Part shown: positions 1-64,000 of the stretch, one piece after another
Layout of the letters: each line of letters begins with the position of its first letter
Position numbering within the stretch: the stretch's first letter is position 1
Source of the DNA: Verrucomicrobiales bacterium
GTDB taxonomy: Bacteria > Verrucomicrobiota > Verrucomicrobiia > Limisphaerales > UBA9464
NCBI GenBank assembly: GCA_027483345.1
Contig: JAIXUV010000034.1
Location: forward strand, 936-64,935
DNA length: 64,000 bases
Direction: 5' to 3'
Made by a program: the position numbers and the translations under genes
The notes under the pieces: generated by a model
What the model was told of the DNA's origin: nothing
The model's input: only the letters and a program-made list of their open reading frames with translations
Database searches by the model: none

Positions 1-1866
1 TCTTGGCAGCTCGATGCGGCGGCGTCCGGTGAGGAAGTCGGCGGTGAGCGAACCCTCGGCCCGGGCCAACTGCGAAGCGGGGCCTTGGAAGACGACCTGG
101 CCGCCGGATTCACCATGGCCGGGACCGATGTCCACGATCCGATCCGCGGCCCGCATGACGGCGGACTCGTGTTCGACGACGACGACCGTGTTCCCCAGGT
201 CGCGTAGGCGCTCGAGGATCCGGATCAGCCGGACGGTGTCCCGGGCATGGAGTCCGACGCTCGGTTCGTCGAGCACGTACAGCGTGTTGACGAGGCGCGT
301 CCCAAGGCAGGTCGTGAGGTTCACCCGTTCCGTCTCTCCGCCGCTCAGCGTGCGGGTGGCGCGGTCCAAGGTGAGATAGCCCAGTCCGACCTCGAGGAGG
401 TAGTCGAGCCGCGTTCGCACCTCGCGGAGGGCCATCCCGACCGGATCGCGTCCGGAATGACGGGATTGCTCCAGCAGTCGAAGGATCAGGACGGCAGCGT
501 CGGCGACCGGCAACGCATAGAACCCGGCCAGGTCCATCGCCACGGTTTCACCCGGCGGCGTCCATCGATAGAGAAGCGACTCCTGCTTGAAGCGCTTCCC
601 TTCGCAGACGGTGCAACGCCGGTAGCTCCGATATCGGGCGAGCAGCACCCGCACGTGCATCTTGTAGGCCTTGCCTTCCAGCCACCGGAAATAGCCACGG
701 ACACCGTACCAGCTCTTCGGCCACGCGTTCTCCGGATCCTCCGGATCATGGCCCGGGTCGCCTTCCATCAACCACCGCTGCTGCGCTTCCGTCATGCGGT
801 TGAACGGGACATCGGTGGGGATGCCCCGCTTCCGGGCCATCCTCATCATGTCCGCCTGGCACTCGGCGCCGGACTCGGTCTGCCAGGGCTTCACCACACC
901 TTGGGAAAGCGACTTCGAGCGGTCCGGCAGCGCCAGGTCGGGATCGATGGAGATGACCCTTCCGAACCCCTTGCACGCCGGGCAGGCGCCCACGGGATGG
1001 TTGAACGAGAAGAGCGCCGGCGTGGGCTCCGCGTACTCGAGGTCGCAGGCGGCGCAATGGTGTCCCTTGGAGAAATGGCCGACCGAGGACCAGAGCTTAC
1101 CCCCGTCGGCGGAACCCAAGACCGTCAGGCGCCCCTGCCCGAAGTGGTAGGCCTGCTCGCACGCCTCGACGAAGCGGTTCCGCGAGCCGGATGCCATTCG
1201 GACCCGGTCGGCGACCACGGTCAGTCGTCCTGCGATACCCTTCGAGGACGACGCGGCGGCTTCTTCCACGCGCAGCACGGCGCCTCCGGCGACGATCCGC
1301 TGGAAGCCCTGCTTGGAAACCAACGCCAACTGCTCGGTGAGCGGGATCTTGTCCGAGAGCGGCAGGTCGAAGGCGACCAGCAGGTCCGCGCCGGCGGCCG
1401 AATCCTTGGAAACGCGCTCCCAAACCGCCTCGGGCGGCTCCCTACGGACGGGTCGGGCGCATTGACGGCAATGGAGTCCCGCCAGATGCGGCCAAAGCAC
1501 CTTCATGTGGTCGCACAGCTCGGTCATCGTGCCGACCGTGCTGCGGGTGGTCCGGACGGCGTTGCGCTGTTCGATCGCGATCGCGGGCGGGATGTTCTCG
1601 ATGCGATCCACCGCCGGCTTGTCCATGCGGTCGAAGAACTGGCGGGCGTAGGGCGAGAACGTCTCGATGTAACGGCGCTGTCCCTCGGCGTAGAGCGTCT
1701 CGAACGCCAGCGAACTCTTGCCGGAGCCGCTGAGACCGGTGACCACGATCAGTTCACCGAGGGGAAGGTCGAGGTCGAAACCCTTGAGGTTGTTCTGACG
1801 GACACCGCGGAGACGGATGCAGTCGGGACGGGATTCGTGGGTGTCGGGACGTGCGGGATCCGGCAT
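1..1866 (-). CDS. uvrA: Excinuclease ABC subunit UvrA (5' part; runs off the window edge)
   Basis: Manual minus-strand translation from ATG 1866: [49 protein letters not shown], later [30 protein letters not shown]. Absent from the ORF track because it is open at the edge. Confidence 0.95.
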
Positions 1867-1875
1867 CGGGCGGCC

Positions 1876-1903
1876 AAGCTATGGTCCGACCGTCGGGAGT
1901 CAA
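1876..1903 (-). promoter_or_regulatory. Putative sigma70 promoter of uvrA
   Basis: TTGACT-16nt-TAGCTT on the minus strand, 9 nt before the ATG. Confidence 0.55.
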
Positions 1904-2094
1904 TGCGGCGCCCCCATCTGCAAAGCGCCGAGCGCATGGACCGGTTCCCGCCCTGGAACGCGAACCCCCCGGCATCCTTGGGACACCGGGGGTGCTCGGA
2001 ATCTGGGTTCCAGGCTTCAATGAAGTCCGCCTCGGAACAGAAGCCGAATCACTGTGAGAGGATCGGTTTTGCCACTGAAGACCGGGAGGTCCCT

Positions 2095-2121
2095 TTCGCG
2101 GCCTTGCGGCTTCGCGTGCGG
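2095..2121. repeat. Dispersed ~27-nt intergenic repeat, copy 1
   Basis: ttcgcggccttgcggcttcgcgtgcgg; similar to 28837-28863 and 43572-43598. Confidence 0.45.
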
Positions 2122-2143
2122 CTCCCTCCCGCCGGACTCCTCC

Positions 2144-2560
2144 TCAGGCCGGGATCTCGTCAGCGCGGAAGAAGCGCTTCACCTCGATCTCCGCGTTCTC
2201 AACGGAATCGGAGGCGTGCGCGATGTTGATCATGTTGGTCTCGCCGAGGTCGCCGCGGATCGTGCCCTTCGGCGCCTTGCGGCTGTCGGTGGGGCCGAGC
2301 AGGTCGCGGACGGTCGCGACGGCGTTCTCGCCGGAAAGGATCACGGCCAGGACCGGCTCCGACTTCATGAACTCCACGATCTCCGGGAAGAAGGGCTTCG
2401 AGGCGATGTGCGAGTAGTGTTCCGTGAGGAGCGCGTCGCTGAGACGGAGCACCTTGGCGGCCTGGATCCGGAGTCCGGCCTTCTGGAAACGGTTCAGGAC
2501 CTCGCCGGCGAGGTTCTTCTTCATGCAGTCCGGCTTGCAAAGGATGAGTGTGCGTTCCAT
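2144..2560 (-). CDS. ndk: Nucleoside diphosphate kinase
   Basis: MERTLILCKPD..GTIRGDLG..NIAHASDS motif. Confidence 0.97.
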   Translation of the reverse strand: MERTLILCKPDCMKKNLAGEVLNRFQKAGLRIQAAKVLRLSDALLTEHYSHIASKPFFPEIVEFMKSEPVLAVILSGENAVATVRDLLGPTDSRKAPKGTIRGDLGETNMINIAHASDSVENAEIEVKRFFRADEIPA

Positions 2561-2662
2561 CGGTCCGGAGAGCCTACACGCATCCCATCGGCCGCGTAAA
2601 CGGCGTGTTTCAAAGTTCATCCAACCGTCACCCGGTTCCCGATCCGGCGCGCGGACGGGGCG

Positions 2663-2691
2663 TTGACCGGACCACCGGACCTTCCTAGCGT
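2663..2691 (+). promoter_or_regulatory. Putative sigma70 promoter of the MCE gene
   Basis: TTGACC-17nt-TAGCGT. Confidence 0.5.
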
Positions 2692-2727
2692 GCCCGCAGT
2701 CGAAGGCTTCGGCCCGGACACATCCCC

Positions 2728-3699
2728 ATGAAGAACTCCCTCGAAACGCGGCTTGGAATCTTTTTCGCCGTCGTCGTCGTCGCCGCCTTCATCCTGTTCG
2801 AGATGGTCGGCGGACAGCGCTACTTCGCGAAGAGCATCCCGATCCGTGCCCGTTTCAACACCGCCGGCGACCTGAAGGCCGGGGATCCAGTGAAGCTCGC
2901 GGGCGTGGACGTCGGCAAGGTGCGCTCGATCCGGATCAGCTCCGGCAAGGTCGAGGTGCTCATGGACGTCGATCCCGCGGCGGAGATCCGCACCGACAGC
3001 AAGGCGGTGATCAAGTTCACCGGGCTCATGGGACAGAACTTCGTGGCCATCGACTTCGGCAGCCAGAACTCCCCCACCCTCGCGCCGGACGCCATCCTCG
3101 AGACCAAGGAGCAGCCCGACCTTGCCGCGATCATGGCCAAGCTCGAGACGGCCGCCGACGGCATGCAGAACATGAGCAAGAGCTTCTCGGGCGAGGAGTT
3201 CGGCAAGTTGCTGGGGCCTCTGACCGAGTTGGTGAAGGACAACCAGCCCCGCATCGCGATGATCCTGGGCAACCTCCAGAACCTCACGACCACTTTGAAC
3301 GACGGCAAGGGGACGCTCGGTCGCCTGATGAAGGAGGACACCCTCTACGCCAACACGCTGGTGGCCGTGACCAACCTCATGACGACCTCCGAGGACATGA
3401 AACTCACCCTGGCCGACGCCCGGAGGATCGTCGCCGGACTTCAGGAAGGCCGTGGAACCGTCGGGAAGCTGCTCGTCGACGAGTCCCTGTTCCGTGAGAC
3501 GACCAACATGATGACCAACCTGCGCGAGATCACCGAGAAGATGAACCGCGGCAACGGGACGGTCGGGCAGCTCATCAACGACGACGCGTTCCTGAAGAAC
3601 GTGAAGCTCACCCTGCAGAAGGTCGAGAAGGCGACGGAGACCCTCGAGGACGCCGGACCGCTCCAGGTGATCGGAACGGCGGCCGGCAGCATCTTCTGA
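2728..3699 (+). CDS. MlaD/MCE family protein
   Basis: N-terminal TM (ETRLGIFF), MCE motif LKAGDPVKLAGVDVGKV..GLMGQNFVAI, then helical repeats G.GT.G.L. Confidence 0.9.
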   Translation: MKNSLETRLGIFFAVVVVAAFILFEMVGGQRYFAKSIPIRARFNTAGDLKAGDPVKLAGVDVGKVRSIRISSGKVEVLMDVDPAAEIRTDSKAVIKFTGLMGQNFVAIDFGSQNSPTLAPDAILETKEQPDLAAIMAKLETAADGMQNMSKSFSGEEFGKLLGPLTELVKDNQPRIAMILGNLQNLTTTLNDGKGTLGRLMKEDTLYANTLVAVTNLMTTSEDMKLTLADARRIVAGLQEGRGTVGKLLVDESLFRETTNMMTNLREITEKMNRGNGTVGQLINDDAFLKNVKLTLQKVEKATETLEDAGPLQVIGTAAGSIF

Positions 3700-3768
3700 G
3701 GTTCGACGGAGCCCAAGGCTTCGTCCCGGTTCGGTCGCGGTGGGTCACGCTCCGTATTCCGAAAAGCC

Positions 3769-4392
3769 ATGAACCTGTACCGACTCAAGGGAAAGATCCA
3801 CGGGGCCTCCTACGGACTGGGCTCCGGGCGGAACACCATCGGCCGATCCTCGGAGAACCTGGTACGGATCCCGGACCCTTCGGTTTCCGGCGTCCACTGC
3901 GAGATCGAGATCGGGGAAACGGGAGTCGTCGTGCGCGACCTCCAGTCCACCAACGGCACGTTCATCGACGGCCAACCGGTAGCCGAGTCTGCGATCCGGC
4001 CCGGACAGGTGCTCCAGCTGGGCACCGTGGCGTTGGTGCTGGAGGAGGAGTCGGTCACCATCGCGGTTCCGACACTGCCTTCCACGGCGGTGGAGGAGAA
4101 CGGACCGAAGACCCTGGCCGACGGCACGTTGGCCTGCTCGCGGTTTCCGGAACTCCAGGCCGCGTTCCGTTGCACGAAGTGCCAGCGGCCCTTCCATGGA
4201 AGCGCCCTCAGGCAGGTCCGCCTCAGCTCGGGCCGGCTTCCCCTGCTCTTCTGTCCGGACTGCGACGGCAAATGCGAGGTCATCCCCGGATTCAGCCGTT
4301 CCGGGGACTCCGGAAGCGTGCTGCTGAATCCGAGGAAGCTCCTGTCGCGGATCACCCAGACGATCCGTCTGGGTTGGCGCAAGCCCGAGTGA
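3769..4392 (+). CDS. FHA-domain protein with C-terminal Cys-rich zinc-binding region
   Basis: IGRSSEN..DPSVSGVHCEI..DLQSTNGTFIDG (FHA); CTKC..CPDC. Confidence 0.85.
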   Translation: MNLYRLKGKIHGASYGLGSGRNTIGRSSENLVRIPDPSVSGVHCEIEIGETGVVVRDLQSTNGTFIDGQPVAESAIRPGQVLQLGTVALVLEEESVTIAVPTLPSTAVEENGPKTLADGTLACSRFPELQAAFRCTKCQRPFHGSALRQVRLSSGRLPLLFCPDCDGKCEVIPGFSRSGDSGSVLLNPRKLLSRITQTIRLGWRKPE

Positions 4393-4417
4393 ACGGGCGC
4401 GGCCGGATCCGGATGGT

Positions 4418-6211
4418 TCAGTCGCGGATGCGGAGCCGGCTCATCTGGCCGGGCAGGATCCCGCCGCACACCGCCGCCACCACGACGGCGAGGGCCGCCT
4501 GGCCCCACTTGCCGTAGATGGCCCAGCCTCCGGCGAAGATCAGCGCCCAGATGCCGATGGAGGCGAGGATCGTGCAGACGATTCCCGGGACGATGTCCGA
4601 TCGCTTGGACCACTCGAACTCGTGCATCTGGACCCGCTCGTGTTCGGCATCTTCCAGGACCCGCGCCCAGCCCTTCCCGCCCGGTTGGACCCGCTTGTAG
4701 AAGTCACGGAGCTTCTCCTCCTCGGTGGGCGTGGTCAGAACCGCGGTGAGGATCGAAGAGATGGTGGTCACCGCCACGCCGATCACCATGCGCCGGGCCT
4801 CGGACACCTCGCCGGCACTTCCCAACCGCCAGAAGGCCGCCATGCCGAACGAGACCAGCATGGCCACGATCTCGGCCTGCGCGTTGATCCGCCACCAGAA
4901 CCAGCGGAGGATCAGGACGAGTCCGGTGCCGGCTCCCACTTCCATCATGAGGTTGAAGTTGGAGAGCGCGTCCTGCATCTGGAGCGCCAGCGCACAGGAA
5001 GCCAGCATCAGCAGCACCGTGGAGATCCGTCCCAGCCAGACCTGCTGTCCGTCGGTCGCCTTGGGATTGATGAACCGGGTGTAGATGTCGCTGACCACGA
5101 TCGAGGAACCGTAGTTCACCTGGGTCGACATCGTGCTCATGTAGGCAGCGATCAGTGAGGCCACCATGATCCCCATCAGCCCGGGCGGCAGGAAGGTCAT
5201 CATCGCCGGATAGGCGAGGTCGTCCTGGATGATCTTCGGATCGAGGTGCGGGAACTTCGAGCGGAGCGAGGCGAGGTCGGGGAAGACCATCAGTGAGGCC
5301 AGTGCGACGAGGATCCAGGGCCACGGACGGACCGCGTAGTGCATCACGTTGAAGAAGAGGCAGGCGCCGACCGCGTGCTTCTCGTTCTTCGCCGCCAGGA
5401 GCCGCTGCGCCACGTAGCCGCCGCCGCCAGGCTCGGCGCCGGGGTAGTAGATGCTCCACCAGGTCACCAGGAGCGGCACGAGGAAGACCGCCGTGACCAG
5501 GTCGGACGGAGCCGTCGCGAAGTCGGGGATGATGTCGAGCTTGGGACTGACGCGCGGGTCCGCCAGCAGGCGCTTGAGGCCGCCCACCTCCGGGAGACCG
5601 GTCACGAAGACCGCGGCCCAGATGGCGCCGACCATGGCGATCACGAACTGGACGAGATCCGTGAGCAACACGCTCGTGAGGCCGCCGGCCATGCTGTACG
5701 CGAGCGTCACCACCGAGGCGAGGGCAATGGTCTGAAGCGGATCCATTCCGAACATGACGCCCCCGATCTTGATGGCCGCCAGGGTCACGTTGGCCATCAC
5801 CAGGATGTTGAAGAAGATGCCGAGGTAGACCGCCCGGAAGCCGCGGAGGAACGCAGCGGGCCTGCCGGAATAGCGGAGCTCGTAGAACTCGATGTCGGTG
5901 AGCATGCCGCTCCGTCGCCAGAGCTTGGCGAAGAGGAACACCGTGCTGGTGCCGGTCAGCAGCAGCGCCCACCAGACCCAGTTCCCGAAGACGCCGTTCC
6001 GACGGACGATCCCCGTGACCAGGTTCGGCGTGTCCGCGGCGAAGGTCGTGGCGACCATCGAGGTGCCCAGAAGCCACCAGGGCATGGTCCGGCCGCTGAG
6101 GAAGTAGCTCTCGTAGTTCTTCCCCGCGGATTTGCCGGCGATGAAGCCGATCAGGAGGTAGACCGCGAACGCAGTGAGGATGATGACCCAGTCGATGGGG
6201 CGCAGTTGCAT
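4418..6211 (-). CDS. Sodium:solute symporter (SSS) family protein
   Basis: YFLSGRTMPWWLLGTSMVATTFAADTP, YVAQRLLAAKNE, many TM helices. Confidence 0.93.
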   Translation of the reverse strand: MQLRPIDWVIILTAFAVYLLIGFIAGKSAGKNYESYFLSGRTMPWWLLGTSMVATTFAADTPNLVTGIVRRNGVFGNWVWWALLLTGTSTVFLFAKLWRRSGMLTDIEFYELRYSGRPAAFLRGFRAVYLGIFFNILVMANVTLAAIKIGGVMFGMDPLQTIALASVVTLAYSMAGGLTSVLLTDLVQFVIAMVGAIWAAVFVTGLPEVGGLKRLLADPRVSPKLDIIPDFATAPSDLVTAVFLVPLLVTWWSIYYPGAEPGGGGYVAQRLLAAKNEKHAVGACLFFNVMHYAVRPWPWILVALASLMVFPDLASLRSKFPHLDPKIIQDDLAYPAMMTFLPPGLMGIMVASLIAAYMSTMSTQVNYGSSIVVSDIYTRFINPKATDGQQVWLGRISTVLLMLASCALALQMQDALSNFNLMMEVGAGTGLVLILRWFWWRINAQAEIVAMLVSFGMAAFWRLGSAGEVSEARRMVIGVAVTTISSILTAVLTTPTEEEKLRDFYKRVQPGGKGWARVLEDAEHERVQMHEFEWSKRSDIVPGIVCTILASIGIWALIFAGGWAIYGKWGQAALAVVVAAVCGGILPGQMSRLRIRD

Positions 6212-6736
6212 GGGTTTCGCGCGAGAATGAGGCACATGCAGGCTCCTGCCAATCCCGCGTTGCTTCCCTCGCGGTAGCCGAACCAAAAATCCGATGGAGG
6301 CAACCCAAGTTCACCCAGACGAGGAGGGCGCAGATACCGCGTCCCACGAAACCCATCCAACCCGGGTTTCGCCGGCGAACGCGCCGTGGATCACCCGTCT
6401 TTTCGTCTGCTCCACGAAGTTCATGCGATGCAACGGGGATGCGTCTGGACGAGAACCGCCGATTTGTGTCGGTGGGCCGGACCGCGTGAAGCCGGAACCC
6501 CCGCTCTCTCGGCATGCGCGCGAAAGCCCGATCCGGATCCCACGCCCTTGCGGTTCACGATCGTGCAGATCGGAACCGATGGATCGTCCGAGGACGCCCG
6601 AATGAGTCGGGTTTGACCCCATGGCCCGCGACCCTGAGAAGCCCGAGGTTCGGGATCAACTTCGGCTCCGTTCCGATTCCCGGCGGAGCGGGAGAATCCC
6701 TCTCTTGGGCAATTCGGTATCGATACACGACGACAT

Positions 6737-6943
6737 ATGACCAAACTCGAGATCAAGGGCGACTGGAACATCATCCAAGGCAAGCTGAAGCAGAAGTGGG
6801 CCAAGCTGACGGATGACGACCTCCGGTTTGTCGAAGGCAAGCAGGAGGAACTGATCGGGCGAATCCAGAAGCGCACCGGCGAGGCGCGGGAAGCGGTGGA
6901 GAAGGCCATCCACGAGTCTTCGACTTCCTGCTGCAAATGCTGA
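6737..6943 (+). CDS. CsbD/YjbJ family stress protein
   Basis: [36 protein letters not shown]. Confidence 0.92.
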
Positions 6944-6996
6944 TCCCGCCCCGGGCTTGCCAACCGGCAGGTCCCGGGCCTTCCCCGAGTTCCGCC

Positions 6997-7206
6997 ATGA
7001 AAGATCCGGTCTACAAGCTCATCGAACTCACCGGCACCTCCGACAAGTCCGTCGAGGAGGCCGTCGACAATGCGATCCGAAAAGCCGCCAAGACGGTCAA
7101 CAACCTCCGCTGGTTCCAAGTGGTCGAGACCCGGGGCAGCATTGCGAAGGGTCGGGTCGAACACTGGCAGGTGACCATCAAGGTCGGATTCACCGTGGAC
7201 GATTGA
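6997..7206 (+). CDS. Dodecin (flavin-binding)
   Basis: [38 protein letters not shown]. Confidence 0.95.
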
Positions 7207-7580
7207 GGTCCGAGCCTGGGCCGTGGGCAGCGCTGGACGACCTTGGGAAATGGCTGCAGGCCCCAATTGTGTCCCACTTCTCAGGAGACCGGTTTGGGAG
7301 GCGCGGAAAGGAGTCGAGACGCCGCGGATGCCTCAATCGGTCTCAAACCGCGGTGGAAGGGACGTTGTGGCCTCGGCCGGAGTAGAACCGACCATCCATG
7401 CCACATTCCCGAGACCGGCGGACGGCGGGACTCCATGCCTGCGAATCCGCGTCTCCGTCGCCTTCGCACTTCTCGCGGAGGAACCGTCCACCAGCAATGC
7501 GGAGCGGTCGGCGAATTCCTTGCCTCCCGCCCTGTGTCCCGCCTTGGTCTTCCCGTCCGGACTCGGCTAGTTTCGTCCCG

Positions 7581-8792
7581 ATGTCACCGAGGCGCATCCT
7601 CATCGCCGACCACGTCAGCAAGGTCCTTGGCGGGGCCGAGGTGAACGTGGTCGAGCTGCTGGGGCATCCCGAACTGGCCCGTCGATGGCAGGTGACGGTC
7701 GCCTGCGCACCGGGCAGCCCGCTGGATTCCGCGCTGGCCGCCATGGGCGTGGACCGCGTTCCCTACGGCTTCGCGCCGGCCCTGAACGAGCTTAGGGTGG
7801 TGGGACGTTCCTTCTCTCCCTGGGCCAAGGTGAAGGGCCTGCTGGAGCTCCAACGGGCCTCGGGAACGCTCCGCGAACTCATCTCCCGCCTGAAGCCGGA
7901 GGCCGTCCTAACGCCGACCAACAAGGACCACTTCGCCGCAGGCGCCGCGGCCGCCCGTTCAGGGATCCCCTCCGTCTGGTGGGTCAACGACCTGCTCACC
8001 CCGGAGTTCTTCGGATGGCCGGTCCGGCGGGCCTTCTCCCACAAGGCCCGCCGACTTGCCTCCCGCCTGGCTCCGGTGTCCCAGGCCGGAGCCGACGCCC
8101 TCGTCCAGTTGGGTGTCCCCCAGCAACGGATCCGGACGATCCTCAATGGCATCCCCCTCGACCGCTACGTCCGCGACGCTTCCCGGCCGCTCCGCACGCA
8201 ACTCGACCTGGCGCCCGGGGAACCCCTCATCGGGGTCGTCGGAAGGATCACACCCTGGAAGGGCCAGGAACTCTTCCTTCGGATCGCCGAACAATGGATC
8301 GCCTCCGGACGCGCCGGACGTTTCGTCATCATCGGACGCGCCTTCAACGAAGACGCCCCCTTCGAACAGCAGTTGCGGAGCCGCATCGCCCAAGCCCCGC
8401 TCCACGGACGCGTCTCCATGGTCCCCTTCCAAAGCGACATCGCCGCCGCGCTTTCCAGCCTCGACGTCCTCCTCCACACCTCGCTGAAGCCGGAGCCCTT
8501 CGGAAGGGTGCTGATCGAGTCGATGGCGGTCGGGACTCCGGTGGTGGCCGCCGGTGCCGGCGGCGTCGCCGCGATCCTCACCTCGGACGTCGACGGCCTC
8601 GTCGTCCCACCCGGCGATGCCGCAGCCTACCTGAACTCGTTGCGGCGGCTGCTGGACGATGGCCCTGGCACCCGCCTTCTCACCGAGTCGGCACGGGAGA
8701 CCGTCCGGAAACGCTTCAGCCTGGATCGCGTGTTCGGGGACTTCGAACGGCTGTTCGAGGAACTCGCCCAGACGGAAGGAATCCGCCGATGA
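7581..8792 (+). CDS. Glycosyltransferase family 4 (GT-B)
   Basis: GGAEVNV, ILNGIPL, VGRITPWKGQ, EPFGRVLIESMAVGTPVV. Confidence 0.92.
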   Translation: MSPRRILIADHVSKVLGGAEVNVVELLGHPELARRWQVTVACAPGSPLDSALAAMGVDRVPYGFAPALNELRVVGRSFSPWAKVKGLLELQRASGTLRELISRLKPEAVLTPTNKDHFAAGAAAARSGIPSVWWVNDLLTPEFFGWPVRRAFSHKARRLASRLAPVSQAGADALVQLGVPQQRIRTILNGIPLDRYVRDASRPLRTQLDLAPGEPLIGVVGRITPWKGQELFLRIAEQWIASGRAGRFVIIGRAFNEDAPFEQQLRSRIAQAPLHGRVSMVPFQSDIAAALSSLDVLLHTSLKPEPFGRVLIESMAVGTPVVAAGAGGVAAILTSDVDGLVVPPGDAAAYLNSLRRLLDDGPGTRLLTESARETVRKRFSLDRVFGDFERLFEELAQTEGIRR

Positions 8793-11026
8793 ACGGTTCC
8801 CTCAACGGACGACCATCCCCAACGCCCGGCCGCATCCGGACCGGAAGCCTGCTTGCCGGATTCCTGCTGCTCTTCGGCCTCCTGATGCTCAAGGCGCGGG
8901 CGGAGATCCAACTGGATGTCTTCGCCGGCTACGAAGGCGCCGCCCGAATGGGACACTGGTTCCCGGTGGCCGTGGAGGTCTTCAACGACGGAGGGGCGTT
9001 CGATGCGACGATCGAACTCGGGTTCGGCGGCGCCACCTCGGACCGTCAGGTACTCCGGGAATCGCTTCCTACCGGCACCCGGAAACGCTTCCTGCTCTCC
9101 GCCTACGCGTCTTCCGCGAACGCCTCAGGCGTCCACGTCCGCGTCGCCGACTCCCTCGGCAAGACCCTGGCGGAACGAACCCAGAACCTGGCCTTCGTCC
9201 CCGCGGAAGGGGCGGTGCTTGGCGCCATCCCGGCCACGTCCAGCGGACTCCCATCCATGCCCGGAGCTTCGTCGGAAGCTTGGGACGGCAGCATCCGGAT
9301 CGCCCGGATGGATCCCGCCTACTTCCCGGAAAACCCGCTCGCGCTGGAAGGTCTCGGCGGACTCTACCTGCACTCCGACCGGCTGGCCTCGTTCCGACCG
9401 GCCCAGGTCGACGCGCTCCTCGCCTGGGTCCACAACGGCGGCCACCTGGTCCTCGCCCTCGAGCAGGTCACCGGCGCGGACTCGGCACCTGCGCTGAAAT
9501 CCCTCCTGCCCATCCAGCCGCGGAACAGCGGTGCCATCGTCGTCGGGCCAGCCCTTCTCGAATGGATCCGGTCGGCCCCGGCACGTCCCTCCCACGGATT
9601 CGAGTCGCCCTCGCCTCGCCTGCGGTCTCGGAAGGGCAAGGATGAGGACCAACCTCCAAGATCGGGGCGGCTCTTCCAGACGGCCCCGGGCGACGGCCTC
9701 GACCGGGGTTTGGAAAGTTCGACGGTCCTCGGACCGCTGGCACCGAACGCCCGTCCGATGATTTCGGCCGGCGGAACGACCATCGCCTCGACCCGGGCGG
9801 TGGGTTGGGGTCGCGTCACCCTTCTCGGCTGGAATCCGGAACGGGAACCGCTCCGTGGTGCGGCGGCCGGCGGACACTTCTGGGCCGCCCTCTTCGGGGT
9901 GCCTCCGCAACTGCTCACCTCCGAGGCCTCGCTGACGTGGGCGGAACCGATGTTCGACGACGTGATGTCGGCCCTCGTCGAGACCGAACAGGTGCGCAAG
10001 CTTCCGATCGTCTCACTCCTGGCGCTGCTCGTGGTGTACCTGGTAGTGATCGGCCCCTTCGACCGCTGGCTGGTCCGCCGCCTCCGGAAGCCGATGCTGA
10101 CCTGGGTCACCTTCCCGGCCTATGTCGTCGCTTTCTCCCTGATGCTCTACGCCATCGGCTTCCACCTGCGGGCCGGGAAGACGGAGTGGAACGAGATCCA
10201 CCTCGCCGACCTGCACCCTCTCGGGACCAACGGCGCGGTCGTGGGCGTCCGCGGCAGGACCTACGGTTCGGTCTATTCCCCTTCAAACGAGCGCTACGCG
10301 TTGTCGTTGGACCGGGATTCTGCCGGGTTCCGCCGACCCTTCGGCGAGATGGACCTCGTCGGCGGCAATTCCGGGCTCCTGAGCCGCGGCAAGGCTGAGG
10401 GGATGGATGCAGAACTCTTCGTGCCGATCTGGACCAGCCGCACCGCCGCAGCCGAGTGGGCCGGCACGGCGACCGCCCCATTCGAGGCGGCCCTTTCCGC
10501 CGATGGCGCCAACGTTTCCTTCCGCAACACAGGTCCCGACCGCATCACCGCCATCTGGGTTGTCGAATCCGGGTTGGTGCACGGCCCGATCCGGGACCTT
10601 CCGCCGGGTGGAACCGCGGCGCTGAACCGCAGATCCGGCGGCGGCGTCTCCCGGATGGGTTTCCTGGAAGAACACCTTCCCCGGTTCCGTTCCGTACTGA
10701 ACCACCGTCGGTCCATGTTCGGCCGCAGCGACGATCCGCCGCGCCTCACCGACCGGGGCGCAACGGTGGTCGCGGCCTCCATCCTGGGTACGGACGTGCC
10801 CCCTCCTGAGGAAGCGGGCGAGCGGGAAGAGGATCGGGGATACCGAAGCCGCGGCGCCACCGGCCAGGACATGTCCTCGCTGCTGCGGGACGAGGGCCTG
10901 CTCGTCTTCGCGTTGGTCGAGGACCATCGGCCTTCCGGTCCACTGAACCGCTTCGAGGTTTCCCGCCACCGGACGACCACCGTCTTCCGGATGCTGCTCC
11001 GTCCCCAGAATCCCAGCCGCCCATGA
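8789..11026 (+). CDS. Large exported/membrane hypothetical protein linked to an ABC system
   Basis: Signal-like N-terminus, G.WFPV.VEV.N motif, WVHNGGHLV (class I GATase-like segment), two central TM helices (LLVVYLVVIGPFD..TWVTFPA); overlaps neighbours by ATGA. Confidence 0.75.
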   Translation: MNGSLNGRPSPTPGRIRTGSLLAGFLLLFGLLMLKARAEIQLDVFAGYEGAARMGHWFPVAVEVFNDGGAFDATIELGFGGATSDRQVLRESLPTGTRKRFLLSAYASSANASGVHVRVADSLGKTLAERTQNLAFVPAEGAVLGAIPATSSGLPSMPGASSEAWDGSIRIARMDPAYFPENPLALEGLGGLYLHSDRLASFRPAQVDALLAWVHNGGHLVLALEQVTGADSAPALKSLLPIQPRNSGAIVVGPALLEWIRSAPARPSHGFESPSPRLRSRKGKDEDQPPRSGRLFQTAPGDGLDRGLESSTVLGPLAPNARPMISAGGTTIASTRAVGWGRVTLLGWNPEREPLRGAAAGGHFWAALFGVPPQLLTSEASLTWAEPMFDDVMSALVETEQVRKLPIVSLLALLVVYLVVIGPFDRWLVRRLRKPMLTWVTFPAYVVAFSLMLYAIGFHLRAGKTEWNEIHLADLHPLGTNGAVVGVRGRTYGSVYSPSNERYALSLDRDSAGFRRPFGEMDLVGGNSGLLSRGKAEGMDAELFVPIWTSRTAAAEWAGTATAPFEAALSADGANVSFRNTGPDRITAIWVVESGLVHGPIRDLPPGGTAALNRRSGGGVSRMGFLEEHLPRFRSVLNHRRSMFGRSDDPPRLTDRGATVVAASILGTDVPPPEEAGEREEDRGYRSRGATGQDMSSLLRDEGLLVFALVEDHRPSGPLNRFEVSRHRTTTVFRMLLRPQNPSRP

Positions 11027-12000
11027 ATCCCGGTGCCGCCGCCGCCAATCCACCCCCGGTTCCCCCGGGGCCCGCCGTCCAGACCTTCGGGCTCACCCGC
11101 GCCTACGGCACGATGACGGCGCTCGACCGGCTCGACCTGACCGTACAGCGCGGGGACCTCTTCGGCTTCATCGGCTCCAACGGCGCCGGGAAGACGACGA
11201 CGCTCCGGATCCTCGCCACGTTCCTCACCCCCAGCGCAGGCACAGCGCGGATCTTCGACAAGGACGTCGTCACCGAAGCCGACCAGGTGCGCCACCTCAT
11301 CGGCTACATGCCGGACTTCTTCGGCGTGTACAAGGACATGGAGGTCACCGAGTACCTCGACTTCTTCGGGGCGTGCTACCGCATTCCCGCGGAACGCCGG
11401 GAACGGACCGTCGCCGACGTCCTCGAGCTGGTGGGTCTGACCGGCAAACGGGGTTCCGTCATCGGCGCCCTGAGCCGCGGCATGCAACAGCGCTTGGGCC
11501 TCGCTCGGGTGTTGATCCACGATCCCCAGCTGCTGCTGCTCGACGAGCCGGCCTCGGGCCTCGATCCGCGGGCCCGCATCGAGATGATGGCGATCCTGCA
11601 GGAGCTCCGGCGGATGGGTAAGACCATCATCATCAGCTCCCACATCCTCAGCGAGCTGCAGGCGCTGTGCAACCGGTGCGCGATCATCGAGCGGGGCCGC
11701 CTGATCTATTCCGGTCCCGTGCAGGGGGCCGGCGGCCCGGCCTCCGCAGGGCCTGTGTACCTGGTCCGGTCGCATTCGGAGCCGGAGACGGTCGCACGCT
11801 GTCTCCAGGGTGCGGAGGGCATCCTCGAGGCCACGCCGCTCGAACGGCAGGTCCGCGTCGTCCTCGCCAGCCCCGACGCCGATCCCTCCGTGATCGCCCG
11901 CACGCTGGTCAACGCGGGACTGGGGGTCCTGGAATTGAAGCCGGAGGAGGTCGGACTCGAGGAGGTGTTCCTCCGAGTCACCCGGGGCGAGACCCAGTAG
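11023..12000 (+). CDS. ABC transporter ATP-binding protein (exporter type)
   Basis: GSNGAGKTT, LSRGMQQR, LLLLDEPASGLDP, ISSH. Confidence 0.95.
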   Translation: MNPGAAAANPPPVPPGPAVQTFGLTRAYGTMTALDRLDLTVQRGDLFGFIGSNGAGKTTTLRILATFLTPSAGTARIFDKDVVTEADQVRHLIGYMPDFFGVYKDMEVTEYLDFFGACYRIPAERRERTVADVLELVGLTGKRGSVIGALSRGMQQRLGLARVLIHDPQLLLLDEPASGLDPRARIEMMAILQELRRMGKTIIISSHILSELQALCNRCAIIERGRLIYSGPVQGAGGPASAGPVYLVRSHSEPETVARCLQGAEGILEATPLERQVRVVLASPDADPSVIARTLVNAGLGVLELKPEEVGLEEVFLRVTRGETQ

Positions 12001-12014
12001 GTCGAGGACAGACC

Positions 12015-13532
12015 ATGGGATTCACGGCCTCCCCCGCCTTCCGCCGCGAGCTGCTGGAGATGGCGCGGAGATCGACCACCCATGTCGTCCGGTCCCTTGC
12101 CGTCGCGGTGATGGCGGTGGTCGTCTGGAATGCCGTCGAGCCGCTCCGTCTCGGGGCCGCGACCTCGGGCCGCCCCCTCTTCATCGGCCTGAACCGCCTC
12201 GTGTTCGCCTTCCTCTGGATCGTGGGTCCGCTCCTGACGGCGGACTGCATCAGCCGTGAGAAGCGCGAGGGGACCATCGGCCTGCTCTTCCTCACCCCGC
12301 TACGGCCCATCGAGGTGGTCCTGTCCAAGGTCGCCGCTCACTGCCTCCAAGGCGCCTCCGTCCTCCTCGCGATCGTGCCGATCCTGGTGGTCCCCATGCT
12401 CCTCGGCGGCATCACCTTCCCCGACGTCGTCCGGATGGCGCTCTTCCAGTCGGCGGCCCTCGCCTTGGCGCTGACGTCGGGCCTGCTGGCCTCGTCCCTG
12501 TGTCGCGATGGACTGCTGGCCCGCCTGGCCGCGGTCGGGTTCTCCACCGCCGCGGCGGCCGGTGTGGTGCTCCTCCATGTGACGACCGCGACCCTGGGAC
12601 AACACCTCGCGACGCCTTCGAACCTGCTGGTCCGCTCGTTCGAGGACTCGTGGTTCCTGCGGTGGCGGATGCTCTGGTGGACCTCCGGGCTGCAATACGG
12701 CTCCGTGAACTTCCTCTCGGCGCCCCAGATCAACACCGGCACGGGTTGGATCGACGTCGCCGCGGCGGCTGGCGTCCTGGCCCTCTCACTGGTGGCCGTC
12801 CTCGCCGCGGTCCATCTCGCGGGCCGCGCACTCGTCCGGACCTGGCGTCCCGCGGAGCAACCGTCCCGCGGTTCCACCCCGTCGGACTGCATCGGGAATC
12901 CGTCGCACCGGATCGTCTGGGATCCAGCAGCCTGGCTGGTGCGTCGTGTGGACGGCCCCCTCCATGATCCCCGGCTTTGGCTGCTGCTGGGTTTCGCCGT
13001 CGGGATCCTGCTCGCCGGGACCTTCAGCCGTCGGCCGGGCGAACAGCGCGATCTCCTGCTGGCGGCCCTTTGCTCCGGGAGCGCGCTCCATTCATGGAGG
13101 CGGATCTTCCAGACCGAGGCCGACGAACTGCTCCGTACAACCCCATTGCCTCCAGAAGGCCTGCTCCGTGCGTGGCAGTTGCGCGTCCGCATCGCCGGGG
13201 TTTTCGGCGCCGTCGGTGCCGCCGCGGGCAGCCAACTCATGGGATGGCTGCGGAACGGGCGCCTCCCGGTTCCGGCCGAAGCGCTTCCCTGGCTGGCGGG
13301 GCTCCAGCTCTGGATGCTGGCGATTCCCCCGATGACCGTCCTGATCCATCGCGCCGGGCTTCCCGTGGCGGTGTCCATCGGGGGGCCGCTGCTTTTCCGC
13401 GAGCTGTGGGAATGGGGCTGGCGCGGGTTCGATCCCGAGGGGGCTTCGGGCACTTGGCTTGCCCGGATCGTCCTCGGGATGCTGCTGATCCTGCTCTTGG
13501 AAAGGACGGTCCGGAAATCCGGCCGAGGCTGA
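12015..13532 (+). CDS. ABC-2-type permease-like membrane protein
   Basis: TADCISREKREGTIGLLFLTPL motif; multiple TM segments. Confidence 0.8.
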   Translation: MGFTASPAFRRELLEMARRSTTHVVRSLAVAVMAVVVWNAVEPLRLGAATSGRPLFIGLNRLVFAFLWIVGPLLTADCISREKREGTIGLLFLTPLRPIEVVLSKVAAHCLQGASVLLAIVPILVVPMLLGGITFPDVVRMALFQSAALALALTSGLLASSLCRDGLLARLAAVGFSTAAAAGVVLLHVTTATLGQHLATPSNLLVRSFEDSWFLRWRMLWWTSGLQYGSVNFLSAPQINTGTGWIDVAAAAGVLALSLVAVLAAVHLAGRALVRTWRPAEQPSRGSTPSDCIGNPSHRIVWDPAAWLVRRVDGPLHDPRLWLLLGFAVGILLAGTFSRRPGEQRDLLLAALCSGSALHSWRRIFQTEADELLRTTPLPPEGLLRAWQLRVRIAGVFGAVGAAAGSQLMGWLRNGRLPVPAEALPWLAGLQLWMLAIPPMTVLIHRAGLPVAVSIGGPLLFRELWEWGWRGFDPEGASGTWLARIVLGMLLILLLERTVRKSGRG

Positions 13533-13587
13533 TCCGGCCGCGATTGCGCTTCACCTCGGCGTCGCGTTTCCGCATTTTCCCGGCGCC

Positions 13588-14658
13588 GTGATCAGCACCA
13601 CCTCCGAGTTGAGGGATTTCGCCGCACGCATTCGGCAGTCCGAATGGGTCGCACTCGACACCGAAGCGGACTCCCTCCATGCCTACCCGGAGAAGCTGTG
13701 CCTGCTCCAGGTCGCCATCCCGGGCGAAGCCGTCCTCGTGGATCCCCTCGCCGACCTCCACCTGGAACCGATCTGGGAGGCGATGGACGACCACGAGATC
13801 ATCTTCCACGCGGCCGACTACGACCTCCGGCTGCTGTTCCAGGGCCACCATTTCAGGCCCTCGCGGATCTTCGACACGATGTGGGCGGCGCGGCTCCTCG
13901 GCGAGACGCGGTTCGGGCTCAACGACGTCCTGACCAAGGAACTCGGCATCACCCTCGAGAAGGGAGCCCAGAAGGCCAACTGGGGCCGGCGGCCGCTCAC
14001 CGACAAGATGATCCAGTACGCCCTCAACGACGTGCTGCACCTGCGTCCGCTGGAACGCCGGCTGCGTTCGCGGCTCGAGGAACTGGGTCGCCTCGACTGG
14101 CACCGGCAGTCGTGCGGGCGCCTGGTCGAGGACTGCTGTCAGCCCGAGAAGATCGACGAGAACTCCGTCTGGCGTTCCAAGGGCCACGACAAGCTCGATC
14201 CGCTGGGACTCGCCGTGCTGCGCGAAGTCTGGCACTGGCGGGAGAAGGACGCCTTCCGGACCGGACGCCCGCCCTTCTTCATCCTCAAGCACGAGACGAT
14301 GGCGGAGATCGCCGCGGAGGCCGCCTCGAAGAATTCCACACGCAGCCTGACGCTTCCGCATTTCCTGACCTCGAAGCGCCGCGCCGACCTGGTTGCGGCC
14401 GTCCGTCGGGGGCTGGAGGTTCCGGAGGACCAGCGTCCGCGGCCGATCCGGGTCCATTCGCGCCGGATGACCCGTGAAGAACTCGACGAGGCCGACCGCA
14501 TCGGGAAGCGTCGGGACCAGAAGGCCAAGGAGCTGGGAATCGATCCGACGCTGATCGCGTCGAAGGCGACCCTCTTCGCCCTGGGACGCAACGAGCCCGG
14601 GGCTTGGGACGACCTGCTCGACTGGCAGTACGACCTGCTTTCGGACCGCTCCGCCTGA
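13588..14658 (+). CDS. rnd: Ribonuclease D (DEDD exonuclease + HRDC)
   Basis: ALDTEADSLHAY..LCLLQV, FHAADYD, W.RRPLT..YALNDV; GTG start. Confidence 0.9.
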   Translation: MISTTSELRDFAARIRQSEWVALDTEADSLHAYPEKLCLLQVAIPGEAVLVDPLADLHLEPIWEAMDDHEIIFHAADYDLRLLFQGHHFRPSRIFDTMWAARLLGETRFGLNDVLTKELGITLEKGAQKANWGRRPLTDKMIQYALNDVLHLRPLERRLRSRLEELGRLDWHRQSCGRLVEDCCQPEKIDENSVWRSKGHDKLDPLGLAVLREVWHWREKDAFRTGRPPFFILKHETMAEIAAEAASKNSTRSLTLPHFLTSKRRADLVAAVRRGLEVPEDQRPRPIRVHSRRMTREELDEADRIGKRRDQKAKELGIDPTLIASKATLFALGRNEPGAWDDLLDWQYDLLSDRSA

Positions 14659-14694
14659 TCCGCGCCGAATCCGGTCGGCAACCGGATTCCCATC

Positions 14695-15192
14695 TCAGAG
14701 CATTCCAGCCCGGGCCGACTCGGCGGTGGCCACGGACTCCAGCTTCTTGAAGTTCCCGGCCTCGCAGCACGAAACGAAGGTCTCGGTGGAGCGCTTCAGT
14801 TCCTCCCAGCGGGCGCGGATCTTCCGGGCTTCCCCTTCGTCGATGTGGTTGTCCGCCGCGGCGCTGGCGATCACCGCCAGCAGATCCGCGAACTCCTGCA
14901 CCACGCCGTTGGTGGCCGGGATCAGGTAGTCCGGGTGGGAATGATGGGTCTTCGGATTGCGGATGAAGAAGCCCCCGGTCCTTTGGCAGAGCCAGTGGAT
15001 CAACCGCAGGTCCCGGGTGCTCTGCGTGAGCTGGTCCATGCGGTCCAGGGGATTGTAGGAAGCCGTCATGGCCTCCGGATCCGGCTTCTCCGCCCACTTG
15101 TAGATCAACGAGAGCGAGAGGTTCATGTCGGAAGCGATCTGCTTGGCGCTGGTGGACTTCAACACCTCCCGCATCACCTCGTGGGATTCCAT
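14695..15192 (-). CDS. Phage CII/CP76-like regulatory protein
   Basis: N-terminal HTH-like KQIASDMNLSLSLIYKWAE, NPLDR, WLCQRTGGFF, DNHIDEGEARKIR. Confidence 0.65.
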   Translation of the reverse strand: MESHEVMREVLKSTSAKQIASDMNLSLSLIYKWAEKPDPEAMTASYNPLDRMDQLTQSTRDLRLIHWLCQRTGGFFIRNPKTHHSHPDYLIPATNGVVQEFADLLAVIASAAADNHIDEGEARKIRARWEELKRSTETFVSCCEAGNFKKLESVATAESARAGML

Positions 15193-15284
15193 GAGCCGTT
15201 TGTTATCAGGCCCACGGACGATTGGGAAGTGGGACGCGGAGATTCCGCGTGATCCGACGTCGGTGGCCGTGCTTCCGTCCTCCC

Positions 15285-16760
15285 GTGACTCCGAGCGTCA
15301 TCCTCGCCTGTGTCGCGGCGTACTTCGCCGTGCTCATCGGTGTCGCTTGGTGGACCGGACGGGCGGCCGGGAACGAAGGCTATTTCCGGGGCAACCGCCG
15401 CTCCCCTTGGGTGGTGGTGGCGCTTGGACTGATTGGCGACTCCCTCTCCGGGGTCAGCTACATCTCCGTCCCAGGCAAGGTGGCCCGGGACCACTTCGAG
15501 TACCTTGCCGTCGTCTTCGGCTATGCACTGGGTTACCTGGTGATCTGCGGCATCCTCCTGCCGCACTACTACCGGCTGGGCCTCACCTCGATCTACGGCT
15601 TCCTTGGACAACGCTTCGGCCCGGCGGCCCAGAAGACAGGCTCGGGATTCTTCCTCCTCTCCCGGGTCTTCGGATCGTCCGCCCGACTCCTGCTTTCGAT
15701 CACCGTCTTCCAGACATTCGTCTTCGACGCGTGGGGCGTGCCCTTTTGGACCACGGCCGCGGTCATCATCGGGTTGATCCTGATCTACACCCTCCAGGGC
15801 GGCATCAAGACCCTGGTCTGGACCGACACCATCCAGAGCGGATTCCTGGTGCTGGGAGTGGTGGTCTGCGCCGGCTCTTTGTTGCGACAGCTCGACATTG
15901 GACCGGTGGACCTGCTCCGGATGCTCCGTTCGGCCCCGGAAACCGCGATCTACAATGGGGACTGGCGCAGCGCCGGGTTCTTCTGGAAGCAGCTGGTCTC
16001 AGGGGCGGCGATCGCCGTGGTGATGACCGGACTCGACCAGAACAACATGCAGAAGACGCTGTCCTGCAAGACCCTGTCGGACGCCCGGAAGAACTTCGCC
16101 CTGTTCACGCCGATCATGGTCCTGGTGAACCTGGCGATCCTGGTGCTGGGCGCCCTGCTCTTCCGGTTCGCGGCCGAACGCGGGATCGGCATTCCGGCGC
16201 GGACGGACGAGCTGTTTCCGCGGATCGCCCTGCAACACCTAGGAACGTCCACCGCGGTCGTGTTCCTCCTGGGATTGACCGCCGCGACCTTCAATAGCGC
16301 CGACTCGGTTCTGACCACGCTGACCACCAGCTTCTGCGTGGACTTCCTCGGCTTCGAGCAGCGCAAGGACCTGGGCGAGGAAGCGCGGGTCGGACTGCGG
16401 CGGCGGGTCCATGTCGCCTTCGCCGGCGTGCTGCTGGCGACGATCCTGATCTTCCGGAGCCTAGCGGAAGGCCTGCCGCTCATCGACGTGGTGCTCAAGG
16501 TCGCCGGCTACACCTACGGCCCCCTGCTGGGCCTGTTCTTCGTCGGACTGGCCACCCGGATCCGTGTCTCGGGTGCCGCGATTCCCGTCGTGGCCCTGGT
16601 TTCGATGCTTTTGGCCGGAATCTTGGACCTGGCTTCCACTCGGTGGTGGAATGGGTTCCGCTTCGGGACCGAGCTGATCCTCGTCAATGCCTTGATGACA
16701 GGTCTTGGGCTGGTACTCTGTGGGCGGTTTCAATCAAGAGCGGTGCCCCGGGATTGCTAG
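15285..16760 (+). CDS. Sodium:solute symporter (SSS) family protein
   Basis: YFRGNRRSPW, GGIKTLVWTDTIQ, GLDQNNMQKTLSC; GTG start estimated. Confidence 0.92.
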   Translation: MTPSVILACVAAYFAVLIGVAWWTGRAAGNEGYFRGNRRSPWVVVALGLIGDSLSGVSYISVPGKVARDHFEYLAVVFGYALGYLVICGILLPHYYRLGLTSIYGFLGQRFGPAAQKTGSGFFLLSRVFGSSARLLLSITVFQTFVFDAWGVPFWTTAAVIIGLILIYTLQGGIKTLVWTDTIQSGFLVLGVVVCAGSLLRQLDIGPVDLLRMLRSAPETAIYNGDWRSAGFFWKQLVSGAAIAVVMTGLDQNNMQKTLSCKTLSDARKNFALFTPIMVLVNLAILVLGALLFRFAAERGIGIPARTDELFPRIALQHLGTSTAVVFLLGLTAATFNSADSVLTTLTTSFCVDFLGFEQRKDLGEEARVGLRRRVHVAFAGVLLATILIFRSLAEGLPLIDVVLKVAGYTYGPLLGLFFVGLATRIRVSGAAIPVVALVSMLLAGILDLASTRWWNGFRFGTELILVNALMTGLGLVLCGRFQSRAVPRDC

Positions 16761-16849
16761 CTACTTCATGCGGCTCAAATCTTTGTCGACCTTAACCTTA
16801 TATTCCCTCCAAGTTACTTCTCTGGAAAACCCAAACTTCAATCATCACA

Positions 16850-17734
16850 GTGAAATACTGGATCTTCTGGACCCGAATATTTGCAAAAGCAGCAGCAATC
16901 GGATTAGCCACATCCGCACCAATGCTTGGGGCAACTGTCGGACTAACAAACGCAACCGCAACGTTTTCCCAGCCTCCAATTGGAGGCTTTCCGCTATACC
17001 ATCCTAGTTACGCAATCGACACGAATCTAGTCAATGATGTTGGCTGGGGAATATTCCCGCAAACGGGCACCCAGAATGCTGCCGTTTTCGAAACTGTTGA
17101 AGATGTCGGATTCGTTGACGGATCCGTGATTCGAGTTGCCCTTCATCAGCTTCATCTCAATCCGCGTCATACACTTGGTCGATTTCGCATTTCGGTTACT
17201 CAAAGTCCCCGCAATCAATTTGCCGATGGACTCCCCACCGGAGGATCCGTCAACGCCAACTGGACCGCACTGACTCCGACGCGGGCTACTTCGACGAATG
17301 GAACAACCCTGAGCATACTTTCGGATAGCAGCGTACTCGCTTCCGGCCCCTCCCCCGCTCAGGATATCTATTTTCTAGAGTTTGAGACGTCACTAACCCT
17401 GATCACCGGGTTTAGAATCGAAGTGATTCCCGACAATTCGCTTCCTGGCAATGGTCCAGGGCGAGCCATCAATGGCAACTTTCTGTTGACCGAGATTTCG
17501 GCAGAGATTCTTCCGAGGTACCCAACCCTCGATATCCAAGTCTCGGAGGTTCAGATAAAGTGGGATTCTTCACTGAACCGTGTTTATCAGATTCAGTATT
17601 CCGAACCCGGCACGCTGGATCAATGGACCAATGCTGCGCCGGTCATCCCTGGAACGGGAGGAATTTTGACCTACTCTGATCGAACCTCCGCGGCAAGCCA
17701 GCGACAGTATCAAGTCATTTCCAGAAAACCTTGA
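16850..17734 (+). CDS. Secreted beta-rich hypothetical protein with verrucomicrobial-type C-terminal domain
   Basis: Signal peptide; ATATFSQ..AID..GWGIFP..LGRFRISVT..ITGFRIEV.PD.SLPGNGPGRA.NGNFLLTE; C-terminal YQIQYS..W..D..RQYQV. Confidence 0.8.
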   Translation: MKYWIFWTRIFAKAAAIGLATSAPMLGATVGLTNATATFSQPPIGGFPLYHPSYAIDTNLVNDVGWGIFPQTGTQNAAVFETVEDVGFVDGSVIRVALHQLHLNPRHTLGRFRISVTQSPRNQFADGLPTGGSVNANWTALTPTRATSTNGTTLSILSDSSVLASGPSPAQDIYFLEFETSLTLITGFRIEVIPDNSLPGNGPGRAINGNFLLTEISAEILPRYPTLDIQVSEVQIKWDSSLNRVYQIQYSEPGTLDQWTNAAPVIPGTGGILTYSDRTSAASQRQYQVISRKP

Positions 17735-17746
17735 ATCCCAGATAGA

Positions 17747-18859
17747 ATGTCGAATTCAACCCTTCCTACAGTCCGCAATTTCTACAAGGACAAGAAAGTC
17801 GCAATCACTGGACATACGGGGTTCAAAGGCTCGTGGCTTTCGCTGTGGCTTGCAAAGTTGGGAGCCAAGTGCCATGGCTTTAGCCTACCAACCCCCACCA
17901 ATCCGAGTTTGTTTCAGATTGTCGAAACCGCTGCTTTGCAAAGCAGCACGATCGGTGACATTCGTGACAGAGATTCCCTCAGAGAGTTTCTTTCAGTCAC
18001 ACGACCCGAAATTGTCTTCCACCTAGCAGCACAGGCTTTGGTTCGTCAGTCCTACAGCGAACCTATTGAAACGATAACCACCAACTTTCTTGGCACCGCG
18101 TACCTTTTGGAGGAGATTCGCAATCTGCGCATCAATTGTACCGTGGTTATTGTGACTACTGATAAGTGTTACGAGAATCGAGGTTGGGATTTCGGCTATC
18201 GCGAAAACGATCCCATGGGCGGAGCAGACGTTTACTCCGCAAGTAAGGCGGCGTGCGAATTGATCGTTTCCTCATGGTGGAAATCCTTCTACTATCCAGA
18301 TGCCGAATTGGGGTCCATTTCAACCGCTCGGGCCGGGAATGTCATTGGTGGCGGTGACTATGCCAAGGACCGCATTATCCCAGACCTGGTTCGAGCCAAA
18401 ATGTCTCAGTCCCTTTTGGAAATCAGAAACCCCGCAGCGACCCGTCCGTGGCAGCACGTTCTGGATTGCCTCGGCGGATACCTCGCACTTGGAGTCTATA
18501 CCGCCAATCAACCAAAGCATCCTTCGTTGATCTCATTCAACTTCGGCCCGGGACCTGGAGGAAATCTGCCTGTATCGGAACTTGTGCAGGAGTTCAGGAA
18601 ACATTGGGATTGCCCCTATGAGTTTCGGACCCAGAAAACCAACGCAAAAGAAGCGGAACGTCTGAACCTTTCGATTGAAAAGGCATTTGAGATACTTCGC
18701 TGGAAACCAGTTTGGACGTTGGAGGCTGCAGTGGAAAACACAGCAAACTGGTACCGCGCCCGGCATGAAATTGCCGACTCGAAAATGGTCGATTTCTCAA
18801 TGGATCAGATTCACCGTTTTGAGAGTGCTGCGTTGGAGTCTCGCGCGGCGTGGCTCTGA
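17747..18859 (+). CDS. rfbG: CDP-glucose 4,6-dehydratase
   Basis: ITGHTGFKGSWL, HLAAQALVR.SY, TTDKCYEN, YSASKA, ARAGNVIGGGD, RPWQHVLD. Confidence 0.95.
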   Translation: MSNSTLPTVRNFYKDKKVAITGHTGFKGSWLSLWLAKLGAKCHGFSLPTPTNPSLFQIVETAALQSSTIGDIRDRDSLREFLSVTRPEIVFHLAAQALVRQSYSEPIETITTNFLGTAYLLEEIRNLRINCTVVIVTTDKCYENRGWDFGYRENDPMGGADVYSASKAACELIVSSWWKSFYYPDAELGSISTARAGNVIGGGDYAKDRIIPDLVRAKMSQSLLEIRNPAATRPWQHVLDCLGGYLALGVYTANQPKHPSLISFNFGPGPGGNLPVSELVQEFRKHWDCPYEFRTQKTNAKEAERLNLSIEKAFEILRWKPVWTLEAAVENTANWYRARHEIADSKMVDFSMDQIHRFESAALESRAAWL

Positions 18860-18868
18860 AGATTGCCT

Positions 18869-20104
18869 ATGCTTGATTTCACGTGCAGGTCCTGCGGTTC
18901 GGTCTCGGGTCGGCTCATCCTCGACCTCGGCAACCAACCGCTCGCCAACAACCTCCTCTCCCCGGTCGACCTGGGAGGCGAAGAGCCCCGGTTTCCACTT
19001 CGGCTCGTCTGGTGTGACCGGTGCCACCTGCTTCAGATCACCGACATCGTGCCGCCCGTCCGGCTCTTCTCGGAGTACCTCTACTTCTCGTCCTTCTCCG
19101 ACGCCTTGTTGAAGCACTCCAAGGAGGCCGTCGAACGGCACCTCGCCGACTTCGAACTCGGCCCGTCCAGCCTCGTGGTCGAGATCGCCAGCAACGACGG
19201 CTACCTGCTCCGCAACTTCGTCGCAGCCGGTGTCCCCTGCCTCGGCATCGAACCCGCCGGGAACATCGCCAAGGTCGCCGTCGAAAAGGGCATCCCCACC
19301 CTCAACCGATTCTTCGGCGTCGAACTCGCCAACGAACTGGCCGCCGAAGGCCGTCAGGCCGACCTCATCCTCGGCAACAACGTCTTCGCCCATGTACCGG
19401 ACACCAACGGCTTCGTCGCCGGCCTCGCCGCACTGCTGAAGCCCGGGGGGCGGATCGCCCTCGAATTCCCCTACGGCTGCGACCTGGTGGAGCACACGGA
19501 GTTCGACACGATCTACCACGAGCACGTCTTCTATTTCACCGTCACCGCCCTCAAGCCCCTCTTCGAGCGGCACGGGCTCGAACTGTTCCACGTCGAGCGG
19601 TATCCGATCCATGGCGGCTCGTTGCGCCTCTTCGCCGGCCATCGCGGCGCGCACCCGATCCGCGAGAGCATCGTGGACCTCCTCGCCGAGGAGACCTCGA
19701 AGGGTGTCCACACCGCGGCCTACTACGAGGCCTTCGGCGACCACGTGCGCCGGTTGAAGGAGGAGACCTTGGCCTTGCTCCGGGATCTGCGCTCCCGCAA
19801 GGAACGGATCTGCGCGTACGGGGCCTCGGCCAAGGGCAGCACGCTGCTGAACTTCTACGGGATCGGTCGGGACGGATTCGACTGCATCGACTTCGTCGTC
19901 GACCGGAGCACCGCCAAGCAGGGCAAGCTGACCCCGGGAAGCCATCTGCCAATCCTGCCCGTCGAGGAACTGCACACGCGTTTCGCCAAGCACGCCCTGC
20001 TGCTCACCTGGAACTTCGCCGACGAGATCCTTCGCCAGCAGCAGGCCTGGAGGGATTCCGGCGGACGCTTCATCGTGCCGATCCCCGAGGTCCGCGTCGT
20101 CTAG
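18869..20104 (+). CDS. NDP-sugar C-methyltransferase (Zn-binding, SAM-dependent)
   Basis: CRSCG..LDLGNQPLAN..CDRC; VVEIASNDGYLL; FDTIYHEH; YGASAKGSTLLN. Confidence 0.92.
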   Translation: MLDFTCRSCGSVSGRLILDLGNQPLANNLLSPVDLGGEEPRFPLRLVWCDRCHLLQITDIVPPVRLFSEYLYFSSFSDALLKHSKEAVERHLADFELGPSSLVVEIASNDGYLLRNFVAAGVPCLGIEPAGNIAKVAVEKGIPTLNRFFGVELANELAAEGRQADLILGNNVFAHVPDTNGFVAGLAALLKPGGRIALEFPYGCDLVEHTEFDTIYHEHVFYFTVTALKPLFERHGLELFHVERYPIHGGSLRLFAGHRGAHPIRESIVDLLAEETSKGVHTAAYYEAFGDHVRRLKEETLALLRDLRSRKERICAYGASAKGSTLLNFYGIGRDGFDCIDFVVDRSTAKQGKLTPGSHLPILPVEELHTRFAKHALLLTWNFADEILRQQQAWRDSGGRFIVPIPEVRVV

Positions 20105-20120
20105 CCCGCACTCAGGCGAC

Positions 20121-20660
20121 ATGCTCTTCGAGTCCACATCGTTGGAAGGCGTCTGGCTGATCCGTCCGGAACGCCGCCATGATGAACGGGGCTGGTTCAC
20201 ACGCTCCTGGTGCGAAATGGAGTTCGCCGCCCACGGGCTGAACACCCGTTGGCCGCAGGGCAACGTCACCCGGACCCTCCGTCGCGGCATGATCCGCGGA
20301 CTGCATTGGCAGGATGCCCAGGCGCCGGAGATCAAGCTCGTGCGCTGTTCCGCCGGCGCGATTCAGGATGTGGTCGTCGACGTGAGACACGATTCACCCA
20401 CCCGCGGCCGTTGGCTTTCCTTCGAGCTGAGCGCCGAGAATGGACACCAACTCTACGTTGGGGCGGGCTTCGCCCATGGATTCCAGTGCCTCGGTGACGG
20501 CAGCGAGGTCTCCTACTTGATGGGCGGACTCTACGTCTCCGAACTCGCCCGGGGTTTCCGTTGGGACGACCCGGAGGTTGCGATCGGCTGGAACAATCCG
20601 GCCGCCGCATTCCTGTCGGAACGGGACCGGAACTTGCCTCTGTTGCGCGACGTTGTCTGA
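20121..20660 (+). CDS. rfbC: dTDP-4-dehydrorhamnose 3,5-epimerase family protein
   Basis: DERGWF, RGLHWQ, KLVRC..G, GFAHGFQ, RWDDP. Confidence 0.92.
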   Translation: MLFESTSLEGVWLIRPERRHDERGWFTRSWCEMEFAAHGLNTRWPQGNVTRTLRRGMIRGLHWQDAQAPEIKLVRCSAGAIQDVVVDVRHDSPTRGRWLSFELSAENGHQLYVGAGFAHGFQCLGDGSEVSYLMGGLYVSELARGFRWDDPEVAIGWNNPAAAFLSERDRNLPLLRDVV

Positions 20661-20672
20661 CTACGCCCGCCG

Positions 20673-21401
20673 ATGGCCGCCACGAATCCCTACCGCAACT
20701 ACCTCACCATCGCCGCTGCGGTCGCCAGCCAGATGGGTCCCGCCGAGGTGGCGCTGATCCCGCTCCGCATGGCGGTCAGCCCGCTGCTGATCCCATTCCT
20801 GCCCCGCCGCACCTTCCCCTTCCGCGGCCGGCAACTGGAGCAGTTCTACCACCGCTACAACACCACCTGGGCCAACGAACGGGTGGTCGAGGTGCCCGTG
20901 GGACGGACCTTGGTCGACGAGGCCGGCGGACCGGACGTGATCGAGATCGGCAATGTCCTCGGGCATTACGGTCCGATCTCCCATCAGGTGGTGGACAAGT
21001 TCGAGAAGGCCGACGGGGTGCTCAACGAAGACGCCGCGACGTGGCAGCCTCCGCGGCTCTGCGACCTGGTCCTGTCGATCTCGACCTTTGAACACATCGG
21101 CTACGACGACGACGACAAGGATCCGTCGGGCGGGAAGATCCTCCAGGCGGTGGCCAATTGCCGGCGTTGGCTCAAGCCGCGGGGACGGTTGGTCCTGACC
21201 GCCGCTCCCGGCTACAACCCGGCGTTCGATGCCCTGATCCGCGACAACCGCATCGGCGCCGATCGTCTCGAGTTCTTCCATCGGGTCTCCCGACTGCGGT
21301 GGAGACCCTGCGATGCCACCACGGCACTTGCGGCCCGCTACCATTCGCCCTACCCGTTCGGCAACGCCGTGATCCTTGCCGAATTCGGCCCTGCCGTCTG
21401 A
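20673..21401 (+). CDS. Class I SAM-dependent methyltransferase-like protein
   Basis: NERVVEVP, VIEIGNVL, LSISTFEHIG, WLKPRGRLVLT. Confidence 0.7.
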   Translation: MAATNPYRNYLTIAAAVASQMGPAEVALIPLRMAVSPLLIPFLPRRTFPFRGRQLEQFYHRYNTTWANERVVEVPVGRTLVDEAGGPDVIEIGNVLGHYGPISHQVVDKFEKADGVLNEDAATWQPPRLCDLVLSISTFEHIGYDDDDKDPSGGKILQAVANCRRWLKPRGRLVLTAAPGYNPAFDALIRDNRIGADRLEFFHRVSRLRWRPCDATTALAARYHSPYPFGNAVILAEFGPAV

Positions 21402-21445
21402 AGTCGGATCCCAGGGCGCCACCGTCGAAACCCGCTCCCACCACC

Positions 21446-22384
21446 ATGGCCAACATCCTGATCCGCCCCCCCTGGCACCTGCCCGACAGCCAGATCACCC
21501 CGGAATCCGCGTACCTGCGGCGGAGGGAGTTCCTCCGGTCGATGGGCTTCATCGGCGGCGGCCTCCTGACGGGCCTCGCTGCGGAGGCGGCGGACGCACC
21601 GAAGACGGCCGTGCCGCGGAACCCGGAGTTCGATCCGAAGGAACCGCTGTCCCTGGAGGAGGCGGCGACCAGCTACAACAACTTCTACGAATTCAGCACG
21701 TCCAAGACGCGGGTGAAGGAACTCGTGGGCAAATTCAAGACCGATCCCTGGACGGTGGAGGTGGCCGGGTTGTGCGAGAAGCCGTTCAAGTTGGACCTCA
21801 CGGCGCTGACGCGGGATTTCAGCCCGGAGGAGCGCGTGTATCGGTTCCGCTGCGTGGAGGCCTGGGCGATGGTGGTGCCGTGGACCGGCTTTCCCCTTGC
21901 GAAGGTCATCGAGAAGGCCCAACCCAAGTCCGAGGCCCGCTTCGTCTCGTTCACCACGGCCCTGCGGCCGGACGAGATGCCTGGGATCGCGCGGCTTGCC
22001 GACTACCCGTGGCCCTACACCGAAGGCCTCACGCTGGAGGAGGCCCGGCATCCGCTCACCTTGCTAGCCACGGGCATCTACGGCCGCCCCATGCCGAAGC
22101 AGAACGGCGCACCCGTCCGTTTGGTCGTACCGTGGAAGTACGGCTACAAGAGCATCAAGAGCATCGTCCGCATCGAATTCACCGCCAAGCAGCCGGCAAC
22201 CCTCTGGGAGACGCTGAACCCGAAGGAATATCCCTTCGAATCGAACGTGGACCCGAAGGTGCCGCATCCCCGCTGGAGCCAGTCCACGGAACGCATGGTG
22301 GACACCGGCGACCGCGTCCCGACCCGCTACCTGAACGGATACGCCGACCTCGTCGGGAAACTGTATCCGAACCGCAAGACCTGA
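21446..22384 (+). CDS. msrP: Protein-methionine-sulfoxide reductase catalytic subunit
   Basis: ITPESAYLRRREFL (Tat), SYNNFYEF, YRFRCVEAW, QNGAPVRLVVPWKYGYKSIKSI, HPRWSQ. Confidence 0.95.
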   Translation: MANILIRPPWHLPDSQITPESAYLRRREFLRSMGFIGGGLLTGLAAEAADAPKTAVPRNPEFDPKEPLSLEEAATSYNNFYEFSTSKTRVKELVGKFKTDPWTVEVAGLCEKPFKLDLTALTRDFSPEERVYRFRCVEAWAMVVPWTGFPLAKVIEKAQPKSEARFVSFTTALRPDEMPGIARLADYPWPYTEGLTLEEARHPLTLLATGIYGRPMPKQNGAPVRLVVPWKYGYKSIKSIVRIEFTAKQPATLWETLNPKEYPFESNVDPKVPHPRWSQSTERMVDTGDRVPTRYLNGYADLVGKLYPNRKT

Positions 22385-22405
22385 TCCCCGCCGTCCCAGC
22401 CTTCC

Positions 22406-23533
22406 ATGTCGACCGTCCTTCCCGTCGAGACCACCGACCCGGTCAACGCCCGGATCCTCGCCGTCAGCGAGGATCGCCTCCAGGGCTACCACCGCGATCC
22501 GATGTCCGAGATCGCCCGGCTGAGCGGGTTGCCGGTGGAGACGGTCATCGAACGCATCCGGGCCCTCCTCGAAGCCGGGACGATCCGCCGCGTGAGGCAG
22601 ACGCTGCTCGCGACCAGCCTGGCCGAGGGGGCGCTCTGCGCCTGGGAAGTCCCCGTGGAGTCGACAGACACGGCCTTCGACTTCCTGTTCCAGCAGGATC
22701 CCTTCAGTGGACACGTGGTCGTCCGGTCGACGGATGCCGCGACACCGGGTTCGAACTACCGCCTCTGGACGACCCTGAAGGTTCCGCAGGGATTCTCGCT
22801 GGAGAAGCACGCCCGGCATCTGGCGAACCGGATCGGTGCCCGCCACTACCGGCTCATGCAGGCGAAGAACCTCTTCGCGCTCGGGGTGGGACATGTCCGC
22901 CGGCGCGGGATGGAGCCCGGGGCACGGGCGGACGAGCCGGCGGAAGCCGTGGACGTTCAGGTGGCCCAACTCAGCGACCTGGAATGGCGGGTCCTGGCGG
23001 CGTTGAAGCGGGAGTTCGCGCCGGAGGAACTCCGGGTGGATCTCTGGAAAGCACGGGCCCGGGAGGCGGACCTGCCGACGTCGGTCTTCCACGAGGTGGC
23101 CGAGGACCTCAACCGTCGCAAGATCATCGGCCGCTTCAGCACCTTCCTCGAGCACGTGAAGACGTTGGCCTCGGGCGAACGGGTCACGAAGTTCAACGCC
23201 CTTTTTCACTGGGCGGTTCCGCCCGGAAGGGAACTCGAGGCCGGCCGTGAGGTCGGTCGCCACTACATCATGACCCACGCCTACTGGCGGGAAGGCGGCC
23301 CGGAGTTCCGCAACGTGAATATCATGGGAGTGGCCCATGGATCCGACAAGGCGACCGTCCTCGCCCATAAGGCCGCGATCGACCGGCACCTGGAAGAGGC
23401 GGGGATCCCGATCGGATACACCAACGTCTTCTGGGGCGGCCGCAGCGAGATCAAGCCCAGCGAGATCTCCCCGCTCGCCTATTTGGAATGGTGTCGGTCC
23501 ACGGGGATCGATCCAGAGGCCATGAGGGATTAG
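22406..23533 (+). CDS. Fused siroheme decarboxylase AhbA/AhbB (NirDL-like, Lrp/AsnC fold)
   Basis: Two tandem HTH+AsnC halves (GTIRRVRQT..GHVVVR..YRLWTTL; IIGRFSTFLEH..NALFHW..THAYWR). Confidence 0.75.
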   Translation: MSTVLPVETTDPVNARILAVSEDRLQGYHRDPMSEIARLSGLPVETVIERIRALLEAGTIRRVRQTLLATSLAEGALCAWEVPVESTDTAFDFLFQQDPFSGHVVVRSTDAATPGSNYRLWTTLKVPQGFSLEKHARHLANRIGARHYRLMQAKNLFALGVGHVRRRGMEPGARADEPAEAVDVQVAQLSDLEWRVLAALKREFAPEELRVDLWKARAREADLPTSVFHEVAEDLNRRKIIGRFSTFLEHVKTLASGERVTKFNALFHWAVPPGRELEAGREVGRHYIMTHAYWREGGPEFRNVNIMGVAHGSDKATVLAHKAAIDRHLEEAGIPIGYTNVFWGGRSEIKPSEISPLAYLEWCRSTGIDPEAMRD

Positions 23534-23555
23534 CCCTCCGGACGGTCGGACGGCC

Positions 23556-23585
23556 TTGAGCCCGGGACAGCGCCTCCGATAGCCT
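23556..23585 (+). promoter_or_regulatory. Putative leaderless sigma70 promoter of mutS
   Basis: TTGAGC-18nt-TAGCCT, 6 nt before ATG 23592. Confidence 0.5.
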
Positions 23586-23591
23586 CCACGC

Positions 23592-26237
23592 ATGTCCGCC
23601 GACGAAGCAGCGCTGACCCCGATGATGGCGCAGTACCGCCGCATCAAGGGCGAACTGCCGAAGGATGCGCTGCTCCTCTTCCGACTCGGCGACTTCTACG
23701 AGCTGTTCTTCGAGGACGCCGTCACCTGTTCCCAGATCCTCGGACTGACCCTGACCAAGAGGAATGGCATCCCGATGTGCGGGATGCCCTACCACGCCGC
23801 GAACGGCTACATCGGCCGCATCCTGAAGGCGGGTCGGAAGGTCGCGGTCTGCGACCAGACCGAGGAGGCGAAGCCCGGCAAGCTCGTCCAGCGGGAGGTG
23901 ACCTCGATCCTCTCGCCAGGAACCCACTTCGACGACCGGCTGCTGAAGGCGGAGCACAACAACTTCCTCGCCGCCCTGTACCAACATGGAGGGGCCTTCG
24001 CGCTGGCCTGCGTGGACCTGACGACGGGCGACTTCCGCGTCACCGAGCAGTCCGATTCCAAACCCGTGCTCGCCGAATTGGACCGCCTCCGGCCGGCCGA
24101 GCTGATCCACCCGGCCGAGTCGAAGACGCTCGCCGCCTTCGCCGCCCAGGCCAACACCATCACCGTAGGACACGACGACTGGACGTTCCTGCCCGAGACC
24201 GCGGTCTTCACGCTCAAGGAGCATTTCAAGGTGGCCTCGCTCGATGGATTCGGGCTTCGCAACCGGCCGGCGGCGGTCGGCGCGGCCGGTGCGGTCCTGC
24301 ACTACCTTTCGACCCACCTGCGGCGGGATGTCTCCCATCTCACCCGGCTCACGACCTACGAGGCGACCGACTTCCTGGTGCTGGACGCCACCTCGCTCCG
24401 CAACCTGGAGATCCTGGAACCGCTGCACGCGGACTCCCCGAGGAACACGACCCTCTTCTCCGCATTGAACCGCACGGTCACCCCGATGGGAGCCCGCCGG
24501 CTGCGCGATTGGCTGACCCAGCCGCTGGCCACGCTCGGCCCCATCCACCGCCGCCAAGAAGCGATCCGCGCCTGGCTGGGCAACACCGATGTGCTGGCCG
24601 GGTTCCGAAGCCGGCTGACGGAAGTGCGAGATCTTGAACGGACCGTCAGCCGTCTCAGCCTCGGAAGCGGCAACGCCCGCGACCTGCTCGGGCTGAGGAT
24701 CGCCTTGGAGCAGATTCCCGCGATCCGGGCCTCGGCCTCCGGGCTCCTTCCCCGCGAGGAGCCGGCGCCGCCGTTGCTGGAGGAAGACGGAATCCCTCCA
24801 GGCCCGGAAAATCCCCCGCCGCTGCTCGCCGACCTTCTTTCCCAGGTCCTTGAGATGCCCGACCTGGTCGAGTTGCTGACCCGCGCCCTGGCCGACGAGC
24901 CACCGTTGGCGGTCCGGGAGGGCGGCATGATACGGGACGGCTTCAGCGCGGAGCTGGACGAGCTCCGCAACGCTGCGCGCGGCGGCAAGGACTGGTTGGC
25001 CAAGCTTCAGCAGGACGAGGTCGCCCGCACCGGCATCCCCTCGCTGAAGGTCGGATTCAACTCGGTGTTTGGTTACTACATCGAGGTCACCAAGACCCAC
25101 CTTGCAAAGGTGCCGGCCGACTACGTCCGGAAGCAGACCGTCGCCAACGGCGAGCGCTACATCACCCAGGACCTGAAGACGATGGAGTCGAAGATCCTCG
25201 GCTCTGAAGAAAGGGCGACCAAGCTGGAGTACGATCTGTTCCAGCGTCTGCGCGAGGAGGTCCTCGCCCAGTTGAAGGCGATCCAAGCCACCGCCTCCGC
25301 GCTGGCCCAACTCGACGTGCTGGGCGCCTTCGCCGAGACGGCCCGACTCCATGGATGGGTTCTTCCCACGGTCGGCGGCGCCGGGATCCTTTCGATCCGA
25401 GAAGGTCGCCATCCGGTGCTCGACCTCAGCATGACCGGGGAGCGTTTCGTCCCCAACGACACCGACCTCGACCCGGCCGAGTGCCAGATCGCCCTGATCA
25501 CCGGGCCGAACATGGCCGGCAAAAGCACCTTCATCCGGCAGGTCGCCTTGCTCACCCTGCTTGCACACACGGGCTCCTGCCTGCCTGCGGAGTCGGCACG
25601 CATCGACCTGTGTGACCGCATCTTCACCCGGATCGGCGCCAGTGACGACCTGGCCCGCGGGCAGAGCACGTTCATGGTCGAAATGAGCGAGACCGCGAAC
25701 ATCCTGAACAACGCCAGCCGCAGGAGCCTGGTGATCCTCGACGAGATCGGACGCGGTACCAGCACCTTCGACGGCCTGAGCCTTGCCTGGAGCATCGTGG
25801 AGCACCTGCATCATCAGGTCGGTGCCAAGACCCTGTTCGCCACCCACTACCACGAGCTGACCGAACTCGCCGGCGGAGACGCGACGGATCCGGGCCGTCT
25901 CAAGCGGGTTCGGAACCTCAACGTCGCCGTCAGGGAGTACAACGACCAGATCGTCTTCCTGCGGAAGATCCAGCCGGGTCCGGCCGACAAGAGCTACGGC
26001 ATCCAGGTCGCCCGACTCGCCGGCGTTCCACACCCGGTCATCGGCCGCGCCAAGGAGATCCTGCGGGTGCTGGAGGAGGCCGAGTTGAACCTGCACCAGG
26101 TGGCCGCTACTTCCGGCACGGCGGATGGCGGCGACGAGGGAAATGCCCACCCCAAGAAGCCCGCGAGGAAGGGATCCGCCGGCCGGCGGGCCCTGGTGGG
26201 TCTGGCCCCTTCGGACCAGCTCGACCTCTTTTCCTGA
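23592..26237 (+). CDS. mutS: DNA mismatch repair protein MutS
   Basis: TPMMAQY, FRLGDFYELF, ITGPNMAGKST, STFMVEM, DEIGRGTST, FATHYHEL. Confidence 0.98.
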   Translation: MSADEAALTPMMAQYRRIKGELPKDALLLFRLGDFYELFFEDAVTCSQILGLTLTKRNGIPMCGMPYHAANGYIGRILKAGRKVAVCDQTEEAKPGKLVQREVTSILSPGTHFDDRLLKAEHNNFLAALYQHGGAFALACVDLTTGDFRVTEQSDSKPVLAELDRLRPAELIHPAESKTLAAFAAQANTITVGHDDWTFLPETAVFTLKEHFKVASLDGFGLRNRPAAVGAAGAVLHYLSTHLRRDVSHLTRLTTYEATDFLVLDATSLRNLEILEPLHADSPRNTTLFSALNRTVTPMGARRLRDWLTQPLATLGPIHRRQEAIRAWLGNTDVLAGFRSRLTEVRDLERTVSRLSLGSGNARDLLGLRIALEQIPAIRASASGLLPREEPAPPLLEEDGIPPGPENPPPLLADLLSQVLEMPDLVELLTRALADEPPLAVREGGMIRDGFSAELDELRNAARGGKDWLAKLQQDEVARTGIPSLKVGFNSVFGYYIEVTKTHLAKVPADYVRKQTVANGERYITQDLKTMESKILGSEERATKLEYDLFQRLREEVLAQLKAIQATASALAQLDVLGAFAETARLHGWVLPTVGGAGILSIREGRHPVLDLSMTGERFVPNDTDLDPAECQIALITGPNMAGKSTFIRQVALLTLLAHTGSCLPAESARIDLCDRIFTRIGASDDLARGQSTFMVEMSETANILNNASRRSLVILDEIGRGTSTFDGLSLAWSIVEHLHHQVGAKTLFATHYHELTELAGGDATDPGRLKRVRNLNVAVREYNDQIVFLRKIQPGPADKSYGIQVARLAGVPHPVIGRAKEILRVLEEAELNLHQVAATSGTADGGDEGNAHPKKPARKGSAGRRALVGLAPSDQLDLFS

Positions 26238-26330
26238 TCCCCGTTGTCCACGGGGATCGGCGGTCCTACGTCCGGTCCAGAATGCCGTTGTGACCGACCA
26301 CGCTTCGCGGTCACGCTTTCCCCTCAATCT

Positions 26331-27662
26331 ATGGAGAAGATCCATGTCGGAATCGTCGGCGGAGGAACCGTTGGGGGTGGCGTTTGGCAGGCCCTGCAAC
26401 GCAACGGCCCACTCATGGCCGCCCGCCTCGGCGTGGCCCTCGAGGTCACCGGGGTGGCCGTGCGCGACCCCGGTCGCGCGCGGGCCGTGGACATCCCTCG
26501 GGACCGGATCACCGGCGACTGGCTCACGGTGGTCGAGGATTCCCGCAACCGGATCATCGTGGAGCTCATGGGCGGCACCTCGACGGCCCGGGAGGTGGTC
26601 CGCCGGGCGCTTTCCCTCGGCAAACCGGTGGTCACCGCCAACAAGGCCCTGATCTCGGCGCACGGTCCCGAGCTCTTCGCCTTGGCCGCCAAGAACGGCA
26701 CCAACCTGTACTATGAAGCCGCCGTCGCCGGTGGCATCCCGATCATCAAGGCGATCCGCGAGTCGTTCGCCGGAAACCGCCTCCTGCGCATCGCCGGCAT
26801 CGTCAACGGCACCTGCAACTACATCCTGACCCGGATGAAGCTCGAGGGCGCGGACTTCGCCGACGTCCTCGCGGATGCCCAACGGCTCGGCTACGCGGAG
26901 GCCGAACCCTCCCTCGACATCGACGGCCACGACGCGGCCCACAAGACCGGGATCCTCGCCTCGCTCGCGCACGGGTTCTGGGTGAAGCCGGAGGAGATCC
27001 ACACCGAGGGGATCCGACACGTGTCCAAGCTGGACATCCAGTTCGCCGCCCAACTCGGCTACACGATCCGGCTGCTGGGCATCGTCCAACCGGTGGCTGC
27101 CCCGAAATCCCGTTCCAAGCGCGCCGGCTCGGCCGCGATCCAGGTCACCGTCTACCCCGCGCTCGTCCCCAACTCCCACGTCCTCGCCTCGGTGAACCAC
27201 GCCTTCAACGCGGTGGCGATCCGCGGCGACGTCGTGGGCGACACCCTCTTTTACGGACGCGGCGCCGGACAGGATCCGACGGCCAGCTCGGTCCTGAGCG
27301 ACCTCGCCGACGCGGTCCTCGATCTCCGCGCCGGCAACCACCACCGCGTGCCGCCGTTCGTCGCACACGACGGTTCGGCCAAGGTCGCGCCGATCGACGG
27401 CATCGTCTCCCGCTTCTACGTAAGGCTCGAGGTGGCCGACCGCCCCGGGGTTTTCGCGCGGATCGCGTCGATCCTCGCCCAGGCCCGGATCGGCATCTCC
27501 TCGATCATCCAGCCCGAGGGCCATGCCGGCGAGACGGTGCCGGTGATCCTGATGCTGGATGAGGCGACGAACGAAGCCACCCGGAAGGCCATGGCCCGGA
27601 TCGCTCGTCTTCCGGTGGTCAAGGCCCCGCCGGTCGTCCTGAGAGTCGAGAACCTCGATTGA
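26331..27662 (+). CDS. hom: Homoserine dehydrogenase with C-terminal ACT domain
   Basis: GGGTVGGG, VVTANKA, EAAVAGGIP, NGTCNYIL, GRGAG..PTASSV, DRPGV. Confidence 0.96.
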   Translation: MEKIHVGIVGGGTVGGGVWQALQRNGPLMAARLGVALEVTGVAVRDPGRARAVDIPRDRITGDWLTVVEDSRNRIIVELMGGTSTAREVVRRALSLGKPVVTANKALISAHGPELFALAAKNGTNLYYEAAVAGGIPIIKAIRESFAGNRLLRIAGIVNGTCNYILTRMKLEGADFADVLADAQRLGYAEAEPSLDIDGHDAAHKTGILASLAHGFWVKPEEIHTEGIRHVSKLDIQFAAQLGYTIRLLGIVQPVAAPKSRSKRAGSAAIQVTVYPALVPNSHVLASVNHAFNAVAIRGDVVGDTLFYGRGAGQDPTASSVLSDLADAVLDLRAGNHHRVPPFVAHDGSAKVAPIDGIVSRFYVRLEVADRPGVFARIASILAQARIGISSIIQPEGHAGETVPVILMLDEATNEATRKAMARIARLPVVKAPPVVLRVENLD

Positions 27663-27679
27663 AGCCGTCCGAATCCCCG

Positions 27680-27934
27680 ATGAAACCCAAACACACACGG
27701 CTGTTCGTCAAACCCGGTTGCCCCTGGTGCGAGGAGGTCATCGAATGGCTCGATTCCCACGGTTACGTCTACGAGACCCTGGACGTGATCCGGAACTCCG
27801 CGGCACGGGCCGAAATGCTGTCGTTGACCGGCCAGTCCAAGGCACCGTCCATCGAGCTCGACGGCCACGTGCTGGCGGACTTCGGCGCCGACGAACTCGA
27901 GGAGTGGCTTCGTCCCCTTGGGTACGAAACCTGA
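27680..27934 (+). CDS. Glutaredoxin (CPWC)
   Basis: KPGCPWC..GQSKAP..LADFG. Confidence 0.88.
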   Translation: MKPKHTRLFVKPGCPWCEEVIEWLDSHGYVYETLDVIRNSAARAEMLSLTGQSKAPSIELDGHVLADFGADELEEWLRPLGYET

Positions 27935-27998
27935 AGAAGAGGTGGGAGGACGCTTGCCGGCACTGGAGTTTCTTCCGGGAACCGGCGACGCTTCACCC

Positions 27999-28760
27999 AT
28001 GAAGATGTTGCTGACGACGGCCCTCTCGCTCACCGCGGTCGCAGGCGTTTCCATGGCCCAAGTCGTGTATTCCGGCGGACTCGGGACCTCCATGGCAGAC
28101 CAGGGATGGGCCTACCAGGCCAGCACGGTTCCCGAAGGAGGCACGGCGTCCGCGACGACCGGATTCTCTGGTGGCGCGACCGTGGGCAACACCACACCGG
28201 CGATCACGGATCGCGCAGGTTGGGCCTACGGCAGGACGATCGCGCCCTCGTTCCCGATTCTGGACAGGTCGACGGGGTACACCGTAACCCTCGATCTTTC
28301 CGTCGGCTCCGAGAACCACTCGAGCAACGACCGGGCCGGCTTCAGTTGGACCACCATGGGTTCCGACGGGTTCGGCGTGGAGTTCGGCTTCCACGGAGAC
28401 AGCGTGTGGGCCCAGGGAACCACGCCCACGGTCTTCACACGGGCCGAGTCTGCCACCACGGACACCTCGATCCGGAACACCTACACCCTCTCGGTTTTCG
28501 GATCGGGCTACACCCTCGCCAACTCCGGAGGGACGCTGCTGACCGGAAGCCTGCGGAACTACGCTGGAGCCGGTGCTCCGGCGATCCCGTACGCGACGTT
28601 CCAGAACTACATCTTCCTGGGCGACAACACCGCGGCCGCCGCGGCGACCTATTCGATCTACGAGGTCGCCGTCGCGGTGCCGGAACCGGACCGGATGGCG
28701 GTGATCGCGGGCATGATGATGATCCCCGCACTGCGGTTCCTCCGGCGCGCACGGCGCTGA
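27999..28760 (+). CDS. PEP-CTERM surface protein
   Basis: Signal peptide; LDRSTGYTV..ENH..NDRAGFS..FLGDNT; C-terminal VPEP + hydrophobic stretch + RRARR. Confidence 0.85.
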   Translation: MKMLLTTALSLTAVAGVSMAQVVYSGGLGTSMADQGWAYQASTVPEGGTASATTGFSGGATVGNTTPAITDRAGWAYGRTIAPSFPILDRSTGYTVTLDLSVGSENHSSNDRAGFSWTTMGSDGFGVEFGFHGDSVWAQGTTPTVFTRAESATTDTSIRNTYTLSVFGSGYTLANSGGTLLTGSLRNYAGAGAPAIPYATFQNYIFLGDNTAAAAATYSIYEVAVAVPEPDRMAVIAGMMMIPALRFLRRARR

Positions 28761-28836
28761 TCGAAATCGGCCTCCAAGTCGGTCCGCACCGGCCGGTTTG
28801 CCGGCCGGCATCGCGTCTTCGGAACTCTGGGTTGCC

Positions 28837-28863
28837 ATCGCGGCTTTGCGGATTTGCGTGAGG
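28837..28863. repeat. Dispersed ~27-nt intergenic repeat, copy 2
   Basis: atcgcggctttgcggatttgcgtgagg. Confidence 0.45.
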
Positions 28864-28888
28864 CTCCCATTGAGATGGGCAGGTCCGA

Positions 28889-29578
28889 TCAGGCCGACTC
28901 GTACCGGCGACGGAGTTCGTCCGGCGGAGTGCCGGCGGCATGGGCAGCGAGGATCCGGGCCATGAGCAGGTAAGTGCGGAAGACGCCACGTCGACGAAAC
29001 CGCCGTGCCGAGGTGCTGACGACTTCTCCGAGCAGGACGATCCTTCCCACGTTCCGAAGACGCCGGACCAACTCGAACTCCTCCATCAACGGCAGGTCGG
29101 GACAACCGCCCACGGACTCCAAGGCGCTTCTGCGGACCCAGATCGCCTGGTCGGCGAAGGGTCGACAGGTGAGTTGGAACCAGAGCCAGGAGCGGAACCG
29201 CGCCCCACGCATGCACCACGGGGCGTCCCGGAAACGCTTTTGGAAGGCGCCGCCCACGACCGGATTCGAAATCGCGGACCGTTCCAGCGCCGCTTCGATC
29301 GCACGTCCCGCACCCCACGGCAGCCAGGTGTCCGCGTGGAGGAACAGGACGACATCCGACTGCACGGCGAGAGCGCCCACGCGGCATTGGAGTCCGCGCC
29401 CGCGGGCGGATGGGATCCATCGGCATCCCCGGGCGCGAGCCAACGCCTCCGTCCCATCGGTGCTGCCACCATCCACGACCAGCACCTCGGAGACCTCCGG
29501 AACCTGGAAGACGGAATCGAGGGCACCCGGCAGGGACCTCGACTCATTCAGGGTCGGGATCACGACGGACAGGGTCAT
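28889..29578 (-). CDS. GT2 glycosyltransferase (TIGR04283-like)
   Basis: SVVIPTLNE, VVDGGSTD, LFLHADT, DQAIWVRR, LPLMEE, TSARR. Confidence 0.88.
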   Translation of the reverse strand: MTLSVVIPTLNESRSLPGALDSVFQVPEVSEVLVVDGGSTDGTEALARARGCRWIPSARGRGLQCRVGALAVQSDVVLFLHADTWLPWGAGRAIEAALERSAISNPVVGGAFQKRFRDAPWCMRGARFRSWLWFQLTCRPFADQAIWVRRSALESVGGCPDLPLMEEFELVRRLRNVGRIVLLGEVVSTSARRFRRRGVFRTYLLMARILAAHAAGTPPDELRRRYESA

Positions 29579-29643
29579 GTCGTGGGACGCCGAGCGCGTT
29601 GGGTCTCCGTCGGGCCGGGATGGGATGGGACCCCGACCAGAGC

Positions 29644-30549
29644 TCAGAACTTGGCGAGCTTCTCCAGTTCGCGGACCCGGGCGAGGATCTCCTTCTTGGC
29701 GGTCTTGGTGGTGACGTTCAATCCGAAGCCCTCGCAGCAGAACGAGGCGACCACCGATCCGTGGACAATCGCCCGACGGAGGTTGGTCTCGATCGAGCCG
29801 GACTTCTGGGACGCGAGGAAGCCGATGAGGCCGCCGACGAAGGAGTCTCCGGCGCCGGTGGGATCGACCACCTTCTTGAGGGGGAAAGCCGGAGCGACGA
29901 AGAGCCCCTTGGGCCCGGACAGGACCGAGCCGTGTTCACCCTTCTTGATGATGACGTACTTGGGCCCCAGCTTGTGGATCTTGGGGAGCGCGTTGACGAC
30001 GTTGTCCTCGGAGACCAACTGCCGGGCCTCGCTGTCGTTCAGGACGAGGCAGTCGATGCGCTTGAGCAGGCTCAACACCTCGGGCAGCGCGATGTTCAGC
30101 CAGAGATCCATGGTGTCCGCGATCACGAACTTGGGCTTGGACACCTGATCCAGGACGCGGTGCTGGACGGAGGGCGAGATGTTGGCGAGGAGGATGAAGG
30201 GAGTGGTCTCGTAGTCGCCCGGCAGCACGGGTTGCCAGTTCTCGATGACACCCAGGACGGTCTCGAGCGTACGGCGGTTGTTCATGTTGACCTCGTACTC
30301 GCCCGACCAATGGAAGGTCCGTCCGTCGGCCACACGCTCCAACCCCTTGAGGCAAAGACCGTGCTTCTCGTACAGCTTGATGTACTTGGCCGGGAAGTCG
30401 CCACCGACCACGCCGACGAGCTTGGTCGGGGCGAAGAAGCTGGCGGCGACGGCCGCATGGCTGGCGGAACCTCCGAGAAGACGGGGATTCTCCGACTTCG
30501 GGGTCTTGATGGAGTCGAGTGCGGTGGTTCCGACGACGAGGACGCTCAT
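29644..30549 (-). CDS. PfkB-family carbohydrate kinase
   Basis: LGGSA, IKKGEHG, DPTGAGDSFVGG. Confidence 0.93.
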   Translation of the reverse strand: MSVLVVGTTALDSIKTPKSENPRLLGGSASHAAVAASFFAPTKLVGVVGGDFPAKYIKLYEKHGLCLKGLERVADGRTFHWSGEYEVNMNNRRTLETVLGVIENWQPVLPGDYETTPFILLANISPSVQHRVLDQVSKPKFVIADTMDLWLNIALPEVLSLLKRIDCLVLNDSEARQLVSEDNVVNALPKIHKLGPKYVIIKKGEHGSVLSGPKGLFVAPAFPLKKVVDPTGAGDSFVGGLIGFLASQKSGSIETNLRRAIVHGSVVASFCCEGFGLNVTTKTAKKEILARVRELEKLAKF

Positions 30550-30763
30550 GTTCAGATCAGATCGATTCTAGGGTGGATCGCGACGGCCGGGACGTTAGTC
30601 CACATGGGAAATCCGGTGCAATGGCGCCGTTTTGGGAGGGTTTCTGGCCGGCTCGACGATGCCGGAAACTTTTTCCCGATGGAGGCTTGATTCCCCCCGT
30701 GTTTCGCCGTTGATGGACGGCGTTCTTTGTCAGGGCCGGACCCGACGTCCGGCCTCGATCAAA

Positions 30764-30921
30764 CATCATTGGAGCTGCGGGAACGCCGTGAGAATCGGCG
30801 ACGGTTGCGCCACTGTATCGGGTTACAAACCCCCCTGGTCATCGAGACAGCCACTGGAAGCGATTCCGGGAAGGCGGGGGGCGAGGTTGAGATCCGTAGT
30901 CAGGATATCGCGCCAGTGATG
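30764..30921 (+). ncRNA. Cobalamin riboswitch
   Basis: GGGAA..GTGAGAATC..GCGCCACTGT..GCCACTGG..CCGGGAAGGC..AGTCAGGATATCG (B12 box), closed by P1 catcattggagc / gcgccagtgatg. Confidence 0.88.
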
Positions 30922-31024
30922 CTCGTCCGATCCCGGGAACAACCCGGGGTCACTTCGCCGCAAAGCGAAGGATGGAGCCAGGACTGCCCCGATCGACCGG
31001 TTGGGGCGGAGCATGCGAATGTCC

Positions 31025-31070
31025 GACGCCTTCATTCACTGCCTTGCCGGGGATGGAGGCGTTTCCAATT
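31025..31070 (+). terminator. Possible attenuator hairpin of the riboswitch expression platform
   Basis: acgccttcattc..gggatggaggcgt stem followed by ttccaatt, 90-130 nt upstream of ATG 31156. Confidence 0.45.
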
Positions 31071-31155
31071 CCAGGAACCCTTCAGCCGCCGGCCCTGGTC
31101 TCACATCGACACCCCCACCATGACGGAACCGCATGGAGGGATCGTGAAAGAGACC

Positions 31156-31980
31156 ATGAAACCGATCCACAGACTCGCCGGGACCGCCGCCGGCATCCTC
31201 ACCGCCACATCCTTGTTCGCGCAGTACGCGACCACGGTTGTCGACTACATCCCCGGTGCCGGATTCTCCGCCACCCGCACCAATGCCATCGCCGCACTCG
31301 GCGAGCCCAGCCGGATCACTCCGGGCGACTTCGGTGGGCCGGTGGACCCGTTCGCCCCGCCCTACACGGCCACGCAATTGGTCAGCGTCGGCGCCGGCGG
31401 TTCCATCACCGTCGGTTTCGCCAATCCCATCCGCAACGACCCCGCCAACCCATACGGCATCGACTTCAACGTTTTCGGCGGCGGCGGCTTCCTCGTCACC
31501 AACGCGTTCGACGCCAACTTCAGCTACATCGGGGTCCCGTCCACCGATGGAACCCTGTTCAATCCCAACGGCGGCAGCACCCGCGTCAGCGTCAGTCCGG
31601 ACGGCTCCAACTGGTTCGTCCTCGACCCGGCGCTGGCGCCGAAGGTCGACGACCTTTTCCCGACGGATGGCAGCGGTGACTTCACGCTCCCCGTCCCGCC
31701 CTCCCTCCGGTCGGAGCCCCTCGGCGGACTCACGTTGGCCGACGTGCGGATCCGCTACGCCGGTTCGGCGGGAGGCGCCGGCTACGACCTCGGCTGGGCC
31801 CGTGCCTCCGGAGGCGGTCCGGTGTCCCTCGACAGCGTCTCGTTCGTCCGGATCGAAGTGTTGAGCGGCCGCTCGGAGATCGACGGCTTCGCCGCGGTCG
31901 GCGCCGTCCCGGAACCGTCGACCATCGCCCTGTTCGCCGTCGGCGCACTGGCCTGCCTCGGATTCCAACGTAACCGCTGA
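31156..31980 (+). CDS. PEP-CTERM surface protein, putative cobalamin-binding (BtuH-like) domain
   Basis: Signal peptide; VVDYIPG..VSVGAGGSITVGF..I.N..G.DFNVFG..VSVS.DG..W..YDLGWA..PVSLDSVSFVRI; VPEPSTIALFAVGALACLGFQRNR. Confidence 0.8.
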   Translation: MKPIHRLAGTAAGILTATSLFAQYATTVVDYIPGAGFSATRTNAIAALGEPSRITPGDFGGPVDPFAPPYTATQLVSVGAGGSITVGFANPIRNDPANPYGIDFNVFGGGGFLVTNAFDANFSYIGVPSTDGTLFNPNGGSTRVSVSPDGSNWFVLDPALAPKVDDLFPTDGSGDFTLPVPPSLRSEPLGGLTLADVRIRYAGSAGGAGYDLGWARASGGGPVSLDSVSFVRIEVLSGRSEIDGFAAVGAVPEPSTIALFAVGALACLGFQRNR

Positions 31981-32009
31981 AGACCCTCCGCTTGAATCCG
32001 ACGGACTCC

Positions 32010-32369
32010 ATGAAGGCCAAGGGACAGGTCGCGCACCACGCGTCGGCCTGTCCCCTTTGCGGCGGTGAAAACGCCTGCGGCGCGGACCGCATCTCGACGG
32101 GCGGAACCTGCTGGTGCCAAAAGGTTGAGATCCCTGCCGTCCTGGCCGGGAAGGTCGGCGCCACTGGGAGCTGCCTTTGCCGCGGGTGCATCGCGGAACA
32201 CCGGAAGCAAACCCGCTGGATGCCGCGCGCCGAGCCGTCGGAGACCTATCAGGACGCTGCCGGGAGACTGGTCTTCCGGGCCGCCTACCACCTGCGTCGG
32301 GGCTACTGCTGCGGCAATGGCTGCAGGCACTGCCCCTTTGGCTTCACCACCCCGCTTCCGGAACCATGA
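32010..32369 (+). CDS. Cys-rich CWC + DUF5522 fusion protein
   Basis: CPLCGGENACG..CWC..CLCRGC fused to GRLVFRAAYHLRRGYCCGNGCRHCPF. Confidence 0.85.
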   Translation: MKAKGQVAHHASACPLCGGENACGADRISTGGTCWCQKVEIPAVLAGKVGATGSCLCRGCIAEHRKQTRWMPRAEPSETYQDAAGRLVFRAAYHLRRGYCCGNGCRHCPFGFTTPLPEP

Positions 32370-33361
32370 GGAACTGCGTTCAGCCAAAGCCGACCTTCGC
32401 GGTCCTGCTTTTGACGGCGGCCTCGGCAGCCCTCGCCACCAACGCAGCGGAGCGGTTGTCCGAGGACTTCTCGAAGCCTCCCCAGCAGTCGGGCTGGATC
32501 CGCTTCGGAGACACGGAGCTGTCCCGTTGGGATTCCGTGGGGCAGCAGCTGGAATTCACCTGGGATTCCTCCCGCCCCAACAGCGGGATCGCCCATCGCC
32601 TGCCCCGGGTCATGACCGACAAGGACGACCTGGCCTTCGCCTTCGACCTCGAGCTGTTGTCCCATGAAGTCGGCGTCGACCCGGCCCGGCCATCGACCTT
32701 TCAGATCGCCGCGGGACTGGTCCGCTTGGATGCGGTTCGTTCCTTGGATTACGTGCGGGGTGCTTTGCCGGGACCCCGTGACACCCTTGAATGGACTTGG
32801 TTCGGGGCGAAGGACCCCATCGCCGCGTCGATCTCGCCGACGGTCATTCCATCGGATGGCCGGCTTCCTTGGGGCTACGCCGACAGCTTCGTCACGCTGG
32901 AGGTCGGGACCCGCTACCGGTTCGACGTCCAGTACACGGCCTCCGACCGGACGTTGAGGCTACGCATGAAGACCGGCAGCGAACCCGGTCCATCCCTGGA
33001 CAGCATCGTCCTGCCTCCGGCGTTCACCGGGTTCTCGGTCGACGCCTTCGCGATCTGCAGCTACTCGGCGCAGGGCCAGCATCCGCTCTTCGGAGGATCC
33101 GTCCTTGCCCGTGCCGTGGTCGACAACTTGCTGATCACCGTCCCAGCCCCGCCGGTGGAACTGGTCCGGATCGACGGCAAGCAGGTCTCCTTCCGGGCTT
33201 CGAAGGGTTGGCGATACCGGCTGGAGGCCTCCGGGGATCTCCAGGAATGGAGCGTGGTCGACACCGTGGAACCCACGGAGGACGGAGTGGTCCGCATGTC
33301 CGACCTGCGCGATGCGGTTTTCCGGGAGCAGTTCTATCGCGTTCGCGCGGTTCGGCCATGA
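32366..33361 (+). CDS. Secreted hypothetical protein with verrucomicrobial-type C-terminal domain
   Basis: Signal peptide; EDFS..W..TWDSSRPNS; C-terminal YRLEASGDLQEW..D..QFYRVRAV; ATGA overlaps at both ends. Confidence 0.8.
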   Translation: MRNCVQPKPTFAVLLLTAASAALATNAAERLSEDFSKPPQQSGWIRFGDTELSRWDSVGQQLEFTWDSSRPNSGIAHRLPRVMTDKDDLAFAFDLELLSHEVGVDPARPSTFQIAAGLVRLDAVRSLDYVRGALPGPRDTLEWTWFGAKDPIAASISPTVIPSDGRLPWGYADSFVTLEVGTRYRFDVQYTASDRTLRLRMKTGSEPGPSLDSIVLPPAFTGFSVDAFAICSYSAQGQHPLFGGSVLARAVVDNLLITVPAPPVELVRIDGKQVSFRASKGWRYRLEASGDLQEWSVVDTVEPTEDGVVRMSDLRDAVFREQFYRVRAVRP

Positions 33362-34098
33362 GCCATGGGAGCCGCGAAGACTTTCGACAGGCCTTCACCT
33401 TGGTCGAACTCCTGGTGGTGGTCGCCGTGATCGGGATCCTCGCGGGACTTCTTTTGCCGACGTTGGGAAGCACACGTCAGGCAGCCGACAGGAGCCGATG
33501 CACTACCAACCTGCGTCAACTCGCCCTCGCGGCACAGCTCTATTGGGACGACCATGGAGGTCGCGCCTTTCCTGAACGCGGCGTGAGGACCAATGGTGGA
33601 TGGATCTACTGGTTTGGTTGGCTGGCGGATGGCTCGGAAGGCCACCGCGAATTCGACCCGACCCGCGGCGCGCTGTGGCCGCACCTGCGCCAACAGTCGA
33701 TCGGCGTTTGTCCCGCCCTTGACCGCTCGTCGGCACAGTTCAAGTCCAAGGCCTCCGGCGCCGCCTACGGCTACGGCTACAATCTCCTGGTGGGAACCCG
33801 CTCCGAAGCCGGCATCCGCATCCCAGAGATACGGAGCCCCACCGACCTCGCCGTCTTCGCGGACTGTGCCCAAGTCAACGACTTCCAGCCCCCGGCCTCG
33901 CCCTCGAATCCCATGCTCGAGGAGTTCTACTACTTCGACCTGCTGACGCCGTCGGTCCATTTCCGCCACCGCCGGCGCGCGCTCGCCGCGTTCGCTGATG
34001 GACACGTGGAACCGCAACGTCCCCAGGAGGGTTCGGCCGATCCCCGGATTCCGGGACAGCTCGTCGGTCGCCTGTCCGAGGACCGCGTCCGTCCCTGA
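33358..34098 (+). CDS. Prepilin-type N-terminal cleavage/methylation protein (DUF1559-like, H-X9-DG)
   Basis: AFTLVELLVVVAVIGILAGLLLP..C.TNLRQL..CP..YGYGYN..HFRH..AAFADGHV. Confidence 0.92.
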   Translation: MSHGSREDFRQAFTLVELLVVVAVIGILAGLLLPTLGSTRQAADRSRCTTNLRQLALAAQLYWDDHGGRAFPERGVRTNGGWIYWFGWLADGSEGHREFDPTRGALWPHLRQQSIGVCPALDRSSAQFKSKASGAAYGYGYNLLVGTRSEAGIRIPEIRSPTDLAVFADCAQVNDFQPPASPSNPMLEEFYYFDLLTPSVHFRHRRRALAAFADGHVEPQRPQEGSADPRIPGQLVGRLSEDRVRP

Positions 34099-34157
34099 CA
34101 CCCAGGCGCGGAGCCTTTCGGGCTCGGATCGACCACCGGCCGGGAATCCAGAAAAAG

Positions 34158-34166
34158 TTCTCCACA
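34158..34166 (+). promoter_or_regulatory. DnaA-box-like site upstream of dnaB
   Basis: TTCTCCACA, one mismatch to TTATCCACA. Confidence 0.35.
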
Positions 34167-34244
34167 TTCCGCCGGGCGAAAACGGTCAACATCTTCCGCC
34201 GGATCCCCCTTCCCCGGCCCTGTCCCGACGGGGAGATTGCGCAC

Positions 34245-35705
34245 GTGCAAGACCTCCCAGAAGGCATCGGCGGTGCCGATTCCGGAACCAAGCCGGACTT
34301 CAAGCGTTCCAAGCGGAACCGCTCCGCGGTGGACATCTCGAAGCTGGACCGTCTTCCGCCCCACTCGGTGGAGGCGGAACAGGGAGTTCTCGGCTGCGTG
34401 CTGCTCTCGCCGAACGAGTGCATGGGTCTCTGCATCGAGAAGTTCAAGTCGGGCGCAGAGACCTTCTACGACCTCCGCCACCAGGCCATCTACCAACTGC
34501 TGGCCGACATGTACGACAAGAAGGACGCGATCGACCTGATCACCGTCCAGCAGAAGCTCAAGGACACCAACCAGCTCGAGGGCGTCGGCGGGCTGGCCTA
34601 CCTCAGCGGGCTGCAGGACGCCGTTCCCAGCGCGGCCAACCTCTCGTACTACATCGACATCGTCCGGGAGAAACACGTCCTGCGCCGGATGCTGAGCGCC
34701 TGCACCGGCGTGGTCTCGAGGGTCTACGAACACGAAGGCGAGGTGGACAGCCTGCTCGACGAGGTCGAACGCGACATCCTGCGGATCAGCGAGGACCGCG
34801 AAACCTCCACGATCCGGCCGATGAAGGACCTCGTCCGCGGGGCGATCGACATGATCCAGGAGTTCCACCAGCGGGCCGGCGGCCTGACGGGGCTGCCGAC
34901 CGGATTCGCCGACTTCGACAAGATGACGAGCGGCATGCACGGAGGGGAGATGATCGTGATCGCGGCCCGTCCCTCGATGGGCAAGACCTCCCTGGTCATG
35001 AACATCGCCGAGCACATCGTCATCAACGAGAAGCAGCCGGTCGGCGTGTTCAGCCTCGAGATGACCTCCGAGTCGCTGGTCATGCGTATGCTCTGTTCCC
35101 TGGCACGGGTGAACGGGCGGTCCATCCGCGAGGGCTTCATGGCCGAGCAGGACTTCAAGAAGCTGACCGGCGCCGCTGCCAAGATGGCGAAGTCGCCGCT
35201 GTTCATCGACGACACCCCGGGCCTTTCGATCCTCCAGCTCCGCGCCCGCGCGCGCCGGATGTGGCAGCAGCACGGCATCAAGCTGTTCATCATCGACTAC
35301 CTCCAGCTGATGCACTCCACGTCCAAGAAGGCGCAGGACAACCGCCAACAGGAGATCTCCGACATCTCGAACGGGGTGAAGTCGCTGGCCAAGGAATTGA
35401 ACGTCCCTGTGATCGTCCTGTCCCAGCTCAACCGTGAACTGGAGAAGGACAAGAACCGCAAGCCGCGCCTGTCGGACCTCCGCGAATCCGGTGCGATCGA
35501 ACAGGACGCCGATCTGGTCGGCCTTCTCTACAAGCCCGCGGAGGAGGAGGAAGACGTGTCTGAGGCCCGTCAGCCGGTGGAATCCCACCCCGTGAACCTC
35601 CTGATCGCAAAACAGCGCAACGGCCCGACCGGCGACGTCCGACTGACCTTCTTTAAGAGCTTCACACGGTACGAGTCTGCGGCGAAGCTCGACGCCGAAG
35701 ACTGA
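34245..35705 (+). CDS. dnaB: Replicative DNA helicase
   Basis: PPHSVEAEQGVLG, AARPSMGKT, IDYLQLM, LSQLNR, LRESGAIEQDAD, KQRNGPTG. Confidence 0.97.
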   Translation: MQDLPEGIGGADSGTKPDFKRSKRNRSAVDISKLDRLPPHSVEAEQGVLGCVLLSPNECMGLCIEKFKSGAETFYDLRHQAIYQLLADMYDKKDAIDLITVQQKLKDTNQLEGVGGLAYLSGLQDAVPSAANLSYYIDIVREKHVLRRMLSACTGVVSRVYEHEGEVDSLLDEVERDILRISEDRETSTIRPMKDLVRGAIDMIQEFHQRAGGLTGLPTGFADFDKMTSGMHGGEMIVIAARPSMGKTSLVMNIAEHIVINEKQPVGVFSLEMTSESLVMRMLCSLARVNGRSIREGFMAEQDFKKLTGAAAKMAKSPLFIDDTPGLSILQLRARARRMWQQHGIKLFIIDYLQLMHSTSKKAQDNRQQEISDISNGVKSLAKELNVPVIVLSQLNRELEKDKNRKPRLSDLRESGAIEQDADLVGLLYKPAEEEEDVSEARQPVESHPVNLLIAKQRNGPTGDVRLTFFKSFTRYESAAKLDAED

Positions 35706-35712
35706 ACTGCTG

Positions 35713-38196
35713 ATGAAATTGTTTCCTCGCCGCTGGCTTAGGCTCTGCGCCGTCCTCGTCGCCTGCCTCCAACTGGCCGCCGCCGAAGAAGGTCCCGTGA
35801 TCCGGAAGATCGTCATCAAGCATGTCGGTCCGCCTGCCGTCAGCGAGGAGCTCATCCGGGCCAACATCCGAGTGAAGGAGGGGGAGGCGTACAGCCGGGT
35901 GTCGATCGACGACGACATCAAGAACCTCTACGGCACCCTTTTCTTCTACAACATCCGCGTGACCGAGGACGTGACCGCGACCGAGACGGGTCCCGGCGGC
36001 GTCAAGATCGCGAAGGAGTACACGCTGACCTACGTGGTCCAGGGAAAGCCGGTGATCACGGAGATCCGCTTTTCGGGGAACAAGAAGTACTCGACCTCGC
36101 GGTTGCGTCGGAAGCTGACCTCCAAGACCGGCGAGCCCATGGACGAGCGCCGGCTCTTCAACGACACGCAGGAGATCCTGAAGATGTACCAGAAGGCCGG
36201 TCTGCAGAAGACCACCATCGAGTACAAGCCCAGCATCAACGAGGCGCTCGGCCGGGGCATCGTCACCTTCGAGATCAGCGAGGCTCCGCGGGTGAAGATC
36301 AAGGACGTGGTCTTCGACGACGCCCAGGCCTTCAAGCAGCGGAAGCTGCGTCGTGCGATCAAGACCCGCCGCTGGTGGATCTTCTCCTGGATCACCGGAT
36401 CCGGCCGCTTCAAGGACGACGTCTTCGAGGAGGACAAGGAGAAGCTCCGCGAGTTCTACGCCGACAAGGGCTACATCGACATGGAGCTCAAGGATCCGGT
36501 GTTCGTCTATCCGAAGACCAACAACCTGATCCTGCACCTGCCGGTGGTCGAGGGTCCCCAGTACCGGGTCGGCACGGTCGAATTCAAGGGCAACGAGCTC
36601 TTCCCTCGCGAGCAGATCGTCCAGAACCTCACCTCGAAGGACGGCGAGAAGACGAAGCGGGGCCTGCAATTGCGTTCGGGCGAGGTCTTCTCTCCGACGC
36701 GTCTCGGCAAGGACACCGAGGCGATCCAGGATTTCTACGGTGCGCGAGGCTACATCGATGCCCGGGTCCGACCTGAGCGGATCGCGAACATCGACAAGGG
36801 TTCGCTCGACCTCCGCTACAACGTCGAGGAGGGCGACAAGTTCTACGTCGAGAAGATCGAGATCCAGGGCAACACCAAGACCAAGGACAAGGTCATCCGT
36901 CGCGAGTTGGCAATCACGCCCGGCGAGACCTTCGACATGATCCGGGTGAAGGTCTCGAAGAGCCGGCTCGAACAGATGCAGTTCTTCGAGAAGGTGGAGA
37001 CGAAGGAAGAAGGCACCGACGTCCCGAACCGGAAGAACCTGGTGATCTCCGTCGAGGAGAAGAACACCGGCAACGTCGCCGTCGGAGCGGGGTTCAGCTC
37101 TGTCGACTCCCTGGTCGGCTTCGTGGAGATCAGCCAGGGCAACTTCGACATCGGCAATCCGCCCTACTTCACGGGAGCCGGCCAAAAGGCCCGGCTCCGC
37201 GCCCAGGTCGGCTCGAGGCGCCAGGACTACGTGATGACCTTCGTGGAGCCGTGGTTCCTCGGGAAGCGGCTCTCGCTCAGCACCGATCTGTACCACCGGG
37301 ACCTGAACTTCCTGTCGGACAACTTCAACCAGCGCCAGACCGGCGCGCGGATCGGCCTGAGCCGACAGCTCCCGCTGAACCTCGTCGGGAACATCAGCTA
37401 CACGATCGAGAGCATCGGGATCCGGTTCTCGGATTCCTACCGGGCCCAGCAGCAGGCCGTGGGCAGCGCGATCCTCGCCGAGGAAGGCACACGTCTCGTC
37501 TCTCGCGTGGGCAGCTCGCTGGCCCACGACACCCGGAACAACTTCCTCCTGCCGACCCGGGGCCATCGCGCCGAATTGCTTGGGGAACTGGCGGGCGGTC
37601 CTTTCGGCGGCGATTCCGATTTCTACAAGCTGGAGGCCCGGATCGCCCAGTATTGGAGTCCGGGACGCCTGTTCCGTGACGAGGGCACGGCGAAGGAGAT
37701 TCTGGACACGCACACCCTTGAGCTGGCCGGGCGCATCGGCGTGGTCGAGGCCTATGGCGACTCGAGCCGGGTTCCCCTGTTCGACCGGTACTACCTGGGC
37801 GGTCTCTACAACCTGCGCGGATCCAAGTTCCGCGCCGTGGGTCCGCGGGAATTCTACTCCGGTGAGCCCCTGGGCGGTGGCACTTACTGGTTCGGATCCG
37901 CGGAATACACGATTCCGATCATTGAACGCCTGCGCTTCGCCCTGTTCTACGACATCGGCATGGTCTACCCGGAGGCGTACAGTTTCGATCCCACCAGTTC
38001 CGGTGTGGATGCGATCGGCAATCCGTTGGTCCGCGGGAACACCGGCCTCTACAACGACAACTGGGGTATCGGCATCCGACTGAACCTCCCCATCGGCCCG
38101 CTGCGGCTCGACTACGGCATCCCGATCAACCACGACCCCGACTCGGGAGGATCCGGGAGGTTCCAGTTTGGCGTTGGCTGGACGCGTGATTTCTGA
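35713..38196 (+). CDS. bamA: Outer membrane protein assembly factor BamA
   Basis: POTRA repeats (GNTKTKDKVIRRE), LRGSKFRAVGP, GIRLNLPIGPLRLDYG, terminal F. Confidence 0.95.
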   Translation: MKLFPRRWLRLCAVLVACLQLAAAEEGPVIRKIVIKHVGPPAVSEELIRANIRVKEGEAYSRVSIDDDIKNLYGTLFFYNIRVTEDVTATETGPGGVKIAKEYTLTYVVQGKPVITEIRFSGNKKYSTSRLRRKLTSKTGEPMDERRLFNDTQEILKMYQKAGLQKTTIEYKPSINEALGRGIVTFEISEAPRVKIKDVVFDDAQAFKQRKLRRAIKTRRWWIFSWITGSGRFKDDVFEEDKEKLREFYADKGYIDMELKDPVFVYPKTNNLILHLPVVEGPQYRVGTVEFKGNELFPREQIVQNLTSKDGEKTKRGLQLRSGEVFSPTRLGKDTEAIQDFYGARGYIDARVRPERIANIDKGSLDLRYNVEEGDKFYVEKIEIQGNTKTKDKVIRRELAITPGETFDMIRVKVSKSRLEQMQFFEKVETKEEGTDVPNRKNLVISVEEKNTGNVAVGAGFSSVDSLVGFVEISQGNFDIGNPPYFTGAGQKARLRAQVGSRRQDYVMTFVEPWFLGKRLSLSTDLYHRDLNFLSDNFNQRQTGARIGLSRQLPLNLVGNISYTIESIGIRFSDSYRAQQQAVGSAILAEEGTRLVSRVGSSLAHDTRNNFLLPTRGHRAELLGELAGGPFGGDSDFYKLEARIAQYWSPGRLFRDEGTAKEILDTHTLELAGRIGVVEAYGDSSRVPLFDRYYLGGLYNLRGSKFRAVGPREFYSGEPLGGGTYWFGSAEYTIPIIERLRFALFYDIGMVYPEAYSFDPTSSGVDAIGNPLVRGNTGLYNDNWGIGIRLNLPIGPLRLDYGIPINHDPDSGGSGRFQFGVGWTRDF

Positions 38197-38229
38197 CATC
38201 CCTTTCCCGTCTGTTTTCCCAAACGAAGC

Positions 38230-38856
38230 ATGAAACGACCTGTGAAGTTCCTCGCCGCCGCGATCACCGCGGCCCTCCTCTCCATGCCGGCCAATGCCCA
38301 GGGCAAGGTCGGAGTAATCGACCTGCAGAAGGTGTTCGACAACTTCTGGCGCACCAAGCAGGCGGACGTGCAGATCAAGGATCGCCTTTCCGAGTTCGAG
38401 AAGCTCGGAGCCACGATGTTTGAGGACTACAAGAAGGCCAATGAGGAGTTTGGAAAGCAGATGGAGGCCGCCAACGACCCTGCTCTTTCCAACGAGGAGA
38501 AGGACAAGCGCCGCAAGGACCTCGAGAAGAAGCGCAAGGACATCCTCGAGATGGAGAACAACCTGAAGCAGTTCCAACAGAACAGCCAGAAGTCGTTGAT
38601 GGAACAGAAGTTCCGCGTGCGTGAATCGATCCTTCGCGAAGTCCGCGGCGTGATCGAGGAGAAGGCCAAGGCGGGCGGCTTCAACATGGTCCTGGACACC
38701 GCGGCGCTCTCCGCCAACCAGACCCCGATCCTCCTTTACAGCACCCTCTCCGGTTCCGAGAACGACCTTTCCGAGTCGGTCTCCAAGCAGTTGGCCGCTT
38801 CCGCTCCTCCCGATGCGCCGAAGGCGGAGGCTCCCAAGACCGAGGAGAAGAAGTAG
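38230..38856 (+). CDS. skp: OmpH/Skp periplasmic chaperone
   Basis: Signal peptide, KVGVIDLQKVF, coiled coil, directly after bamA. Confidence 0.9.
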   Translation: MKRPVKFLAAAITAALLSMPANAQGKVGVIDLQKVFDNFWRTKQADVQIKDRLSEFEKLGATMFEDYKKANEEFGKQMEAANDPALSNEEKDKRRKDLEKKRKDILEMENNLKQFQQNSQKSLMEQKFRVRESILREVRGVIEEKAKAGGFNMVLDTAALSANQTPILLYSTLSGSENDLSESVSKQLAASAPPDAPKAEAPKTEEKK

Positions 38857-38875
38857 TCTCCCAGCCAGTTTGAAT

Positions 38876-38908
38876 GGGGCGCGGCATCGGCCGCGCCCCT
38901 TTTCGTTT
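38876..38908 (+). terminator. Rho-independent terminator
   Basis: ggggcgcggc-atcg-gccgcgcccc followed by ttttcgttt. Confidence 0.85.
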
Positions 38909-38932
38909 CCCGATCCTCCGTCACCTCCTCCC

Positions 38933-39631
38933 ATGACCACCGCCGTGATCGTCGCCGCCGGACGCGGAACCCGCATGGGCCCGGGAATCGACAAGCTCTT
39001 CCTCGAGATCGCCGGCCGCACCGTCGTCGGCCACACGTGGAAACGCTTCGACGGACATCCCGAGATCGACCACGTCGTCCTGGTCGTCCGGAAGGGCTCC
39101 GAGCCAGCATTCCATGAGATCGGTGCCACACTGGACCTCTCCAAACCGTGGTCCCTGGTGGCCGGCGGTGCTGAAAGGCAGGACTCCGTGTGGAACGGAG
39201 TCCAAGCGGTGCCTCCCGGTACGCGCTGGGTGGCCGTCCAGGACGGCGCCAGACCCTGCACCTCCGCCGCCACGATCTCCCGATGCCTCGCCGACGCCCG
39301 CCGCGCCGGAGCCTCCGTGGCCGCCCAGCGGATGGTCGACACCATCAAGGAGTCGACAGCCGAAGGCGGGATGATCGGACAGCACCTCGACCGTTCTCGG
39401 CTCTGGAGCGTCCAGACTCCCCAATGCTTCGCCCTGGACGTCCTGGCTCCAGCCTTGGAGAAGGTGCGGAAACAGGGGATCTTGGTGACCGACGACACGG
39501 CGGCGTGCGGTCTTGCCGGACACCCGGTGGTCCTCACCGAATGTCCGGACCCAAATCCCAAGGTCACAAGTCCGGCGGATCTTCCGCTGGTGGCCCATTG
39601 GCTGACTCCCCCTCCCGAACCGCTTCCTTGA
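38933..39631 (+). CDS. ispD: 2-C-methyl-D-erythritol 4-phosphate cytidylyltransferase
   Basis: AAGRGTRMG, GGAERQDSV, DGARP, QTPQCF, TDD, NPKVT. Confidence 0.95.
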   Translation: MTTAVIVAAGRGTRMGPGIDKLFLEIAGRTVVGHTWKRFDGHPEIDHVVLVVRKGSEPAFHEIGATLDLSKPWSLVAGGAERQDSVWNGVQAVPPGTRWVAVQDGARPCTSAATISRCLADARRAGASVAAQRMVDTIKESTAEGGMIGQHLDRSRLWSVQTPQCFALDVLAPALEKVRKQGILVTDDTAACGLAGHPVVLTECPDPNPKVTSPADLPLVAHWLTPPPEPLP

Positions 39632-39700
39632 CTCCGCGGGGCGCGACCGACAAGTTGTCCCGCTCGTTCGCGCCCCGCCTTCCCCGCGGTCAACGCACCT

Positions 39701-41605
39701 ATGTCCAAGACGAAAGAGAAGAAGCCCGTCGCCAAGGCCGCCCTGAAGAAGCCGACCCCTCCCGCAGCCACCGCACCGGCCTCGACGCATTCCGCGTCGA
39801 AGGGCGGACGCCCCGAGCGTCCCGCCAAAAAGCCGGCCGCGGCCGCCAACCCTGCGGAGATCGTCGTGCCCAAGGAGCCGGTCGAACTCACCGGGCCCAG
39901 CCCTGCCCAACTCGCACAGATCGCTTCCGGGGAGGGCGACGGCCTGCCCTCCGCCATCGGCACGATCAAGAACGCCTCCGGCGTTGATATCACCGAGAAG
40001 ATCAAGGAACTGGTCCGGCAATCCCAGGAGCAGGGCTACCTGACCCACAGCGACATCGGTGACGCGCTTGCCGACACCCCCATGTCCCCCGAGGAGATGG
40101 ACGAGGTGTACATCAAGCTGCGCAACCTCGAGATCGAGATCGTCGACCAGGCGGAGGTGGACCGGCCCAAGAACGCTGAGCAGGAGGAAGAGGAGGACAA
40201 GTCACGGCTCGACATCCTCGATGATCCGGTCCGGATGTACCTCAAGCAGATGGGCCAGGTCCCGCTGCTGACCCGCGAACAGGAGGTCGAGATTTCCAAG
40301 CGGATCGAGGACAACGAGAACGAGGTGAAGCGGATCATCTACTCGTTCGGATTCTCCGCGAAGGAACACATCGCACTGGCCGAGAAGCTGATCTCGGAAC
40401 CTCCGAAGGAGCGTTTCGACCGGGTGATCGTCGACAAGAAGATCGAGGTGCGTGAAGAACATCTCAAGGCGCTCCGCAAGCTGGTGAAGGATGTCCGTGC
40501 CATCGACCAGCAGGTGGACGAGTACTGGCGCGGGCTTCAGGAACCGGCCTCCAAGACCAAGCACGAGAAGATGGGCGTGGAGTTCAAGAAGCTGGACGAG
40601 AAACTCCAGCGCTCCTTTCCCAAGTTCTACTACAAGCAAAAGGTCATCGAGGAGATGTCCCTGGTCGCCGAGAACATCCACGAGAAGTTCCAGATCTCCC
40701 GGCGATCCATCCACGAACTCGAGCCCCAGAAGCGGGCCGCTCAGGCCCAGGCGATCATCCATGCCGAAGAGCGGAAGATCAAAGCGCTGGAGGAGTTCGT
40801 CCGCATGACCGTGGCGGGCTACATCGAGGCCTTCAGCCAGCTGAAGCATTTTGAACGCAAGGCGCTGCAGGCGAAGACCGAGATGGTCGAGGCCAACCTG
40901 CGCCTGGTGATCTCGATCGCCAAGAAGTACACGAACCGCGGCCTCTCCTTCCTCGACCTCATTCAGGAGGGCAACATGGGCCTGATGAAGGCGGTGGAGA
41001 AGTTCGAGTACCGCCGCGGCTACAAGTTCTCGACCTACGCGACGTGGTGGATCCGGCAGGCGATCACCCGCTCGATCGCCGATCAGGCGCGGACCATCCG
41101 CATCCCGGTCCACATGATCGAGACGATCAACAAGCTGATGCGGGTGCAGAAGCAGCTGATCCAGGACTTCGGCCGGGAACCGACCCCGGAGGAGATCGCG
41201 GACGAGATGCAGATGCCGGTCGACCGGGTGCGTGCCGTCCTCAAGATGGCCCAGCAGCCGATCTCCCTGCAGAGCCCGGTGGGTGACTCCGACGACACCA
41301 ACTTCGGCGACTTCATCGAGGACAAGTCCGCGGAGAACCCGTCGGACATGACCAGCTACAGCCTGCTGAAGGCCAAGCTGGCGGACGTTCTGGACTCGCT
41401 GACAGAACGCGAACGGAAGGTGCTGGAACTCCGGTTCGGCCTGCTCGACGGCTATAGCCGGACGCTTGAGGAGGTCGGCAAGCAGTTCAAGGTGACCCGT
41501 GAGCGCATCCGTCAGATCGAGGCCAAGGCCTTGAGGAAGATGCGTCATCCGACCCGTTTGAGGCAGCTCCACGGCTTCCTCGAAGGCGAGGAGGCCGTCG
41601 CCTGA
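39701..41605 (+). CDS. rpoD: RNA polymerase primary sigma factor
   Basis: [56 protein letters not shown]. Confidence 0.98.
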
Positions 41606-41614
41606 GATCGCAAG

Positions 41615-41648
41615 AGAGCCCCGGTGGAAACCGGGGCTCTTTCGTTTC
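41615..41648 (+). terminator. Rho-independent terminator
   Basis: agagccccgg-tggaaa-ccggggctct followed by ttcgttt. Confidence 0.88.
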
Positions 41649-41774
41649 GAACGATCCCATCCGCGCCGTCGTAACACCGTCCGCCTTCCGAAACCAACCA
41701 CGGGTCCACCGGGTGGTGTCCTGCAAATGACTTCCCTACTTGAACATCCGCGGACGGTTCGCATCCATCCACGG

Positions 41775-43427
41775 ATGCCCCCTGCCGCTGCGACCGCCTT
41801 CCAGTCCCTCCGCTGGCTTTGGCTGGTGCTGTCGATGGCGATGGCGACGACTTCGGGACTGCGGGCCGCTGGCATCCGGCGGGAGGAACTCTTCGACGGC
41901 CCCATCCTGACCTGGGAGATCCAGCTGTCCCGCGGCGAGATGGCGAAGCTGCGCGGGGCCGCCGGGCCTTTCACGTCGGAAAGACCCGAAGCGCTCTGCA
42001 CGGTCCGGGCCGGTGGTCACGTCTGGACCAACGTCGCGATCCACCTCAAGGGCGCCGCAGGCAGTTTCCGGCACTTCGACCAGAATCCAGCCCTGACCTT
42101 GAACTTCGGCAAGGTCCAGGACGGCCAGACCTGCTTCGGCCACCGGAAGCTCCACCTCAACAACTCAGTCCAGGATGCCGGACGCATGGACGAGCTGCTC
42201 GCCTCCGAGATGTACCTGAACAGCGGTGTGCCAACCCCCCGCGCCACTCACGGATTCGTCCATGTCAACGGCCGGAGACTGGGCCTCTACGTGGTGAAGG
42301 GCGGCTGGGACAAACCGTTCCTGAAGCAGCATTTCGGCAGCTCAAAGGGCAACTTCTACGACGGCGAGTTCTCCCAGGACATCGACGGGAACCTGCGTCG
42401 CGCCTCTGGCGAAGGTGAACCGGACTGGGCCGACCTCGAGCAATTGAGGGACGCGCTCAGGGAGCCCGACAGGGCCCGACGCCTGGAGCGGCTCGTCGGC
42501 AGCGTCGACATCGACCGGTTCATCTCCTACACCGCAATCCAGGTGCTGATCGACGACTGGGACGGCTATGCCCGTCAGCGGAACAACTACCGGATCTACA
42601 ACGATCCGACCTCCGGCCGGTTGGTTTTCATGCCCCATGGCATGGACCAGCTCTGGCGGAATCCGAGGAGCGGCTTCTCGCCGCGCTTCAACGGCGTGGT
42701 GGCGTCGAGCCTGTTCGGATTGGAGAGCATGTCCGCACGCTTGGTGACCCGCATGCGGGAACTGACCAACACCGTCTACAACGCCGGGTTCGTGGACGAG
42801 GTGTTCGAGCGGGCCAAAACCCGTCTGATCCAGGCCTACGAGAAGGAACGTCGACACGAGGAACGGCAGCGCATCCTTTCCGCCATGGAGGAAACGCGGG
42901 GGCGGATACGCTCGCGGATGGCCACCTTCAACGGCGAGGCCTACAAGACACCCCATGCGATCGCGTTCGACGCGGATGGCCGGAGCCCGGTGCGCTCCTG
43001 GACCACCAGCCAGGAAGGTGACGACGTCGAGTTCACGGATCAGAAGGTCGACGGCAGACGGATCCTGAGCATCGAGGTCTCCGGCCCGGGTTCCTACGGA
43101 TCCTGGAGGGCCCGCTTGGCCCTGCCTCCAGGAAGATACCGTTTCGAGACCCGTGTCAAAACCACCGAGGTCCGCGGCACAGACCCAACCGGCCGGGGAC
43201 GAGGCGCGGGCATCCGGATCAGCGGCAACCGGCGTGGTGCGGGTCTGGAAGGTTCCAACGACTGGAGAACGCTTCGGTATGATTTCGCGGTTCCCGGCGA
43301 GGAAGGTGGCCGCAGGGGAATGGGTGGCGAGCAGGATGCGGTGCTGATCGCCGAACTGCGGGCAGACTCGGGCGTGGTGGAATTCGACGCCGACTCGATG
43401 GTCCTCAGCCGGATCAACGATCCCTGA
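41775..43427 (+). CDS. CotH kinase family protein with C-terminal beta-sandwich
   Basis: HLKGAAGSFR, KLHLNNSVQD, LGLY, DWDGY..NNYRIY, FMPHGMD; start estimated. Confidence 0.85.
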   Translation: MPPAAATAFQSLRWLWLVLSMAMATTSGLRAAGIRREELFDGPILTWEIQLSRGEMAKLRGAAGPFTSERPEALCTVRAGGHVWTNVAIHLKGAAGSFRHFDQNPALTLNFGKVQDGQTCFGHRKLHLNNSVQDAGRMDELLASEMYLNSGVPTPRATHGFVHVNGRRLGLYVVKGGWDKPFLKQHFGSSKGNFYDGEFSQDIDGNLRRASGEGEPDWADLEQLRDALREPDRARRLERLVGSVDIDRFISYTAIQVLIDDWDGYARQRNNYRIYNDPTSGRLVFMPHGMDQLWRNPRSGFSPRFNGVVASSLFGLESMSARLVTRMRELTNTVYNAGFVDEVFERAKTRLIQAYEKERRHEERQRILSAMEETRGRIRSRMATFNGEAYKTPHAIAFDADGRSPVRSWTTSQEGDDVEFTDQKVDGRRILSIEVSGPGSYGSWRARLALPPGRYRFETRVKTTEVRGTDPTGRGRGAGIRISGNRRGAGLEGSNDWRTLRYDFAVPGEEGGRRGMGGEQDAVLIAELRADSGVVEFDADSMVLSRINDP

Positions 43428-43571
43428 TCCGGAGCGATTTCCAGGAGGCGCGCTGAGGTTTCCCGAAGAAGTGCAAGACCGCCAAGGGCGAACAGGATCA
43501 GGAGCCTCAATGCCAACAACGGCCGAAGTCCGTCATTCCCAGGACAGGACCGTCGCCTCCCTTCCCCTCGC

Positions 43572-43598
43572 TTCGAGGCTTGGCGCCTTGGCCTGAGG
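43572..43598. repeat. Dispersed ~27-nt intergenic repeat, copy 3 (degenerate)
   Basis: ttcgaggcttggcgccttggcctgagg. Confidence 0.35.
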
Positions 43599-43672
43599 GT
43601 CCCTTCCTCATGGATTCGGCGGGGCGCCGGTTCTTGTTTGGGTTTTCCGACAAGAAGCCGTAGACCTCCCGC

Positions 43673-44716
43673 ATGTCCCATCCATGTTCGCGATTCCTGG
43701 CTTGGCTGGGATTGATCCCGGCCATCGTGTCCGCCGACGCCATCGTCGGGAACTCGTTCGTCGCGGATGCCCCACCGACCCGATCCTCCCACGCATCGAC
43801 CATCGTGGAGACGCCGACGGGCATTGCGGCGGCCTGGTTCGGCGGAACGGCGGAGCGGGCGAAGGACGTGGTCATCTGGTACGCGACCTTGGAGGGCGGA
43901 CGTTGGGGGACTCCGGTCGAGGTGGCCCGAGGAAACGAAGATCAGGGCGCCCCGCAGTATGCCTGCTGGAACCCGGTCCTCGTCCAGGAACCGGCCGGTC
44001 CCCTCCACCTCTTCTACAAGGTCGGACCAAGCCCCGACACCTGGTGGGGACGTCACCAGTCGTCCAAGGACGGCGGCAAGACCTGGAGCAAAAGCACCCG
44101 GCTTCCCGATGGTCTGGTCGGCCCGGTTCGCAACAAGCCCATCCGACTTGCCGACGGCATCTGGCTCTTCGGTTCGAGCTCGGAGGACGCCGGTTGGCGG
44201 ATCCACATGGAATGGAGCCGTCCGCCCTTCAAGGAATGGTCGCGGACCCCGGCCCTCAATGGCACCAACGACTGGGGCGCCATCCAACCGACCCTGCTTG
44301 CCTGGGCGCCGGACCGGATCCAGGCCCTGCTGCGCACCCGCCAGAAGGTCGTGGCCGAGACGTGGAGCCGGGACGGTGGCCGAACCTGGACTCCGGTCGC
44401 GAAAACCTCCTTACCCAACCCGAACAGCGGCATCGACGCGGTGATGCTCCAAGACGGACGCGCCTTGCTGGTCTACAATCCGGACGCCGGCAGCCGGGCC
44501 ACCATCGGCATCGCCGTTTCCCGCGACGGCAAGGACTGGAGACACGTCCAGGACCTCGAGTCCACCACAGCAGCAGGCAACGGCGCCTTGGACCGGAATC
44601 CGGGCGAACTCAGCTACCCCGCGGTGATCCAGTCGAAGGATGGCCGGATCCACATCACCTACACCTGGAAGCGGGAAAAGATCCGCCACGTGGTCGTCGA
44701 TACGTCGAGGCTTTGA
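43673..44716 (+). CDS. Sialidase-like / BNR (Asp-box) repeat protein
   Basis: HASTIVE, WFGGT.E, SKDGGKTW, SRDGGRTW, LPNPNSG, SYPAVIQ. Confidence 0.88.
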   Translation: MSHPCSRFLAWLGLIPAIVSADAIVGNSFVADAPPTRSSHASTIVETPTGIAAAWFGGTAERAKDVVIWYATLEGGRWGTPVEVARGNEDQGAPQYACWNPVLVQEPAGPLHLFYKVGPSPDTWWGRHQSSKDGGKTWSKSTRLPDGLVGPVRNKPIRLADGIWLFGSSSEDAGWRIHMEWSRPPFKEWSRTPALNGTNDWGAIQPTLLAWAPDRIQALLRTRQKVVAETWSRDGGRTWTPVAKTSLPNPNSGIDAVMLQDGRALLVYNPDAGSRATIGIAVSRDGKDWRHVQDLESTTAAGNGALDRNPGELSYPAVIQSKDGRIHITYTWKREKIRHVVVDTSRL

Positions 44717-44720
44717 GCGC

Positions 44721-46394
44721 ATGGAACGCCTTCCGGTCGCCAACCGCGAACTCCGGATAGCGTCCCGGAGGGGCCAGACGTTCTGGGGCCGATGTGCCGC
44801 CGCCGGCCTGTCCCTTGCCGTCGCGGCGTTCATCGTGAAGGTCGTCGGCCTCGTGGCTCCCCGTGAGCTCGGACTGGCGCTCTTCGTGGGACTTTTCTGG
44901 ACCGCATTCATTGTCGCACTGGGTGTCGGAACGTTGCTGGTCTCGGACTCCATCAGCGGCGAGGTCCGTGAAGGGACCCTGGGACTGCTCTTCCTCACCG
45001 ATCTCCGCCCGTCCGACGTCCTCGCAGGGAAGCTGGCCGCAGGTTCCCTGTCCTCCGTGTACAGCCTCCTCGCCATCCTTCCGGTCCTTGGCCTGCCGAT
45101 GCTGTGCGGCGGTGTCGGCGGAATGGATTACCTGCGTGCTTCACTGGCCCTCCTGCTCACCTTGACCTGGTCCCTATCGCTGTCGCTTTTCCTTTCCACG
45201 TTCCGGGGCGGGTTTCAACAGGTGCAGACCCGGTCCGTGGCCTTCACTCTCCTCATCGCCGGTGGCCTCCCAGGCATCGGAGGCATCCTTCAGGCGGTGC
45301 TTTTGGACAAGGGATTCGACGGTCCGTCCGTCCGTCTGCTGGTTGCACCGCTCTTCCTGCTGAGTCCCGGAACCACCCTGGCCTTCTCCATGCCCCAGGT
45401 CTTCCAAGGTTGGTACATGGGGTATCTCCTCGGAGTGGTCACCCTCGCCGCAACCTCCGCTGGACTCCTTTTCGCGACGCAACGCCGGCTTCGACACGCC
45501 TGGAAGGACCGGCCGGAAGCCGCGGGAAGACCCGCTCTTATCCAACGTCTCAGGACCTTCGTCCGCTCCCGGACGCTGACCTCCGGCGACGCGCGCAGGG
45601 AGATCCTCGACACGATCCCCTTTACGTGGCCGAACCTGCGCTCGCGCTGGAAAGGCTGGAATCCTTGGATCGGCGGCGGCGTGATCCTCGCGGGTTGGGC
45701 GGGGATCGGACTCGCCTTCGGATCCGATTTCTTCGAGTTCCCGGCATGGGTGGCGATGTCGATCCTGCTCCACCTGCACCTGAAGGCGTGCCTTTCCAAC
45801 GACGCCCAGCGGTCGTTCTTCGATGCCCGACGCTCCGGCGCGATGGAACTCCTGCTGACGCTGCCCATCGATGACCGTCGCCACGTGCAGGAGCACCTGC
45901 TCGCGCTGCGCCGGAATTACCTGAAGCCGATCCTGTCCGTCCTCGTCCTCGACGCGGGAATCACGGTCTGGGTCCTCTCCGGCGACGCCCTCCGGAATGA
46001 GGATTCGATCGAATGGATGCTCAGCATGGCGAGCCGGGGCGGGTTCCTGGTCCTGGACTCGCTCGCGCTCGCCCACTTCGGGCTTTGGATCGGCGCGTCG
46101 ACCCGGCGAACGCAACTCCGTCAGGAACCGTTCCTCATCGTCATCATGGGCCCGTGGCTGGTCCTGCTCCTTATGCTCACCCTTGGAGGACTTCGGGGAG
46201 GCCTCGATTTCAAAGGCTTCCTGGTGATGACCCTGGTGGTTGGCGCCACATTTTCCCTTCTTGCCCTGACCTATGCCAAGTCACGCTTGGGGACAGATTT
46301 CCGCGCGGCGGCCTCGATGGCGCCCGGCATGAGGGATACGGCGTTGACCGACACGGCGACCGTCGCAGATCAGTCCACCGGGCGGACGATGTAG
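44721..46394 (+). CDS. ABC-2-type permease-like membrane protein
   Basis: SDSISGEVREGTLGLLFLTDL and a second RRSGAMELLLTLP motif; paralog of 12015-13532. Confidence 0.8.
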   Translation: MERLPVANRELRIASRRGQTFWGRCAAAGLSLAVAAFIVKVVGLVAPRELGLALFVGLFWTAFIVALGVGTLLVSDSISGEVREGTLGLLFLTDLRPSDVLAGKLAAGSLSSVYSLLAILPVLGLPMLCGGVGGMDYLRASLALLLTLTWSLSLSLFLSTFRGGFQQVQTRSVAFTLLIAGGLPGIGGILQAVLLDKGFDGPSVRLLVAPLFLLSPGTTLAFSMPQVFQGWYMGYLLGVVTLAATSAGLLFATQRRLRHAWKDRPEAAGRPALIQRLRTFVRSRTLTSGDARREILDTIPFTWPNLRSRWKGWNPWIGGGVILAGWAGIGLAFGSDFFEFPAWVAMSILLHLHLKACLSNDAQRSFFDARRSGAMELLLTLPIDDRRHVQEHLLALRRNYLKPILSVLVLDAGITVWVLSGDALRNEDSIEWMLSMASRGGFLVLDSLALAHFGLWIGASTRRTQLRQEPFLIVIMGPWLVLLLMLTLGGLRGGLDFKGFLVMTLVVGATFSLLALTYAKSRLGTDFRAAASMAPGMRDTALTDTATVADQSTGRTM

Positions 46395-47227
46395 CCGCCG
46401 GACTTGGCATCGGCCTCGAGGTCGATCAGGCCCCGCTTCTCCGCCTCCTTCAACAGGTCGTTGAAGGAACGGAATCCGTGCGGACGTTCGCTGAACCCGG
46501 GCTTCCGACGCTGGATCGCCTGCTTGACCATCGAGCCCCAGATCAACTCGTCCTCGTCGCGTTCATCCGCCATGTCCTCGATGGTCTCGACCACCAGGTC
46601 GAGGGTCTTGTCCAACGACAGGGCCTTGGCATCGCCCGCGGCGGCAGCCGAGGAACCGGCACCGCTTGCGGGGGCCTTCGAAGCCGAGGACGAGGAGGAA
46701 GGTGAAGCCGTCGCCGTGGTCTTCGCGCGCGCCCGAACCCGGGTCGGTGCCGTACGCACGAGGTCGTCGTAGTAGATGAAGGTGTCGCAGTTGTTGATGA
46801 AGAGGTCCGAGGTGGAGTTCTTGACCCCGACACCGATGACCGTCTTGTCGTTCTCGCGAAGCTTGCTGACCAGCGGGGAGAAATCCGAGTCGCCGCTCAG
46901 GATGACGAAGGTGTCCACATGCCCCTTGGTGTAGCAGAGGTCGAGGGCGTCCACGACCATGCGGATGTCGGCCGAGTTCTTGCCGGACTGGCGGACGTGC
47001 GGGATCTCGATGAGCTCGAACGCCGCCTCATGGAGGTCCCGCTTGAACTCCTTGTAGCGGTCGAAGTCGCAGTAGGCCTTCTTCACCACGATGTGGCCCT
47101 TGAGCAGTAGGCGCTCCAGGACCTTCTGGATGTCGAATCGCGGGAAGTGCGCGTCACGCGCACCGAGCGCGATGTTCTCGAGGTCGAGGAAGACCGCCAT
47201 CGTGGATTCGGCGTCACGTGTGCTCAT
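46370..47227 (-). CDS. NYN (LabA/DUF88) domain protein with C-terminal OST-HTH/LOTUS
   Basis: AVFLDLEN, GKNSADIRMVVDA, SGDSDFSPLV, C-terminal GFRSFNDLL. Confidence 0.9.
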   Translation of the reverse strand: MSTRDAESTMAVFLDLENIALGARDAHFPRFDIQKVLERLLLKGHIVVKKAYCDFDRYKEFKRDLHEAAFELIEIPHVRQSGKNSADIRMVVDALDLCYTKGHVDTFVILSGDSDFSPLVSKLRENDKTVIGVGVKNSTSDLFINNCDTFIYYDDLVRTAPTRVRARAKTTATASPSSSSSASKAPASGAGSSAAAAGDAKALSLDKTLDLVVETIEDMADERDEDELIWGSMVKQAIQRRKPGFSERPHGFRSFNDLLKEAEKRGLIDLEADAKSGGYIVRPVD

Positions 47228-47335
47228 TGGAGGAAGGATGTCGATACGGCACCGGCAGGACGAGAAAGATTCCGTGGACGGATTTGAGGTTCCCAGTGGG
47301 TGCCAATCCCCGTTCAATCCGCGCCCGTCATCACC

Positions 47336-47815
47336 GTGAACAAGAAGGCCCTGCTCCAAGCGATCGTCGAGAAGCTCTCCGCCGACCTCGCCCTGTATTT
47401 CAAGGCGGCCACGGTCGCCCGCTTCGAAGCCACCCACGAACAGAGCAAAGCGGAGAACAAGTACGACACCCGGGGTCTCGAGGCCTCCTACCTCGCACGC
47501 GGCCAATCCCGTCAGGCCGCGGAGATCGAGTTCTCGATCCACACCATCGGGGCCATGGAACCCCGCGACTTCTCCAGTGGACTGCCCATCGATGTCGGAG
47601 CCTTCGTCGAGGTGTCCCATCGCAAGGAGACCTCCTGCTACTTCATCTGCTCCAGGGCGGGCGGCACCGAGGTGGTCTTCGAAGGCGCCGAGGTCATGGT
47701 GATCACGCCCCAGTCCCCGTTGGGTAGCCAACTGGTCGGACGGAAAGAGGGGGATTCCGTGAAGATCGAGATCGGCGGGCGGGCCACCATCCAGAAACTC
47801 GTCCGGGTTCTCTAG
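47336..47815 (+). CDS. GreA/GreB-family protein
   Basis: ATHEQSKAENKYDTRGLEASYLA..ITPQSPLGSQLVG; GTG start estimated. Confidence 0.85.
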   Translation: MNKKALLQAIVEKLSADLALYFKAATVARFEATHEQSKAENKYDTRGLEASYLARGQSRQAAEIEFSIHTIGAMEPRDFSSGLPIDVGAFVEVSHRKETSCYFICSRAGGTEVVFEGAEVMVITPQSPLGSQLVGRKEGDSVKIEIGGRATIQKLVRVL

Positions 47816-47966
47816 CCATCGCCGTCGATCGGCGGAGCGATGTTTGGCCCTGTTTCGCTCACAGGAAGCCAGACCGCCCTTTTCCACAGGCGCGGCCCGC
47901 TTCCGACTGCTATGCATGCATCCGGGCGGGAATCCCTCCCCTGCCCATCCTCCATCCCGACTGAAA

Positions 47967-48365
47967 ATGAAGTTCCTCACCTTCCTGGCCCGAATCGGAC
48001 TCGGCGGCGCCCTCCTCGTCTTCGGCGTCAACGGATTCCACAATTTTCTCCACCTCCCCACACCGGGCGGCAAGGGCGGCGAATTCCTGCGCCTTCTCGA
48101 ATCCACACACGTGCTCTGGGTGGTGCATGGACTGGAAGTGGCCGCCGGTCTCCTGCTGCTCCTGCGGCGGGTTCCGCTGGCCCTGACGCTCTGCGGTCCG
48201 GTGGTGGTCAACATCGTCCTTTTCCACACGCTGGTGCAGCGGGCGAACTGGATCCCCGCCGCCGTGGTCGCCGGGCTCACCGGATTCCTGCTCTGGCGCC
48301 ATGCGGAATCCTTCCCGGCGCTGTTTCCCAAGCCGGAACCTGCGAAGAAGCCTGCGAAGAAGTAG
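47967..48365 (+). CDS. DoxX-family membrane protein
   Basis: ARIGLG..FGVNGF..LEV..G.LLL..P..VNIVLFH. Confidence 0.75.
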   Translation: MKFLTFLARIGLGGALLVFGVNGFHNFLHLPTPGGKGGEFLRLLESTHVLWVVHGLEVAAGLLLLLRRVPLALTLCGPVVVNIVLFHTLVQRANWIPAAVVAGLTGFLLWRHAESFPALFPKPEPAKKPAKK

Positions 48366-48488
48366 CGGTTCCGAGCCAAAATCCGGGCAGACACGAACAA
48401 CCCTCGGCAAGTCGGGCCGAGGCCTAGGCTCTATGAGATGGTCATCCCCATCGGGACGGCATGGTGCCGCAACGCCGGGGTCCGACTC

Positions 48489-48638
48489 ATGACCAGCTCC
48501 ATTCTTATCTTCGCCGCCGCCGTCGTCATCGTTTCCTTCTGGGTTCTCGGCATCCATTCCTGGATCAGCAACGAATGCGCCGAGACCGAGCACCTGGACG
48601 CCCTCACCAAGGCGGCCCGGTCGGGAAGCGCCCGCTGA
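48489..48638 (+). CDS. Small single-TM hypothetical protein
   Basis: MTSSILIFAAAVVIVSFWVLGIHSW..; fills the intergenic gap, GC-rich third positions. Confidence 0.45.
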   Translation: MTSSILIFAAAVVIVSFWVLGIHSWISNECAETEHLDALTKAARSGSAR

Positions 48639-48710
48639 AGGACATCGGCGGCCACCGCGCCCGATCCAGGTTGCTTGCGCTTCCTCAGGGTATTCCGGAA
48701 GACTCCCTGC

Positions 48711-50147
48711 ATGACGTCGATCAAGTTTGGCACCTCCGGTTGGCGCGGCCTCATCGCGCGCGACTTCACCTTCGAGAACGTCCGGTTCGCGGCACAGGGA
48801 ATTGCCGACTACCTCAAGGCGGAATTGGCCGATCCGGCGTCCGCGATCCATGGGCGCAAGCCCGAGGTCGTCATCGGGCATGACACCCGATTCCTCGGCC
48901 GCGAATTCTCCCTCGCCGTGGCCGAGGTGATGGCCGCCAACGGCTTGATTCCCCTGCTCTGCCAGCGGGACGCTCCGACCCCGGTCATCGCCCACACCAT
49001 CCGCGCCCGGAAGGCCATCGGCGGCATCAACATGACCGCCAGCCACAACCCGGCGGAATACCAGGGACTGAAGTTCAGCGTGTCCAACGGCGCCGCCGCG
49101 CCTCCCGAAGTCACCAAGAAGATCGAGGCCGCCATTCGCGGACATCAGGAAGCCGGCTGGACCTTCAAGTCGGCGGTGGTCGGCACCTTCGAATGCAAGA
49201 CCTTCGATCCGATGCCTTCCTACCTGAAGCAGGTGCGACGCCTCATCGACTTCGCCGTGATCCGCAAGGCCCGTCTGAAGATCGCGGTGGAGCTGATGTA
49301 CGGAACCGGCCGTGGCTACCTCGACACCCTGCTCGAGGAAGACGGCGGGGCGAAGGTGCTCCGGTTCCATGACGAACTGAATCCCAGCTTCGGCGGTCAT
49401 CATCCGGAACCCAATGCCGAAGGCATGGAGGAGGCGCGCAAGGCCATCCTGGGCGGGAAGGCGACACTGGGATTGGGCCTCGACGGCGATGCGGACCGGT
49501 TCGGAATCGTGGACCGGGACGGAACCTGGCTCACCCCGAACCAGATCCTCGCCCTGGCGCTGTACCACCTGAAGAAGAACCGCGGTTGGACCGGCGGCGT
49601 GGTCCGCACCGTGCCGACCAGCCATCAGGTCGACGCCGTCGCCGAATTGCTGGGCGTCGAGCTCCATGAGACACCGGTCGGCTTCAAGTATATCGGTGCC
49701 CTGATGGAAGCCGGTCCCATCATCGTGGGTGGCGAGGAGTCCGGGGGACTCAGCGTCAAGGGACATGTGCCGGAAAAGGACGGCATCCTCGCGTGCCTGC
49801 TCATGGCGGAACTGGTGGCCACCGAGAGGAAGCCGCTCATGAAGATCCTCGCGGAGTTGGAGAAGAAGACCGGCGAGTTCCACACCACCCGGATCAACGT
49901 GGCGATTCCGGCAGACAAAAAGGAAGCGCTGTTGGCCCGGCTTGCCGGTGGTTTGGAAAAGGTCGGCAACCTCAAGGTGGAGAAGTTCATCACCACCGAC
50001 GGCTTCAAGTTCCTGCTGCCCAACCGCGAATGGGTTGCCTTCCGCGCCAGCGGCACAGAGCCCCTGATCCGTTGCTACATCGAGGCGAAGTCGGCGGCCC
50101 AGATGAAGAAGCTGGAGAAGGCGTGCAAGGTCATCCTGTTGGGCTGA
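48711..50147 (+). CDS. Phosphoglucomutase/phosphomannomutase
   Basis: FGTSGWRG, TASHNP, DGDADR, GGEESGG, RASGTEP. Confidence 0.95.
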   Translation: MTSIKFGTSGWRGLIARDFTFENVRFAAQGIADYLKAELADPASAIHGRKPEVVIGHDTRFLGREFSLAVAEVMAANGLIPLLCQRDAPTPVIAHTIRARKAIGGINMTASHNPAEYQGLKFSVSNGAAAPPEVTKKIEAAIRGHQEAGWTFKSAVVGTFECKTFDPMPSYLKQVRRLIDFAVIRKARLKIAVELMYGTGRGYLDTLLEEDGGAKVLRFHDELNPSFGGHHPEPNAEGMEEARKAILGGKATLGLGLDGDADRFGIVDRDGTWLTPNQILALALYHLKKNRGWTGGVVRTVPTSHQVDAVAELLGVELHETPVGFKYIGALMEAGPIIVGGEESGGLSVKGHVPEKDGILACLLMAELVATERKPLMKILAELEKKTGEFHTTRINVAIPADKKEALLARLAGGLEKVGNLKVEKFITTDGFKFLLPNREWVAFRASGTEPLIRCYIEAKSAAQMKKLEKACKVILLG

Positions 50148-50182
50148 CCCAACCGCTTGGCTGAAGTCCCGGTCCGATACTT

Positions 50183-51403
50183 CTACTTGGCGTTGCCCGG
50201 AAGCGGCACCTGTCCGGGACGGCCGAGATAGTAGAGCAGGTCCCGGATTTGGGTTTCGCTCAATCCGGCGACCAGGCCTTCCGGCATCATGGAGATCTCC
50301 GAGCCGGTGATCTTGACCACCTCAGCCCTCGGCAGCGTGAGCACCTCGGTCGCGTTCTGCACCACCACGGAATTGGCATCCTGCGACCGGACCAGTCCGG
50401 TGAGAACCCGCTCATCCTTCAACTCCACGGTGGAGGCCCGATACTCGTTTGGGATCACCGCGTTCGGGAAGAGGATGTTCTGCAGGAGATAGTCGAGGTC
50501 GCCGCGGTTGGCGCCCGTGATGTCCGGTCCGACCTGGCCCCCGGAATCGAACAGGTGATGGCATTGGGCGCAGACCTGATTGAAAACCACACGACCACGG
50601 GACGCGTCGCCCGGAGTGGAGCCACCGGCCCAATAGACCCGCTTCACCCGCTCGATCTCCGCGGTCATGTCGGGACTGGTCTCCTTCACCACACCCCAGA
50701 TCTCCGTGAGATTCGCAGCCAATTTGTCGTCCTTCAGCGAACGCAGCTGACGGACGAGATCCGCGGTCAGCGCCGTCTTGGGAACGACGCCGGAACGCAC
50801 GGCCTCCAACAGAGGGCGGGCATAGCTGGGACGGGAAGCCAGCGCATTCAGCACTTCCCGCTGTTCCGCAGGTGGAATCCCAGGGAAGAGCTTCAGGAGC
50901 GTCTCCGGAGTCCCTGGGGCGTCGAACCCGGCCAAACCGCGCACCGCCGCCACACGGGTCGCGGAATCCGAGGCCAATTTCAGGAGAAGTCCCGCCAACG
51001 AGGCGTCTCGGGTGCGGAGCAAGGCGGCCAAGGCGGCGTTGCGGTCCGTTGGGGATGCGATGGTGTCGGAGGCGGTGGCCCGCAGGGAATCCAGCGCGCG
51101 CCGGCTGCCAAACGCCACACCGAGGCTGCGAACCAATGCCAGCGACTCGGCATCTCCCCCTTGTGCAACCGCTTCTTCCAAGGCCTCCCATCCCTCTGGC
51201 GTCGCCAATCCCGTCCGGCCACGCACCGCCGCCTCCAAACCCCGAAGCACATCACGCCGCACCTCTTTATCGGTTGCGGACAAGGCAATGGAAACAACGC
51301 GAGCGAGGCTGGTTTCCGCCGCCGTAAGCTGGAGCGTCAGGGGCGAGGACAGGAGTCCGACGGACAGCAGGAGTGCGAACGGAGCACGCAGCGTGGAAAT
51401 CAC
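50183..51403 (-). CDS. Exported HEAT-repeat + c-type cytochrome protein (PVC putative heme-binding domain)
   Basis: Signal-like N-terminus, helical repeats, GD..RG..VF..CAQCH..VGPD.TG..SMMPEGL; GTG start. Confidence 0.85.
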   Translation of the reverse strand: MISTLRAPFALLLSVGLLSSPLTLQLTAAETSLARVVSIALSATDKEVRRDVLRGLEAAVRGRTGLATPEGWEALEEAVAQGGDAESLALVRSLGVAFGSRRALDSLRATASDTIASPTDRNAALAALLRTRDASLAGLLLKLASDSATRVAAVRGLAGFDAPGTPETLLKLFPGIPPAEQREVLNALASRPSYARPLLEAVRSGVVPKTALTADLVRQLRSLKDDKLAANLTEIWGVVKETSPDMTAEIERVKRVYWAGGSTPGDASRGRVVFNQVCAQCHHLFDSGGQVGPDITGANRGDLDYLLQNILFPNAVIPNEYRASTVELKDERVLTGLVRSQDANSVVVQNATEVLTLPRAEVVKITGSEISMMPEGLVAGLSETQIRDLLYYLGRPGQVPLPGNAK

Positions 51404-51532
51404 GCCTCAGCCTGACGTGGACCGCGCAGAGCATCAAGAGGCAGGGAGCCGGAATGCGGTCCGGGCGATCCGCGTCCGGCTCCTGCCGAGGTAAAGTCAC
51501 TGGAAATAACTGTTTGCGCCCCCTCCGGAGGG

Positions 51533-51541
51533 TGTGGATAA
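51533..51541 (-). promoter_or_regulatory. Perfect DnaA box
   Basis: tgtggataa = TTATCCACA on the minus strand, in a divergent intergenic region. Confidence 0.5.
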
Positions 51542-51598
51542 GCTTTTGCCTTTGCTGAGCCGGAGAAATCCGGTCCGGCCGTAGTTGCGGCGTTGACG

Positions 51599-51880
51599 AT
51601 GATGAACCGCTTCCGAATGCACATCTGGTACTCCGGACGTGTCCAAGGGGTGGGTTTCCGGTACCAGACCCGAAATCTGGCAACCGGCTTCGAAGTCGCT
51701 GGAACGGTTCGGAACCTGCTGGATGGCAGGGTCGAACTCATCGCGGAAGGCAGTCGGGACGAACTAGAAACGTTCCGAATTGCGATCCGGGAAAGCGGTA
51801 TGGGACCGATGATCCGCGACGAACAAGTTAACTGGTCTGCCGGCTCCGGAGGGTTCCGGGGATTCGAGATCGTGCAGTAG
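51599..51880 (+). CDS. acyP: Acylphosphatase
   Basis: SGRVQGVGFR..GTVRNLLDGRVE. Confidence 0.93.
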   Translation: MMNRFRMHIWYSGRVQGVGFRYQTRNLATGFEVAGTVRNLLDGRVELIAEGSRDELETFRIAIRESGMGPMIRDEQVNWSAGSGGFRGFEIVQ

Positions 51881-51885
51881 ACAGA

Positions 51886-52608
51886 ATGAGGTACGCCATC
51901 ATAGCCGACATCCACGCGAATCTGGAAGGATTCCAAAGGGTGCTTGCCGACATCAAGGAACAGAAGTGCACCCACGTTGTGTGTCTGGGGGATGTCGTCG
52001 GCTATGGGGCCAATCCGAAGGAGTGCCTCGACATCGTCCGGGGGATGAACATCCCGACGGTGAAGGGCAACCATGACGAGTACATCGGCTTGGATGAGGA
52101 TCCGGAGGGATTCAACGATGCCGCCGCCGAGGCCGTGGCTTGGAGCCGCTCGCAGCTGACTCCGGATGACCGCAAGTGGCTGCGCGACCTGAAGTATTTC
52201 CGCCTGGTGGCCAACTTCTCGATCGTCCATGCGACTCTCGATGGTCCACAGCGCTGGGGTTACGTCTTCGAGAAGCTCGAGGCCGCGGCCAGCTTCACCT
52301 ACCAGAACACGCAACTCTGTTTCTTCGGCCACACCCACGTCCCAGTCGCGTTCATCCGGGACACTGCGGTCCGTGGCGGCCAATATTCCAAGCTCAAGAT
52401 CGAGCCGGGTCGCAAGTACTTCATCAACGTGGGCAGCGTCGGACAACCCCGGGACGGAGACCCCCGCGCGGCCTATGTCGTTTATGACATGCCAACCCAG
52501 ACCGTCGAACTCCGGCGTCTGGACTATGACATTGCGACCGCCCAGAAGAAGATCATGCAGGCCGGTCTCCCACAGCGCCTTGCCGACCGTTTGGCCACCG
52601 GCAAGTAG
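51886..52608 (+). CDS. Metallophosphoesterase (calcineurin-like)
   Basis: DIHAN, GDVVGYG, GNHD, FGHTH, NVGSVGQPRDG. Confidence 0.93.
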   Translation: MRYAIIADIHANLEGFQRVLADIKEQKCTHVVCLGDVVGYGANPKECLDIVRGMNIPTVKGNHDEYIGLDEDPEGFNDAAAEAVAWSRSQLTPDDRKWLRDLKYFRLVANFSIVHATLDGPQRWGYVFEKLEAAASFTYQNTQLCFFGHTHVPVAFIRDTAVRGGQYSKLKIEPGRKYFINVGSVGQPRDGDPRAAYVVYDMPTQTVELRRLDYDIATAQKKIMQAGLPQRLADRLATGK

Positions 52609-52659
52609 AGCCCCTTCCCGGCTTGCGACGCCGGGTCCGAACCGCACGGCCCGACGCCT

Positions 52660-53685
52660 GTGAAGGTCCTGGTCCTCAAGCCGAGCTCGCTCGGCGACGT
52701 GATCCACGCCTTGCCGGTACTCCGGCACCTGCGTCGACATCATCCGGATGCTCGCGTCGACTGGTGGCTCCACAAGAACCTGGTTCCCCTGCTGGAAGGG
52801 GATCCGGACATCCACCGGATCATCCCCTTCGACCGCAAGGCCTGGGGACGCCCCCTCGGTTTCGCCCAGATCCTCCGCGAGGTGTCGGGACTCCGGTCCG
52901 AAAGCTACGACCTCGTCCTAGACCTCCAGGGACTCGCCCGATCCGCCTTGGTGGGTCGCGCCTGCGGTGCGCGTCGGTTTGTCGGCGTCGGGGACTGGCG
53001 AGAATTCGCACCTCTGTTCCATGGCGAGTCGGTTCCCCGCCCGTCGCCGTCCACCCACGCCGTGGACTGGTACCTCACGGTGGCCAGGCATCTCGGATGG
53101 GACACCCACCAACCGTTCGAATGGCTGCCACCTCGGCCTGCAGGCGTCGCCGAAATCCAGCGGCTGTTCCCGCAACTTTCTGAGGGAGGCTGGATCGGCC
53201 TTCAGCCGGGCGCCCGTTGGGAAAACAAGCGTTGGCCGATCGAGAGTTGGAGCCAATTGGCCAACGACCTCCAAGAGCGGCTGCCTTCTGCGCGGATTGC
53301 CGTCTTTGGTGGCCCGGATGAAACGGCGTTGGGTGAGACGATCGTGCGGGCCGATGGAAGGGGGCGGATCCTCGACCTCACCGGCCGCCTGAGTCTGCCC
53401 GGGATGATCGAAGGGCTTCGGCGGATCCGAATGCTGGTCACCAACGACACGGGACCGATGCATGTGGCGGTCGCTTTGCGTCGCCCCGTGGTTGCCGTCT
53501 TCGGGCCGACCGCCCCGGAACGCACCGGTCCTTATGGCCAGTCGTCCAACGTCCTCCGCGTCCGCGCCCTTCCCTGCGCTCCTTGCATGAGCAACCGCTG
53601 CCGGATTTCCGAGAAGCTGGCCTGTCTGAAGAGGATCGGTCCGTCGGATGTGCTCGAGGCGGTGGTGGCCCGGATGGAAGCCTAG
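52660..53685 (+). CDS. LPS heptosyltransferase (GT9, WaaC/WaaF-like)
   Basis: KPSSLGDVIHALP, DLQGL, KRWP, NDTGPMHVA, FGPT. Confidence 0.92.
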   Translation: MKVLVLKPSSLGDVIHALPVLRHLRRHHPDARVDWWLHKNLVPLLEGDPDIHRIIPFDRKAWGRPLGFAQILREVSGLRSESYDLVLDLQGLARSALVGRACGARRFVGVGDWREFAPLFHGESVPRPSPSTHAVDWYLTVARHLGWDTHQPFEWLPPRPAGVAEIQRLFPQLSEGGWIGLQPGARWENKRWPIESWSQLANDLQERLPSARIAVFGGPDETALGETIVRADGRGRILDLTGRLSLPGMIEGLRRIRMLVTNDTGPMHVAVALRRPVVAVFGPTAPERTGPYGQSSNVLRVRALPCAPCMSNRCRISEKLACLKRIGPSDVLEAVVARMEA

Positions 53686-53731
53686 GCACCTGCAAGTTTC
53701 GCCAACCCGGCCGCGGCTACACGAACACCGC

Positions 53732-54991
53732 TCAGCGATCTTCCTTCATCGCCTTCTTGGCGGCCTTGGCCCGGGACTTCAGCAGGTCCACGACCGGATC
53801 CGCGAGCTTGAGGCCGAGGTCGGTCGCGGCCGCCCGCGCGGCGTCCGGTCCGTACTCGCGGAAGCGCTTCATGGAATGCGCCGCCACCCTCCATTCGCGG
53901 GCGCCTTCCCGGGACCTGGCCAACCAGACGAAACCGCCTTCTTCATCGGGCCAACCGTCACCTATGGAACTCCAGAGCCGAACCTGGGTGCCTTCCCCAA
54001 TCTGTTGCGCCAGCGGACTGAGCTGTCCCGCGTTCAGGGGCAGTTGGACCAACTCGCAGGGCAAAGGACCGTCCCGGAGCCCGGATACACCTGCGGAAAT
54101 GAAATCCGGGACCACTTCCAGTAACAGCGCGATGGCGTTGCCTTTCCCAGCCAGCGTCCCGTCGAAACGCACGGCGTCCAGATAGTTGGTCTCGAACCCG
54201 GATCCCGTCCCGGGAAGTGTCACCAAAAGGGGCCGGCCCATCCAAGGAACCGCGGCCCAGCCCGCCTTTCCGGGCGTTTTGGCCGTGATCTGGGGAAAAA
54301 CCGCAGGATCACTGCGAATCTTCCGACGAACCAGCTTCTCCGCATCCTCCAGCGACACCACATGATGGACCTCGCCGGTGATCGGCGAGGTTGGCACGGC
54401 CCGGCTTTGGCTCGGAGCGCCGAAGAAGCGGTCCACCGATGGCCGCGCCTTCCCGCCGGCCAGCGCGATGCAGTGGTTCACCGCCCGAACCAGGGATTGG
54501 GCCAACTCTTCCGAATCCACCGCAAACCATCCATAGGGCCGGTTCGCGGCGCCGAGATCCTCGTTGCCGGCGCGCCACTCGCGGACACCGGCCCCCTTGC
54601 CGACGTCGGCCAGCCAAACCGCGTAGGCCATGCGGTCGCCGATGAAGGTGATCCGGACATGGGTGGCTTCAGGGTCGAGCTCGGCGAGCGAAAATTCGGT
54701 GGCACCACGGATCTCCGGCCCGCCCGGCGTGCCGTCGGAGAGGATCCTGCGGACACGGAACCGGCGACCCAAGACCTCGGTCAGCTTCTGCTGCACGCGT
54801 CCGCCACCGGCGAGGTTCCGGAAGTCGCCATGCTCGTCGAGGGAACGGCGGATGAAGTCGAGGGTGTCGACGAATGTCGGCGCCTCCTGAGCCGAAAGGA
54901 CCATCGAACCGGCCAAGAGCAGTGCCGGAATCAGGGACAGGAAACGGAACACCCCCGGCGACGGGAGGCACCGGGGGTGGCGGGCTGTCAT
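53732..54991 (-). CDS. Secreted hypothetical protein
   Basis: 419-aa ORF with signal peptide (LIPALLLAGSMVLSAQ); no recognised motif. Confidence 0.65.
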   Translation of the reverse strand: MTARHPRCLPSPGVFRFLSLIPALLLAGSMVLSAQEAPTFVDTLDFIRRSLDEHGDFRNLAGGGRVQQKLTEVLGRRFRVRRILSDGTPGGPEIRGATEFSLAELDPEATHVRITFIGDRMAYAVWLADVGKGAGVREWRAGNEDLGAANRPYGWFAVDSEELAQSLVRAVNHCIALAGGKARPSVDRFFGAPSQSRAVPTSPITGEVHHVVSLEDAEKLVRRKIRSDPAVFPQITAKTPGKAGWAAVPWMGRPLLVTLPGTGSGFETNYLDAVRFDGTLAGKGNAIALLLEVVPDFISAGVSGLRDGPLPCELVQLPLNAGQLSPLAQQIGEGTQVRLWSSIGDGWPDEEGGFVWLARSREGAREWRVAAHSMKRFREYGPDAARAAATDLGLKLADPVVDLLKSRAKAAKKAMKEDR

Positions 54992-55019
54992 GGATGGTGG
55001 AAACCGGGGGGTACCGACC

Positions 55020-55364
55020 TCAGCGCTTGAAGGTCATCGGAGCCGCCTGCGCCTGGGGAATCTCATGGGCACACGGCTGGTTGATGGGAACCTCGGGGAC
55101 GCGGCCGTTCTCCGAGACCACCCCGTTCTGGAGCATCCACGCCTCGACCTCCTCGCCGCTGACATCCGCCAACACACGGCCGTTGATCTCGACCGTGGGC
55201 TGCTTCGTCTGGCCGGTCTTGCGGACCATCTCGTCGAAGTTCTCGGGGACGTTGATGATGTCCTTCTCCTCGAAGGCGAGATCGTACTTCTTGAAAACGG
55301 CGCGGACGCCCGCGCTCCAGCCACACCAGGGCTTCAGGTAGGCAGTGATGGTCGGTTTGGACAT
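55020..55364 (-). CDS. Monothiol glutaredoxin-like protein (CGWS)
   Basis: YLKPWCGWS..KTGQTKQPTVEING..LADVSG. Confidence 0.88.
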   Translation of the reverse strand: MSKPTITAYLKPWCGWSAGVRAVFKKYDLAFEEKDIINVPENFDEMVRKTGQTKQPTVEINGRVLADVSGEEVEAWMLQNGVVSENGRVPEVPINQPCAHEIPQAQAAPMTFKR

Positions 55365-55479
55365 AGGATGAAAAACTTCGGTGGATACTGGCAGTGGGCA
55401 GCCTCGGCGCAACCGGTGAAATGCCGGCCGATGAGGATGGTTGCGCGGAAACCGCTCAAGACCTCTGGAACTCCCGACG

Positions 55480-57009
55480 TCAGCGGCCCACGGCCGCCTT
55501 GCGGACCGCGGCGACGAGTCCGGGGATGTTGTGCTCCCGGGCTTCCACGTCGGGCTCGATCTCAAGGGCCTTCAATGCCTTGCTGGTCTCGGGCCCGATG
55601 CTCGCGGTCTTCAACCCCGGAAACCGACGGCGCAGCGCCGGCAGGTCGAAACGGCCATGGAAGTTCTCGACCGTCGAGGCGCTGGTGAACGTGACCCAAT
55701 CCGCACCGGATTCGGAAAGGGACGTCGCGGCACCGTTGAGGTCTTCGGTCTCGGGAATGGTCCGGTAACAGGCGATGGCGTCCACGATGCCGCCCTTCTC
55801 CTCCAGCATCCGGGGCAACTCAGGCGTCGCCACTTCAGCCCGCACGATCAGGAATCGGAGGTTCTCGATCGTCTCCACGGCGCCGATGGCCGCAGCCACC
55901 TTGGACGCCACGTACTCCGACGGCATCGCATCCACGTTCAGGTGGAATTCCGCGACCTTGGCCGCTGTTGCCGGCCCGACCGCCGCGATCCGGACGTTGC
56001 CGATGTCCCGCACGTCCTTGAAGGCTTTGAAGAAGTAGTCGAAGAAGGTCGTGACGCCGTTGGGACTCGTGAAAACAAGCCAGTCGTACTCGCCGATACC
56101 GGAGATGCACTCGACCAAGGGATCCATGTCCACCGGCGGAGCAATGCGGATGGTCGGGATCTCGAGCACCTCGGCTCCGAGTTCGCGGAACTGGACCGAG
56201 ACCAGCGAGGCCTGCTCCCGGGTCCGGGTCACCACCACCCGACGCCCATGCAGGGGTCGCGTCTCGAACCAGTTGAGACGCTTCCGCTCCGACACCACTT
56301 CGCCGATCACGGTGATCGCCGGGGTGGCGATCCCAGCCTTGCGGGCGGCCTCGCCGATCGTTCCGAGCGTGGCGGAGACCGACTTCTGTCGGCCGGTCGT
56401 GCCCCATTGGATCATGGCGGCCGGGGTCTTCGCCGGCGCGCCGCCTTCGACCAGGCGCTTGGCGATCTCGTCGATCCGTTCGACGCCCATGAGGACCACC
56501 TTGGTCCCGGGTAACCGCGCCAAAAGCCCGAGGTCCACCGCGGAATCCGGCTTGGTCGGATCCTCGTGTCCGGTCAGAACGGTGAAGCTGGAACAGTGGT
56601 CACGGTGGGTGAGCGGGATCCCCGCGTAGTTCAACGCCGCGGTCACCGACGAGACTCCCGGCACGACCTCGAAGGCCACTCCGGCGTCCGCCAGCTCGAC
56701 CGCCTCTTCCCCTCCCCGGCCGAAGACATACGGATCGCCTCCCTTGAGACGGACCACCGTGGCACCCGCCTTCGCCTTCTCGACCAGCAGCTTGTTCAGG
56801 TCCTCCTGGGGAATGGCGTGCGCGGCGGCACGCTTGCCGCCGAAGATCCGTTCCGCCGTGGACGGCGCCAGCGCCAGCAGCGCCGGATTGACCAAGGCGT
56901 CGTAGACCACCACGTCGGCGGTGCCGAGCACCTCGGCGCCTCGCACCGTGATCAGTCCGGCATCGCCGGGTCCGGCACCCACCAGAAACACTTTCCCCTG
57001 TCGCTTCAT
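55480..57009 (-). CDS. cobA: Uroporphyrinogen-III C-methyltransferase / uroporphyrinogen-III synthase fusion (CobA/HemD)
   Basis: LVGAGPGD, RLKGGDPYVFGRGGEE, then VVVTRTREQ, FTSPNGV, FTSASTV, SIGPET. Confidence 0.94.
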   Translation of the reverse strand: MKRQGKVFLVGAGPGDAGLITVRGAEVLGTADVVVYDALVNPALLALAPSTAERIFGGKRAAAHAIPQEDLNKLLVEKAKAGATVVRLKGGDPYVFGRGGEEAVELADAGVAFEVVPGVSSVTAALNYAGIPLTHRDHCSSFTVLTGHEDPTKPDSAVDLGLLARLPGTKVVLMGVERIDEIAKRLVEGGAPAKTPAAMIQWGTTGRQKSVSATLGTIGEAARKAGIATPAITVIGEVVSERKRLNWFETRPLHGRRVVVTRTREQASLVSVQFRELGAEVLEIPTIRIAPPVDMDPLVECISGIGEYDWLVFTSPNGVTTFFDYFFKAFKDVRDIGNVRIAAVGPATAAKVAEFHLNVDAMPSEYVASKVAAAIGAVETIENLRFLIVRAEVATPELPRMLEEKGGIVDAIACYRTIPETEDLNGAATSLSESGADWVTFTSASTVENFHGRFDLPALRRRFPGLKTASIGPETSKALKALEIEPDVEAREHNIPGLVAAVRKAAVGR

Positions 57010-57166
57010 GAGGCGCGGAAGGTAGGCGGCGACGGCGGCGGCACCAAGCCCCTTTGAACAGGCCGGCCAACGCCGGTTCCCGCCGTCCCGCATCAGGGAT
57101 CCACCCGATGTGGAACACCCTATCCCAGGCTCAAGGACAACCGTGTCTGGACCGATAGGGCGTTGG

Positions 57167-59299
57167 ATGAATCGACTCGGACTCGGTCTTCGGATGAGTC
57201 TCGCCATCGGCGGGATACTGCTTGTCGCCATCACCGCCGTCGTGGGCGTCGAGGCCCGCAAGGCGGCCCACTCGGCGACGGAGAACGCCTATCGGGATGC
57301 CGGCCAATTCGCACAGCGGCATGCGCTCGAGGCCGGGCGCCATCTCAACGAGGCCCTCCTCGCCGCCCGGACCGTCTCGCAGGCACTCGAGGGGATGAAG
57401 ACGGCCTGGGTGGACGACCGATCGCTCTACAGCTCCATCCTCAAGCAGGTCCTGACGGCCAACACGAACTTCCTCGCCGTATGGTCCGGCTGGCAACCGG
57501 ACGCCTTGGACGGAAAGGACAAGGACTTCGCCGACAAGGCGGGACACGATTCGACGGGGCGTTTCGTTCCGCTTTGGTTCCGTGTCGGGACCGAGGCCAC
57601 CAACTCGGTCCTGCCGGACCATCAGGTCGCGGGCAAAGGTGACTACCTGCTGAACGCACTGAAGCACGGTCACGAGCACGTCTCGGAGCCCTTCCGGATC
57701 CGCCTTGGCGACCGCGATCACGACGTGGTTTCGCTGGCGGTTCCGATCCGTACAGGCGGAGAGGTGGTCGGCGCCGCCGGCATCCTCCTGCCCCTTTCGA
57801 CCTTCCAAGCGCTGGCGCTCGACCAAGAGACCAGTTCCGACGGCCAACTCGGCATCGCGACCTTCTCCGGGACCCTGGTGGCCGACTCCACCTCCTCAGA
57901 CTTCGGAAAGCGGATTCCTGCCGAATCGCTGTCCAGGCTCCTCGAAGCCATCCGCGCAGGACGCCTGCACCCGGAGACCGGCGTCGACCCGGCCACTGGA
58001 GCCGACCTCCACCGGGTTTACGCCCCGATCCGGATCGGTGAGACCGGCACGCCGTGGATCGCCGAGGCGCGCTTTCCGTTGGACCGGATACGGCAGTCCG
58101 GAACCGACGCCCTCCTGCGGGGACTCCTGATTGGCTTGGCGGCCCTCGTCGCCACCTTGGCCGTGGTGTTCGCGTTGGCTCGTTCGATCGCGCGTCCGCT
58201 CGACCGGGTCACCCTCGAGCTCGGTTCGACGGTGGAGACCCTCGACACCGCGACGGCGGAGCTGAAGGAGGCCAGCCGGGCGATCGCGGACGGCGCATCG
58301 AGCCAGGCAGCGTCATTCGAGGAGACGGCAGCCGCCCTGGAGGAGATGGCGAGCATGACGCGCCGCAACTCGGAACACGCAGGCAGTGCGAAGGAACTCG
58401 CCGGACAAGCGCGTGCCGCAGTCGATTCCGGGGCGGGCGACATGGCCCAGATGTCCCAGGCCATGCTGGAGATCAAGGCGGCGGGCGACAGCATCACGCG
58501 GATCATCCGGACCATCGACGAGATCGCCTTCCAGACCAACATCCTCGCCCTCAATGCGGCCGTCGAGGCCGCCCGAGCCGGGGAACAGGGACTCGGCTTC
58601 GCGGTCGTCGCAGAGGAGGTTCGCAGCCTGGCGCAACGCAGCGCCGCGGCGGCCAAGGAGACTTCGGCCAAGATCAGCGACGCCATCGCCAAGTCGGAAC
58701 GGGGCGTGTCCCTCAGCAACCGAGTCGCAGCGGGACTCAACGACATCCTGGAGAAGGTCCGCCAAGTCGACGAGCTGGTGGCCCAGATCGCTGCGGCTTC
58801 GAAGGAACAAAGCGAAGGCATCTCCCAGATCAACCAGTCTGTGGGACGCATGGAGCGGATCACCCAGGACAACGCCGCGACCACAGAGGAGACGACCCAG
58901 TCGATCAGCCACCTTACCGAACAGACACAGGCTCTGAAGGACGCCGTGCGGAGCCTTGGGCAGCTCGTCCAAGGATCCGGGAGGACGTCAACTGTGAGGC
59001 AACCCGAACTCTCCACGGGAAAACCGCACCCGGCACAGCCCACTTCGACCGGATCCACCGCCGGCATTTCGGCGGCAACCGGCGAGGAACTCGTGATCCT
59101 CCGAAACCCGTGCGCGACGCGGGACGCGGGAAACGGCAACAAGGGTTCGATTTCGGCAAGTGAACGGAAAGCGTCGGTCGATCCCGATATCGCGTTCCCG
59201 ATGCCGCCGCCGGACAGCGTCCTCTCGAAATTCAGCCGCAAGGAGGATCCCAAGGGATCGGGTGGCACCTCGAACGTGGAACTGTTCCACGACTTCTGA
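57167..59299 (+). CDS. Methyl-accepting chemotaxis protein (Cache-type sensor)
   Basis: Two TMs flanking a periplasmic domain; [40 protein letters not shown]. Confidence 0.93.
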
Positions 59300-59409
59300 C
59301 ACGCCCCCTGAACGCGGGTCCGGCCTGCCACCCGGGAGCGGCAAGCCAAGGCCTCAAAGTCCTTGCTTCACGCAATCAGGAGCCGCTTCCGAACGACCAC
59401 GGCGGGATC

Positions 59410-60300
59410 TCAAACCTCCCCGACCAGCTTCACCAAGCGACGGCCGTATTCGACGTAGTTTGCCCTCAGGGCTTCGTCTTGCGCGCCGGCGTTGGCCTGG
59501 ACGTCGTGGAACACCGCGACCATGTGGGGTTCGATGCTCAACGCACCCGTGTATCCCCTCGCCTTGGCGTCCGCGAGGATCCGACGGACCGCACCGTCGC
59601 CCTCGCCCGGCCAGTGGTAGTCGGCATCGCCCCGCGCCGAATTCCAACGGGCGTCCTTGATGTGGATGTGCACGCTCCGGTCGCGGACTTGGGTCCAGAA
59701 CTCCCAGGGATCCTGCCGGGGCATCGGTTCCGGGCGGGTACGGTCCAGGTTGAAGACGGGATTGGCGGTGTCGAAGACCCAAGCGAGGCCGGGCACCTCG
59801 TCGAGTAGGCGTTGGGCGTGCCTCCAGCTCATCCCGCCGTAGTTCATGCAGTTCTCGTGGACCGGTTGGAGTCCGGCGTCGAGGAAGCGGCGGGTCACCT
59901 CCCGCAGGCGGCGGAAACGTTCGGCCTCCATCTGGTCCCCATCGTCCCGCACCTTGTAGCTCATGATGCGGACGAACCGGGTTCCAAGCCGCTGCATGCG
60001 CGGGATGCAGCGATCCACCTCGGCCAGGGTGATCTCGAACGGGTCCTCGATCCGTTTCGCCCAGTTGCCGATCGTCGACGCAAAGCAGTAAACCGAGATG
60101 CCGGCGTCCTCCAGCATCCCGACCGCGGAGTCGAAGGCCGCGTCCGTCAGGTCGTGGAGATTCGCCTTGGGATGCCCCGGTACCGTGACGTTTCGGGCCT
60201 CGATGTGGCGCCAACCCAGTTCGCGGGTGGCTTCGATCTGGGAGGCCAGCGACTGGCCGGCCTCGTCGCCGATGCCGCAATAGAGGGAGGGAAAGGACAT
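59410..60300 (-). CDS. Sugar phosphate isomerase/epimerase (xylose isomerase-like TIM barrel)
   Basis: GIGDEA, VHEN, FDTAN, HIHIKDA, SIEPH. Confidence 0.88.
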   Translation of the reverse strand: MSFPSLYCGIGDEAGQSLASQIEATRELGWRHIEARNVTVPGHPKANLHDLTDAAFDSAVGMLEDAGISVYCFASTIGNWAKRIEDPFEITLAEVDRCIPRMQRLGTRFVRIMSYKVRDDGDQMEAERFRRLREVTRRFLDAGLQPVHENCMNYGGMSWRHAQRLLDEVPGLAWVFDTANPVFNLDRTRPEPMPRQDPWEFWTQVRDRSVHIHIKDARWNSARGDADYHWPGEGDGAVRRILADAKARGYTGALSIEPHMVAVFHDVQANAGAQDEALRANYVEYGRRLVKLVGEV

Positions 60301-60342
60301 GGGTCTATCTGTTGGGAAGGGACGTTGGGAATCCGTCGCCGC

Positions 60343-60375
60343 AAACGACGAAGGCCACCCTCTCGGGTGGCCCTT
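60343..60375 (-). terminator. Terminator after the small basic ORF
   Basis: ggccaccc-gaga-gggtggcc followed by ttcgtcgttt on the minus strand. Confidence 0.7.
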
Positions 60376-60392
60376 GGACGGAACCGACGGGC

Positions 60393-60497
60393 CTACTTGG
60401 CCTTGGCGGTCTTCGCGACGCGCGCGGTTTCCTTCTTACGCTTGTTGTAGGCGTAACGGCGGCGGCGCTTCTGGATTTTGTTGGATTGTTGTCCCAT
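60393..60497 (-). CDS. 34-aa highly basic small protein (not in the ORF track)
   Basis: ATG..TAG = MGQQSNKIQKRRRRYAYNKRKKETARVAKTAKAK; biased codons; AT-rich upstream region; own terminator. Confidence 0.75.
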   Translation of the reverse strand: MGQQSNKIQKRRRRYAYNKRKKETARVAKTAKAK

Positions 60498-60542
60498 GGC
60501 TAAGATTTACTTTCGCAAATGTTGCAAGTCTTGAGTCGGAAG

Positions 60543-61241
60543 ATGCGTCGTGCCAGCGGCTGCATCAACCACTTTCTCCTCGGGTGCGCCGCGGTGGGGC
60601 TGCTCGCGACGGGATGCTCTTCGACGCCCGCGGAGAAGCAAAGCAAGGCGGAGAAGAAGGACCTGGCCCAGGTGCGGGTGTATCGGGAAGCCAAGGACTT
60701 CTCCGGCCGCGCCGCGGAAGCCGGCAGCCTCGGCACCAGCAAGGCGACCGTCGGGCGATCCGACCCGGCCGAATTGACGGTCCTCCGTGAGTCCTTCCTC
60801 GACGAACGGGACATCAAGCGCGCCCAACTCGTCGAACAGGGCGACAACGGCTTCATGATCGGCCTGGAGTTCACCGCACACGGCAGCCTGGTGCTCCAGA
60901 TGAACTCTCTCGCCGTCCAAGGCCAGCACCTGGTCGTCGCAGCGCGTTGGTCGGACGGCACCAACGTCATGGGACGGTTCATCGCCGCGCCGATCATCCG
61001 ACGCCAACTGGACAAGGGATTCCTGGTCTTCACCCCCGACATGAACCGCGAAGAGGCCACCCGGTTCGTGCGGGGCCTCAACAACGTGGCCATCAAGTTG
61101 GAGAACCAGCCCAAGCCGGTGGATGAGAAGAAGGCGAAGAAGGCGGCGGAAAAGGCGGCGAAGAAGCAGAAGAAGCAGGAGTCCGAGAGGCCTTCCAGCA
61201 CCTTCAAGAGGGACTTCGACCCGTTCCTGCCCCAGCCCTAG
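60543..61241 (+). CDS. Lipoprotein with SecDF head-like domain
   Basis: Lipobox LATGC; FLDERDIKRA..LEFTAHG..AAPIIRR..EEATRFVRGL. Confidence 0.65.
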   Translation: MRRASGCINHFLLGCAAVGLLATGCSSTPAEKQSKAEKKDLAQVRVYREAKDFSGRAAEAGSLGTSKATVGRSDPAELTVLRESFLDERDIKRAQLVEQGDNGFMIGLEFTAHGSLVLQMNSLAVQGQHLVVAARWSDGTNVMGRFIAAPIIRRQLDKGFLVFTPDMNREEATRFVRGLNNVAIKLENQPKPVDEKKAKKAAEKAAKKQKKQESERPSSTFKRDFDPFLPQP

Positions 61242-62257
61242 TGAACCTCAGACGCATCGCCCTCCTGGCGCTGCTCCTGGTCCCAGGAGTCGGTCGCCTC
61301 TTCGCCCAGCCGTTCCAGCTGCCTACCGCAAACCGTGCGGTCCTCGACCCGGATGGCGGACAGGAACGCTATTTCGTCGGCACAGTGGGTAAGCCTTGGA
61401 CCAGCGGACGGTTCGGATGCGTCCGGACCGATGGGTTCCAGCTCCATGAAGGCGTCGACATCCGGCCCTTGGACCGGGACCGGCGGGGCGAACCGACCGA
61501 TCCCGCCCGCTGCGCCGCCGAAGGTGTGGTGGCCTATGTGAACACCAAGCCGTCCCTCTCGAACTACGGCAACTACGTGGTGGTGCGCCACAAGATCGAC
61601 CAACTCGAGGTCTTCACCCTCTATGCCCACCTCGCCTCGGTGAAGGCGGGGATCAAGGCCGGGACCCCGACGCAATCCGGGGACGTCCTGGGTGTCATGG
61701 GCCGGACTTCCAATACCCGCCAACGCATCACTCCCGACCGGGCCCATCTCCATTTCGAGATCCTCTTCATGGCCAACTCCCGCTATGCCGAATGGCACCG
61801 GGGTGCATTGAAGGGAACCCGGAACGACCACGGCGACTTCAACGGCCGCAACCTGATGGGAATCGATCCCGTGGAGGTCTACCGCATCCAGTCCAAGGTC
61901 GGTCCCGGCTATGATCTCGTGCGGCACCTGGGCGGGATACCCGAGTTGTGCCGGGTGGTGCTGCGCCAACCGAATCCCGATTGGGTCCGGCGCAACCGCG
62001 GCGCGGTCCGTCCCAACCCCAAGGCCGAACGCGACGGTGTCGCCGGATGGGAACTGGCCCTCGGCTTCAACGGCGTCCCGCTCCATGCGACCCCGCGCAG
62101 CCGACAGGAACTGGGGGGCTCACGTCGCAACGCCCTCCTGACCGTCAATCCCGTGGTGGCCGCCGCCCATCCCTGCGGCAAGATCGTGGTCCGCCGCGGA
62201 CAATCCTGGGAACTCACCAACAAGGGATCCCAACTCCTCGAGTTGCTCGCCTACTGA
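61241..62257 (+). CDS. M23-family metallopeptidase
   Basis: HEGVDI, YGNYVVVRH, LYAHL, MGRT, HLHFEI. Confidence 0.92.
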   Translation: MNLRRIALLALLLVPGVGRLFAQPFQLPTANRAVLDPDGGQERYFVGTVGKPWTSGRFGCVRTDGFQLHEGVDIRPLDRDRRGEPTDPARCAAEGVVAYVNTKPSLSNYGNYVVVRHKIDQLEVFTLYAHLASVKAGIKAGTPTQSGDVLGVMGRTSNTRQRITPDRAHLHFEILFMANSRYAEWHRGALKGTRNDHGDFNGRNLMGIDPVEVYRIQSKVGPGYDLVRHLGGIPELCRVVLRQPNPDWVRRNRGAVRPNPKAERDGVAGWELALGFNGVPLHATPRSRQELGGSRRNALLTVNPVVAAAHPCGKIVVRRGQSWELTNKGSQLLELLAY

Positions 62258-62329
62258 CGCCGTCCGCTCGACCGCCTTCCAGCGGCTCCCGCCTCGGGTC
62301 ACGGTTGGCGTTCGATTCTTCCAAGCCGA

Positions 62330-63367
62330 TCAGCCGCACGTCTCTTCCTGCGTTTCCGCGGACGTTTCCGAAGCGGCTTTCGGGATGGGCACGAGGTCCA
62401 TCGGCTGCTCGTGGTCCAGATGGGCGTTGCAAGCGGTGAAGAACTCGTCCCGGGTCGTGGCCCGCCGGATCCGATGGAGGAAGTCGGGGCTGATGCCGTC
62501 CCCGACGAAGTTCATGTACTTCTTCATCTTCTCGACCTGCAACCGCTCACGGAAACCCGCCGTCGGCTGGGTCGCTTCGTAGAGTCTGCGGACGTAGTCC
62601 AGGACCTCCCGTCCGGTGGGGCGACGGAACCCGCGGCCAGCCCGATGGTCGCGGATCTGCCCGAAGATCCATGGGTTCCGAATGCAACCGCGGCCGATCA
62701 TCAGTCCCCGCGCGCCGGTTTCGGCAAGCACCTGTTCGGCTCGGCCGGGCGAATAGACGTTTCCGTTGGCGAGCACGGGACAACCCAAGGCCTCCACCGC
62801 ACGTCGGATGAACCCGTATCGGACTTCCGAACGGTACATCTCGCGCACGGTGCGACCATGCACGGTAAGGAGGTCGACCCGATGGCGGGCGACGATTTCC
62901 AGCAACGTCTCGAACACCTCGGTGTCGTCGAACCCGATGCGCGTCTTCACGGTGAAGGCCACGTCGGTGACGGCCTGCCTCATGGCACCGAGGATGCGGT
63001 CGATGCGTTCAGGTTCGCGCAGGAGACCGCCGCCGGCGCACTTGCGATAGACCACCGGCGCCGGACAACCGAGGTTGAGGTCGACCGCCACCACCGGATG
63101 TCCCTGGAGTTCCGAAGCCGCCTTGGCGAGCGCTTCGGCGTCGTTGCCGATCAGTTGTGCAATCGCCGGCCTGCCGGTGGGATTCTCCTGGATCGCCTTG
63201 AGGACCGCCCGGTCGATGTTGCTGGTGGAATGCACCCGGCTGTACTCAGTCCAATAGATGTCCGGACCGCCGTACTCCGAGAGCAGGCGCCAGAACGGGA
63301 GGTCGGTGACGTCCTGCATGGGGGCCAAGGCGAGGACCGGCTCCCCGCTGTTCAAGGCCTGTTCCAA
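62330..63367 (-). CDS. tRNA-dihydrouridine synthase family protein
   Basis: LAPMQDVT, DLNLGCP, VKTRIG, TVHGRT, ANGNV, MIGRG; start uncertain (TTG 63367 or ATG 63481). Confidence 0.92.
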   Translation of the reverse strand: MEQALNSGEPVLALAPMQDVTDLPFWRLLSEYGGPDIYWTEYSRVHSTSNIDRAVLKAIQENPTGRPAIAQLIGNDAEALAKAASELQGHPVVAVDLNLGCPAPVVYRKCAGGGLLREPERIDRILGAMRQAVTDVAFTVKTRIGFDDTEVFETLLEIVARHRVDLLTVHGRTVREMYRSEVRYGFIRRAVEALGCPVLANGNVYSPGRAEQVLAETGARGLMIGRGCIRNPWIFGQIRDHRAGRGFRRPTGREVLDYVRRLYEATQPTAGFRERLQVEKMKKYMNFVGDGISPDFLHRIRRATTRDEFFTACNAHLDHEQPMDLVPIPKAASETSAETQEETCG

Positions 63368-63505
63368 GGCCCGGGAACGCGCAGGAAACCGCCATATGGA
63401 GGGCGGTTCGGCAACCTTCGGTCCCCCTGCCCCGACGTTCTGAACCGCTCCGGGGCTTGTGTCGGATGAAAATATGGCCATGCTTGCGCTTTCGTTTCCG
63501 TACCT

Positions 63506-64000
63506 ATGGCTAAAGTCTACACCGACAAGGACGCCGACCTGAGCGTCTTCAAAGACAAAACCCTCGCCGTCCTCGGCTTCGGCTCCCAGGGCCACGCCCA
63601 TGCGCTGAACCTCAAGGAATCGGGGCTCAACGTCATCATCGGACTCTACGAGGGGTCCAAGTCGATCAAAGTCGCCCGTGAAAAGGGCTTCGAGGTCGTC
63701 TCGAGCGCCGACGCCGTCAAGCGCGCCGACGTGATCATGATCGCCCTTCCGGACACCAAGCAGGCGTCCGCCTACGAGAAGGACATCGCGCCCAACCTGA
63801 CCAAGGGCAAGACCCTGCTGTTCAGCCACGGCTTCTCGATCCACTACAAGACGATCGTCCCGCCGGCCGACGTGAACGTGATCCTGGTCGCCCCGAAGGG
63901 CCCCGGACACATCGTCCGCCGCCAGTACACCGAGGGCAAGGGCGTCCCCAGCCTGATCGCCGTCCACCAGAACCCGACCCGCACCGCGAAGAAGATCGCG
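63506..64000 (+). CDS. ilvC: Ketol-acid reductoisomerase (5' part; runs off the window edge)
   Basis: [42 protein letters not shown]. Confidence 0.97.

Follow-up and report, generated by a model that had tools for sequence, protein, structure and literature searches.

A cobalamin riboswitch operon encoding a BtuH-like protein and a DUF1559 prepilin is a candidate corrinoid-scavenging module of Verrucomicrobiota

Within the 64,000-nucleotide stretch of DNA analysed here (the window), a cobalamin riboswitch precedes four genes, g1 to g4, which probably form a B12-repressed operon that lets a B12-auxotrophic verrucomicrobium gather corrinoids at its cell envelope, with ligand binding, localisation and transport deduced from homology and gene context. 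Among the partners that B12-binding proteins have behind B12 riboswitches, a DUF1559 prepilin of the g4 type is the one met most constantly across several classes and orders of Verrucomicrobiota. If the proposed function is true, the operon represents an undescribed way of scavenging B12, in which a pilus-like protein accompanies B12 catchers across the phylum.

Results

A riboswitch precedes four co-oriented genes

The features of the locus are as follows.

30648..30722, + strand: two terminator-like hairpins with T-runs (consensus scan; shuffles average 3.2 versus 2 found, weak alone)
30753..30931, + strand: cobalamin riboswitch aptamer RF00174 (Rfam, full model)
30932..31155, + strand: structured leader/expression platform (folding; hairpins without U-tract)
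31156..31980, + strand: g1, 274 aa; signal peptide, BtuH-type candidate B12-binding globular domain and PEP-CTERM tail
32010..32369, + strand: g2, 119 aa; small Cys-rich protein, Cys_rich_CWC and DUF5522
32366..33361, + strand: g3, 331 aa; signal peptide, ConA-like jelly roll and C-terminal beta-sandwich, unnamed family
33358..34098, + strand: g4, 246 aa; type IV prepilin-like protein of the DUF1559 / H-X9-DG kind

The preliminary description had announced a clear cobalamin riboswitch, and Rfam agrees: RF00174 matches at 30753-30931 (+) with 66.6 bits against a gathering score of 31.5 (E 3e-14), spans model positions 1-189 of 189 and is the sole Rfam match in the 64 kb window. The start given earlier, 30764, lies 11 nt inside this match. 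The four co-oriented genes and their domains are as previously described, and both ATGA overlaps that couple the last three genes were read directly in the sequence (g2/g3, 32366-32369; g3/g4, 33358-33361). Alternatively, g2 may start at an in-frame TTG at 31992. The hairpins at 30648..30722 may end the upstream unit, so that the operon would begin a new transcript.

Between the riboswitch and g1, the leader (30920-31165) folds with an MFE of -114.5 kcal/mol (z = -4.74) and forms hairpins at about 30929-30951 and 30953-30970. The "attenuator-like hairpin" of the preliminary description is thus upheld as a structure; it is not a canonical intrinsic terminator, since no U-tract follows the hairpins and the terminator scan of this interval returned none. 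In an RNA library, contigs connect the aptamer, by way of the leader, with the 5' part of g1, and part of g2 is covered as well; this support is weak because DNA carry-over is possible. The genome to which the window belongs contains only two cobalamin riboswitches, and that of the operon is the only one found in two near-complete relatives. By its riboswitch, the operon is presumably repressed by B12.

g1 carries a distant BtuH-type domain

The g1 product, encoded in single copy in its genome, has a PEP-CTERM tail (PF07589, 26.4 bits; cut-off 20.7) and, as in g3, a signal peptide judged by eye. Searched against the PDB, the g1 family profile retrieved the BtuG1 H-domain (8blw_B, E 1.7e-5) and BtuH2 (7biz_A, E 0.002). 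The AF2 model of g1 (pLDDT 84.5) likewise matched BtuH-type chains in Foldseek (7.7e-8 and 1.9e-4) and in VIA, with Z 14.8 for the BtuG1 H-domain and 14.6 for BtuH2, the next fold scoring 9.7; identity to the BtuH chains in the structure comparison is 24-26% across 155-160 residues. BtuH2 has a B12-bound crystal structure and is required for efficient uptake (PMC8941943). The position matching its phosphate contact Asn399, the only contact residue that could be aligned, is occupied by Asn in 11 of the 16 members of the g1 family, but by Gly in the g1 of the window. These results show that g1 contains a distant BtuH-type domain, related to a proven surface B12 binder, and suggest that it binds B12. 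Being BtuH-like, g1 makes part of the module one of a known kind. The operon had been said to lack btu genes; this holds for btuB, btuF, btuC and btuD, whereas g1 has a homologue in BtuH, an accessory protein of Bacteroides.

g3 adopts a legume-lectin-like fold and g2 is a variable member

No Pfam or NCBIfam family matches g3, and none of the 27 members of its family has a Pfam match (27/27). Its product combines a legume-lectin-like (ConA-like) jelly roll at about residues 26-263 with a C-terminal beta-sandwich that ends in FYRVRAxRP; the AF2 model (pLDDT 88.3) matched legume lectins in Foldseek (4e-9) and the legume-lectin fold in VIA (Z 16.7 across 206 residues). g1 and g3 lie in one open frame in 5/24 and 11/80 loci of the two sets described below. 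g2, which has no signal peptide, matches Cys_rich_CWC (42.2 bits, cut-off 24) and DUF5522 (61 bits, cut-off 25). It is found in 8/24 and 37/80 related loci, shares one open frame with g3 in three (L036, L039, L043) and is fused ahead of the g4 prepilin helix in three others (L038, L040, L051).

The gene set recurs with the riboswitch in the order, and a g4-type prepilin beyond it

In the order (Limisphaerales/Pedosphaera), a riboswitch lies upstream of g3 on the same strand at 24 of 26 loci; all 24 have g3 and g4, and 15 have g1. Using an nhmmer profile built from the riboswitches of these g3 loci, we found a riboswitch at 80/80 g1 loci, and an Rfam recheck of the 10 weakest confirmed every one (7 as RF00174, 3 as RF01482). 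Of the 80 g1 loci, 77 have g3 and one lacks it, with 2 not assessable; for g4 the figures are 61 with the gene, 10 without it and 9 not assessable (61/71 assessable). L157 and L074 have no g4 either. Because the genomes are related to one another, and no fewer than 7 of the 80 g1 loci lie on contigs that the first set already contained, these counts do not represent independent events. g1-like domains occur in 81 of 151 genomes of the order.

Beyond the order the binder changes. In other Verrucomicrobiota classes, RF00174 lies upstream of 19/20 BtuH-like loci and a g4-type prepilin directly downstream in 19/20. In other orders of the class, such a prepilin follows genes for DUF4465, a family with demonstrated B12 binding (PMC13398666), in 6/6 extended loci, and RF00174 precedes 8/16 short DUF4465 loci. 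The binder may thus be BtuH-like, DUF4465 or g3 alone, and a g4-type DUF1559 prepilin adjoins it. The preliminary description had asked whether the gene set occurs together with the riboswitch, and in many genomes it does; it had also called the module PVC-specific, a proposal for which the analysis covered Verrucomicrobiota. It is very improbable that the pairing is incidental and the genes unrelated to B12: two solitary g3 homologues (L034, L035) have no riboswitch, g1 or g4, and g3 and g4 have no assigned function, but several classes and orders show the association, each time with binders of different types, and g1 has a proven B12 binder among its homologues.

The genome looks like that of a B12 auxotroph

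The genome (95.5% complete) encodes MetH (1454 bits). No CobQ was found above cut-off, and only 2/151 genomes of the order have one. The check for btuB elsewhere in the genome gave no equivalog, the best match to the model scoring 84.6 bits against a cut-off of 599.7, and no BtuC, the sole FecCD match being ZnuB. As the genome has six generic TonB-dependent receptor matches, a divergent, riboswitch-free BtuB may still be encoded. Judged from its gene content, the organism looks like a B12 auxotroph without BtuB equivalog or BtuC. A single Peripla_BP_2 gene lies outside the operon, and a DUF6580 gene elsewhere, without B12 context; the DUF6580 protein matched no PDB chain, and no mention of the family was found in the literature searched. 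Three exosortase matches, one prepilin peptidase and seven secretin matches were also detected.

The operon of the window encodes neither a membrane channel nor a transporter. This would suit a module that hoards or withholds B12, as an extracellular reservoir, a competitive sink or a lectin-fold adhesion to B12-producing neighbours; the fold that g3 shares with carbohydrate-binding legume lectins fits as well, and Bacteroides BtuJ1 has been called an extracellular vitamin reservoir (bioRxiv 10.1101/2025.07.01.662609). We hold this to be improbable, as MetH makes the organism dependent on B12 while it is unable to produce cobyric acid, B12 repression fits acquisition, and importer genes join the operon in relatives. 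Within some of these operons are found Peripla_BP_2 (BtuF-like), DUF6580 and PP-loop ATPase genes; the small membrane protein DUF6580 is encoded in 5/80 operons and in L160.

g4 is a divergent prepilin-like protein

The g4 product matches N_methyl (25.2 bits, cut-off 21.2), TIGR02532 (26.5 bits, cut-off 16.3) and DUF1559/SBP_bac_10 (29.2 bits, cut-off 23.3). An alignment read by eye gives the spacing H204-x9-D214-G215, which we take to be the motif called H-X9-DG; no NCBIfam model for this motif matched g4 at E <= 0.1. Seventy-five pilin-like ORFs occur in the genome and g4 is the paralogue tied to the B12 operon, scoring 368.8 bits against its family profile, the next pilin-like ORF reaching 130.2. 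Conserved in the globular part are aromatic motifs (YWFGW, FYY) and a Cys pair; the Cys pair and the FRH...DGH residues seem to be common to DUF1559 proteins at large and not the mark of a B12 site.

The role of g4 may be read in several ways. It could stand outside the uptake path, as a cargo-specific, type II secretion-like pseudopilin that pushes g1, g3 and other B12 binders through a secretin to the cell surface, B12 itself entering through an unlinked TonB-dependent receptor. The N-terminal helix is indeed closest to GspG and type IV pilin (PilA) chains, the secretins, prepilin peptidase and six TonB-dependent receptors noted above are available, and g4 always adjoins exported binders of three folds, as expected if it recognised a shared feature. 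Nevertheless, we consider this joint proposal somewhat unlikely. g4 lies far below the GspG equivalog cut-off (34.6 versus 88.85 bits) and below those for PilA (29 versus 400) and ComGC (24.7 versus 75); PEP-CTERM proteins are already served by a sorting enzyme of their own; none of the B12 riboswitches examined had a TonB-dependent receptor behind it; all-against-all clustering of the first 27 loci revealed no other conserved neighbour; and in one relative the pilin gene sits between the binders and an ECF-type importer.

Alternatively, g4 might do the job of BtuF as an inner-membrane-anchored periplasmic corrinoid binder that forms no fibre, is held in the membrane by its pilin-type helix and passes B12 on to importers of the DUF6580 or ECF type. 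The Pfam name of DUF1559, SBP_bac_10, the aromatic motifs and Cys pair, the missing BtuC together with the lone Peripla_BP_2 gene outside the operon, and the position of the pilin gene directly before importer genes in L194 would agree with such a role. It is an unlikely one, however: g4 and a BtuF-like gene occur together in five loci (L132, L136, L140, L121, L142), and the conserved prepilin cleavage/methylation motif suggests processing, not mere anchoring.

Discussion

A surface corrinoid-capture module combined with a pilin had been proposed for this operon. The riboswitch, the synteny and the BtuH-like g1 lend support to the capture part, and the pilin is assigned its role here by its context. 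From the observed riboswitch, homology and fold of g1, synteny, fusions and gene content of the genome, we infer ligand binding by g1, g3 and g4, their localisation, the direction of regulation and every transport step of the following scheme. When B12 is scarce, the riboswitch would keep the transcript or its translation on. g1 would be exported, an exosortase would recognise its PEP-CTERM tail and sort it, and at the surface the BtuH-type domain of g1 would bind corrinoids. The lectin-fold protein g3 may be a second capture or docking protein acting with g1, as it is often fused to g1 and is the sole putative binder in some relatives. g4, processed by the prepilin peptidase, would be a dedicated type IV pilin-like protein that couples the captured vitamin to its passage through the envelope, and an inner-membrane transporter encoded elsewhere would complete import. 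g2 may be a cytoplasmic Cys-rich accessory protein. The DUF6580 or ECF-type genes within the operons of some relatives are candidate importers.

Comparison with known systems

g1 resembles the BtuH proteins (BtuH2, 7BIZ; BtuG1 H-domain, 8BLW) in sequence profile and fold and, like those of Bacteroides, is predicted to be exported and surface-directed and is encoded behind a B12 riboswitch (PMC8941943, PMC13616437). It differs in that a PEP-CTERM tail replaces the lipoprotein anchor and PKD/Ig domains are absent. The window operon has no btuB or btuG, the partners being a lectin-fold protein and a prepilin, and its host belongs to Verrucomicrobiota whereas the BtuH homologues reported by Putnam et al. 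are from gut Bacteroidetes and three Firmicutes.

The DUF4465/BtuJ family (BtuJ1, BtuJ2, Coraliomargarita D5EK51; PMC13398666) also captures corrinoids at the surface or in the periplasm by a beta-jelly-roll. Elsewhere in Verrucomicrobiota, DUF4465 genes take the operon position of g1/g3, followed by a g4-type prepilin, and one has a PEP-CTERM. Unlike in BtuJ systems, DUF4465 (PF14717) has no match in the genome of the window or in sampled genomes of the order, and the g3 jelly roll is legume-lectin-like and of no Pfam family. Neighbourhood analysis of DUF4465 named ABC, TonB-dependent and beta-propeller partners (PMC13398666); the words pilin, DUF1559 and secretion are absent from the main text of that article.

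With BtuB-BtuF-BtuCD of E. coli and BtuB-BtuG of Bacteroides, the operon would share riboswitch-repressed acquisition of an essential cofactor by an auxotroph, and BtuF-like Peripla_BP_2 genes join it in a minority of relatives. It differs from both in the lack of BtuB equivalog and BtuC in its genome, and a TonB-dependent receptor was not seen in the conserved loci. ECF-CbrT and BtuM are ECF-type and solitary small membrane B12 importers. In L194, a DUF4465 locus, an ECF S-component-like gene and a pair of ABC ATPase domains follow the pilin gene, whereas no ECF-type or DUF6580 gene is present in the operon of the window.

g4 differs from type IV pilins and pseudopilins by its DUF1559 globular domain with the H-X9-DG spacing and by a gene remote from any assembly genes. 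It shares with GspG and PilA the prepilin cleavage/methylation motif and the hydrophobic N-terminal helix, and DNA uptake by retractile pseudopili, such as those of ComGC, offers an analogy for its proposed part in uptake.

A cobalamin riboswitch precedes a four-gene operon

Across the whole window, the sole Rfam match at the gathering threshold is a complete cobalamin aptamer (RF00174, 66.6 bits against a gathering score of 31.5, model positions 1-189 of 189), which bears out the riboswitch proposed in the preliminary description. The features of the region are as follows.

30648-30722, two terminator-like hairpins closing the upstream unit (terminator scan)
30753-30931, + strand, cobalamin riboswitch aptamer
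30932-31155, leader between the aptamer and the g1 start (224 nt, strongly structured)
31156-31980, + strand, g1, first gene behind the riboswitch, PEP-CTERM protein
32010-32369, + strand, g2, second gene, Cys-rich protein
32366-33361, + strand, g3, third gene, lectin-fold protein
33358-34098, + strand, g4, fourth gene, DUF1559 prepilin
34245-35705, DnaB helicase, downstream of g4
35713-38196, BamA (Omp85 with POTRA repeats), downstream of DnaB

The four genes are co-oriented, and the ATGA overlaps claimed for the last three were read at 32366-32369 and 33358-33361. Scans against Pfam and NCBIfam upheld the earlier domain calls, namely PEP-CTERM for g1, Cys_rich_CWC and DUF5522 for g2, none for g3, and N_methyl with DUF1559 for g4. 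Only part of the "attenuator-like hairpin" described ahead of g1 was retained: the leader does form hairpins, at about 30929-30951 and 30953-30970 (fold z = -4.74 for 30920-31165), but they lack a U-tract and the scan called no intrinsic terminator in the stretch from aptamer to g1, so this is not a textbook terminator.

Contigs of three RNA libraries span 30790-31598 and 32131-32349, a weak sign that aptamer, leader and g1 lie on one RNA; these contigs do not reach g3 or g4, a gap that says nothing about their transcription. DnaB was considered as an operon member and dropped; both it and BamA are placed outside the unit because downstream neighbours vary among related loci. Two long opposite-strand ORFs without Pfam match, at 23451-27698 and 35662-40005, are probably shadow ORFs in GC-rich DNA.

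g1 combines a BtuH-type domain and a PEP-CTERM tail

When the window's single g1 sequence was scanned against Pfam, its globular domain matched no family. A profile of 16 g1 sequences searched against the PDB reached 8blw_B (BtuG1 with its "H-domain", E 1.7e-5) and 7biz_A (BtuH2 with bound B12, E 0.002), and the N- and C-terminal stretches of the profile aligned in equal order on both chains. The same two chains were the top structural matches of the AlphaFold model of g1 (pLDDT 84.5), with Foldseek values of 7.7e-8 and 1.9e-4, VIA-align Z scores of 14.8 (rmsd 3.9, 160 aligned) and 14.6 (rmsd 3.6, 155 aligned), respectively, and 24-26% identity in the VIA-align comparison; the next unrelated fold, PAPP-A and CBM32-like modules, reached Z 9.7. 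Because profile, Foldseek and VIA-align all reach the BtuG1 H-domain and BtuH2, g1 is assigned, on sequence and predicted structure, to the BtuH type, as a putative B12 binder in which a PEP-CTERM tail (PF07589, 26.4 bits against 20.7; TIGR02595, 19.1 against 16) replaces the Bacteroides lipid anchor. The host genome has three Exosortase_EpsH matches (108.9-163.7 bits). Some g1 orthologues lack the tail (L030, L041 and those that share a frame with g3), and signal peptides of the operon's proteins were assigned by eye.

According to PMC8941943, the C-terminal domain of BtuH2 binds B12, the protein is required for efficient uptake and gut fitness, and the B12 contacts are Gln333, Asn399, Phe401, His476, Tyr510, Trp511, Trp577 and Leu578. 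The contact comparison covers the HMMER-aligned stretches, outside which His476, Tyr510, Trp511, Trp577 and Leu578 fall. Within these stretches, 11 of 16 g1 family members have Asn opposite Asn399, where the window's g1 has Gly; the residue opposite Phe401 is Gly or Phe, and the Gln333 position is unconserved.

g3 is a lectin-fold protein

The g3 model is confident (pLDDT 88.3) and predicts a legume-lectin-like jelly roll at residues 26-263 followed by a C-terminal beta-sandwich. Against legume lectins the predicted jelly roll gave a Foldseek value of 4e-9 and a VIA Z score of 16.7 over 206 residues at 14% identity, and the g3 family profile found peanut lectin in the PDB only at E 0.009. No Pfam family, Lectin_legB included, was matched by any of the 27 g3 members scanned, the NCBIfam scan of g3 was empty, and its ESM Atlas neighbours are Verrucomicrobiota clusters without a name. 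Chains of BtuJ/DUF4465, a B12-binding family, are not among the best 50 VIA rows for g3, all of which are lectins, a ranking with which similarity is still compatible. The g1 and g3 genes share a single open frame in 5 of 24 and in 11 of 80 loci, a Rosetta-stone sign of joint action. The lectin-fold protein g3 is likely a new binder, putatively of B12. A complex prediction for g3 with g4 (residues 26-331 with 38-246) returned a score of 0.01 and a mark of 0.32, that is "no answer", which is evidence neither for nor against an interaction.

The g3 family profile also matched 14 further ORFs in the host genome more weakly (for example C106:6093-7895; best E 1.5e-9). These matches are assumed to stem from the C-terminal beta-sandwich ending FYRVRAxRP, for which no Pfam CTD match was obtained; if so, it may be a widespread sorting or anchoring domain of secreted proteins of Verrucomicrobiota.

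g4 is a distinct DUF1559 prepilin

The g4 protein carries the prepilin motif QA|FTLVELLVV (PF07963, 25.2 bits against 21.2; TIGR02532, 26.5 against 16.3), with Phe at +1, Glu at +5 and a hydrophobic helix behind, and a Peptidase_A24 is encoded in the genome. The residue at -1 is Ala in the window and Gly or Ala in orthologues. DUF1559 (PF07596) is matched with 29.2 bits against 23.3 over profile positions 2-103 of 268 only. The globular part shows a conserved Cys pair, YWFGW, FYY and HFRH-x9-DG, in which H204-x9-D214-G215 shows little or no variation across 23 orthologues; we take this C-terminal His-x9-Asp-Gly to be the motif named "H-X9-DG". With such a conserved globular part, g4 might be a membrane-tethered periplasmic binder, a reading we consider doubtful.

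A PDB search with the g4 profile returned pilin N-terminal helices only (GspG/PilA-like), and the ESM Atlas gave only clusters named "type II secretion system protein". The protein falls below the cut-off of the T2SS GspG equivalog (34.6 bits against 88.85, over the N-terminal 57 residues only). That g4 helps to secrete or display the binders is somewhat unlikely. The host genome encodes exosortases, a prepilin peptidase and secretins, as well as 75 pilin-like ORFs, among which the g4 family profile scores the operon copy at 368.8 bits and the runner-up at 130.2; g4 therefore represents a distinct orthologue group. At L033:6232-8172, a related locus, DUF1289 (Cys-rich), Peripla_BP_2 and the g4 prepilin region lie in a single open frame, which may be a true fusion or neighbouring genes without a stop between them.

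The Cys-rich domain of g2 lies at membrane-inserted N-termini in some relatives

Pfam finds Cys_rich_CWC (42.2 bits against 24) and DUF5522 (61 against 25) in g2, which lacks a signal peptide by eye. The CWC domain occurs in frame ahead of the g3 signal/anchor helix in L036, L039 and L043, and ahead of the g4 prepilin helix in L038, L040 and L051; the g2 domain therefore faces the cytoplasm at those membrane-inserted N-termini. Upon prepilin cleavage the CWC leader would be set free in the cytoplasm. A zinc-finger-like "leader" of about 80 residues on a prepilin, as in the last three loci, is unusual.

The operon is conserved behind the riboswitch within the order

The g3 search covered 300 genomes of the class, 44 of them from the window's own order, and found g3 in 26 genomes, all among these 44. 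Around each of the 26 loci about 10 kb was fetched, and Rfam found an upstream, co-oriented cobalamin riboswitch in 24; the other two (L034, L035) are riboswitch-less orphan g3 genes without g1 or g4. The 24 riboswitch loci all contain g3 and g4, with g1 in 15 and g2 in 8. Within the order, the gene set is kept behind the riboswitch, a co-occurrence that the preliminary description had proposed to test.

A g1 profile scan was then made with one genome per species (GTDB), and the best 80 of 150 relatives were kept, all on MAG contigs. All of these best 80 of 150 loci have a co-oriented riboswitch upstream according to an nhmmer profile of 25 aptamers built in this analysis, on which some of the calls depend; Rfam assigned all ten of the weakest or oddest to the cobalamin clan (7 RF00174, 3 RF01482). 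Among the same best 80 of 150 loci, g3 follows in 77 (2 not assessable, 1 absent) and g4 in 61 (9 not assessable at contig ends, 10 absent). At least 7 of the 80 come from contigs of the first set and all related genomes are kin MAGs, and the counts therefore describe one conserved operon and not 100 independent events. That riboswitch and genes are associated by chance is very unlikely.

Accessory genes in the best 80 of 150 loci are a BtuF-like Peripla_BP_2 (7 loci, once fused to DUF1289), DUF6580 (5) and a PP-loop ATPase (6). These three also occur as a cassette between g3 and g2/g4 (L121, L132, L136, L140 and L143; also L096, L142 and L160), the ATPase being Diphthami_syn_2, the DUF6580 membrane protein having 177 aa and the BtuF-like gene having no obvious signal peptide. 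DUF6580 is a candidate small B12 importer; by sequence it has no PDB relative, it carries no NCBIfam name, and our search found no publication mentioning it. The AdoCbl model RF01482 stands in place of RF00174 in L133, L134 and L152, and L142 has two cobalamin riboswitches (1427-1621 and 6436-6674). The record titles of the 80 contigs mostly give Verrucomicrobia/Verrucomicrobiota, with Limisphaerales, Pedosphaera and Verrucomicrobiales among the others. Submitters gave several of them (among L075-L154) the names Akkermansia muciniphila, Prosthecobacter debontii, Bifidobacteriaceae or Omnitrophota, labels that look unreliable.

The binder is exchanged while the prepilin stays

Nine of the 24 operons lack g1 and run riboswitch, g3, optional g2, g4. 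In none of the five genomes with such operons that were checked (94-97% complete) was a BtuH-like domain found anywhere; across the order, this query had hits in 81 of 151 genomes. "g3-less" genomes encode riboswitch-controlled proteins of 700-750 aa that join a BtuH-like domain to the g3 C-terminal domain, followed by a g4-type prepilin in 2 of 3 cases. In L071, L072, L074, L158 and L171 the riboswitch-controlled proteins of g3-less relatives start with a repeated N-terminal domain without Pfam match (motif F/L-DD-V/I-Q-F-W-x-G-T-G-x-N-x-A-A-L-V-I-D-W), which also occurs as separate proteins of 225-235 aa.

When 400 genomes sampled from the phylum were searched with the g1 profile, 19 genomes of other classes gave a match and none labelled "same class" did. 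The 20 loci fetched comprised 19 from 18 of these genomes plus one from G015, which belongs to the order of the window. RF00174 lies upstream in 19 of these 20 BtuH-like loci (exception L165), and a g4-type prepilin lies directly downstream in 19 (exception L157).

The binder of L176 carries a DUF4465 domain too (E 8.8e-51). Of 301 genomes of the class, 16 encode this family, none of them from the order of the window, and DUF4465 proteins, including one from Coraliomargarita and one from Haloferula, bind B12 by experiment according to PMC13398666. In 16 short DUF4465 loci, RF00174 is upstream in 8 and a pilin-like ORF downstream in 9. Six extended loci show DUF4465, then a weak BtuH-like gene (5/6; E 1e-6 to 1e-9, scored against small ORF sets), then a g4-type prepilin (6/6; E 1e-30 to 4e-73). 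L194 encodes a PEP-CTERM-tailed DUF4465 protein, and its pilin gene is followed by genes for a protein with two ABC-ATPase domains and for an ECF S-component-like protein. Taken together, the prepilin is the constant element and the binder, of three kinds across the phylum, the variable one.

B12 genes of the host genome

The host's own assembly is 95.5% complete in 402 contigs, and gene absences are therefore unproven. MetH is present. CobQ scored above cut-off neither in the host nor, with 2 exceptions, in 151 genomes of the order. The preliminary description had seen no btu gene in the unit, and a search for BtuB elsewhere in the genome likewise gave no equivalog (TIGR01779, best 84.6 bits against 599.7), with six generic TonB-receptor matches. 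BtuC was not found in the genome either: a weak FecCD match, the only one, was rejected as BtuC and is ZnuB (ABC-3, 220.8 bits), beside ZnuA and Zur. An orphan Peripla_BP_2 (70.6 bits) and one DUF6580 gene lie outside the operon. At this completeness, the host appears to be a B12 auxotroph without recognisable BtuB or BtuCD.

The genome has two cobalamin riboswitches only, the second at G000 contig C94:5783-5974 (L001, 109.7 bits). By eye, the ORF behind it resembles a class I ribonucleotide reductase small subunit, and a CbiX-like ORF lies upstream on the opposite strand. In a relative (G177) a riboswitch stands before a ribonucleotide reductase large subunit (Pfam) and a MetE-like ORF (by eye). 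Ribonucleotide reductase and MetE are classic B12-independent isozyme targets of cobalamin riboswitches. Two near-complete relatives, assembled in 4 and 10 contigs, yielded no cobalamin riboswitch besides that of the operon.

A corrinoid-scavenging module and the place of g4

We propose that the operon is probably a B12-repressed corrinoid-scavenging module, as the preliminary description supposed for its surface proteins and pilin. B12 would repress the operon, g1 (and g3) would capture corrinoids at the surface, and g4 would hand them over to an inner-membrane importer. A module for hoarding or adhesion is possible and less likely than scavenging.

Within the scavenging module, it is conceivable, if unlikely, that the g4 subfamily forms or tips a short pseudopilus which takes corrinoids from swappable surface binders and brings them into the periplasm by way of a secretin. 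BtuH-like proteins, DUF4465 proteins or g3 with its lectin fold would serve as binders, and the route would, on an equally speculative footing, replace the TonB-dependent BtuB in Verrucomicrobiota. A corollary of such an uptake pseudopilus is that g3 would be a third kind of B12-binding protein, not described before.

Relation to known systems

B12 is made by few microbes and required by many, and its acquisition by auxotrophs therefore shapes communities. To our knowledge, the outer-envelope steps are largely unknown outside Proteobacteria and Bacteroidota, and we know of no assigned function for the DUF1559 family, which has dozens of paralogues per genome. Our results add freshwater Verrucomicrobiota to the range of BtuH-type B12 catchers, here with a different anchor (PEP-CTERM), and tie one clearly separable DUF1559 prepilin subfamily to a defined physiological signal and ligand, so that a long-standing annotation blank becomes experimentally approachable. 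If g4 does form a pseudopilus, this would be the first defined ligand and function for the very large DUF1559/H-X9-DG family of PVC bacteria, and if the pilin acts in uptake, a new principle of nutrient import across the outer membrane.

Our literature search, which covered sources outside subscription journals, found no paper connecting B12 to DUF1559, to prepilins or to PEP-CTERM proteins, and none connecting BtuH to Verrucomicrobia, and the main text of the DUF4465 paper, supplements excluded, does not mention pilins (PMC13398666). More than 80% of gut-species btuH homologues share an operon with btuB, according to PMC8941943. No gene for a TonB-dependent receptor or beta-propeller was found in the window's operon or among the conserved neighbours. 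Linkage to btuB/btuG is the typical context of the BtuH domain and not a feature of the domain.

The nearest known system is the Bacteroides surface relay, in which BtuJ, BtuH, BtuK and BtuG feed BtuB (PMC10404256, PMC13616437, PMC8941943). Unlike this relay, the verrucomicrobial system has no BtuB or BtuG and uses PEP-CTERM anchors, a lectin-fold partner and a dedicated DUF1559 prepilin; like it, the system is riboswitch-controlled and has binders of the BtuH and DUF4465 kinds, putatively at the cell surface.
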